Source: Macrostomum lignano
Lineage: Eukaryota
NCBI GenBank assembly: GCA_002269645.1
Contig: NIVC01000469.1
Location: 62,001-126,000 of the forward strand
Length of the DNA stretch: 64,000 bases
Direction: 5' to 3'
The notes beneath the pieces were generated by a model. It was not told where the DNA came from. It did no database searches and worked only from the letters and a program-made list of their open reading frames with translations. A program made the position numbers and the translations under genes. Shown here piece by piece: positions 1 to 64,000 of the stretch. Positions within the stretch are counted from its first letter, which is position 1; each line of letters begins with the position of its first letter.

Positions 1-938
1 CATCTGCGAGAAGATGTCCGAGTCCTTGGACAGCGACCCCAACATGATGCACAACACGGGTGAGTCCTCCCCTCACCCAGGGGAAAGCAGAGCATCCCCT
101 GTGCTCTGCTTTTGTATAACTGCTCCCTCCCTCCCCTATCTCACCATCTCCCTCTCCCTCCCCTGTCTCACTATCTACCCTTCTATCTCCCCTGTCTCAC
201 TATCCACCTCTCCCTCCCCTGTCTGACTATCTACCTCTCCATCTCCCCTGTCTCACCATCTCCCTCCCCCCCCCCTGCCTCACTATCTACCTCTCCATCT
301 CCCCTATCTCACTATCTACCTCTCCATCTCCCCTGTCTCATCCTCTCCCTCTCCATCTCCCAGTCTCACCATCTCCCTCTCCCTCTCCCTCTCCCCCATC
401 TCACCATCTCCCTCTCCCTCCCCTGTCTCACCATCTCCCTCTCCCTCTCCCTCATCTCACCATCTCCCTCTCCCTCTCCCCCATCTCACCATCTCCCTCT
501 CCATCTCCCCATCTCACCATCTCCCTCTCCATCTCCCCATCTCACCATCTCCCTCTTCCTCCCCTGTGTCACCATCTCCCTCTCCCTCTCCTGTCTCACC
601 ATCTCCCTCTCCCCCCCCATGTCTCGTGTCACCTTCTCTCCCTCTCCTGTCTCACCATCTCCCTCTCCTGTCTCACCATCTCCCTCTCCCCCCTGTCTTG
701 TCACCGTCCCTCTCCTGTCTCACCATCTCCCCTCCCCCCTGTCTCGTCACCTTCTCTCCCTCTCCTGTCTCACCATCTCCTTTATAATCTCCCAGTTTCC
801 GCCCTATTATCGCAGTTTCACTCTGTCCCAAGTTCGCCACTCGCACAGTTAACCAAACCCAACCCGATTGCTGAACTCTCGGCAGGCAACCGGCTCGAAG
901 GCTTTGAGCAGCAATCTTCCTCCGGCTGCAGCTGTTAG
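1..938 (+). CDS. Rab3: Rab3 small GTPase, last two coding exons (partial; join 1..59, 886..938)
   Basis: Frame from base 2 reads ICEKMSESLDSDPNMMHNT, matching the Rab3 motif ICEKMSESLD. GT donor at 60 (phase 1) and AG acceptor at 884-885 give GNRLEGFEQQSSSGCSC*, ending in a CXC prenylation motif; TAG at 936-938. Confidence 0.9.
65..790. repeat. CT-rich degenerate minisatellite (CTCACCATCTCCCTCTCCC-like) in Rab3 intron
   Basis: Recurrent tgtctcaccatctccctctcc units. Confidence 0.85.
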
Positions 939-1284
939 AGCTGGCCGCCTGCTGCCGCTCGCGCCGGCCAGCCCGCCCGTTTTTCTCTTCTCTCTTTCCG
1001 TGCTCGATTGCATCATCTGCCGGAGCCTCATCTCTCTCATTTTGAATCCTGCCGGGCTTCATAACCCCCTCCCTCAAAATCAGCTGGACGTCACCGATCT
1101 GGTCAAGGAAGACGCGACAAGCGAACAGTCTATGAGCTCATTACTAATTGCAGTCATATTATAGACTATTTTTTGCAAAGATTCAATTTAATTATCATTG
1201 GCATCCATTTCAAGTACAAACAATAAGCTCGCGCTGGTCTAATGTTGTTCCGCGTTTAAAAATATTTAAAAGTATTGTACTTTT

Positions 1285-1684
1285 CCCGTTGAAAACGATA
1301 CCGTCACAAGAGTCGCTAAAAAGTCGTTTCAAGCAACTCGCTACGAGCTAGTGACTCTTGTGACTTTTTAACGACTCAAAAGACTGTAGTCGGACGGAGA
1401 CGTCAGGTGTTGAATTTTAAAAGAGTCGGGAAAGAGTCGTCCAAGAATTGTTGTTTTGGTGCTTAACTTTCTACTAACTCAGTAGGCTAGCTAGAGTGCA
1501 ATTAGAGAGCAATGGGCTATACTGGGTGTTGATTGGGTAACTCTAACTCCGGCTCTTCTGCGACTTTTTAGCGACTCTTATCTTGCCATCTCGTAGTTTT
1601 AGAGTCGTCTGGAGTCGCTTCTTTCCTATTTAACCTGCGTCATCTGCAACGACTCCGAAACGCCAAGGTATTGTTTTCATCGGG
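1285..1684. mobile_element. ~400-bp non-autonomous DNA transposon (MITE) with CCC...GGG termini
   Basis: 18-bp terminal inverted repeat with 2 mismatches (cccgttgaaaacgatacc 1285-1302 / ggtattgttttcatcggg 1667-1684), exact 19-bp internal inverted repeat (1308-1326 / 1561-1579), many GAGTCG/CGACTC motifs, TTT on both flanks. Confidence 0.7.
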
Positions 1685-2344
1685 TTTATTGGTTTACAAG
1701 ATAATACGAGTATGAATCTGTGCAATTTTACAGTTAGAATAAATTTTCCTGATTCGTCCTTACTACTTATACTACTGAGTCATTGTGTTACTATTTGGGC
1801 CGCCAGTAGTGTGTATAAGTTTTTGCTTCACTGCATTGCGGCGTAGTTCAAATTGATTAACAGAACTACAGGTTTAGTAGAGTATTCAACTCCGATTGTC
1901 TTCGAGTAGCTATTAGTCTTGTTGCCTGTGCAATAATCCAAATGCCGCTCTGTTGTTTGGTGTCTTGGCTAAAAATTTCTTCACTCATTAATTATTATCG
2001 CTTAATTAAATTTTCCAGTGTCATTATGATGGGGCGCTTGTGCACTTATTAATCTAGATTGCAATATAATGAGAACTAGTGTTTGTTTTTGTGTGCCCAA
2101 AGCTCAAGATAAATTGTTAACAATAATTATTAGTTTTATTATATATTACTATACTTTATATATTTAATTAAATTTCGCCTGATAATCCGTCATCACCCCA
2201 CCCGCCCTAATGTTATTTGAGTAGGCATGTAAAAGCCTTCTAATCTTAGGAGCGCAGAAATTGGAGTGAAGTCGTGTTACTATTTCTCTGTTCCTTTTGC
2301 TGCTCGTTGGAATTCGTTTTAAGTCCATCTGCTTGTCCTCGTCT

Positions 2345-2478
2345 GCTGTCTGTCTGTCTGTATGTCTGTCTGTCTGTCTGTATGTCTGTCTGTCTGTCTG
2401 CCTGTCTGTCTGTATGTCTGTCTGTCTGTATGTCTACCTGCCTGTCTGTCTGTCTGTCTGTCTGTATGTCTGTCTGTA

Positions 2479-2509
<31 letters not shown>

Positions 2510-2510
2510 A

Positions 2511-2549
<39 letters not shown>

Positions 2550-2550
2550 A

Positions 2551-2585
<35 letters not shown>

Positions 2586-2612
2586 ATGTCTGTCTGTCTG
2601 TCTGCCTGTCTG
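2345..2612. repeat. (TCTG)n microsatellite with TATG variants
   Basis: Directly visible. Confidence 0.97.
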
Positions 2613-3224
2613 CATTCTATGTCATTAGTTATTTATACACTGCTTTAAACCCTCATTGTGCATAATAAGTATATATAATTCACTGCTCTGTCTATATTGA
2701 TGCATTATTCTGATTATTATATTATTTATTCATACATATATATTATAAAATGTGTTATTTACTATTGATGAATATACTCGCGTCAAACACACCAAATTAA
2801 CTGTGTTACATTTTACTTTCTTATTTTGACATTTTTTTCGCTAGAAATTTTCCCAAATCCCCTCCAGTCTTAGCAACGCTTTAACCTTGTCCTGCTGTTG
2901 TCTGAAACTCTGTCTTTAAGCCTAGAGTTGGCCCGGGCGTTGCTCCCTTCTATTTTGAGGTGTGCTCTAGTTAAAACAAACACAAAACGGCCATATATCT
3001 ATATGTTATTCGCGTAAAGTCATTGACCCATCGCATTAATAATATTATTATATATACAAAGACTATTAAATATGATTAAATAAAACTGTTGCATCAAAAC
3101 AAAATTATTACTTTTTTTCGAGTCTCAAGCTTGCGTGGATTTTTTGCGCCTAAAATTTGTTTTTATATTTTCTGTTTCAGTGGCTGTTCGGTCGAGAAGC
3201 GAATGGGGTCATAAATTGAGCTTA

Positions 3225-3600
3225 CTGTCACTGACCTCAGACTGGGGTCATATATTGTGGTCAAGTTGGGGTCATAGTGGTCAGATTGGGGTTATAGATA
3301 GTGGTCAGGTTGGGGTCATAGATAGTGGTCAGGTTGGGGTCATAGATTGTGGTCAGGTTGGGGTCATAGATTGTGGTCAGGTTGGGGTCATAGATTGTGG
3401 TCAGGTTGGGGTCATAGATAGTGGTCAGGTTGGGGTCATAGATAGTGCTCAGGTTGGGGTCATAGATTGTGGTCATGTTGGGTCATATATAGTGGTCAGG
3501 TTGGGTCATGTATAGTGGTCATTTCGGGCTCATATATAGTGGTCAGGTTAACGTAATAAATAGTGGGCAGGTTGGTGTCATAGATAGTAGTCAGGCTAGG
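3225..3600. repeat. 24-bp minisatellite (tggtcaggttggggtcatagatag)
   Basis: 8-aa periodic translation GQVGVIDS; degenerate at the edges. Confidence 0.9.
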
Positions 3601-3924
3601 GTCACGTTGAGTTTATGTCTAGTGCTCAGGTTGGTGCATGTGATTAGGTTGGGGTCATGCCTAGTGCTCAGGTTGGGGTCATGTGGTCAGGTTAAGTTCA
3701 AGTGTTCAATTTGGGACCATGTTTAGTAATCAGGTCTGGGTCATCTGTTCAGGGCAAGATCATGTGATTAGGTTGTGGTTATCTGCTCAGGTTGGAATTA
3801 TATCTAGTGGTCAGGTTGGGTCATGAAATCATGCTGGGGTCATGTGCTCAGGTTATGGTCGTGTGCTCAGTTCAGATTAGGGTCATGTCTACTGCTGATT
3901 TTGCCTGGTTATTTTGTTCAGGTG

Positions 3925-4310
3925 TCATGTCTAGTGCTCAGGTTGGGATCATATCTAGTTTTCAGTTTGGGATCATATCTAGTGCTCAGGTTGGGATCAT
4001 ATCTAGTGGTCAGTTTGGGATCATATCTAATGCTCAGGTTGGGATCATATCTAGTGGTCAGTTTGGGATCATATCTAGTGCTCAGGTTGGGATCATATCT
4101 AGTGGTCAGTTTGGGATCATATCTAGTGGTCAGTTTGGGATCATATCTAGTGGTCAGGTTGGGATCATATCTAGTGCTCAGGTTGGGATCATATCTAGTG
4201 CTCAGTTTGGGATCATATCTAGTGCTCAGGTTAGGATCATATCTAGTGGTCATGTTGGGATCATATCTAGTGCTCAGGTTAGGATCATATCTAGTGGTCA
4301 TGTTGGTATC
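3925..4310. repeat. 24-bp minisatellite (gctcaggttgggatcatatctagt), related to the 3225-3600 array
   Basis: 8-aa periodic translation SAQVGIIS. Confidence 0.92.
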
Positions 4311-4477
4311 ATTTCTTAGCTGCTAGCTTCAAGCACTAGTTAGCTGACGAGGCATTCTATTGCCATAGTTACCCGGCCGTTTACCCAAGGTTGCTCCTGC
4401 ACATTGTGTGGTCTTTTGATGGCGCGAGCCTCAGACTAGCAGGCAGGCTATTATTCTCTGTCAATGCAGTCAGCGCC

Positions 4478-4912
4478 ATGCTCGCTGACGATGCTGAAGA
4501 AGAAGAAAACGAATTTTCGAGCCTTCGCGACCAGGCGCAGCGGTTGCGGCGCGAGAATTCGGGTTTGTCGCGCCGCCTGGCCGAGGCCGAGGCGCAGAGA
4601 AACGCCGCTGTCGCCGGCCTCCGTCGCTGCCGGCTGACCGTGGCGCGGCTGAGGCACCGGGCGGCCGCGGCTGAGGCCAGTCGGAGGGAGATGGTTGCCT
4701 TGTCGACGCTCGACAAGCTGCGACAGCTGGCGGCGGAGGTCGAGGCAAAGTCTCGGCGACCGTCGAACGCTCTGTCGGCCTGCCTGCGGACCTGGGAGGA
4801 GCAGCTGCGGCTGGCTCGGTGAGCAGTGAGCAGTCTGGGTTACTGTTTTCTGTGAAAATAAAGTGAGGGTTTTTGCCTTCTGTCATTTCCGTCTTGTGAA
4901 AGTTCTTGCTGC

Positions 4913-4943
<31 letters not shown>

Positions 4944-4944
4944 C

Positions 4945-4987
<43 letters not shown>

Positions 4988-4989
4988 CC

Positions 4990-5062
<73 letters not shown>

Positions 5063-5089
5063 TTCTGTCTGTCTGTCTGTCTGTCTACC

Positions 5090-5142
<53 letters not shown>

Positions 5143-6000
5143 GCCTGTCTGTCTGTCTGTCTGCTTTACAGACCTACTGACCGTAGTATTTGAGTGCATT
5201 TTCATCGCCGCAGGCGGTTTCTCCTCTCTCTGAATGGCTCTCCTGTGCGTATGGGAGATAGAATCGGAGCAAAGGGATTGATCACCAGAGTAAATCATAA
5301 AATATTTTTTAAACACCCCCTACTGATGCTTTCAAGGCGTCTCCGCACCGAAGCCGACAGCCGTCTTGCCGCCGACACGTCGCCCTCCGCAGCGTCGTCA
5401 ACATCGTCAACAGCCTTCTTATCGACGACGCCTCCGACGCCGCCTTCGCCGGATTCTCCGCCGGCGCTGCCTCCGTCGCCCGACTTCGACCTGCTGCGGC
5501 TTCCAGCTGAATCGCCGACCCAGCCAGCGCAGTCCTCGCTGCCGACTTCGCGGTCGCCGACTGTCGCCGTCGCCGTTGAACCAATCGATCGTCGAGTCTG
5601 GCGCCGCGTCGTCGAAGTGCTGCCGGACGCTTCGCTGGCCTCGGTGGCGGCGGCCCTCGCCAACATGCCGGCCATTGAGCGAGTTCGCGCGTCCGAGACC
5701 GACTTGGTCTCCGCCGCTGTCGCCCAACTGCTGGTCGACGTCGATAAAACGGCGGAGGATGACGCCGCCGGATCGACGCTGCCGCCGCCTCCGCCCGGCC
5801 TGGCTTTTGATGCGCCTCTGTGCGCCGTCTGCCAGGAGGCGCTGCCAACGACTGACGGTCACCGACAGCGGCTGCGTCAGCTGACTTGCGGTCACCGGTT
5901 TCACGAGGACTGCGTCAGGCGATGGCTGGCGGAGTGCTCGGCCTGTCCCACCTGTCGGAGGCACTACCTCATGCCCGAGGACTTCCCGCCCTTGGTTTAG
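4478..6000 (+). CDS. Coiled-coil + RING-H2 E3 ubiquitin ligase, TTC3/DZIP3-like C-terminus (join 4478..4818, 5337..6000; ~334 aa)
   Basis: Exon 1 encodes a coiled-coil-like stretch. Donor CG|GTGAGC at 4819 and acceptor TTCAAG at 5336 are both phase 2. Exon 2 has a C3H2C3 RING (CAVC...CGHRFHEDC...CPTC) followed by [13 protein letters not shown], resembling the TTC3 RING tail. Upstream exons are not excluded. Confidence 0.8.
4910..5165. repeat. (TCTG)n microsatellite in RING-gene intron
   Basis: Directly visible. Confidence 0.97.
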
Positions 6001-6129
6001 GCGCTGGAGTGATACTACTGAGTGTCTAGAACTCAGTTTAGTCACGTGCGCGCCTCTTGTGTAAATGGCAGCTGGGTTGAATTGAGTTTAAAAGAATGGA
6101 ATTCGAAATTGAATTTGATCAAAGTGAGA

Positions 6130-6310
6130 ATTAGGCGCTATAGTGAGAATTGTGTCTCATAGTGAAGGTTTGGCGCCAAAATGTGAACCGAACGACAAAG
6201 AATTGAGCGCCAAAGTGAGAATTGGGTGCCATAGTGTGGGTTAGGCGCCAAAGTGAGAATTGGGTGCCATAGTGTGGGTTAGGCGCCAAAGTGAAAATTG
6301 GGCGCCTTTT
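6130..6310. repeat. ~38-bp short tandem repeat (ggcgccaaagtgagaattgggtgccatagtgtgggtta)
   Basis: 2-3 near-perfect copies plus degenerate copies containing GGCGCC. Confidence 0.75.
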
Positions 6311-6786
6311 ACTCTTTCTGTGTAAATTATAACACTTATATGCGCTACACACTACTGGGCACGAATGGCGCGTGTGTGACTTGAATATGAACTAATCTGA
6401 GGCTGTTTTCTTGTACTTTTGGTGCAGGTGACGAAGAGTTTAAATTCTGATTGACTAATGGTACAATTTTTGTGTAAATTTTGCATTTTTGATTATATGT
6501 ATATAGATAACTTTATAATTAGTTCTATTTAATTTTTTAACACGGGAAACTACATTAAGCATGATTAAGAAGTATTCGGGGCAAGCCTTATCCATTTTTC
6601 ATTTTTGTTGATTCCTAAATTGATTACTATATTTTGTAATTTTATTCATTCTGCTCATATTTTATTGTGCCTGCTAGTGACTTCTGTTTGCTGCCAATTT
6701 TGGGATAAGTTTGACCAGTCTTGTAAATTCAATACACTGCCGATTCGTGGCCTACGACTTGAAACTTTTATTTAAAAAACGGGTTC

Positions 6787-7545
6787 CTCCTGCAGTTCTA
6801 CCAATTCCTTCCTGCAGTTCTACCAACTCCTTCCTGCAGTTCTACCAACTCGTTCCTGCAGTTCTACCAACTCGTTCCTGCAGTTCTACCAACTCGTTCC
6901 TGCAGTTCTACCAACTCGTTCCTGCAGTTCTACCAATTCCTTCCTGCAGTTCTACCAACTCCTTCCTGCAGTTCTACCAGCTCCTTCCTGCAGTTCTACC
7001 AATTCCTTCCTGCAGTTCTACCAACTCCTTCCTGCAGTTCTACCAACTCGTTCCTGCAGTTCTACCAACTCGTTCCTGCAGTTCTACCAACTCGTTCCTG
7101 CAGTTCTACCAACTCGTTCCTGCAGTTCTACCAACTCGTTCCTGCAGTTCTACCAACTCGTTCCTGCAGTTCTACCAACTCGTTCCTGCAGTTCTACCAA
7201 CTCGTTCCTGCAGTTCTACCAATTCCTTCCTGCAGTTCTACCAACTCCTTCCTGCAGTTCTACCAGCTCCTTCCTGCAGTTCTACCAATTCCTTCCTGCA
7301 GTTCTACCAACTCCTTCCTGCAGTTCTACCAACTCGTTCCTGCAGTTCTACCAACTCGTTCCTGCAGTTCTACCAACTCGTTCCTGCAGTTCTACCAACT
7401 CGTTCCTGCAGTTCTACCAACTCGTTCCTGCAGTTCTACCAACTCGTTCCTGCAGTTCTACCAATTCCTTCCTGCAGTTCTACCAACTCCTTCCTGCAGC
7501 TCTACCAACTCCTTCCTGCAGTTCTACCACCTACCCCTGCAAGTT
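6787..7545. repeat. 22-bp minisatellite (ttcctgcagttctaccaactcg)
   Basis: Translation repeats every 22 aa, i.e. 3 x 22 bp. Confidence 0.95.
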
Positions 7546-7639
7546 CTACCGTCTACCTCTGTAGTTGTAATCTACCCTACTCTCTAATGCACGTGTTCCA
7601 CTTATTCTCTCACTTTTACCCACGTACAATTGCAAAATC

Positions 7640-7678
7640 TTATCTAACCTAATCTCTTACTTAACTACAGATTTTCAG
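7640..7678 (+). promoter_or_regulatory. Branch point + 3' splice acceptor immediately upstream of fucosidase ATG (5'UTR intron or trans-splice acceptor)
   Basis: ctaac...ctaat...ttaactacag (AG 7669-70) lies 18 nt before ATG 7689; a second AG is at 7677-78. Confidence 0.5.
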
Positions 7679-7688
7679 AGTCTTCGAC

Positions 7689-10600
7689 ATGTACCGCCAG
7701 CTTTGCCTGCCGCTGCTACTGCTGTTGTTGCTGCTGCTGCTCCGCCAGGCTGGCCCCGCCGCGGCTCGCTACGAGCCCAACTGGCAGTCGCTGGACAGCC
7801 GGCCCCTGCCGGGCTGGTACGACCAGGCCAAGATTGGCGTCTTCATTCACTGGGGCGTGTTCTCCGTGCCAGGGTTCGGCAACGAGTGGTTCTGGTGGCG
7901 CTGGCGCGGTGTACCGCCTTTTGTGCGGCCTGAGCAGCCGTTTGTGGACTTTATGGCGGCAAACTATCCGCCAGGATTCACCTATGCCGACTTTGCCAGG
8001 GAGTTCAAGGTGCGGCGCCTGCTGTCTCAGGGGTGGGGTTTGGGAAAAGACACAAGGTGGTGCGAAAAGACACAAGATGGTGGGAAAAAACAAGATGGTG
8101 AGAAAAGACACAAGATGGTGAGAAAAGGCACAAGATGGTGGGAAAAAACAAGATGGTGAGAAAAGACACAAGATGATGAGAAAAGGCACAAGATGATGAG
8201 AAAAGACACAAGATGGTGAGAAAAGACACAAGATGGTGGGGAAAGACACAAGATGATGAGAAAAGACACAAGATGGTGAGAAAAGACACAAGATGGTGAG
8301 AAAAGACACAAGATGGTGGGAAAGACACATGATGATGTGGAAAGACACAAGGTGGTGCGGAAAGACACAAGATGGTGAGAAAGGACAAAAGATGGTGAGA
8401 AAAGGCACAAGATGGTGGAGAAAGACACAAGAAGGTGTAGAAAGACACAAGATGGTGGGAAAGGACACAAGATGGTGAGAAAGGACAAAATATGGTGAGA
8501 AAAGACACAAGATGGTGAGAAAAGGCACAAGATGGTGGAGAAAGACACAAGAAGGTGTAGAAAGACACAAGAAGGTGGAGAAAGACACAGGTGGTGCGGA
8601 AAGACACAAGATGGTGAAAAAAGGCACAAGATGGTGGAGAAAGATACAAAAAGGTGAAGAAAGACACAAGATGGTAGGAAAGACACAAGATGGTGAGAAA
8701 AGACACAAAATGGTGGGCAAAGACGAAAGAAAGTTGAAAAGACACTATGGTGTGGAAAGACACAAGATGGTGACGAAGTACACAAGAAGGTGAGAAAAGA
8801 CACAAGGTGGTGAGAAAAGACACAATATGGTGGAGAAAGACACAAGATGGTGGAGAAAGACACAAGATGGTGAGGAAAGACACAAGATGGTGGGAAAAGA
8901 CACATGATGGTAGAGAAAGACACAAGATGGTGGGGAAAGACACAAGATGGTGAGGAAAGACAAAAGAAGTTGAGAAAAGACACAAGATGGTGAGGAAAGA
9001 CACAAGATGGTGACGACAGACATGAAGTTGAGAAAAGACACAAGATGGTGGGGAAAGACACAAGAAGATGGGGGAAGACACAAGATGGTGGGGAAAGACA
9101 CAATAACGGAGTGTGCATTCGCTTCGCCATCAAACCCAGGCCGAGCTGTTCAACCCAAGAACAGCTCGGTGGGAAAAGACACAAGAAGATGGGGAAATAC
9201 ACAAGATGGTGGGGAAAGACACAATAACGGAGTGTGCATTCGCTTCGCCATCAAACCCAGGCCGAGCTGTTCAACCCAAGAACAGCTCGGTGGGAAAAGA
9301 CACAAGAAGATGGGGAAAGACACAAGATGGTGGGGAAAGACACAATAACGGAGTGTGCATTCGCTTCGCCATCAAACCCAGGCCGAGCTGTTCAACCCGG
9401 AGGCGTGGGCGGACACCCTGTCCCGCTCCGGTGCCAAATACGTAGTGCTAACTTCCAAGCATCACGAAGGCTACTGCCTGTGGAACACCAGCCATTCGTT
9501 CAATTGGAACTCGGCGCAGGTTGGCTCCGGTCGCAATCTGCTAGCCGAACTGGCTGCCGCTATTCGAAATCGCAGCGACGGCCCCCGATTCGGCGTTTAT
9601 CACTCCCTGTACGAATGGTACAATCCGCTGTACTTGACTGACGCGCAAAATAACTTTGTGACGCAAGACTTTGTTCGCTATAAGACTATGGCGGAGCTGT
9701 ACGAATTGGTCAATCAGTACCGGCCTGAGGTCATCTGGAGCGATGGGGATGCCGGTGAGATATATTCTGAGTCTATTTTAATAGTTGGGAGGTCAACTGA
9801 CCCCTTGGCACATAGTTTTCATGAAGGTCAGCTGACCCTGACCCACTTTACCTGCAGTCCATTTAGTGGTCAAGTTATCCCCCCCCCCCAGACTTGCATT
9901 ATGTGTGGAGGTCAACTGACCACCTTGACATTCAGTATGTATGAAGGTCAACTGATTCCCCTTGAAATTAAGTTTACAGTGGAGGTCAGCTGACCCCCCC
10001 TTGATATGCAGTCTATAGTGGAGGTCAGCTGACCCCCCTTGACATTCAGTCTATAGTGAAGGTCAGCTGACCCCCCTTAGCATGCAGTCTATAGTGAAGG
10101 TCAGCTGACCCCCTTGACATGCAGTCTATAGTGGAGGTCAGCTGACCCCCCTTGACATGCAGTCTATAGTGGAGGTCAGCTGACCCCCCTTGACATTCAG
10201 TCTATAGTGAAGGTCAGCTGACCCCCCTTAGCATGCAGTCTATAGTGAAGGTCAGCTGACCCCCTTGACATGCAGTCTATAGTGGAGGTCAGCTGACCCT
10301 CTTGACATGCAGTTGATAGTGGAGGTCAGCTGACCCCCTTGACATGCAGTTTATAGTGGAGGTCAGCTGACCCCCTTGACATGCAGTCTATAGTGAAGGT
10401 CAGCTGACCCTGACATGCAGTCTAAAGTGGAGGTCAGCTGACCCCCCTTGACATGCAGTCTATAGTGAAGGTCAGCTGACCCCCTTAGCATGCAGTCTAT
10501 AGTAAAGGTCAGCTGACCCCCTTGACATGCAGTTGATAGTGAAGGTCAGCTGACCCCCTTGACATGCAGTCTATAGTGGAGGTCAGCTGACCCCCTTGAC

Positions 10601-12677
10601 ATGCAGTCTATAGTGGAGGTCAGCTGACCCCCTTGACATGCAGTCTATAGTGGAGGTCAGCTGACCCCCTTGACATGCAGTCTATAGTGGAGGGTCAGCT
10701 GACCCCCTTGACATGCAGTTTATATAAAGGTCCCCGACCCCAATTGACTCCCCTAGAGCTGGCTCTCCAAACCAACAAATCTATCACGTGACCAAACCGC
10801 CTGGCCCCCCAGGCGTTCCGGAGTACTGGAACTCCACCGAGTTCCTGGCCTGGCTGTACAATGACAGTCCAGTGCGCGACTCCGTGGTCACCAACGACAG
10901 GTGGGGCTTCGGCACCGCGTGCAAACACGGCGGCTACTTCACCTGCCAGGACGGTTACAACCCGGGCAAGCTGGTGTCCTACAAATTCGAGAACGCTATG
11001 ACCCTCATCAAAGGAAGCTGGGGCTACGTTAGAAATCTTCGATTAACCGATATTTATAGCTTAGACGAGATGCTAGAGACTGTTGTGAGCACGGTCAGCT
11101 ACGGTGGCAATGTCCTCATGAACATTGGCCCCACCTCGTACGGAGTGATCCCTGCGCTGCTGGAGGAGCGGCTGCTTCAACTGGGAGACTGGCTGTCAAT
11201 CAACGGAGAGGCTGTGTACAATAGTACACCTTGGCACCTAGTGCAGAGGGATGCCAATGCTACTCAGCTGGTAAGTTTCACAGATGGGAATATTATTCCC
11301 ACTGAGAACTTCCCAATAATTGATTATCAATTATTGAGAATTATCCCCATACTAATTATCCCCGTACTAAATTATCCCCATACTGAATTATCCCCCATAC
11401 TGAATTATCCCCCATACTGAATTATCCCCATACTGAATTATCCCCATACTGAATTATCCCCGTACTGGATTATCCCCCATACTGAATTATCCCCGTACTG
11501 GATTATCCCCCATACTGAATTATCCCCATACTGAATTATCCCCATACTGAATTATCCCCATACTGAATTATCCCCGTACTGGATTATCCCCCATACTGAA
11601 TTATCCCCGTACTGGATTATCCCCCATACTGAATTATCCCCATACTGAATTATCCCCATACTGAATTATCCCCGTACTGAATTATCCCCGTACTGAATTA
11701 TCCCCCATACTGAATTATCCCCATACTGAATTATCCCCCATACTGAATTATGCCCCATACTGAGTTATCCCCATACTGAATTATCCCCATACTGAATTAT
11801 GCCCATACTGAATTATCCCCATACTGAATTATCCCCATACTGGATTATCCCCCATACTGAATTATGCCCATACTGAATTATCCCCATACTGAATTATCCC
11901 CATACTGAATTATGCCCATACTGGATTATCCCCATACTGAATTATGCCCATACTGAATTATCCCCATACTGAATTATCCCCATACTGGATTATCCCCCAT
12001 ACTGAATTATGCCCCATACTGAGTTATACTGAGTTATCCCCATACTGAATTATCCCCATACTGAATTATCCCCATACTGAATTATCCCCATACTGGATTA
12101 TCCCCCATACTGAATTATGCCCATACTGAATTATCCCCATACTGAATTATCCCCATACTGAATTATGCCCATACTGGATTATCCCCATACTGAATTATGC
12201 CCATACTGAATTATCCCCATACTGAATTATCCCCATACTGAATTATCCCCCATACTGAATTATGCCCCATACTGAGTTATCCCCATACTGAATTATCCCC
12301 ATACTGAATCATGCCCATACTGAATTATCCCCGTACTGAATTATCCCCATACTGAATTATCCCCATACTGAATAATCCCCATAACCCCCCAGGTGTACTA
12401 CACCAGCCGGCCAGACCTTGGCTCAGTGTACGCCTTCCTGATGTCCGGCCCTCCAGCGCCTGGCGCCGGGCCCGTCCGCCTGGCGTCGCCCAAATTCGCC
12501 GCGCCAGGCGCCAACGCCACCCTGCTAGGCTGTCCGACGGCGGCTCCGCCTGTCCGGCTCGCCTACCGGCCGGGCGTGTCCGGAGTCTATCTGACTCTGC
12601 CCGGACAGGCCAATTGTCCGGATCTGCTGTCCGGACCCGGAGGACCTTGGGTTGTCAAAATCAATGGCCTGCTGTGA
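7689..12677 (+). CDS. FUCA: Alpha-L-fucosidase, GH29 (join 7689..8009, 9382..9754, 10813..11270, 12393..12677; 478 aa)
   Basis: Signal peptide; motifs [20 protein letters not shown] (catalytic nucleophile Asp), [21 protein letters not shown]. Intron phases 0/1/0 are consistent; total 1437 nt. Confidence 0.97.
8045..9100. repeat. ~19-20-bp purine-rich minisatellite (aaagacacaagatggtgaga) in FUCA intron 1
   Basis: Directly visible. Confidence 0.93.
9101..9398 (+). repeat. 121-bp tandem triplication spanning the FUCA intron 1/exon 2 junction
   Basis: caaacccag|gccgagctgttcaaccc occurs with AG ending at 9139, 9260 and 9381 (period 121). Confidence 0.95.
9985..10730. repeat. 37-bp minisatellite (atgcagtctatagtggaggtcagctgacccccttgac) in FUCA intron 2
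   Basis: About 20 copies; degenerate precursors from ~9790. Confidence 0.95.
11335..12385. repeat. 16/17-bp minisatellite (tgaattatccccatac) in FUCA intron 3
   Basis: Directly visible. Confidence 0.95.
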
Positions 12678-13317
12678 ATATCGATTCGCTTACTGCAGCC
12701 GATATGTATAGAAGTAAATATTTTGCTGTTTATGATAAGTGCAAGAGCAATAATTTGAGAACATTTTTGTCCTCTCTCTGGTTTAATTTTTGTCGATAAA
12801 AAATTAACTCGCATATTATGAGACCCTTCTGCATTCCTTTATTATTCCTTTCTATTCAGCTCCCCTCTTCAAAGAGCGCAGCTTTTAATTTGGGGGGGGG
12901 GGTGCCATCGTGGGAGCGCCAGCACCAAGTACCCTATCTGCCTACGATTTGTGTACGATAAAATTTTACAAAATAATATCATCGTTATATTTGCAATTTT
13001 AAATATCAAATTTTCTTTTACATTGGAAGGATGATTTGATAAGAAATTTTAAAATTACTTGCATTCTTTTTTTCTCGGTAGACATTTCGCATTTTTATCT
13101 GATTCTTATTCATGCTATAACTGACCTGAACTTTATTCTATCTGATATATTACTCTGATTTAAATATATTCTGCGAACCGCTGGGGTTGCGGTCTCGTCA
13201 CTTTCTACTAAAAGGTGTTTCGCTTTACTTCTTTCTGCTTCTTGCTTTTTATGTACGAGTATGATTATGATAGCTATTGAAGATTTGGTGGCTTAGGAGA
13301 CATTGCTGGCTTCACTC

Positions 13318-14400
13318 TCATCTCCTCTCCTCCTCTCCTCCCTCTCCTCTCCTCCCTCTCCTCTGCTCTCCTCCTCTCGTTTCCTCCCTCTCCTCTCCTC
13401 CTCTCGTTTCCTCCCTCTCCTCTCCTCTCCTCCTCTCGTTTCCTCCCTCTCCTCTCCTCCCTCTCCTCTCCTCCTCTCCTCTCTTCCTCTCTTCTCATCC
13501 CTCTCCTCTCCTCTCCTCTCCTCCTCTTCTCCTCCTCTCTTATCATCCCTCTCCTCCTCTCCTCTCCTCTCCTCTCGTCTCCTCTCGTCCCCTCTCCTCT
13601 CCTCTCGTCTCCTCTCCTCTCCTCCCTCTCCTCTCCTCCCTCTCCTCTCCTCCCTCTCCTCTCCTCCCTCTCCTCTCCTCCCTCTCCTCTCCTCCCTCTC
13701 CTCTCCTCCTCTCCTCTCTTCCTCTCTTCTCATCCCTCTCCTCTCCTCTCCTCTCCTCCTCTCCTCTCTTCCTCTCTTCTCATCCCTCTCCTCTCCTCTC
13801 CTCTCCTCCTCTTCTCCTCCTCTCTTATCATCCCTCTCCTCCTCTCCTCTCCTCTCCTCTCCTCTCCTCTCGTCTCCTCTCGTCCCCTCTCCTCTCCTCT
13901 CGTCTCCTCTCGTCCCCTCTCCTCTCCTCTCCTCCCTCTCCTCTCCTCCCTCTCCTCTCCTCCCTCTCCTCTCCTCCCTCTCCTCTCCTCCCTCTCCTCT
14001 CCTCCCTCTCCTCTCCTCGTCTCCTCTCCTCCTCTCCTCTCCTCTCCTTCCTCTCCTCTCAGTCTCCTCTCCTTTCCTCCCTCTCCTCTCCTCCCTCTCC
14101 TCTCCTCTCCTCTCGTTCCTCTCCTCTCAGTCTCCTCTCCTTTCCTCCCTCTCCTCTCCTCCCTCTCCTCTCCTCTCCTCTCGTTCCTCTCCTCTCAGTC
14201 TCCTCTCCTTTCCTCCCTCTCCTCTCCTCCCTCTCCTCTCCTCTCCTCCCTCTCCTCTCCTCTCCTCCCTCTCCTCTCCTCTCCTCCGCTCCCTCTCCTC
14301 TCCTCTCTCTCTCCTCTCCTCTCCTCTCTCTCTCATCTCCTTCCTCTCCTCTCCTTCCTCTACTTCTCTTCCTTTATCATCTCATCTCCGATCTCCTTTT
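13318..14400. repeat. (TCCTC)n-type pyrimidine low-complexity repeat
   Basis: Almost purely C/T. Confidence 0.97.
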
Positions 14401-14548
14401 TCTCATCTCATCGCTTTTGTTTACACTTACTGTGCTCTTTTGTGCTCCACCTCTAGTATACTACCCATAGTCTGTTCCCCGCTCCCCTCTCCTCCGCTAG
14501 CTCCGCTGAAGCAGGCCCAGTCGCAATCGCACAGCTCCGGCCTGCAGC

Positions 14549-15262
14549 ATGATTGTAAGGCCGCTATTCGACTATCAGTTCCGCGTGATAGTGATCGGCA
14601 ACACCATGGTCGGCAAGTCCTCGCTAGTTCGCCACTTTGTCGAGGACGGCGCCCCGCAGCAGCTGTCCTGCGAGCCAACAGTTGGCGTCGACTTTTTCGC
14701 TCGCACCGTCCAATTGTCTGACGGCCGCCGGGTGAAGCTGACCCTGTGGGACACCGCCGGCCAGGAGAAGTTCCGCTCCATCACCCGGTCCTACTATCGC
14801 AACGCTGTCGCCGCTCTCATCGTCTTCGACGTCGGCTGTCGGGCCAGCTTTGAGGCCGTGCCGGCCTGGCACGCCGAAGCCAGACGGTGCATGGCTAGCG
14901 AGCACGCCTGCTGCCTGCTAGTCGGTCAGAAGGCCGATCTGCCGCCCGCGCTACGCCGGGTTGGAGCAGACGAAGCTGCCTACATGGCCGCCCAGCTGGG
15001 CGTGCCCTATATGGAGACTTCCGCGGTCAGCGGCTTGAATATTGACGCTACGTTTTGTCATTTGGCTCAGCTGGTGTACAGCCAGTTCGCTGCCGGCAGT
15101 TACGATGGCAAGCTGGGTCGCGGAGGCGGCGGTGTCGGGAACGGAAACGGCGCCGACTGGGACGGGATTCGAGTCGGCTACGCTCCCTACGGCACTTTTG
15201 CCGACTCGGCCTTCCGGATCGGCGACGATTCTAATGGGAAAGGAAATGGAGGCTGTTGCTAG
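14549..15262 (+). CDS. Rab39: Rab39-like small GTPase, intronless (237 aa)
   Basis: YQFRVIVIG, PTVGVDFF, LWDTAGQEKFRSITRSYYRN, the Rab39-type WDGIRVGY tail (cf. WEGVKSGF), and a C-terminal CC. Confidence 0.85.
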   Translation: MIVRPLFDYQFRVIVIGNTMVGKSSLVRHFVEDGAPQQLSCEPTVGVDFFARTVQLSDGRRVKLTLWDTAGQEKFRSITRSYYRNAVAALIVFDVGCRASFEAVPAWHAEARRCMASEHACCLLVGQKADLPPALRRVGADEAAYMAAQLGVPYMETSAVSGLNIDATFCHLAQLVYSQFAAGSYDGKLGRGGGGVGNGNGADWDGIRVGYAPYGTFADSAFRIGDDSNGKGNGGCC

Positions 15263-15370
15263 GGCCAGTGAGGACTGTTGCTAGGGCCAGTGAGGACTGT
15301 TGCTAGGGCCAGTGAGAACTGTTGCTAGGGCCAGTGAGAACTGTTGCTAGGGCCAGTGAGAACTGTTGTA
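15252..15370. repeat. 22-bp tandem repeat containing the Rab39 CC-stop codons (ctgttgctagggccagtgagga)
   Basis: Five full copies plus a partial one, beginning inside the CDS end. Confidence 0.9.
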
Positions 15371-15382
15371 AGGGTTTGATGG

Positions 15383-15547
15383 TAATAATAATAATAGTAA
15401 TAATTGATTACACCTGCCCTAAAGGCCAAATGTGCAACCGACAGCTCAGCCGCAGCTATGGCGCGGCGCATCTGAAGGCTGCGTACGGCTGTTCTGTCTA
15501 AGGACTGGGGGGGGGGTCGCCACACACCCTCAATTACCCCAGCTAAT
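15383..15547 (-). mobile_element. 5'-truncated copy of the CORE-SINE at 42517-42815
   Basis: About 145 bp nearly identical to 42531-42671, with a (TAA)n tail on + (= (ATT)n 3' tail on -). Confidence 0.85.
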
Positions 15548-16122
15548 AATCGCACAGGCCATTGCTAAGGCAGCGGAGGTTGTTGCTATGGTCGCAAAGG
15601 TTGTTGCTATGGTTGCTAAGACCGTTGCTAAGCAGCGGAGGTTGTTGCAAGGGTAGCAGAAGCGGAAGGGCTATGAGTATGATTGCTGAGATCAATAGTT
15701 GATAATTGACTCTAGAGATTATTACTAAAATTAATGAAAACGGCCGCCTCAGCTTAAAGCAATGAGTACATGTAAGATTACTGCGGTAAATGAAACATGG
15801 TTGCTAAGATAGCTGAAGCTGTTGCCAATGTCAATGAGTGTTTGTATTAATGAGCAATCGTTGCTAGTGTACGAGTAATGGAACGAACGTGTTGCTAACG
15901 TTAGAAAGGCCGGTCCTCCTCCTCTGTGATTGAGAAAACAGCACTAGGCGTTTAGAAAGTACATAAATGAACGCGCAGTTTTTCAACACATTTGACTTTC
16001 TTGCCTTCTTTTTTGTTTTCAATCTGCACTGTAATTATTTTGTTTTTTATTTGCAGAAAGCTTATTGTATAGAAAACATACTACATTTTTCTATTTTATG
16101 TTATTGGTTTGTCTTACTGTCC

Positions 16123-17340
<1,218 letters not shown>

Positions 17341-17849
17341 GATCATCTCATTGTCCGAATTGGTAACTGGCCACTGTATTATAAGTCATGGATAATAATT
17401 AATAGAGGTTCTGTTTGCATGAATATCTTAATTATGTGCTAGCTTAATTTGATTGTCCGGTTCAAGGCCACACATTTTTTCTGATGCTAGATATTATATT
17501 TTGTATCCTGTCTATAATTTCCTAATTTCCTTAGTTAGTATTCCCTGAATCTGTATTTTTCTTAACTAATTTTCCTGCATAATAAATGATTATTGTTCTT
17601 AGATCAATTATTGTCAAAGTCCTTCAAGCTTCACACTGATCAGTCATCTTCCATTTTTATAGTTTCTGTTTTGTCATTTTTGTGATTTATGAACAAGTTT
17701 TCTGGTTTTTTAGATTTTTGTGACTTTCTTTCATTTAAGAGCAAGTTTTTTGTTTACATTTATGCTATTAAGTTTTGTTCCTAACACCAATTTTTACACT
17801 CCTGAATATTTAAAAACAGGAGTTTTTAAATATTCAGGAGTATTGTGCA

Positions 17850-18250
17850 GCCTGACACAAATCTGCACACTCCTGACACAAATCTACACACACCTGACAC
17901 AAATTTACACTTGTCTGACAAATCTACACACACTTGACAAAAATCTACACACTCCTGACACAAATTTACACTTGTCTGACAAATCTACACACACTTGACA
18001 AAAATCTACACACTCCTGACACAAATTTACACTTGTCTGACAAATCTACACACACTTGACAAAAATCTACACACTCCTGACACAAATTTACACTTGTCTG
18101 ACAAATCTACACACACTTGACAAAAATCTACACACGCCTAACACAAATCTACACACGCCTGACACAAATCTACATACGCCTGACACAAATCTACACACGC
18201 CTGACACAAATCCACACTCCTGACACAAATCTGCACACTCCTGACACAAA
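17850..18250. repeat. ~21-bp minisatellite (cctgacacaaatctacacac) with a 61-bp higher-order unit
   Basis: Lines 17941-18120 repeat with a 61-bp period. Confidence 0.9.
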
Positions 18251-18714
18251 TTCGAGCGCCAGCATTCTAAGTTTGCTTTCAAATTTTATCGAAAAGCTGT
18301 TTGTTTTTACAATTTTGTTTCAAAGTCCTGATTTCCTTGCAAACGGTACTGGTTCTCATACTGTCTTATTGGTGTGATGCGGTGTATTGATATTCAACTT
18401 GTGTCATTTGTGTCAGTCAATTTCTAACCAGATATTCTTTTTTAACGCTTCGCTTTTTTGTGTCAATAGTTTTGCTAATTAAAACTTTTATTTAGAGAAA
18501 AAAATAATTTAGTCGATTTCATCACTTCCAATTGTGCGCCATCGTGTATTGTTTTGTTGTTGTTTAGGCGATCAAAATTTATGTTAAAATGTTTCCTGAA
18601 AATAGTATCAAATTTTTTATGAGCCGCTTATCAAATGATGCCAGGTTTTCCTAACTGTTTCTAAACTGAAATACATGTGACATTTGTGCTTGTTCTTTAC
18701 TCTGCACTACTTCT

Positions 18715-19020
18715 TGTATGTATGAATATATAAGTATTCCCAGGAGGGCTCAGGGGACCCTGGCGTGACGCCTTTGTCGACATCGTCCTGAGCACATACA
18801 AGCTCGCCAATACTGTACGCAGGCACTCACTCACACACGCTCACACAGAGTATACACAGCGGCCCTGACTTACTAATCGTCAGGCATGTACACTCTGTGT
18901 CTTAGAGGTTGTCCTTGTACATTGTGGGCGTGAATCGAATGTGTTTGCGCACGGAATCGAACCAGGGGTCATGGTGCGAGATTCGCAGACGCGTTTACCG
19001 CTTCCAGGGTTTTAGCTCTT
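18715..19020 (-). mobile_element. Putative tRNA-derived SINE (second family)
   Basis: Minus strand has a B box GGTTCGATTCC (18953-18963), an imperfect A box (~18994-19006) and an (ATAC)-like 3' tail at ~18715-18725. Confidence 0.45.
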
Positions 19021-19167
19021 CCCAACAGGAAGTGCCCCCCGCCCCAAAGTTGATATTCAAATCCTCAATCAATGATACTCAGCACTGCATGCATTTCTCA
19101 TAAGTTTTACTGAACATCCCTAATCTCCCAATCCCATGCTCCAGACCGCCACAGCCGCCCGGCCGCA

Positions 19168-22100
19168 ATGACCAAGACCGGCACCGGCAGCGCCAGGAAG
19201 TGGCAGCGGCGCCAACTCCGCGAAGGCATCGCCCAGGACGAGGCGGAGATCCGACGCTACTCCCGCCTGCTGAAGCTCAACAAGCGCCGGAAATCGCAGG
19301 CCCGCCTTCCGAAAGTGTTCAAAGACACCGGCCTGGACTACCTGCTGGATATTGTAGGCGGCGACAGCGACAAAGAAGACGGCGACGACAACGATCTTCG
19401 GGATAAAAATCCCTTCGACGAGGCCAGGGTGGCCGAGATCGTCAGGGAGTGTCCGGAGAGCGCCGAGTACTACAGCCAGCTGCGCGCCGCCTCGGAGGCA
19501 GCAAAAACCAAGCAACAAATGAAGAAGACAAAGAAAGCCAAGAGACGGCGGATCAGTTCTGTTGGAGCAGAAGCAGAAGAGGATAGTGTAGAACAAAAGG
19601 AAGAGGAGCAGGTGGCCGAGCCGGCGCCAAAGAAGCCCGACCTGTACGGCCGTGACTTGGCCACCAGCGGTGTCAAGCCGTCGACAAGCGCTGAGCAGCT
19701 GGTGGACTCCGTGGAGTCCGAGGAGCTGCTGAACCAGCTGCGCAGGCGGATGCGCGGCCTGGTTAACCGGGTCAGCGAGAGGGTGCTAGCTCGGGTCTCG
19801 GCCGAGCTGGAATCTGTCTACTTGTCCAGTCCGCGAGCTCCGGCCACTCGGACACTGTCCGAACTGGTGTTAGATGTGGCGGCCAATTCGGGCGAGCCCA
19901 TGTCTGATCGGATGCTTGTTGATCAGGCTTCCCTGGTGGCAATCGTGTGCGCCAACGTCACCGGCTGCGAGCTGGGGGCGCACCTGGCCGAGGCGCTGGC
20001 GATGCGGCTGGGAACTGATGCGGAGGTTGGTTAGGGAAGATGGGATCTCACAGTATCTGAGATAGAGGACAGGGAGATGAAATCTCACAGTGTCGCAGAT
20101 GAGATGAGAGGGAGGGATCTCTAAGTGCCGCAGATGAAATGGAGGGTGGTATCTCACAAAGTCGGAGATGAGATGGAGGGTGGTATCTCACAGTGTCAGA
20201 GATGAGATGGAGGGTGGTATCTCGCAGTGTCAGAGATGAGAGAGAGGGTGGTATCTCACAGTGTCGGAGATGAGAGGGTGGTACCTCACAGTGTCAGAGA
20301 TGCAGAGATGAGAGGGAGGGTGGTATCTCGCAGTGTCAGAGATGAGAGGGAGGATGGTATCTCACAGTGTCCGAGATGAGATGGAGGGTGGTATCTCACA
20401 AAGTCGGAGATGAGAGGGAGGGTGGTATCTCACAGTGTCAGAGATGAGATGGAGGGTGGTATCTCACAGTGTCGGAGATGAGAGGGAGGGTGGTATCTCA
20501 CAGTGTCGGAGATGAGAGGGTGGTACCTCACAGTGTCAGAGATGCAGAGATGAGAGGGAGGGTGGTATCTCGCAGTGTCAGAGATGAGAGGGAGGGTGGT
20601 ATCTCACAGTGTCCGAGATGAGATGGAGGGTGGTATCTCACAAAGTCGGAGATGAGAGGGAGGGTGGTATCTCACAGTGTCAGAGATGAGAGGGAGGGTG
20701 GTATCTCACAGTGTCGGAGATGAGAGGGAGGGTGGTATCTCACAGTGTCGGAGATGAGAGGGTGGTACCTCACAGTGTCAGAGATGCAGAGATGAGAGGG
20801 AGGGTGGTATCTCGCAGTGTCAGAGATGAGAGGGAGGGTGGTATCTCGCAGTGTCGGAGATGAGAGGGAGGGTGGTATCTCACAGTGTCGGAGATGAGAG
20901 GGTGGTACCTCACAGTGTCAGAGATGCAGAGATGAGAGGGAGGGTGGTATCTCGCAGTGTCAGAGATGAGAGGGAGGGTGGTATCTCACAGTGTCCGAGA
21001 TGAGATGGAGGGTGGTATCTCACAAAGTCGATGAGAGGGAGGGTGGTATCTCACAGTGTCAGAGATGAGATGGAGGGTGGTATCTCACAGTGTCGGAGAT
21101 GAGAGGGTGGTACCTCACAGTGTCAGAGATGCAGAGATGAGAGGGAGGGTGGTATCTCGCAGTGTCAGAGATGAGAGGGAGGGTGGTATCTCGCAGTGTC
21201 AGAGATGAGAGGGAGGGTGGGATCTCACAGTGTCAGAGATGAGAGAGAGGGTGGTATCTCAGTGTCAGAGATGAGAGGGAGGGTGGTATCTCACAGTGTC
21301 CGAGATGAGAGGGAGGGTGGTATCTCACAGTGTCCGAGATGAGAGGGAGGGTGGTATCTTACAGTGTCCGAGATGAGAGGGAGGGTGGTATCTCACAGTG
21401 TCCGAGATGAGAGGGAGGGTGGTATCTCACAGTGTCCGAGATGAGAGGGAGGGTGGTATCTCACAGTGTCCGAGATGAGAGGGAGGGTAGTATCTTACAG
21501 TTTCAGAGATGAGATGGAGGGTGAGATCTCACTGTCAGAGATGAGATGAAGGGTGAGATCAGACAGTGTCGGAGATGAGATGGAGGGTGGTATCTCGCAG
21601 TGTCGCAGATGAAATGTGGGTGGGATCTTACGCATCGAGTCTCCGTAAAAGCCCCGGCACACATTTAATTCTTCTTCTAGTCGCTGTCACGCGGCCTGGA
21701 GACGGGCGGCAAGGCCAGCCACAACCTGCTGCTGCTGGCCATGTTCCTCTGCTGGCTTGGCGTCATCTCCGGCCGCCTGCCCTTCGACCTGCTGCAGCTG
21801 CTGGCGGACCTGGCCACGGAGCCGGCCTTGGACGCTCTTGTCCTCTGCCTGCGGCACGCCGGACTGCAGCTTCGGCGTCTCGACGGCGCCAGAATGCGCG
21901 GCCTGCTGGACGGCCTGCAGCAGCGGGCAGAACGCGACGGCCTGGCTGAGCAGCTCGGCGGCGAGGCGTCGCGGGGTCGCTTCCTGTTAGAGCTGCTGCA
22001 GGCGGTGCGAAATAATAATTATAGGAAGATTCCCGGCTACGACTGCGAGTATGTGGAGCGGGCGAGGAAGGCTGTGCGGCAGCTGGCCAGGTAAACTGGG

Positions 22101-23504
22101 CAGGTCCAGGTGCTGGGATTGTGACCAGCTGCTGGGAGTGTGACCAGGTGCTGGGAGTGTGACCAGGTGTTGGGATTGTGACCAGGTGCTGGGATTGTGA
22201 CCAGGTGCTGGGAGTGTGACCAGGTGCTATGAGTGTGACCAGGTGCTGGGAGTGTGACCAGGTGCTATGAGTGTGACCAGGTGCTGGGAGTGTGACCAGG
22301 TGCTGGGATTGTGACCAGGTGCTGGGATTGTGACCAGGTGCTGGGATTGTGACCAGGTGCTGGGATTGTGACCAGGTGCTGGGAGTGTGACCAGGTGCTA
22401 TGAGTGTGACCAGGTGCTGGGAGTGTGACCAGGTGCTGGGAGTGTGACCAGGTGTTATGAGTGTGACCAGGTGCTGGGATTGTGACCATGTGTTATGAGT
22501 GTGACCAGGTGCTGGGAGTGTGACCAGGTGCTGGGAGTGTGACCAGGTGTTATGAGTGTGACCAGGTTTTTGGAGTGTGACCAGGTGCTCATCAGAGGGT
22601 TACTGAGCCCTATCTACCTATTCCGCTTTCGCCTCCCTCACTGCTGCTCAGGTCGGAGGCCACCCCGGTTGAGTTCGGTCTCGCCGACGTTCGCGAGGCC
22701 TCAACCAAAGGCCGCTGGTGGCTGGTCGGCGCCGCCTACACCCCGCAGGCGCCTGATTTGCCGGCACCAACCGTCCAAACCGCCGCCGCCGCAACGCCGT
22801 CCGCCATCGGCAACCAGAGCCAGCAGCGGCACCTGGACTCCATGGCCGCCCGGCTTGGCCTGAAGACGCCGCAGCGGCGCGCCATCTTCGCCGCACTGGT
22901 TGGCGCCGCCGACGCCGACGACGCCGCTGCCCGACTGCTCCACCTGATGTCCACCGCTGCCGGCGCCACCGCCGCCGCTGACGTGGCCAGCATCGCCTTG
23001 AAATGCGCGACTCGAGAGTCGGCCAGCTACAATCCGTTTTATGCCGCCGCGCTGCTGCGTGTCCGGCGCGGTAGCCGGCGCTTTGCCATGCCGCTGCGCT
23101 GCGCCATCTGGGACCAGCTGGCCGCTCTTGGCGACACCCGGCAGGACCGGGCGGCCCGCCTGGGCGACCTCATCGCCGACCTCCTGCTGGCCGGCGCCCT
23201 CCCGCCAGCCGCCGTCATGTCGCGCTTTCCGTTCGAACTCGTTCCCGGCGCCGGAAGTAAACCCGGAAGTAAATCCGGAACAGCTTCCGGTGGTAGCTCG
23301 GCCGCCGTCTGTTTGATTTCGTTTGCCGCCGCTTTGAAGCGTCGGGCCGCCGATTCGCCGGAACTTCCGGCTCTGCTCACGGGCCTAGCCGGCGATGCGG
23401 AAGTGGCCCGGTGCCTGGCCGCCGGACTGGTGGTGGCGGGGCGGCAGCTGAACTGCCCGGAGGCCGACTGGCTGCTTCAGCGGCTGCGCTCGCTTGCTAG
23501 CTAA
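19168..23504 (+). CDS. NOM1: Nucleolar MIF4G domain-containing protein 1 (NOM1/Sgd1) (join 19168..20025, 21681..22090, 22652..23504; 706 aa)
   Basis: Motifs EAEIRRYSRLLKLNKR, GLDYLL, RGLVNRVSE (MIF4G), NNNYRKIPGYD, GRWWLVGAAY, YNPFYA (MA3). Phases 0/2 are consistent; total 2121 nt. Confidence 0.93.
20040..21610. repeat. ~34-bp G-rich minisatellite (gagggagggtggtatctcacagtgtcagagatga) in NOM1 intron 1
   Basis: Directly visible; each unit has an atctc...gagat mini-stem. Confidence 0.95.
22105..22590. repeat. 19-bp minisatellite (gtgaccaggtgctgggagt) in NOM1 intron 2
   Basis: About 25 copies. Confidence 0.95.
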
Positions 23505-23784
23505 TAAATTACTGCTACTTAAAGTAGACTTGATAATCGTTTTGTTTGAATTTTTTATTTGCATTTTCAAATTCGGCGATATTTTCGATAACGCTACTGA
23601 ACAGTAGTAGTATGATTGTGCGTTAAGTACTAAATACATGTGCATGCGTGCGTACTGCTTTGGCCAGTCGTTCTCGAGACGTTGGAAAATCTCATGGCTT
23701 GTCGACCTGATTATTTGTAGTTTTTTATTATTCTTATGGTTAATGTTAAATTAACCATAAGAATAATAATGAACTTGTGATTAA

Positions 23785-23945
23785 GACTCGAAATCCCATA
23801 TCTCACATTGCCAATAGCTAGGGAACAAAGACTCGAAATCCCATATCTCACATTGCCGTTAGCAAGGGAACAAAGACTCGAAATCCCATATCTCACATTG
23901 CCGCTAGCTAGGGAACAAAGACTCGAAATCCCATATATCACATTG
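23785..23945. repeat. 45-bp tandem repeat, ~3.5 copies, between NOM1 and MCM9
   Basis: gactcgaaatcccatatctcacattgcc...gggaacaaa units. Confidence 0.9.
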
Positions 23946-24049
23946 TAGGCAATAAAGAATCAAAATTCCGATCCACCTACACTTCCAACACTTAGTGTAC
24001 AAAGACCCGCAGTGTACAAAGACCCCCATCGTCAAAAACTGCTCCGCAG

Positions 24050-27000
24050 TCGCAGCAGTCAGCCGCTCGGACGGTCGACCCCGATGTCGCCGCGGCGACC
24101 GCGTCCTTCCAAGCTTACTTGGTTCGCACCCACGCCAGCGACCTGCGCGACATCCTCGCCGACTCGGGGCCGCCTGACTCGCACCGCTCCGTGCGCCTGC
24201 ACGGCCATTCGTTGAACGACTCGATGCCCGACCTCCTGGCCACCCTGCTGCTCAGCCCGCTCCGCCTGCTGCCCGCCATGGACGCCGCTCTGTCGGCCGC
24301 CTGTCGCCAGTTGATGTCGGAGGCTGCGGACGAACTGAAAGCCGACTGGACCATCAAAACCAATGTCCACGCCCGGCTCATTGACCTGCCTCGCATCCCT
24401 GAGTATCATCGCAGCCGCATACCGACCTCCGCCGATGTCGGCAGGTACATCTGCTTCGTTGGCACTGTGGTCCGCCGGACGGAGAACAAGCTGGTTGAGC
24501 ACGAGCGGCGATTCGAGTGCGCCCGTTGTAGACGGCGCTTCGCCGTCCCGGCGGAGTTCGAGCGGCATTTTGCCATCGAGCCGCCGAAGCGATGCCCGCT
24601 GGCCGACTGCGGCAGCCTCAGCGTTCGCCAGTGCGAAGAGGAGACGCCCAGGTGCTCCAACTACCAGGAGATGCGGGTGCAGGAGCAGCCCCAGCGCCTG
24701 CCCGTTGGCGCCGTGCCGCGTAGCGTTCTGGTGAGCGGGGCCGGGGATTTGAGGTTGAGCAGGGATTATAGGTTTTAGTAGGGATTTTAGGGTTGAGCAG
24801 GGATTTTAGGGTTGAGTAGGGATTTTAGGGTTGAGCAGGGGTTTTAGGGTTGAGTAGGGATTTTAGGGTTGAGTGGGGATTTTAGTGTTGAGTAGGGATT
24901 TTAGAGTTTAGTAGGGATTTTAGCGTTGAGTAGGGATTTTAGGGTTGAGTAGGGATTTTAGTGTTAAGCAGGGATTTTAGGGTTGAGTAGGGATTTTAGG
25001 GTTGAGCAGGGATTTTAGTGTTGAGTAGGGATTTTAGGGTTGAGTAGGGATTATAGGGTTGAGTAGGGATTTTAGGGTTGAGTAGGGATTTTAGCGTTGA
25101 GTAGGGATTTTAGAGTTGAGCAGGGATTATAGGGTTGAGTAAGGATTATAGGGTTGAGTAGGGATTTTAGATTTGAGCAGGGATTTTCGGGTTGAGTAGG
25201 GATTTTAGAGTTGAGTAGGAATTTTAGGGTTGAGTAGGGATTTTAGGGTTGAGCAGGGATTTTTTACTTGAGTTGAGTAGCAGAGATTAGGATGTTACGG
25301 ATTTGGGGTAAAATAGGATCGGATTATCATTTGGGATCATATAGGAATATGAGCATGTGTACAACTCTCTTAAATGGCAGCATTCGACCCGAAAGCCATC
25401 TCAAACCCCAAATCCCGGCAGGTGTGTCTCGAGCACGACCTTGTCGACGCCTGTCAGCCAGGCGAGGACGTCCAGCTGTTCGGCGTTGTGCTGCGCCGCT
25501 GGCAGACGCTGCTGCCCGGCCAGCCGGCCGAGTGCGACCTCGTGCTGCGCTGCTGCGCGCTGGAGGAGAGCCTTGGCGCCCAGCGCAGCTGCCAGCTGGT
25601 CACCAACGAGAGGCGCAAGGAGTTCCACGACTACTGGGCCTCCGCTGGTCAGCCTGGGCTGCAGGGGGCTGCTGCTCTGATTCCCCATGCGGTCACCTGC
25701 TCTGATTCCCCATGCGGTCACCTGCTCTGATTCCCCATGCGGTCACCTGCTCTGATTCCCCCTGCTGTCACCTCTGATTCCCCATGCTGTCACCTGTTCT
25801 GATTCCCCCTGCTGTCACCTGTTCTAATTCCCCATGCTGTCACCTGCTCTGATTCCCCCTGCTGTCACCTGTTCTGTTCCCCCCCTGTTGTCACCTGCTC
25901 TGATCCCCCTGCTGTCACCTGTTCTAATTCCCCATGCTGTCACCTGCTCTGATCCCCCTGCTGTCACCTGTTCTAATTCCCCATGCTGTCACCTGCTCTG
26001 ATTCCCCCTGCTATCACCTGTTCTGATTCCCCCTGCTGTCACCTGTTCTGATTCCCCATGCTGTCACCTGTTCTGATTCCCCCTGCTGTCACCTGTTCTG
26101 TTCCCCCCCCCCCTGTTGTCACCTGCTCTGATCCCCCCCTGCTGTCACCTGTTCTGATTCCCCATGCGGTCACTTGCTCTGATTCCCCATGCTGTCACTC
26201 CAATTCCCTACTGTCACAATTCCCTGCTGTCACAATTCCTTGCTGTCACAAAACCCTGCTGTCACTCTAATTCCCTGCTGAAACAATTCCCTGCTGTCAC
26301 AATTCCCATACCTGTCAACTACATGTGGTTCCTAACTTCCCCTTCCCCCACTACAGGCGACCAGCCGCTGCTGGCCCGGGATCGAATCCTGGCCGGCATA
26401 TGCCCGCAGCTGTGCGGCCTCCGTCTGGCCAAGCTGGCCGTCGCCCTCACCCTGGCCGGCGGTGTCCAGAAGTCCACCGAGAGCGGGCACCGGACCCGAG
26501 GCCAGCCGCACCTGCTGCTAATTGGCGATCCGGGCACCGGCAAGTCGCAGTTCCTGCGCTTTGCCAGCCGCCTCGCCAGCCGCTCGGTGCTCACCACCGG
26601 AGTCGGCAGCAGCGCCGCCGGCCTGACCGCCGCCGCAGTTCGCGAAGGCGGCCAGTGGGCCCTGGAGGCCGGAGCTCTCGTGCTTGCCGACGGCGGAGTC
26701 TGCTGCATTGACGAGTTCAACTCCGTTGGCGAGCGGGACCGGACCTGCATTCACGAGGCCATGGAGCAGCAGACCCTGTCCGTGGCCAAGGCCGGCCTGG
26801 TGTGCAAGCTCAACACCCGCTGCTCCGTGCTGGCCGCCACCAACCCGCACGGCAAGCTGGACACCGGCCAGAGCCTCAGCGTCAACACCAACCTGGCCAG
26901 CCCGCTGCTCAGCCGCTTCGACCTCGTGCTGGTCATGCTGGATAGGGGCGACCCGGCCTGGGATGCCGCCGTGTCTGAGCACGTGCTCAAGGCCCTTATC

Positions 27001-29319
27001 GAGCGGTGCGCCCCGTTCTTTTATAGGGATTTGATTGGGATAATTGTTGTTTGATAAGGAATGGAGATTGGGATTAAACACGGTTGGGGATTGGGATTAG
27101 ACACCGGATGGGGATCGGGATTAGACACGGGATGAGAATTGGGATTAAACACGGGATGGGGATTGGGATTATACATGGAGTGGGGATTGGGATTATACAC
27201 GGAGTGGGGATTGGGATTAGACACGGGATGAGAATTGGGATTAGACACGGGATGGGGAATTGCATTAGACACGTAGTGGGGATTGGGATTAGACACGGGA
27301 GGGGGATCGGGATTAGACACGGAGTGGGGATTGGGATTAGACACGGGATGGGGAATGGGATTAGACACGGAGTTGGGATTGGGATTAGACACGGAGTTGG
27401 GATTGGGATTAGACACGGGATGGGGATTGGGATTAGACACGGAGTTGGGATTGGGATTAGACACGGAGTGGGGAATGGGGTTAGACACGGAGTGGGGATT
27501 GGGATTAGACAGGGGAGGGGGATTGGGATTAGACACGGGATGAGGATTGGGATTAGACACGGGATGGGGATTGGGATTATACACGGGATGGGGATTGGGA
27601 TTAGACACGGGATGGGGATTGGGATTAGACACGGGATGGGGATTGTGATTAGACACGGAATGGGGATCGGGATTAGACACGGGATGGTGATTTGAGATTG
27701 CTATTGCGCTACTAGATAGAAATTGAAAAGCTGTTGGGGATTTTGGAATCTTCAACTTCCCTTTATTTCACCGCTTCAGCGACGACCCCGAAGATTCCGA
27801 GGACTCGAACGATTTGCCGGTCAACGACAAGGAGAACGCGCCGACATTGGCGCCGGCAGCGAGTGAACCCCAGCAGCAGCAGCGGCGGCAGCCAGTGTGG
27901 AACCTGGAGCGCCTGCAGGCCTACTTTGCGTACGCTCGCAGCATCAACCCGACCATCGGAGCCGAGGCCGGCGCCGTACTGACCGCTTACTATCAGCGCC
28001 AGCGGGCGGCCACGACGCCGGATCAACTTGGCGCCGATCGTAGCGCCGCGCGGACAACCACACGCCTATTGGAGAGCTGCATCCGGCTGGCCGAAGCTCA
28101 CGCCAGGCTGATGCTCAGGCCGACTGTCAGCCTGCTGGACGCGCTCATGGCCGTCTCGGTTGTTGAAGCCTCCATGGTCGGCGCCGCTCTGGTTCCAGGA
28201 AATGGCAGAGGCGGCGGCGTGGGTATCGGGCCGCTAGCCAGCTTCCCGGAGCAGCCGGATGCCGAGTTTGCTCAGGAGGCCCGCCAGCTGCTGGCCGCAC
28301 TCGGGCTGCACCGTCTGCTAGCGTCCGCCGTCGACGGAGAAGTCGGAACTATGATCGGTGACGCTATCGACGCTGCGTCGGTGATAAATTTGTCTCCGCC
28401 GGGCGGTCGGCCGGTTCTGGCGCTGTCGCGTCAAGAGTTCCGCGCCGGCGAGAAGTCGCGCCTGGCCTCCTCGGCATCGTCGGCTTCGCCGGCAAAGCGT
28501 CGCCGCACGATTGTCGATGACGTCGACAACAATGACGAGGACAACGACAAGCAAAAATGGGAAAACGCCAAGTCGTCGCTAGCAGTTGACAATGTCGCCA
28601 ATACTCTCGTTCAATCGATTTCTTCAGCGTCTAGCGCCGCATTGCAGTTCGACATTCAGACTGACTGGTTTCAGGCTGGGCAGAATAGCGACGGAGTTTC
28701 CAATCCTCCGGCCACTTCCGTTCCGGCCACTTCCGGTCCGGCCACTTCCGGTCGGGCTACTTCCGGCCCGTCTACTTCCGGTCTGGGTACTTCCGGTTCG
28801 AAGGCTTCTAACGCGTTTTGTCCAATATTTTCCATTGACGATTTTGACATTCCCGACGTTATTGACAACCTGGAGACGCCGAAGGAGGCCGTCAGCGGCA
28901 AAACAGCGGCTGTCGTTGCCATGGATACCAACCAGACTCAGCCGGAGAACTCTGGCAGGCTCTCCGGCGCCCCGATGCTGCCGCCGCCACCACCAGCGGC
29001 CGCCATCACCAATAGTCAGCAGCCGAGTCAGAGGTTTGCGTTCAAGCGGCTGTCCGCTGTGCCAACGACGTCTTCGTCAACGGCTTCTGCAGGCGGCGGC
29101 GGCAGCGGTCTTTCAAGCCGTCCGCTTGCTCAGGGCACAATGGCCAAGTTGAGGGCTTTCGAATGCTCCCAAGATCCGCGAAAAACCGCCCCCAAATCCG
29201 CCCCTAAATCCGCTCCCGAATCCGCCCCCAAATCCGCTCTAGATGCTCCCGCCGAGGCCAGTGCGGCTGAACTGTTCAGCATCGACGAACTGCTCAACGA
29301 GTCAGATTTTGATTTGTAG
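24050..29319 (+). CDS. MCM9: MCM9 helicase (join ~24050..24730, 25422..25647, 26357..27005, 27780..29319; ~1030 aa; start codon not found in the genomic sequence)
   Basis: N-terminal, OB and Zn-finger regions; [21 protein letters not shown]; Walker [10 protein letters not shown]; Walker B CCIDEF; HEAMEQQT; Arg finger LLSRFD; [21 protein letters not shown]. Phases 0/1/2 are consistent; total 3096 nt. Confidence 0.95.
24750..25300. repeat. 19-bp minisatellite (gggattttagggttgagta) in MCM9 intron 1
   Basis: Directly visible; contains TTAGGG. Confidence 0.93.
25675..26320. repeat. 25-bp minisatellite (ctgctctgattccccatgcggtcac) in MCM9 intron 2
   Basis: Directly visible; degenerates toward the 3' end. 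Confidence 0.92.
27060..27700. repeat. 24-bp minisatellite (gggattgggattagacacgggatg) in MCM9 intron 3
   Basis: 8-aa periodic translation GIGIRHGM. Confidence 0.95.
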
Positions 29320-29512
29320 TTGCATTTCCCTAATAGATATAAGTACATGTACTTATATGTTTTCCATATCAGTCAGTGTTTCGCTCTTTTTTTGCTGTTA
29401 CTTCAAAGCGGGGCCACCCAGTTTTGCTCTGCATGCTTTTTTGAAGCTAATTAATTTCAAGCAATTCATTTCTGTCTTTCTTTTGAAAGCAGCACTTTTA
29501 TTTTTCGGTTGT

Positions 29513-29518
29513 AATAAA
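29513..29518 (+). terminator. Probable MCM9 polyadenylation signal
   Basis: AATAAA ~195 nt after the stop, followed by a T-rich tract. Confidence 0.55.
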
Positions 29519-29599
29519 GCTTATTGGTCTTCCTCTTTTTTGCTTTGCTGTTTTCTATAACGAGAGTCTTTCCTTTTATCTGACCCTATCTCAGCACTA

Positions 29600-30318
29600 T
29601 TCGTGTCCTTCTATATATCTCCCATTCTATCCCCTCATCTCCCACTCTATCCCTTCATATCACACTGATCTATCCCCTCATCTCCCATTCCATCCCCCAT
29701 CTCCCACTCTATCCCCTCATCTCCCACTGATCTATCCCCTCATCTCCCATTCCATCCCCCATCTCCCACTCTATCCCCTCATCTCCCATTCTATCCCCTC
29801 ATCTCCCATTCTATCCCCTCATCTCCCACTGATCTATCCCTCATCTCCCATTCCATCCCCCATCTCCCACTCTATCCCCTCATCTCCCGTTCTATCCCTC
29901 ATCTCCCATATCCCCTCATCTCCCACTGATCTATCCCCTCATCTCCCATTCCATCCCCCATCTCCCACTCTATCCCCTCATCTCGCATTCTATCCCTCAT
30001 CTCCCACTCTATCCCCTCATCTCCCATTCCATCCCCCATCTCCCACTCTATCCCCTCATCTCGCATTCTATCTCCTCATCTCCCACTCTATCCCCTCATC
30101 TCGCATTCTATCCCCTCATCTCCCACTCTATCCCCTCATCTCCCACTGATCTATCCCCTCATCTCCCATTCCATCCCCCATCTCCCACTCTATCCCCTCA
30201 TCTCGCATTCTATATCCTCATCTCCCACTCTATCCCCTCATCTCGCATTCTATCTCCTCATCTCCCACTCTATCCCCTCATCTCGCATTCTATCTCCTCA
30301 TCACCCACTCTATCCCCT
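29600..30318. repeat. ~20-bp pyrimidine-rich minisatellite (tatcccctcatctcccactc) between MCM9 and Cables
   Basis: Directly visible. Confidence 0.95.
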
Positions 30319-30362
30319 GATGCATCAGCGCCAACTCCGGCCCCTTTTCACTTCTGCTGAAG

Positions 30363-42196
<11,834 letters not shown>

Positions 42197-42516
42197 TCTG
42201 GCAACAGGCTATTGATTATTGGCCTGGCGTGAATTTTGCGTGCTATGACCGGGTGCCTATGGTAGTCTATGGTAGATGTGGATGGAGCCTCACGGTCTAG
42301 CATAAATCCGTGCAAATACCTGAAATAAACAATTTAACCACAGACTGCTGCACCAGTGCAACTGGGGGATACATCCGATCTCTCTCTCGCCACTCATAAT
42401 CCATAAATTTAGTGCAGTCTGTGGCTCAGCTCTCTAGCCCATTAGGGAATCAGAAGCAAACTTGGACCATAGACATTCATTGAACATTCGTCTTTTGAAA
42501 GCAATATAAAAATTTT

Positions 42517-42815
42517 TTAATAATAATAATTGATTACACCTGGCCCTAATGGCCAGGTGTGCAACCGACAGCTCAGCCGCAGCTATTGCGCGGCGCATCT
42601 GAAGGCTGCGTACGGCTGTTCAGTCCAAGGACTGGGGGGTCGCCACACACACCCTCAATTACCCCAGCTAATGCTGGCACCCATTTTACAGCTGGGTGAA
42701 CTGAAGCAATGCAGAGTTAAGTGTCTTGCTCAAGGACACAAATTGTTCCTGGTTGGATCGGGAATCGAACCCCCGACGTTTCAGTAGTGAGTCCGACACT
42801 CTAACCACTATCTAT
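42517..42815 (-). mobile_element. tRNA-derived CORE-SINE (MIR-like), near full length
   Basis: Minus strand has A box TAGTGGTTAGAG (42799-42810), B box GGTTCGATTCC (42761-42771), a CORE-like block 42680-42740 (cccattttacag...gttaagtgtcttgctcaaggacaca on +) and an (ATT)n tail. A second copy is at 15383-15547. Confidence 0.85.
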
Positions 42816-43227
42816 CTATCTATGGGCTGGTGAGGAGAGACTGGATAGTTATGGCTAGAGTTGGATGTAAAACTGCCACTCGTTCATATCGACACTACAC
42901 GAGCTTAATAGATTTATTGATTTTTCGTTAGTTGCTATCTAGCTGACACTTTGCCTTGCCCTCTTGTACATGTATTCTTAAAATATCTCTGATTCGCCAC
43001 TGAGACCACCAGTTAGTTGTTGACCGTTTTTATTTCTTTTCTCTGATAGATCTTTATTTGTGTTGTTTTGCAGTGTATTTGTCATTCGGATTTTCTACTC
43101 TTAATAATATTGTGCACCTGTTTGCTCCGGCTCTGCTATAAACATTTATATTTGGTTTTATTAACCTGTTCTATAAACTGGCTGACTTCATGTGCTTTAG
43201 TGCTTTATGAGTCATTCATTTGCTTGC

Positions 43228-44082
43228 CTTAGCAACTGGACCCTCCCTTCCGCTTAGCAACTGGACCCTCCCTTCCGCTTAGCAACTGGACCCTCCCTTC
43301 CGCTTAGCAACTGGACCCTTCCTTCCGCTTAGCAATTGGACCCTCCCTTCCGCTTAGCAACTGGACCCTCCCTTCCGCTTAGCAACTGGACCCTCCCTTC
43401 CGCTTAGCAACTGGACCCTCCCTTCCGCTTAGCAACTGGACCTTCCGCTTAGCAACTGGACCCTCCCTTCCGCTTAGCAACTGGACCCTCCCTTCCGCTT
43501 AGCAACTGGACCCTCCCTTCCGCTTAGCAACTGGACCATCACTCCGCTTAGCAACTGGACCCTCCCGCTTAGCAACTGGACCATCCCTTCCGCTTAGCAA
43601 CTGGACCCTCCCTTCCGCTTAGCAACTGGACCCTCCCTTCCGCTTAGCAACTGGACCCTCCCTTCCGCTTAGCAACTGGACCCTCCCTTCCGCTTAGCAA
43701 CTAGACCCTCCCTTCCGCTTAGCAACTGGACCCTCCCTTCCGCTTAGCAACTGGACCCTCCCTTCCGCTTAGCAACTGGACCCTTCCTTCCGCTTAGCAA
43801 CTGGACCCTCCCTTCCGCTTAGCAACTGGACCCTCCCTTCCGCTTAGCAACTGGACCCTTCCTTCCGCTTAGCAACTGGACCCTCCTTCTCTTCCACTTA
43901 GCAACTGAACCATCCCTCCGCTTAGCAACTGGACCATCCCCTCCGCTTAGCAACTGAACCATCCCTCCGCTTAGAAACTGGACCCTCCCTTCCGCTTAGC
44001 AACTGAACCATCCCTCCGCTTAGAAACTGGACCCTCCCTTCCGCTTAGCAACTGAACCATCCCTCCGCTTAGCAACTGGATT
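43228..44082. repeat. 25-bp minisatellite (ttagcaactggaccctcccttccgc)
   Basis: Directly visible. Confidence 0.95.
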
Positions 44083-44357
44083 TCGCACTCCAGCTAACAA
44101 CTAAGCTAGCTCGTACAGAAGCAGAAAATTTCGATCGAAAGTTGGATAAAATTCTGCAAAGGAAATTGCTCTCATGTTGTCCAGGCTTCAGTCTCTGTAA
44201 TAATTGGAAATATAAGCTAGAAGCATGAATTGATTTCTAGCGAGACAAGCCAATCAGGGTTTTTCTTGCGTGATTAAAAGCTAATTAAAAATTCATGAGT
44301 CAGTGCAAATCACTGTCTGGCGGGGTTCGTAGAGGCTTCTCTAAATTTTTACTCTTC

Positions 44358-45022
44358 TTGGGGAGATGCAGATAAGAGAGGGGAGATGCAGATAAGAGAG
44401 TTGGAGATGCAGATAAGAGAGTTGGAGATGCAGATAAGAGAGTGGAGATGCAGATAAGAGAGTGGAGATGCAGATAAAGAGAGTTGGAGATGCAGATAAG
44501 AGAGTGGAGATGCAGATAAGAGAGTGGAGATGCAGATAAAGAGAGTTGGAGATGCAGATAGAGAGTTGGAGATGCAGATAAGAGAGTTGGAGATGCAGAT
44601 AAGAGAGTGGAGATGCAGATAAGAGAGTGGAGATGCAGATAAGAGAGTTGGAGATGCAGATAAGAGAGTGGAGATGCAGATAAGAGAGTGGAGATGCAGA
44701 TAAGACAGTTGGAGATGCAGATAAGAGAGTTGGAGATGCAGATAAGAGAGTTGGAGATGCAGATAAGAGAGTTGGAGATGCAGATAAGAGAGTTGGAGAT
44801 GCAGATAAGAGAGTTGGAGATGCAGATAAGAGAGTTGGAGATGCAGATAAGAGAGTTGGAGATGCAGATAAGAGAGTTGGAGATGCAGATAAGAGAGGGG
44901 AGATGCAGATAAAGAGAGTTGGAGATGCAGATAAGAGAGGGGAGATGCAGATAAGAGAGTTGGAGATGCAGATAAAGAGAGTTGGAGATGCAGATAAAGA
45001 GAGTTGGAGATGCAGATAAGAA
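44358..45022. repeat. 21-bp minisatellite (ggagatgcagataagagagtt)
   Basis: 7-aa periodic translation MQIRELE. Confidence 0.95.
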
Positions 45023-45649
45023 AGTTAACGGTTGAGGACAAAAATTCAATGTGAGCAGGCGCACCAGAGACCGCCATCACCATGTGGCACAACGCCATGT
45101 ACAGAACTGGGTGAAATATCTATTGTACTTGAGCCCGAGTCTGGCCTCATAGCTCAAAGCCGAGTTGGTCCCTCGGCAAGAATTTTTCCATCCCAATGGA
45201 CCTCATCATCTAGGCAGAGAGGCGCCGTCTCCCCATGGGACTGAAATTTTGTTGGGATAGGGCTGGGGCGTATCTAGAATGTGGCTGGCCAGTTGCTGGG
45301 CAAGTTTGCCTACCGCAAATCGAGTTTGCTCCTTTCACTCACTCACTCACTCGCTCATCTCCGGGCTGCAAGTTCCTCGCCCTGATTAACCAGCTCTGAC
45401 CAGATTGCTGGCTAGTCAGTGCCCAGCTTACAGCATGCCCCGTCTCCCCGCCAGATCCTTGATAATCCCAATTTCCTAACTAGGCGAAATCTTCTCTCTC
45501 GGAGCTGCTTTTTGGCTTTGTGATTTGATTTGTAGCCAAACTGTCTTACTGTTTTATTTGCGTTATTTTCCACTGGTTGACTAATAACTGGCTGGCGCTG
45601 TCTGCTGTGAGCAGTCTGGGAGAAAGGGAATCATTTCTCAGAGCGCTTC

Positions 45650-46215
45650 GGATTGGCTATTCATGCGCCTCACATTGGCTATTCATGCGCCTCAGATGGC
45701 TGTTCATGCGCCTCAGATTGGCTATTCATGCGCCTCAGATTGGCTATTCATGCGCCTCAGATTGGCTATTCATGCGCCTCAGATTGGCTATTCATGCGCC
45801 TCAGAAGGTTGAGCTTCCATGTGACTCAGATTGACTATGCAGTAGCCAGTATCCATGCGCCTCAGACTGACTATCCAGTAGCCAGTATCCATGCGCCTCA
45901 GACTGACTATCCAGTAGCCAGTATCCATGCGCCTCAGACTGACTATCCAGTAGCCAGTATCCATGCGCCTCAGACTGACTATCCAGTAGCCAGTATCCAT
46001 GCGCCTCAGACTGACTATCCAGTAGCCAGTATCCATGCGCCTCAGACTGACTATCCAGTAGCCAGTATCCATGCGCCTCAGACTGACTATCCAGTAGCCA
46101 GTATCCATGCGCCTCAGACTGACTATCCAGTAGCCAGTATCCATGCGCCTCAGACTGACTATCCAGTAGCCAGTATCCATGCGCCTCAGAAGGTTGAGCT
46201 TCCATGCGCCTCAGA
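45650..46215. repeat. Compound minisatellite: 22-bp (cagattggctattcatgcgcct) then 36-bp (cagactgactatccagtagccagtatccatgcgcct) units
   Basis: Directly visible; both units share atgcgcctcaga. Confidence 0.93.
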
Positions 46216-46943
46216 CTGAATTTCGATATTTCCGCTCCAATGCAATCATCTGATAAAATTCTCAATCCATATGGCTCCATACCGTTCGATAAAGTGGACA
46301 CTGAATTGATAAAACGCGTTCCTCTCTCATATTCTGGCCAACTAAAAGACAGTCTCGGCCGGCGCCACTTTATAAACTCTCTGGCCACCCGCTCTAATGC
46401 CAGCTTGATTGCTGAGTGGCCAATTATCTCGGGAATTCAGCAGTGGCCTCGATCAGCCTCCAGGGCCTCCTGATCCCTCGCTTAGCATGAGACGATCATG
46501 AACCATGAGAGAGAGAGGCTAGTATACTCGTACTTTTTTAAGTACCGCCGCACTTGAACTCCAGCGTGCTGAAGTCAACGGGAAATGATGGAAGCCTCCT
46601 ATATAGCAAAATCAGAGTGAGGAAAATTTAAAGAACCTTTTAAGGCGGATTAAATGGATCGCGAACTCAGCTAAAGTTTGATTAATGCTAATTTTAACTG
46701 AAGGAGTGTCCCAACTTTGTCGAGAAATTTAACATAGGAAGTGCGTCGTTACTAAACTATATTAGCCTTCCCTCATCGGCTCCTTTTGATTTTCTCACAC
46801 CTCCCTTTGCGGTCGCTGCTTCCGCATTCTCTCGGGCACAGACGCCACGCACATTCAGTAATTGGATAGACCGACGCTGGGACACCAAGGCAACTAAGTA
46901 GGCTGGAAGCCAACACATCCGCTACTAAAACACTCCGATAGAC

Positions 46944-49900
46944 AAACACTGAGACTGATGGACACTGAGACTGATAAACAGTGAGACTGATAAACAGTGA
47001 GACTGATAAACACTGAGACTGATAAACACTGAGACTGATAAACACTGAGACTGATAAACACTGAGACTGATAAACAGTGAGACTGATAAACACTGAGACT
47101 GATGGGCACTGAGACTGATGGACACTGAGACTGATAAACAGTGAGACTGATAAACAGTGAGACTGATGGACACTGAGACTGATGGACACTGAGACTGATG
47201 GACACTGAGACTGATGGACACTGAGACTGATAAACACTGAGACTGATAAACAGTGAGACTGATGGACACTGAGACTGATGGACACTGAGACTGATGGACA
47301 CTGAGACTGATAAACAGTGAGACTGATGGACACTGAGACTGATAAACAGTGAGACTGATGGACACTGAGACTGATGGACACTGAGACTGATGGACACTGA
47401 GACTGATAAACAGTGAGACTGATGGACACTGAGACTGATAAACAGTGAGACTGATGGACACTGAGACTGATGGACACTGAGACTGATGGACACTGAGACT
47501 GATAAACAGTGAGACTGATGGACACTGAGACTGATGGACACTGAGACTGATAAACAGTGAGACTGATGGACACTGAGACTGATGGACACTGAGACTGATA
47601 AACAGTGAGACTGATAAACAGTGAGACTGATGGACACTGAGACTGATGGACACTGAGACTGATGGACACTGAGACTGATGGATACTGAGACTGATAAACA
47701 CTGAGACTGATGGACACTGAGACTGATAAACAGTGAGACTGATGGACACTGAGACTGATGGACACTGAGACTGATGGACACTGAGACTGATAAACAGTGA
47801 GACTGATGGACACTGAGACTGATGGACACTGAGACTGATGGACACTGAGACTGATAAACAGTGAGACTGATAAACAGTGAGACTGATAAACAGTGAGACT
47901 GATAAACAGTGAGACTGATAAACAGTGAGACTGATAAACACTGAGACTGATGGACACTGAGACTGATAAACACTGAGACTGATGGACACTGAGACTGATA
48001 AACAGTGAGACTGATGGACACTGAGACTGATAAACAGTGAGACTGATAAACACTGAGACTGATAAACAGTGAGACTGATAAACACTGAGACTGATAAACA
48101 GTGAGACTGATAAACACTGAGACTGATAAACACTGAGACTGATAAACAGTGAGACTGATAAACACTGAGACTGATAAACAGTGAGACTGATAAACACTGA
48201 GACTGATAAACAGTGAGACTGATAAACACTGAGACTGATAAACACTGAGACTGATAAACAGTGAGACTGATAAACAGTGAGACTGATAAACAGTGAGACT
48301 GATAAACACTGAGACTGATAAACACTGAGACTGATAAACAGTGAGACTGATAAACAGTGAGACTGATAAACAGTGAGACTGATAAACACTGAGACTGATA
48401 AACACTGAGACTGATAAACAGTGAGACTGATAAACAGTGAGACTGATAAACAGTGAGACTGATAAACACTGAGACTGATGGACACTGAGACTGATGGACA
48501 CTGAGACTGATGGACACTGAGACTGATAAACAGTGAGACTGATGGACACTGAGACTGATGGACACTGAGACTGATAAACAGTGAGACTGATAAACACTGA
48601 GACTGATAGACACTGAGACTGATGGACACTGAGACTGATGGACACTGAGACTGATAAACACTGAGACTGATGGACACTGAGACTGATAAACAGTGAGACT
48701 GATGGACACTGAGACTGATAAACAGTGAGACTGATGGACACTGAGACTGATGGACACTGAGACTGATGGACACTGAGACTGATAAACAGTGAGACTGATG
48801 GACACGGAGACTGATGGACACTGAGACTGATAAACAGTGAGACTGATAAACAGTGAGACTGATGGACACTGAGACTGATAAACACTGAGACTGATAAACA
48901 CTGAGACTGATGGACACTGAGACTGAAAAACACTGAGACTGATAAACACTCAGACTGATGGACACTGAGACTGATAAACAGTGAGACTGATAAACACTGA
49001 GACTGATGGACACTGAGACTGATGGACACTGAGACTGATGGACACTGAGACTGATGGATACTGAGACTGATAAACACTGAGACTGATGGACACTGAGACT
49101 GATAAACAGTGAGACTGATGGACACTGAGACTGATGGACACTGAGACTGATGGACACTGAGACTGATAAACAGTGAGACTGATGGACACTGAGACTGATG
49201 GACACTGAGACTGATGGACACTGAGACTGATAAACAGTGAGACTGATAAACAGTGAGACTGATAAACAGTGAGACTGATAAACAGTGAGACTGATAAACA
49301 GTGAGACTGATAAACACTGAGACTGATGGACACTGAGACTGATAAACACTGAGACTGATGGACACTGAGACTGATAAACAGTGAGACTGATGGACACTGA
49401 GACTGATAAACAGTGAGACTGATAAACACTGAGACTGATAAACAGTGAGACTGATAAACACTGAGACTGATAAACAGTGAGACTGATAAACACTGAGACT
49501 GATAAACACTGAGACTGATAAACAGTGAGACTGATAAACACTGAGACTGATAAACAGTGAGACTGATAAACACTGAGACTGATAAACAGTGAGACTGATA
49601 AACACTGAGACTGATAAACACTGAGACTGATAAACAGTGAGACTGATAAACAGTGAGACTGATAAACAGTGAGACTGATAAACACTGAGACTGATAAACA
49701 CTGAGACTGATAAACAGTGAGACTGATAAACAGTGAGACTGATAAACAGTGAGACTGATAAACACTGAGACTGATAAACACTGAGACTGATAAACAGTGA
49801 GACTGATAAACAGTGAGACTGATAAACAGTGAGACTGATAAACACTGAGACTGATGGACACTGAGACTGATGGACACTGAGACTGATGGACACTGAGACT

Positions 49901-52900
49901 GATAAACAGTGAGACTGATGGACACTGAGACTGATGGACACTGAGACTGATAAACAGTGAGACTGATGGACACTGAGACTGATGGACACTGAGACTGATA
50001 AACAGTGAGACTGATAAACAGTGAGACTGATGGACACTGAGACTGATGGACACTGAGACTGATGGACACTGAGACTGATGGATACTGAGACTGATAAACA
50101 CTGAGACTGATGGACACTGAGACTGATAAACAGTGAGACTGATGGACACTGAGACTGATGGACACTGAGACTGATGGACACTGAGACTGATAAACAGTGA
50201 GACTGATGGACACTGAGACTGATGGACACTGAGACTGATGGACACTGAGACTGATAAACAGTGAGACTGATAAACAGTGAGACTGATGGACACTGAGACT
50301 GATAAACAGTGAGACTGATAAACAGTGAGACTGATAAACAGTGAGACTGATAAACACTGAGACTGATGGACACTGAGACTGATAAACACTGAGACTGATG
50401 GACACTGAGACTGATAAACAGTGAGACTGATGGACACTGAGACTGATAAACAGTGAGACTGATAAACACTGAGACTGATAAACAGTGAGACTGATAAACA
50501 CTGAGACTGATAAACAGTGAGACTGATAAACACTGAGACTGATAAACACTGAGACTGATAAACAGTGAGACTGATAAACACTGAGACTGATAAACAGTGA
50601 GACTGATAAACACTGAGACTGATAAACAGTGAGACTGATAAACACTGAGACTGATAAACACTGAGACTGATAAACAGTGAGACTGATAAACAGTGAGACT
50701 GATAAACAGTGAGACTGATAAACACTGAGACTGATAAACACTGAGACTGATAAACAGTGAGACTGATAAACAGTGAGACTGATAAACAGTGAGACTGATA
50801 AACACTGAGACTGATAAACACTGAGACTGATAAACAGTGAGACTGATAAACAGTGAGACTGATAAACAGTGAGACTGATAAACACTGAGACTGATGGACA
50901 CTGAGACTGATGGACACTGAGACTGATGGACACTGAGACTGATAAACAGTGAGACTGATGGACACTGAGACTGATGGACACTGAGACTGATAAACAGTGA
51001 GACTGATAAACACTGAGACTGATAGACACTGAGACTGATGGACACTGAGACTGATGGACACTGAGACTGATAAACACTGAGACTGATGGACACTGAGACT
51101 GATAAACAGTGAGACTGATGGACACTGAGACTGATAAACAGTGAGACTGATGGACACTGAGACTGATGGACACTGAGACTGATGGACACTGAGACTGATA
51201 AACAGTGAGACTGATGGACACGGAGACTGATGGACACTGAGACTGATAAACAGTGAGACTGATAAACAGTGAGACTGATGGACACTGAGACTGATAAACA
51301 CTGAGACTGATAAACACTGAGACTGATGGACACTGAGACTGAAAACACTGAGACTGATAAACACTCAGACTGATGGACACTGAGACTGATAAACAGTGAG
51401 ACTGATAAACACTGAGACTGATGGACACTGAGACTGATGGACACTGAGACTGATGGACACTGAGACTGATGGATACTGAGACTGATAAACACTGAGACTG
51501 ATGGACACTGAGACTGATAAACAGTGAGACTGATGGACACTGAGACTGATGGACACTGAGACTGATGGACACTGAGACTGATAAACAGTGAGACTGATGG
51601 ACACTGAGACTGATGGACACTGAGACTGATGGACACTGAGACTGATAAACAGTGAGACTGATAAACAGTGAGACTGATAAACAGTGAGACTGATAAACAG
51701 TGAGACTGATAAACAGTGAGACTGATAAACACTGAGACTGATGGACACTGAGACTGATAAACACTGAGACTGATGGACACTGAGACTGATAAACAGTGAG
51801 ACTGATGGACACTGAGACTGATAAACAGTGAGACTGATAAACACTGAGACTGATAAACAGTGAGACTGATAAACACTGAGACTGATAAACAGTGAGACTG
51901 ATAAACACTGAGACTGATAAACACTGAGACTGATAAACAGTGAGACTGATAAACACTGAGACTGATAAACAGTGAGACTGATAAACACTGAGACTGATAA
52001 ACAGTGAGACTGATAAACACTGAGACTGATAAACACTGAGACTGATAAACAGTGAGACTGATAAACAGTGAGACTGATAAACAGTGAGACTGATAAACAC
52101 TGAGACTGATAAACACTGAGACTGATAAACAGTGAGACTGATAAACAGTGAGACTGATAGACACTGAGACTGATAAACAGTGAGACTGATAAACACTGAG
52201 ACTGATAGACACTGAGACTGATGGACACTGAGACTGATGGACACTGAGACTGATAAACACTGAGACTGATGGACACTGAGACTGATAAACAGTGAGACTG
52301 ATGGACACTGAGACTGATAAACAGTGAGACTGATAAACAGTGAGACTGATAAACACTGAGACTGATAAACACTGAGACTGATAAACAGTGAGACTGATAA
52401 ACAGTGAGACTGATAAACAGTGAGACTGATAAACACTGAGACTGATGGACACTGAGACTGATGGACACTGAGACTGATGGACACTGAGACTGATAAACAG
52501 TGAGACTGATGGACACTGAGACTGATGGACACTGAGACTGATAAACAGTGAGACTGATAAACACTGAGACTGATAGACACTGAGACTGATGGACACTGAG
52601 ACTGATGGACACTGAGACTGATAAACACTGAGACTGATGGACACTGAGACTGATAAACACTGAGACTGATAAACACTGAGACTGATAAACAGTGAGACTG
52701 ATAAACACTGAGACTGATAAACACTGAGACTGATAAACAGTGAGACTGATAAACACTGAGACTGATAAACAGTGAGACTGATAAACACTGAGACTGATAA
52801 ACAGTGAGACTGATAAACACTGAGACTGATAAACACTGAGACTGATAAACAGTGAGACTGATAAACAGTGAGACTGATAAACAGTGAGACTGATAAACAC

Positions 52901-55900
52901 TGAGACTGATAAACACTGAGACTGATAAACAGTGAGACTGATAAACAGTGAGACTGATAGACACTGAGACTGATAAACAGTGAGACTGATAAACACTGAG
53001 ACTGATAGACACTGAGACTGATGGACACTGAGACTGATGGACACTGAGACTGATAAACACTGAGACTGATGGACACTGAGACTGATAAACAGTGAGACTG
53101 ATGGACACTGAGACTGATGGACACTGAGACTGATAAACAGTGAGACTGATAAACACTGAGACTGATAAACACTGAGACTGATAAACAGTGAGACTGATAA
53201 ACAGTGAGACTGATAAACAGTGAGACTGATAAACACTGAGACTGATGGACACTGAGACTGATGGACACTGAGACTGATGGACACTGAGACTGATAAACAG
53301 TGAGACTGATGGACACTGAGACTGATGGACACTGAGACTGATAAACAGTGAGACTGATAAACACTGAGACTGATAGACACTGAGACTGATGGACACTGAG
53401 ACTGATGGACACTGAGACTGATAAACACTGAGACTGATGGACACTGAGACTGATAAACAGTGAGACTGATGGACACTGAGACTGATAAACAGTGAGACTG
53501 ATGGACACTGAGACTGATGGACACTGAGACTGATGGACACTGAGACTGATAAACAGTGAGACTGATGGACACGGAGACTGATGGACACTGAGACTGATAA
53601 ACAGTGAGACTGATAAACAGTGAGACTGATGGACACTGAGACTGATGGACACTGAGACTGATGGACACTGAGACTGATAAACACTGAGACTGATAAACAC
53701 TGAGACTGATGGACACTGAGACTGAAAAACACTGAGACTGATAAACACTCAGACTGATGGACACTGAGACTGATAAACAGTGAGACTGATAAACACTGAG
53801 ACTGATGGACACTCAGACTGATAAACACTGAGACTGATGGACACTGAGACTGATAAACAGTGAGACTGATGGACACTGAGACTGATGGACACTGAGACTG
53901 ATGGACACTGAGACTGATAAACAGTGAGACTGATGGACACTGAGACTGATAAACAGTGAGACTGATGGACACTGAGACTGATAAACAGTGAGACTGATGG
54001 ACGCTGAGACTGATGGACACTGAGACTGATAAACACTGAGACTGATAAACAGTGAGACTGATAAACAGTGAGACTGATGGACACTGAGACTGATGGACAC
54101 TGAGACTGATGGACACTGAGACTGATAAACAGTGAGACTGATAAACAGTGAGACTGATGGACACTGAGACTGATAAACAGTGAGACTGATAAACACTGAG
54201 ACTGATGGACACTGAGACTGATGGACACTGAGACTGATAAACACTGAGACTGATAAACAGTGAGACTGATAAACAGTGAGACTGATGGACACTGAGACTG
54301 ATAAACAGTGAGACTGATAAACAGTGAGACTGATAAACACTGAGACTGATAAACAGTGAGACTGATAAACACTGAGACTGATGGACACTGAGACTGATGG
54401 ACACTGAGACTGATAAACACTGAGACTGATAAACAGTGAGACTGATAAACAGTGAGACTGATGGACACTGAGACTGATGGACACTGAGACTGATGGACAC
54501 TGAGACTGATAAACACTGAGACTGATGGACACTGAGACTGATAAACAGTGAGACTGATGGACACTGAGACTGATGGACACTGAGACTGATGGACACTGAG
54601 ACTGATAAACACTGAGACTGATAAACAGTGAGACTGATAAACAGTGAGACTGATGGACACTGAGACTGATGGACACTGAGACTGATGGACACTGAGACTG
54701 ATGGACACTGAGACTGATAAACACTGAGACTGATAAACAGTGAGACTGATGGACACTGAGACTGATAAACACTGAGACTGATAAACAGTGAGACTGATAA
54801 ACAGTGAGACTGATGGACACTGAGACTGATAAACAGTGAGACTGATAAACAGTGAGACTGATGGACACTGAGACTGATGGACACTCAGACTGATGGACAC
54901 TGAGACTGATAAACACTGAGACTGATGGACACTCAGACTGATGGACACTCAGACTGATGGACACTGAGACTAATGGACACTGAGACTGATAAACAGTGAG
55001 ACTGATGGACACTGAGACTGATAAACAGTGAGACTGATGGACACTGAGACTGATAAACAGTGAGACTGATGGACACTGAGACTGATGGACACTCAGACTG
55101 ATGGACACTCAGACTGATGGACACTGAGACTGATGGACACTGAGACTGATGGACACTGAGACTGATGGACACTGAGACTGATGGACACTGAGACTGATGG
55201 ACACTCAGACTGATGGACACTCAGACTGATGGACACTCAGACTGATGGACACTGAGACTGATAAACAGTGAGACTGATGGACACTGAGACTGATGGACAC
55301 TGAGACTGATGGACACTCAGACTGATGGACACTCAGACTGATGGACACTGAGACTGATGGACACTGAGACTGATAAACAGTGAGACTGATGGACACTGAG
55401 ACTGATAAACAGTGAGACTGATGGACACTGAGACTGATAAACAGTGAGACTGATGGACACTGAGACTGATGGACACTGAGACTGATGGACACTCAGACTG
55501 ATGGACACTGAGACTGATAAACAGTGAGACTGATGGACACTGAGACTGATAAACAGTGAGACTGATGGACACTGAGACTGATAAACAGTGAGACTGATAA
55601 ACAGTGAGACTGATGGACACTGAGACTGATAAACAGTGAGACTGATAAACACTGAGACTGATGGACACTGAGACTGATGGACACTGAGACTGATAAACAC
55701 TGAGACTGATAAACAGTGAGACTGATAAACAGTGAGACTGATGGACACTGAGACTGATAAACTGAGACTGATAAACAGTGAGACTGATAAACACTGAGAC
55801 TGATAAACAGTGAGACTGATAAACACTGAGACTGATGGACACTGAGACTGATGGACACTGAGACTGATAAACACTGAGACTGATAAACAGTGAGACTGAT

Positions 55901-58900
55901 AAACAGTGAGACTGATGGACACTGAGACTGATGGACACTGAGACTGATGGACACTGAGACTGATAAACACTGAGACTGATGGACACTGAGACTGATAAAC
56001 AGTGAGACTGATGGACACTGAGACTGATGGACACTGAGACTGATGGACACTGAGACTGATAAACACTGAGACTGATAAACAGTGAGACTGATAAACAGTG
56101 AGACTGATGGACACTGAGACTGATGGACACTGAGACTGATGGACACTGAGACTGATGGACACTGAGACTGATAAACACTGAGACTGATAAACAGTGAGAC
56201 TGATGGACACTGAGACTGATAAACAGTGAGACTGATAAACAGTGAGACTGATGGACACTGAGACTGATGGACACTCAGACTGATGGACACTGAGACTGAT
56301 AAACACTGAGACTGATGGACACTCAGACTGATGGACACTCAGACTGATGGACACTGAGACTATGGACACTGAGACTGATAAACAGTGAGACTGATGGACA
56401 CTGAGACTGATAAACAGTGAGACTGATGGACACTGAGACTGATAAACAGTGAGACTGATGGACACTGAGACTGATGGACACTCAGACTGATGGACACTCA
56501 GACTGATGGACACTGAGACTGATGGACACTGAGACTGATGGACACTGAGACTGATGGACACTGAGACTGATGGACACTGAGACTGATGGACACTCAGACT
56601 GATGGACACTCAGACTGATGGACACTGAGACTGATGGACACTGAGACTGATAAACAGTGAGACTGATGGACACTGAGACTGATGGACACTGAGACTGATG
56701 GACACTCAGACTGATGGACACTCAGACTGATGGACACTGAGACTGATGGACACTGAGACTGATAAACAGTGAGACTGATGGACACTGAGACTGATAAACA
56801 GTGAGACTGATGGACACTGAGACTGATAAACAGTGAGACTGATGGACACTGAGACTGATGGACACTGAGACTGATGGACACTCAGACTGATGGACACTGA
56901 GACTGATAAACAGTGAGACTGATGGACACTGAGACTGATAAACAGTGAGACTGATGGACACTGAGACTGATGGACACTCAGACTGATGGACACTGAGACT
57001 GATGGACACTGAGACTGATAAACAGTGAGACTGATGGACACTCAGACTGATGGACACTCAGACTGATGGACACTCAGACTGATGGACACTGAGACTGATA
57101 AACAGTGAGACTGATGGACACTGAGACTGATGGACACTCAGACTGATGGACACTCAGACTGATGGACACTCAGACTGATGGACACTGAGACTGATGGACA
57201 CTGAGACTGATAAACAGTGAGACTGATAAACAGTGAGACTGATGGACACTGAGACTGATGGACACTGAGACTGATGGACACTCAGACTGATGGACACTGA
57301 GACTGATAAACAGTGAGACTGATGGACACTGAGACTGATGGACACTCAGACTGATGGACACTGAGACTGATGGACACTGAGACTGATAAACAGTGAGACT
57401 GATGGACACTCAGACTGATGGACACTCAGACTGATGGACACTCAGACTGATGGACACTGAGACTGATGGACACTCAGACTGATGGACACTGAGACTGATA
57501 AACAGTGAGACTGATGGACACTCAGACTGATGGACACTGAGACTGATGGAACTGAGACTGATAAACAGTGAGACTGATGGACAATCAGACTGATGGACAC
57601 TCAGACTGATGGACACTGAGACTGATGGACACTGAGACTGATAAACAGTGAGACTGATGGACACTCAGACTGATGGACACTCAGACTGATGGACACTCAG
57701 ACTGATGGACACTCAGACTGATGGACACTGAGACTGATGGACACTGAGACTGATGGACACTGAGACTGATGGACACAGTGAGACTGATAAACACTGAGAC
57801 TGATGGACACTGAGACTGATGGACACTGAGACTGATGGACACTGAGACTGATGGACACTGAGACTGATAAACAGTGAGACTGATGGACACTCAGACTGAT
57901 GGACACTCAGACTGATGGACACTGAGACTGATGGACACTGAGACTGATAAACAGTGAGACTGATGGACACTCAGACTGATGGACACTCAGACTGATGGAC
58001 ACTCAGACTGATGGACACTGAGACTGATGGACACTGAGACTGATGGACACTGAGACTGATGGACACTGAGACTGATGGACACTGAGACTGATAAACAGTG
58101 AGACTGATAAACACTGAGACTGATACACTGAGACTGATGGACACTCAGACTGATGGACACTCAGACTGATGGACACTGAGACTGATAAACAGTGAGACTG
58201 ATAAACACTGAGACTGATAAACACTGAGACTGATAAACAGTGAGACTGATAAACACTGAGACTGATAAACAGTGAGACTGATAAACACTGAGACTGATAA
58301 ACAGTGAGACTGATAAACACTGAGACTGATAAACACTGAGACTGATAAACAGTGAGACTGATAAACAGTGAGACTGATAAACAGTGAGACTGATAAACAC
58401 TGAGACTGATAAACACTGAGACTGATAAACAGTGAGACTGATAAACAGTGAGACTGATAAACAGTGAGACTGATAAACACTGAGACTGATAAACACTGAG
58501 ACTGATAACAGTGAGACTGATAAACAGTGAGACTGATAAACAGTGAGACTGATAAACACTGAGACTGATGGACACTGAGACTGATGGACACTGAGACTGA
58601 TGGACACTGAGACTGATAAACAGTGAGACTGATGGACACTGAGACTGATGGACACTGAGACTGATAAACAGTGAGACTGATGGACACTGAGACTGATGGA
58701 CACTGAGACTGATAAACAGTGAGACTGATAAACAGTGAGACTGATGGACACTGAGACTGATGGACACTGAGACTGATGGACACTGAGACTGATGGACACT
58801 GAGACTGATAAACACTGAGACTGATGGACACTGAGACTGATAAACAGTGAGACTGATGGACACTGAGACTGATGGACACTGAGACTGATGGACACTGAGA

Positions 58901-61900
58901 CTGATAAACAGTGAGACTGATGGACACTGAGACTGATGGACACTGAGACTGATGGACACTGAGACTGATAAACAGTGAGACTGATAAACAGTGAGACTGA
59001 TGGACACTGAGACTGATAAACAGTGAGACTGATAAACAGTGAGACTGATAAACAGTGAGACTGATAAACACTGAGACTGATGGACAGAGACTGATAAACA
59101 CTGAGACTGATAAACACTGAGACTGATAAACAGTGAGACTGATACACTGAGACTGATAAACAGTGAGACTGATAAACACTGAGACTGATAAACAGTGAGA
59201 CTGATAAACACTGAGACTGATAAACAGTGAGACTGATAAACACTGAGACTGATAAACACTGAGACTGATAAACAGTGAGACTGATAAACACTGAGACTGA
59301 TAAACAGTGAGACTGATAAACAGTGAGACTGATAAACAGTGAGACTGATAAACACTGAGACTGATAAACACTGAGACTGATAAACAGTGAGACTGATAAA
59401 CAGTGAGACTGATAAACAGTGAGACTGATAAACACTGAGACTGATAAACACTGAGACTGATAAACAGTGAGACTGATAAACAGTGAGACTGATAAACAGT
59501 GAGACTGATAAACACTGAGACTGATAAACACTGAGACTGATGGACACTGAGACTGATAACAGTGAGACTGATAACAGTGAGACTGATAAACACTGAGACT
59601 GATGGACACTGAGACTGATGGACACTGAGACTGATAAACACTGAGACTGATAAACACTGAGACTGATGGACACTGAGACTGATGGACACTGAGACTGATG
59701 GACACTGAGACTGATAAACACTGAGACTGATGGACACTGAGACTGATGGACACTGAGACTGATGGACACTGAGACTGATAAACAGTGAGACTGATGGACA
59801 CTGAGACTGATGGACACTGAGACTGATGGACACTGAGACTGATAAACAGTGAGACTGATGGACACTGAGACTGATGGACACTGAGACTGATAAACAGTGA
59901 GACTGATAAACAGTGAGACTGATGGACACTGAGACTGATAAACACTGAGACTGATAAACACTGAGACTGATGGACACTGAGACTGAAAACACTGAGACTG
60001 ATAAACACTCAGACTGATGGACACTGAGACTGATAAACAGTGAGACTGATAAACACTGAGACTGATGGACACTGAGACTGATGGACACTGAGACTGATGG
60101 ACACTGAGACTGATGGATACTGAGACTGATAAACACTGAGACTGATGGACACTGAGACTGATAAACAGTGAGACTGATGGACACTGAGACTGATGGACAC
60201 TGAGACTGATGGACACTGAGACTGATAAACAGTGAGACTGATGGACACTGAGACTGATGGACACTGAGACTGATGGACACTGAGACTGATAAACAGTGAG
60301 ACTGATAAACAGTGAGACTGATAAACAGTGAGACTGATAAACAGTGAGACTGATAAACAGTGAGACTGATAAACACTGAGACTGATGGACACTGAGACTG
60401 ATAAACACTGAGACTGATGGACACTGAGACTGATAAACAGTGAGACTGATGGACACTGAGACTGATAAACAGTGAGACTGATAAACACTGAGACTGATAA
60501 ACAGTGAGACTGATAAACACTGAGACTGATAAACAGTGAGACTGATAAACACTGAGACTGATAAACACTGAGACTGATAAACAGTGAGACTGATAAACAC
60601 TGAGACTGATAAACAGTGAGACTGATAAACACTGAGACTGATAAACAGTGAGACTGATAAACACTGAGACTGATAAACACTGAGACTGATAAACAGTGAG
60701 ACTGATAAACAGTGAGACTGATAAACAGTGAGACTGATAAACACTGAGACTGATAAACACTGAGACTGATAAACAGTGAGACTGATAAACAGTGAGACTG
60801 ATAAACTGAGACTGATAAACAGTGAGACTGATAAACACTGAGACTGATAGACACTGAGACTGATGGACACTGAGACTGATGGACACTGAGACTGATAAAC
60901 ACTGAGACTGATGGACACTGAGACTGATAAACAGTGAGACTGATGGACACTGAGACTGATAAACAGTGAGACTGATAAACACTGAGACTGATAAACACTG
61001 AGACTGATAAACAGTGAGACTGATAAACAGTGAGACTGATAAACAGTGAGACTGATAAACAGTGAGACTGATAAACACTGAGACTGATGTGAGACTGACA
61101 CTGAGACTGATGGACACTGAGACTGATGGACACTGAGACTGATAAACAGTGAGACTGATGGACACTGAGACTGATGGACACTGAGACTGATAAACAGTGA
61201 GACTGATAAACACTGAGACTGATAGACACTGAGACTGATGGACACTGAGACTGATGGACACTGAGACTGATAAACACTGAGACTGATGGACACTGAGACT
61301 GATAAACACTGAGACTGATAAACACTGAGACTGATAAACAGTGAGACTGATAAACACTGAGACTGATAAACACTGAGACTGATAAACAGTGAGACTGATA
61401 AACACTGAGACTGATAAACAGTGAGACTGATAAACACTGAGACTGATAAACAGTGAGACTGATAAACACTGAGACTGATAAACACTGAGACTGATAAACA
61501 GTGAGACTGATAAACAGTGAGACTGATAAACAGTGAGACTGATAAACACTGAGACTGATAAACACTGAGACTGATAAACAGTGAGACTGATAAACAGTGA
61601 GACTGATAGACACTGAGACTGATAAACAGTGAGACTGATAAACACTGAGACTGATAGACACTGAGACTGATGGACACTGAGACTGATGGACACTGAGACT
61701 GATAAACACTGAGACTGATGGACACTGAGACTGATAAACAGTGAGACTGATGGACACTGAGACTGATGGACACTGAGACTGATAAACAGTGAGACTGATA
61801 AACACTGAGACTGATAAACACTGAGACTGATAAACAGTGAGACTGATAAACAGTGAGACTGATAAACAGTGAGACTGATAAACACTGAGACTGATGGACA

Positions 61901-64000
61901 CTGAGACTGATGGACACTGAGACTGATGGACACTGAGACTGATAAACAGTGAGACTGATGGACACTGAGACTGATGGACACTGAGACTGATAAACAGTGA
62001 GACTGATAAACACTGAGACTGATAGACACTGAGACTGATGGACACTGAGACTGATGGACACTGAGACTGATAAACACTGAGACTGATGGACACTGAGACT
62101 GATAAACAGTGAGACTGATGGACACTGAGACTGATAAACAGTGAGACTGATGGACACTGAGACTGATGGACACTGAGACTGATGGACACTGAGACTGATA
62201 AACAGTGAGACTGATGGACACGGAGACTGATGGACACTGAGACTGATAAACAGTGAGACTGATAAACAGTGAGACTGATGGACACTGAGACTGATAAACA
62301 CTGAGACTGATAAACACTGAGACTGATGGACACTGAGACTGAAAAACACTGAGACTGATAAACACTCAGACTGATGGACACTGAGACTGATAAACAGTGA
62401 GACTGATAAACACTGAGACTGATGGACACTCAGACTGATAAACACTGAGACTGATGGACACTGAGACTGATAAACAGTGAGACTGATGGACACTGAGACT
62501 GATGGACACTGAGACTGATGGACACTGAGACTGATAAACAGTGAGACTGATGGACACTGAGACTGATAAACAGTGAGACTGATGGACACTGAGACTGATA
62601 AACAGTGAGACTGATGGACGCTGAGACTGATGGACACTGAGACTGATAAACACTGAGACTGATAAACAGTGAGACTGATAAACAGTGAGACTGATGGACA
62701 CTGAGACTGATGGACACTGAGACTGATGGACACTGAGACTGATAAACAGTGAGACTGATAAACAGTGAGACTGATGGACACTGAGACTGATAAACAGTGA
62801 GACTGATAAACACTGAGACTGATGGACACTGAGACTGATGGACACTGAGACTGATAAACACTGAGACTGATAAACAGTGAGACTGATAAACAGTGAGACT
62901 GATGGACACTGAGACTGATAAACAGTGAGACTGATAAACAGTGAGACTGATAAACACTGAGACTGATAAACAGTGATACTGATAAACACTGAGACTGATG
63001 GACACTGAGACTGATGGACACTGAGACTGATAAACACTGAGACTGATAAACAGTGAGACTGATAAACAGTGAGACTGATGGACACTGAGACTGATGGACA
63101 CTGAGACTGATGGACACTGAGACTGATAAACACTGAGACTGATGGACACTGAGACTGATAAACAGTGAGACTGATGGACACTGAGACTGATGGACACTGA
63201 GACTGATGGACACTGAGACTGATAAACACTGAGACTGATAAACAGTGAGACTGATAAACAGTGAGACTGATGGACACTGAGACTGATGGACACTGAGACT
63301 GATGGACACTGAGATGATGGACACTGAGACTGATAAACACTGAGACTGATAAACAGTGAGACTGATGGACACTGAGACTGATAAACACTGAGACTGATAA
63401 ACAGTGAGACTGATAAACAGTGAGACTGATGGACACTGAGACTGATAAACAGTGAGACTGATAAACAGTGAGACTGATGGACACTGAGACTGATGGACAC
63501 TCAGACTGATGGACACTGAGACTGATAAACACTGAGACTGATGGACACTCAGACTGATGGACACTCAGACTGATGGACACTGAGACTAATGGACACTGAG
63601 ACTGATAAACAGTGAGACTGATGGACACTGAGACTGATAAACAGTGAGACTGATGGACACTGAGACTGATAAACAGTGAGACTGATGGACACTGAGACTG
63701 ATGGACACTCAGACTGATGGACACTCAGACTGATGGACACTGAGACTGATGGACACTGAGACTGATGGACACTGAGACTGATGGACACTGAGACTGATGG
63801 ACACTGAGACTGATGGACACTCAGACTGATGGACACTCAGACTGATGGACACTCAGACTGATGGACACTGAGACTGATAAACAGTGAGACTGATGGACAC
63901 TGAGACTGATGGACACTGAGACTGATGGACACTCAGACTGATGGACACTCAGACTGATGGACACTGAGACTGATGGACACTGAGACTGATAAACAGTGAG
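46944..64000. repeat. Large satellite, 16-bp monomer gagactgat(aa/gg)aca(c/g)t, >=17 kb (~1060 monomers), with higher-order repeats; continues past the window end
   Basis: Directly visible; rare marker variants recur at ~2.4-kb and ~8.6-kb spacing. Confidence 0.98.

What the first reader, a model, noticed from the sequence alone, without database searches (positions are those of the whole stretch)
23990..24230. MCM9 has no in-frame ATG before its conserved N-terminus: candidate spliced-leader-donated start codon
Seen: the MCM9 frame is open from an in-frame TAG (23993-95) to the first in-frame ATG at ~24225. The segment [20 protein letters not shown] (from ~24074) aligns with the start of human MCM9 ([21 protein letters not shown]), about 50 codons before that ATG. 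Three acceptor AGs (24048-49, 24054-55, 24057-58) all join in phase 0, and the first ATG after them (24084) is out of frame. Established: flatworm spliced leaders end in AUG, and in Schistosoma that AUG can serve as the initiator Met. Inference: SL trans-splicing supplies Met1 ([13 protein letters not shown]...), so MCM9 translation would depend on trans-splicing.
Basis: partly seen in the sequence, partly recalled or inferred. Interest (0 to 1): 0.75.

Follow-up and report, generated by a model that had tools for sequence, protein, structure and literature searches.

The report
Flatworm MCM9 start codon from spliced leader
In the flatworm Macrostomum lignano the DNA-repair helicase gene MCM9 has no start codon of its own in the right place, and almost certainly gets it from the short leader RNA that is spliced onto its message; this trick is already known in flatworms, so this is a clean new example, not a new mechanism.

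Summary
The window is Macrostomum lignano Mlig_3_7, contig NIVC01000469.1:62001-126000. The MCM9 frame is open from TAG 23993-95. It has no in-frame ATG until 24224-26, about 38 codons after the conserved N-terminal motif begins. Three AGs (24048-49, 24054-55, 24057-58) all join in phase 0.

Homology to human MCM9 and about 50 other homologues, codon bias, and a GC jump at 24050 all place the true N-terminus at about 24050.

The RNA-seq-guided GenBank model (PAA82448.1, BOX15_Mlig025887g3, "partial") begins its CDS exactly at 24050, right after CAG. The frame stays open 18 codons further upstream, so the annotated mRNA 5' end is that acceptor. The homeologous copy starts at the same base. The annotation pipeline (TBONE) cuts transcriptional units at spliced-leader read peaks. 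MCM9 is gene 3 of a unit shared with the upstream gene.

The published M. lignano leader ends ...TTGCATG, so the mature mRNA would read ATG|TCG CAG CAG... ([13 protein letters not shown]...).

Not shown here: SL-containing reads at this site, and actual initiation at the SL AUG.

The mechanism has been known since Cheng et al. 2006 in Schistosoma, and Macrostomum workers have noted the SL ATG as a start codon. Verdict: interpretation supported; new member of a known kind; modest interest.

The parts
22758..23504 (+). Last coding exon and stop codon (TAA 23502-04) of the upstream gene BOX15_Mlig025887g2. It is a 715-aa protein with an MA3 domain. It belongs to the same annotated transcriptional unit as MCM9.
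23502..23507 (+). AATAAA poly(A) signal of the upstream gene, overlapping its stop codon. It lies 546 nt before the MCM9 acceptor.
   Evidence: sequence read directly
23505..24049 (+). AT-rich intergenic region, the presumed outron. It holds a 45-bp tandem repeat (23783-23945), a 20-bp perfect palindrome (23727-23771) and a 17-bp direct repeat just before the acceptor. Copy numbers differ in the homeolog, including a frame-shifting 17-bp indel, so this region is not coding.
23993..23995 (+). In-frame TAG that closes the MCM9 frame upstream.
24048..24049 (+). AG of the inferred SL trans-splice acceptor (ctccgCAG|TCG), phase 0. The annotated CDS and mRNA 5' end lie at 24050 in this copy, and at the same base in the homeolog.
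24054..24058 (+). Two further in-frame AGs (24054-55, 24057-58) in a CAGCAG run. They are possible alternative acceptors that would drop only 2 or 3 residues.
24050..24730 (+). MCM9 exon 1 (N-terminal helical subdomain, Zn finger, OB fold). With the SL AUG the protein would begin [29 protein letters not shown].
24071..24073 (+). ACG, the only in-frame near-cognate codon between the acceptor and the conserved motif. It is the rival non-AUG start.
24084..24215 (+). Out-of-frame ATG with a 43-codon ORF. It is the first AUG a ribosome would meet after skipping the SL AUG, and it ends 8 nt before ATG 24224.
24224..24226 (+). First genomic in-frame ATG (codon 59 counted from 24050). Starting here would delete the conserved N-terminal helices.
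25422..25647 (+). MCM9 exon 2.
   Evidence: agrees with PAA82448.1
26357..27005 (+). MCM9 exon 3 (AAA+ core: Walker A GDPGTGKS, Walker B CCIDEF, SRFD arginine finger).
27780..29319 (+). MCM9 exon 4 (lid and winged-helix region, then a long low-complexity C-terminal tail), ending in stop TAG 29317-19.

Best explanation
MCM9 of Macrostomum lignano (BOX15_Mlig025887g3) is transcribed as the downstream gene of a polycistronic or read-through unit, together with the MA3-domain gene that ends at 23504. The pre-mRNA is resolved by spliced-leader trans-splicing at the acceptor CAG|TCG (24049|24050). The 35-nt leader CGGTCTCTTACTGCGAAGACTCAATTTATTGCATG is joined so that its terminal AUG sits in frame directly before codon TCG. 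This gives a mature mRNA whose first AUG is the leader's own, 32 nt from the cap. Translation from it yields [25 protein letters not shown]..., a full-length MCM9 of about 1032 aa with a normal N-terminal length. The genome encodes no usable start codon for this N-terminus. Untrans-spliced RNA could at best give a protein truncated at Met59.

Shown: the sequence anatomy, the homology, the position of the annotated 5' end, and the published SL sequence.

Inferred: that the annotated 5' end reflects SL reads at this gene, and that ribosomes initiate at the SL AUG.
For: 1. Identity. The window is 100% identical to M. lignano NIVC01000469.1.

2. Need for an upstream start. Exon 1 aligns to human MCM9 from residue 11, E about 1e-30. 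In 20 metazoan MCM9 proteins, Met1 lies 9-21 aa before the conserved Phe, against 20 for an SL-AUG start. In the HMMER scan of 1.84 billion representatives, 26 of the 30 best non-self hits have N-termini within -10 to +5 aa of position 24050.

3. Coding signal starts at 24050. GC3 is 0.86 and the codon log-likelihood is best in frame for 24050-24223. For 23996-24049, GC3 is 0.39 and the log-likelihood is negative. GC jumps from 0.54 to 0.74 at 24050. The homeolog has a 17-bp, frame-breaking indel just upstream of the AG.

4. Annotated 5' end. The GenBank CDS PAA82448.1 is partial and starts [10 protein letters not shown] at 24050. PAA62297.1 in the homeolog starts at the identical base. The frame is open 18 and 37 codons further upstream in the two copies, so the transcript models start at the acceptor.

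5. Pipeline. TBONE cuts transcriptional units at SL-read peaks (PMC5730564). Upstream gene g2 and MCM9 (g3) share the unit name Mlig025887. The 546-nt spacing is under the 1-kb operon threshold of PMC8629364.

6. Internal control. Two other 5'-partial CDSs nearby also start right after consensus CAG acceptors: fucosidase at 7671, and the L002 gene at 15671. Other 5' ends do not. CAG precedes only 1.2% of positions.

7. The SL ends in ATG. The SL AUG is accepted as an initiator in flatworms (PMC9851317, PMC12582326, PMC5832876). It is noted as a translation start codon in Macrostomum (PMC10468722).

8. In the SL-joined mRNA the next AUG is out of frame.

9. Both homeologs keep an intact 1032-codon ORF, dN/dS about 0.36.
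Against: - No SL-containing read, cDNA or peptide for this gene was seen. The databases I could reach hold no transcript-derived N-terminal fragment, and paper supplements do not list the gene.
- The annotation's 5' ends are not always trans-splice sites: 19141, 30369 and L002 1305 are not preceded by AG. The boundary argument is therefore strong but indirect.
- The two homeologs are about 99% identical here, and reads multi-map, so their agreement is not fully independent.
- The acceptor does not match the most enriched trans-splice motif [T/C]TNCAG (CCGCAG), and its pyrimidine tract is modest.
- The SL AUG context (U at -3, U at +4) is weak, so some leaky scanning is likely.
Confidence: 0.8

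Rival explanations
1. Translation starts at the first genomic in-frame AUG (24224). This gives an MCM9 that lacks its first ~58 residues. The open frame upstream would be 5' UTR that only looks conserved.
For: It is the only in-frame genomic ATG. The SL AUG context is weak. The out-of-frame 43-codon ORF from 24084 ends 8 nt before this ATG, so reinitiation is conceivable.
Against: Residues 18-58 align with human MCM9 residues 11-51 inside a significant HMMER alignment, and with 20 orthologues. Codon bias and GC3 of 24050-24223 are coding-like in that frame only. None of the 30 best full N-terminus homologues starts that late. An upstream in-frame AUG on the mature mRNA, plus an out-of-frame AUG, would both intercept scanning ribosomes first.
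Confidence: 0.07
2. A cis-spliced upstream micro-exon supplies the ATG. Candidates are ATGATT|GTGCGT at 23612-17 and ATG|GTTAAT at 23736-38. Another version is a donor inside the upstream gene at 23429|23430, as used in the chimeric UniRef model A0A1I8IBQ2.
For: Five phase-0 ATG...|GT candidates exist in the intergenic region, and two are identical in the homeolog. An older gene model joins ...CLAAGL of the upstream gene directly to SQQSAART using the same acceptor.
Against: None of the donors matches the GT[A/G]AG consensus reported for M. lignano. The RNA-seq-guided GenBank model has no such exon and ends at the acceptor. The sister UniRef model takes a different, plainly ab initio path through intergenic sequence. 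The upstream gene has its own stop codon and an AATAAA signal. A 1875-aa fusion of the upstream MA3-domain protein, MCM9 and the next gene has no counterpart among the homologues.
Confidence: 0.06
3. Non-AUG initiation at the in-frame ACG 24071-73 on an mRNA whose 5' end is near 24050.
For: ACG is the only in-frame near-cognate codon downstream of the acceptor and upstream of the conserved motif. It has G at +4. It would give 13 residues before the conserved Phe, within the normal range.
Against: C at -3 is a poor context. Without an SL the leader would be only ~21 nt. With an SL, an in-frame AUG lies 21 nt upstream and would be used first. An mRNA end that falls exactly after CAG is explained by splicing, not by transcription initiation.
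Confidence: 0.04
4. Assembly or annotation artefact, or a decaying gene copy: the real gene has an ATG that is missing from this contig.
For: M. lignano assemblies are repeat-rich and the genome is a hidden polyploid. The GenBank entry is flagged partial.
Against: Two independently assembled homeologous contigs show the same ATG-less 5' region. Both keep an uninterrupted ORF of about 1030 codons with dN/dS about 0.36.
Confidence: 0.02

Closest known systems
Schistosoma mansoni mRNAs that use the spliced leader's 3'-terminal AUG as initiator methionine (Cheng, Cohen, Ndegwa and Davis, J Biol Chem 2006; cited in PMC9851317, PMC12582326, PMC5832876)
   Same: A flatworm SL ending in AUG is joined in frame to an ORF that has no suitable genomic start codon. 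The SL AUG becomes Met1. From my own memory, not checked here: the last seven SL bases (UUGCAUG) are the same in both species.
   Different: This is a free-living macrostomorph, not a parasite. The gene (MCM9) is different. There is no experimental proof of initiation for this mRNA. Here a run of three in-frame AGs could give N-terminal microheterogeneity.
slORFs: ORFs created by SL addition in nematodes, Oikopleura and trypanosomes (slORFfinder, PMC9851317)
   Same: The start codon lies in the trans-spliced leader, so genome-only annotation misses or truncates the ORF.
   Different: Those cases mostly use near-cognate NUG codons inside the SL and often create alternative or extended ORFs. Here a canonical AUG at the very 3' end of the SL is needed for the conserved main ORF.
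SL-resolved operons of M. lignano (Wudarski et al. 2017, PMC5730564; Ustyantsev and Berezikov 2021, PMC8629364)
   Same: Same-strand neighbours less than 1 kb apart in one annotated transcriptional unit (Mlig025887 g2 and g3). The downstream gene's 5' end is at an AG acceptor. It is a conserved, replication-related gene, the class reported to be enriched for trans-splicing.
   Different: Those papers do not discuss start-codon supply and do not name this gene. Its acceptor (CCGCAG) departs from the top enriched motif [T/C]TNCAG.
Metazoan MCM9 (human MCM8-9 helicase; PDB 7DPD, 7W7P, 7YOX, 7WI7, 8S91)
   Same: N-terminal domain, OB fold with Zn finger, AAA+ core and lid are all present. The best PDB matches are MCM9 (E about 1e-30), against MCM8 at about 2e-4.
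   Different: Only 30-40% identity in the N-terminal domain. The C-terminal tail is long and species-specific. The start codon is not encoded at the locus.

Membership tests
Flatworm mRNAs initiated at the spliced-leader AUG (Cheng et al. 2006 class) | The organism has an SL RNA whose leader ends in AUG. | tested here: met
   The organism was identified as M. lignano. The published SL is CGGTCTCTTACTGCGAAGACTCAATTTATTGCATG (PMC8629364). No SL RNA gene lies in this window, which is expected because only eight copies are reported in the deduplicated genome.
Flatworm mRNAs initiated at the spliced-leader AUG (Cheng et al. 2006 class) | The mRNA is SL trans-spliced at an acceptor just upstream of the ORF. 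| tested here: inconclusive
   The evidence is strong but indirect. The annotated CDS and mRNA start at 24050, right after CAG, in both homeologs, although the frame is open further upstream. The pipeline sets such ends from SL reads. Two neighbouring genes show the same signature.
Flatworm mRNAs initiated at the spliced-leader AUG (Cheng et al. 2006 class) | The SL AUG is in frame with the main ORF, with no intervening stop. | tested here: met
   ATG|TCG CAG CAG TCA... reads straight into MCM9. All three candidate acceptors are phase 0.
Flatworm mRNAs initiated at the spliced-leader AUG (Cheng et al. 2006 class) | No genomic in-frame AUG can give the conserved N-terminus. | tested here: met
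   There is no ATG in frame between TAG 23993 and 24224, in this copy or in the homeolog. Homologues need a start 9-21 aa before the conserved Phe.
Flatworm mRNAs initiated at the spliced-leader AUG (Cheng et al. 2006 class) | Ribosomes actually initiate at the SL AUG. | not testable with these tools
   This needs N-terminal proteomics, initiation-site ribosome profiling or reporter assays.
MCM9 helicase | MCM9-type N-terminal domain and OB fold, scoring better against MCM9 than against other MCM paralogues. | tested here: met
   PDB phmmer: human and other MCM9 N-terminal domains at E 4e-32 to 1e-29; the next best are archaeal MCM and MCM6 at about 1e-8, and MCM8 at 2e-4. Pfam MCM_OB at 8.6e-14. 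Precomputed PF26066 MCM9_N on the annotated product.
MCM9 helicase | AAA+ MCM core with Walker A, Walker B and arginine finger, plus the lid. | tested here: met
   [14 protein letters not shown] and SRFD are present in the spliced product. PF00493 MCM and PF17855 MCM_lid hit the product. The top full-length hits are annotated MCM9 across Metazoa at 42-48% identity.
M. lignano SL-resolved operon | Adjacent same-strand genes less than 1 kb apart (repeat-adjusted), with the downstream one trans-spliced, inside one transcriptional unit. | tested here: met
   546 nt separate the g2 stop from the acceptor, of which 163 nt are tandem repeat. The shared unit name Mlig025887 g2/g3. Threshold from PMC8629364. 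The trans-spliced status of g3 is inferred as described above.

The most novel reading that the evidence does not exclude
Start-codon outsourcing may be a routine, genome-wide feature of this free-living flatworm and not a curiosity. Many of the CDSs flagged "partial" in the M. lignano GenBank annotation may in fact be complete once the SL AUG is added. For conserved genome-maintenance genes such as MCM9, translation would then be strictly gated by trans-splicing, so polycistronic or unprocessed RNA could make no functional protein. In this one 64-kb window and its homeolog, three annotated 5' ends fall right after CAG with the SL AUG in frame: MCM9, the fucosidase gene at 7671, and the gene after MCM9 in L002. 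In one of them the two homeologs differ by an AG-to-TG change at the acceptor. That hints that such start sites turn over quickly.
Probability: 0.4. Interest if true: 0.45.

Novelty: new member of a known kind. Interest (0 to 1): 0.3.

Why it matters
Practical value comes first. The GenBank and UniProt entries for this gene are either flagged partial or are chimeric fusions with the neighbouring genes. Adding the SL AUG gives a complete, normal-length MCM9. The same correction probably applies to many M. lignano gene models.

Biologically, the case shows a conserved DNA-repair/replication helicase whose expression would depend entirely on trans-splicing. It occurs in a model organism where conserved and neoblast-specific (stem-cell) genes are reported to be predominantly trans-spliced. 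M. lignano also has transgenesis, so SL-AUG initiation could be tested directly in a free-living flatworm.

It does not change what is known about the mechanism.

Tried and rejected
- **Word-indexed protein search with exon 1 alone** found nothing, although the full-length query then found the locus's own protein. The negative result therefore does not reliably show that transcript-derived N-terminal fragments are absent.
- **SL sequence in the window:** none with up to 3 mismatches. **Rfam:** no family in the window.
- **Supplements** of three M. lignano papers, and a full-text search for the gene identifiers, gave nothing about this gene. Cheng et al. 2006 and Wasik et al. 2015 are not held. 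Cheng et al. 2006 is cited second-hand through papers that summarise it. Nothing in this report is drawn from Wasik et al. 2015.
- **The local Pfam copy** gave MCM_OB but no MCM9_N hit for exon 1. I relied on the PDB and orthologue alignments instead.
- **The exhaustive HMMER scan** found no flatworm orthologue closer than about 40% identity apart from M. lignano itself. I could not test whether the ATG-less 5' end is shared by relatives.
- **Treating "partial" as evidence** was rejected. Neighbouring genes are also 5'-partial without an AG. Only the exact coincidence with CAG, with an open frame upstream, carries weight.
- **The chimeric UniRef models** were rejected as evidence for a cis-spliced fusion. 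The two homeolog models take different, ab initio-looking paths.
Full report
**What is in the sequence.** The region was read directly and translated.
- The MCM9 frame is closed by TAG at 23993-95. It then runs open through 24730.
- Its first in-frame ATG is at 24224-26.
- AGs at 24048-49, 24054-55 and 24057-58 each leave the following base at codon position 1.
- The first ATG after them, at 24084, is out of frame. It opens a 43-codon ORF ending at 24213-15.

**Gene model.** I built a four-exon model: 24050-24730, 25422-25647, 26357-27005 and 27780-29319. All junctions are GT-AG, and the product is 1031 aa. The introns are largely filled with tandem repeats.

**Organism and locus.** A full-length protein search returned a 100%-identical protein. 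It is PAA82448.1, [quoted passage not shown]. A 97%-identical homeolog, PAA62297.1 (BOX15_Mlig006306g1, partial), was also returned. Fetching their loci showed that the window is NIVC01000469.1:62001-126000 of assembly GCA_002269645.1 (Mlig_3_7) at 100% identity. The homeolog lies on NIVC01001953.1 (L002).

**Where the protein must start.**
- phmmer of exon 1 against PDB sequences hits human and other MCM9 N-terminal domains at E 4e-32 to 1e-29. MCM8 scores only 2e-4. Residue 18 of the query (24101) aligns with human residue 11.
- In a MAFFT alignment with 20 metazoan MCM9 proteins, the annotated Met1 lies 9-21 residues before the conserved Phe (worm SFQAY). The median is 16, with one outlier at 57. 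An SL-AUG start gives 20. The genomic ATG lies about 38 residues after that Phe, inside the conserved helices.
- An exhaustive HMMER scan of 1.84 billion representatives agrees. I derived offsets by hand from the alignment coordinates in the hit table. For 26 of the 30 best non-self hits the N-terminus falls within -10 to +5 residues of a start at 24050.
- Codon statistics put the start of coding at the acceptor. For 24050-24223, GC3 is 0.86 and the codon log-likelihood is positive only in the MCM9 frame. For the open stretch 23996-24049, GC3 is 0.39 and the score is negative. GC content steps from 0.54 to 0.74 at 24050.
- In the homeolog, an extra 17-bp repeat copy sits between the upstream stop and the AG. 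It shifts the frame, so that stretch is not coding.
- Neither homeolog has an in-frame ATG upstream of the conserved block.

**Evidence for trans-splicing at 24049|24050.** I could not reach reads, so the argument rests on the public annotation and how it was made.
- Mlig_3_7 gene models come from genome-guided transcript assembly into "transcriptional units". The TBONE pipeline cuts these into mature mRNAs at peaks of SL-containing reads (SL trimmed) and at poly(A) sites. ORFs are then called with TransDecoder (PMC5730564).
- The annotated CDS begins at 24050 with TCG (Ser) and is flagged 5'-partial.
- The frame stays open for 18 more codons upstream here, and for 37 in the homeolog. A 5'-partial ORF call would have extended further if the transcript did. 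The transcript models therefore begin at 24048-24050, immediately after CAG, in both copies.
- MCM9 is gene g3, and the upstream MA3-domain gene (stop at 23504, AATAAA at 23502-07) is g2, of the same unit Mlig025887. The boundary between them was therefore introduced by the cutting step.
- A cut made only at g2's poly(A) site would have left the extra upstream codons in the ORF.
- The 546-nt spacing is within the 1-kb operon criterion of Ustyantsev and Berezikov. They also report that conserved and neoblast-specific genes are predominantly trans-spliced (PMC8629364).

**Internal control for the boundary argument.** I looked at every other annotated CDS start that I could retrieve nearby.
- Two more 5'-partial CDSs begin directly after consensus acceptors with an open frame upstream. 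One is the alpha-L-fucosidase gene at 7671 (taactaCAG|ATTTTC). The other is the gene after MCM9 in L002 (cacttCAG|CTGAAG).
- Three other 5' ends are not preceded by AG: 19141, 30369 and L002 1305.
- The annotation therefore mixes SL-defined and coverage-defined 5' ends, and the CAG signature distinguishes them.
- CAG precedes only 1.2% of positions in this intergenic region.

**The start codon.** The single published M. lignano SL is CGGTCTCTTACTGCGAAGACTCAATTTATTGCATG.
- Joined at 24050, it gives ...UUGCAUG|UCGCAGCAG.... The SL AUG is the first AUG of the mRNA and is in frame with MCM9.
- The next AUG (24084) is out of frame, and the one after that is Met59.
- A terminal SL AUG can act as initiator methionine in flatworms. 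This was established for Schistosoma mansoni by Cheng et al. 2006. PMC9851317 summarises that work: the SL AUG is in frame in 28% of trans-spliced transcripts, and more than 40 cDNAs need it. PMC12582326 and PMC5832876 restate the mechanism.
- The M. cliftonense/M. hystrix genome paper explicitly labels the final ATG of the Macrostomum SL as a translation start codon (PMC10468722).
- The mechanism is therefore known. This gene is a new, well-defined instance of it.

**Rivals.**
- Met59 start. Initiation at Met59 would remove about 40 conserved residues. Homology, codon bias and the two upstream AUGs on the mature mRNA all argue against it.
- Cis-spliced ATG exon. None has a GT[A/G]AG donor, and the transcript-guided model contains no such exon.
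- Fusion with the upstream gene. Older UniRef models (A0A1I8IBQ2, A0A1I8I081) fuse the upstream gene, MCM9 and the next gene into 1875- and 2141-aa chimeras. One of them uses the same acceptor from a weak donor (CTG|GTGGTG at 23429|23430). The other takes a different path through intergenic sequence. Both look like ab initio bridging.
- Near-cognate start. The only in-frame near-cognate codon downstream of the acceptor is ACG 24071, in a poor context.
- Assembly error or pseudogene. This is unlikely. Two contigs agree, and both ORFs are intact, with 22 synonymous and 24 non-synonymous codon differences over 1032 codons, or dN/dS about 0.36.

**What remains unproven.**
- That SL reads really map at this site for this gene. 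I judge this very likely.
- Which of the three AGs is used, and in what proportion.
- That ribosomes initiate at the SL AUG. Its context (U at -3, U at +4) is weak, so some leaky scanning into the 24084 ORF is plausible.

**Verdict.** This is a new member of a known kind. Interest is modest (0.3), mainly because it corrects an annotation and offers a convenient test case in a transgenic flatworm model.

Noticed in passing
L002 15663-15680 and window 30349-30372: The gene just downstream of MCM9 is a second candidate for an SL-donated start. In the homeolog its 5'-partial CDS (636 aa) begins right after cacTTCAG|CTGAAGCCG in phase 0, which would read [10 protein letters not shown].... The first in-frame Met comes only about 130 aa later. 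In the window copy the same AG is TG (30355-56), and the annotated CDS (632 aa) starts 12 nt later at 30369, not after an AG. This allele difference at a trans-splice acceptor is unexplained.
   Followed up: partly
window 7600-7760: The alpha-L-fucosidase gene has a 5'-partial CDS that starts at 7671, right after taactaCAG|ATTTTCAGAGTC. The SL AUG would be in frame and would add MIFRVFD in front of the genomic Met of a signal-peptide-like [16 protein letters not shown].
   Followed up: partly
window 46944-64000: A 17-kb satellite of a 16-bp unit (AAACACTGAGACTGAT, about 1067 copies, 91% matches). It accounts for the strong GC and AT skew and for the huge overlapping minus-strand "ORFs" in several frames.
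   Followed up: partly
window 24744-25263, 25672-26200, 27040-27700; also 22106-22589: The MCM9 introns, and an intron of the upstream gene, consist almost entirely of short tandem repeats (19-bp, 25-bp and roughly 60-bp units). Exon boundaries sit close to the ends of the repeats.
   Followed up: no
window 23727-23771, 23783-23945, 23994-24027 versus L002 9500-10000: The intergenic outron holds a perfect 20-bp palindrome (L002 has only the left arm), a 45-bp repeat (3.6 copies here against about 1.6 in L002), and a 17-bp repeat AGTGTACAAAGACCCGC (2 copies here against 3 in L002). Repeat copy number is turning over quickly right next to a functional acceptor. A second AATAAA lies at 23951-56.
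   Followed up: partly
UniRef A0A1I8IBQ2 (P0121), A0A1I8I081 (P0125), A0A1I8F6F7 (P0004), A0A1I8JNW5 (P0003): Older M. lignano protein models for this locus are chimeras (upstream MA3-domain gene + MCM9 + next gene) or frameshifted read-throughs. Two of these chimeras carry the name "DNA helicase MCM9" in UniRef.
   Followed up: partly
window 28700-28790: The GenBank protein PAA82448.1 (1026 aa) lacks one PATSG unit of the (P/G)ATSG repeat that the genomic exon 4 encodes (1031 aa). Either the annotation contains a 15-nt gap or the transcript differs from the genome within this repeat.
   Followed up: no
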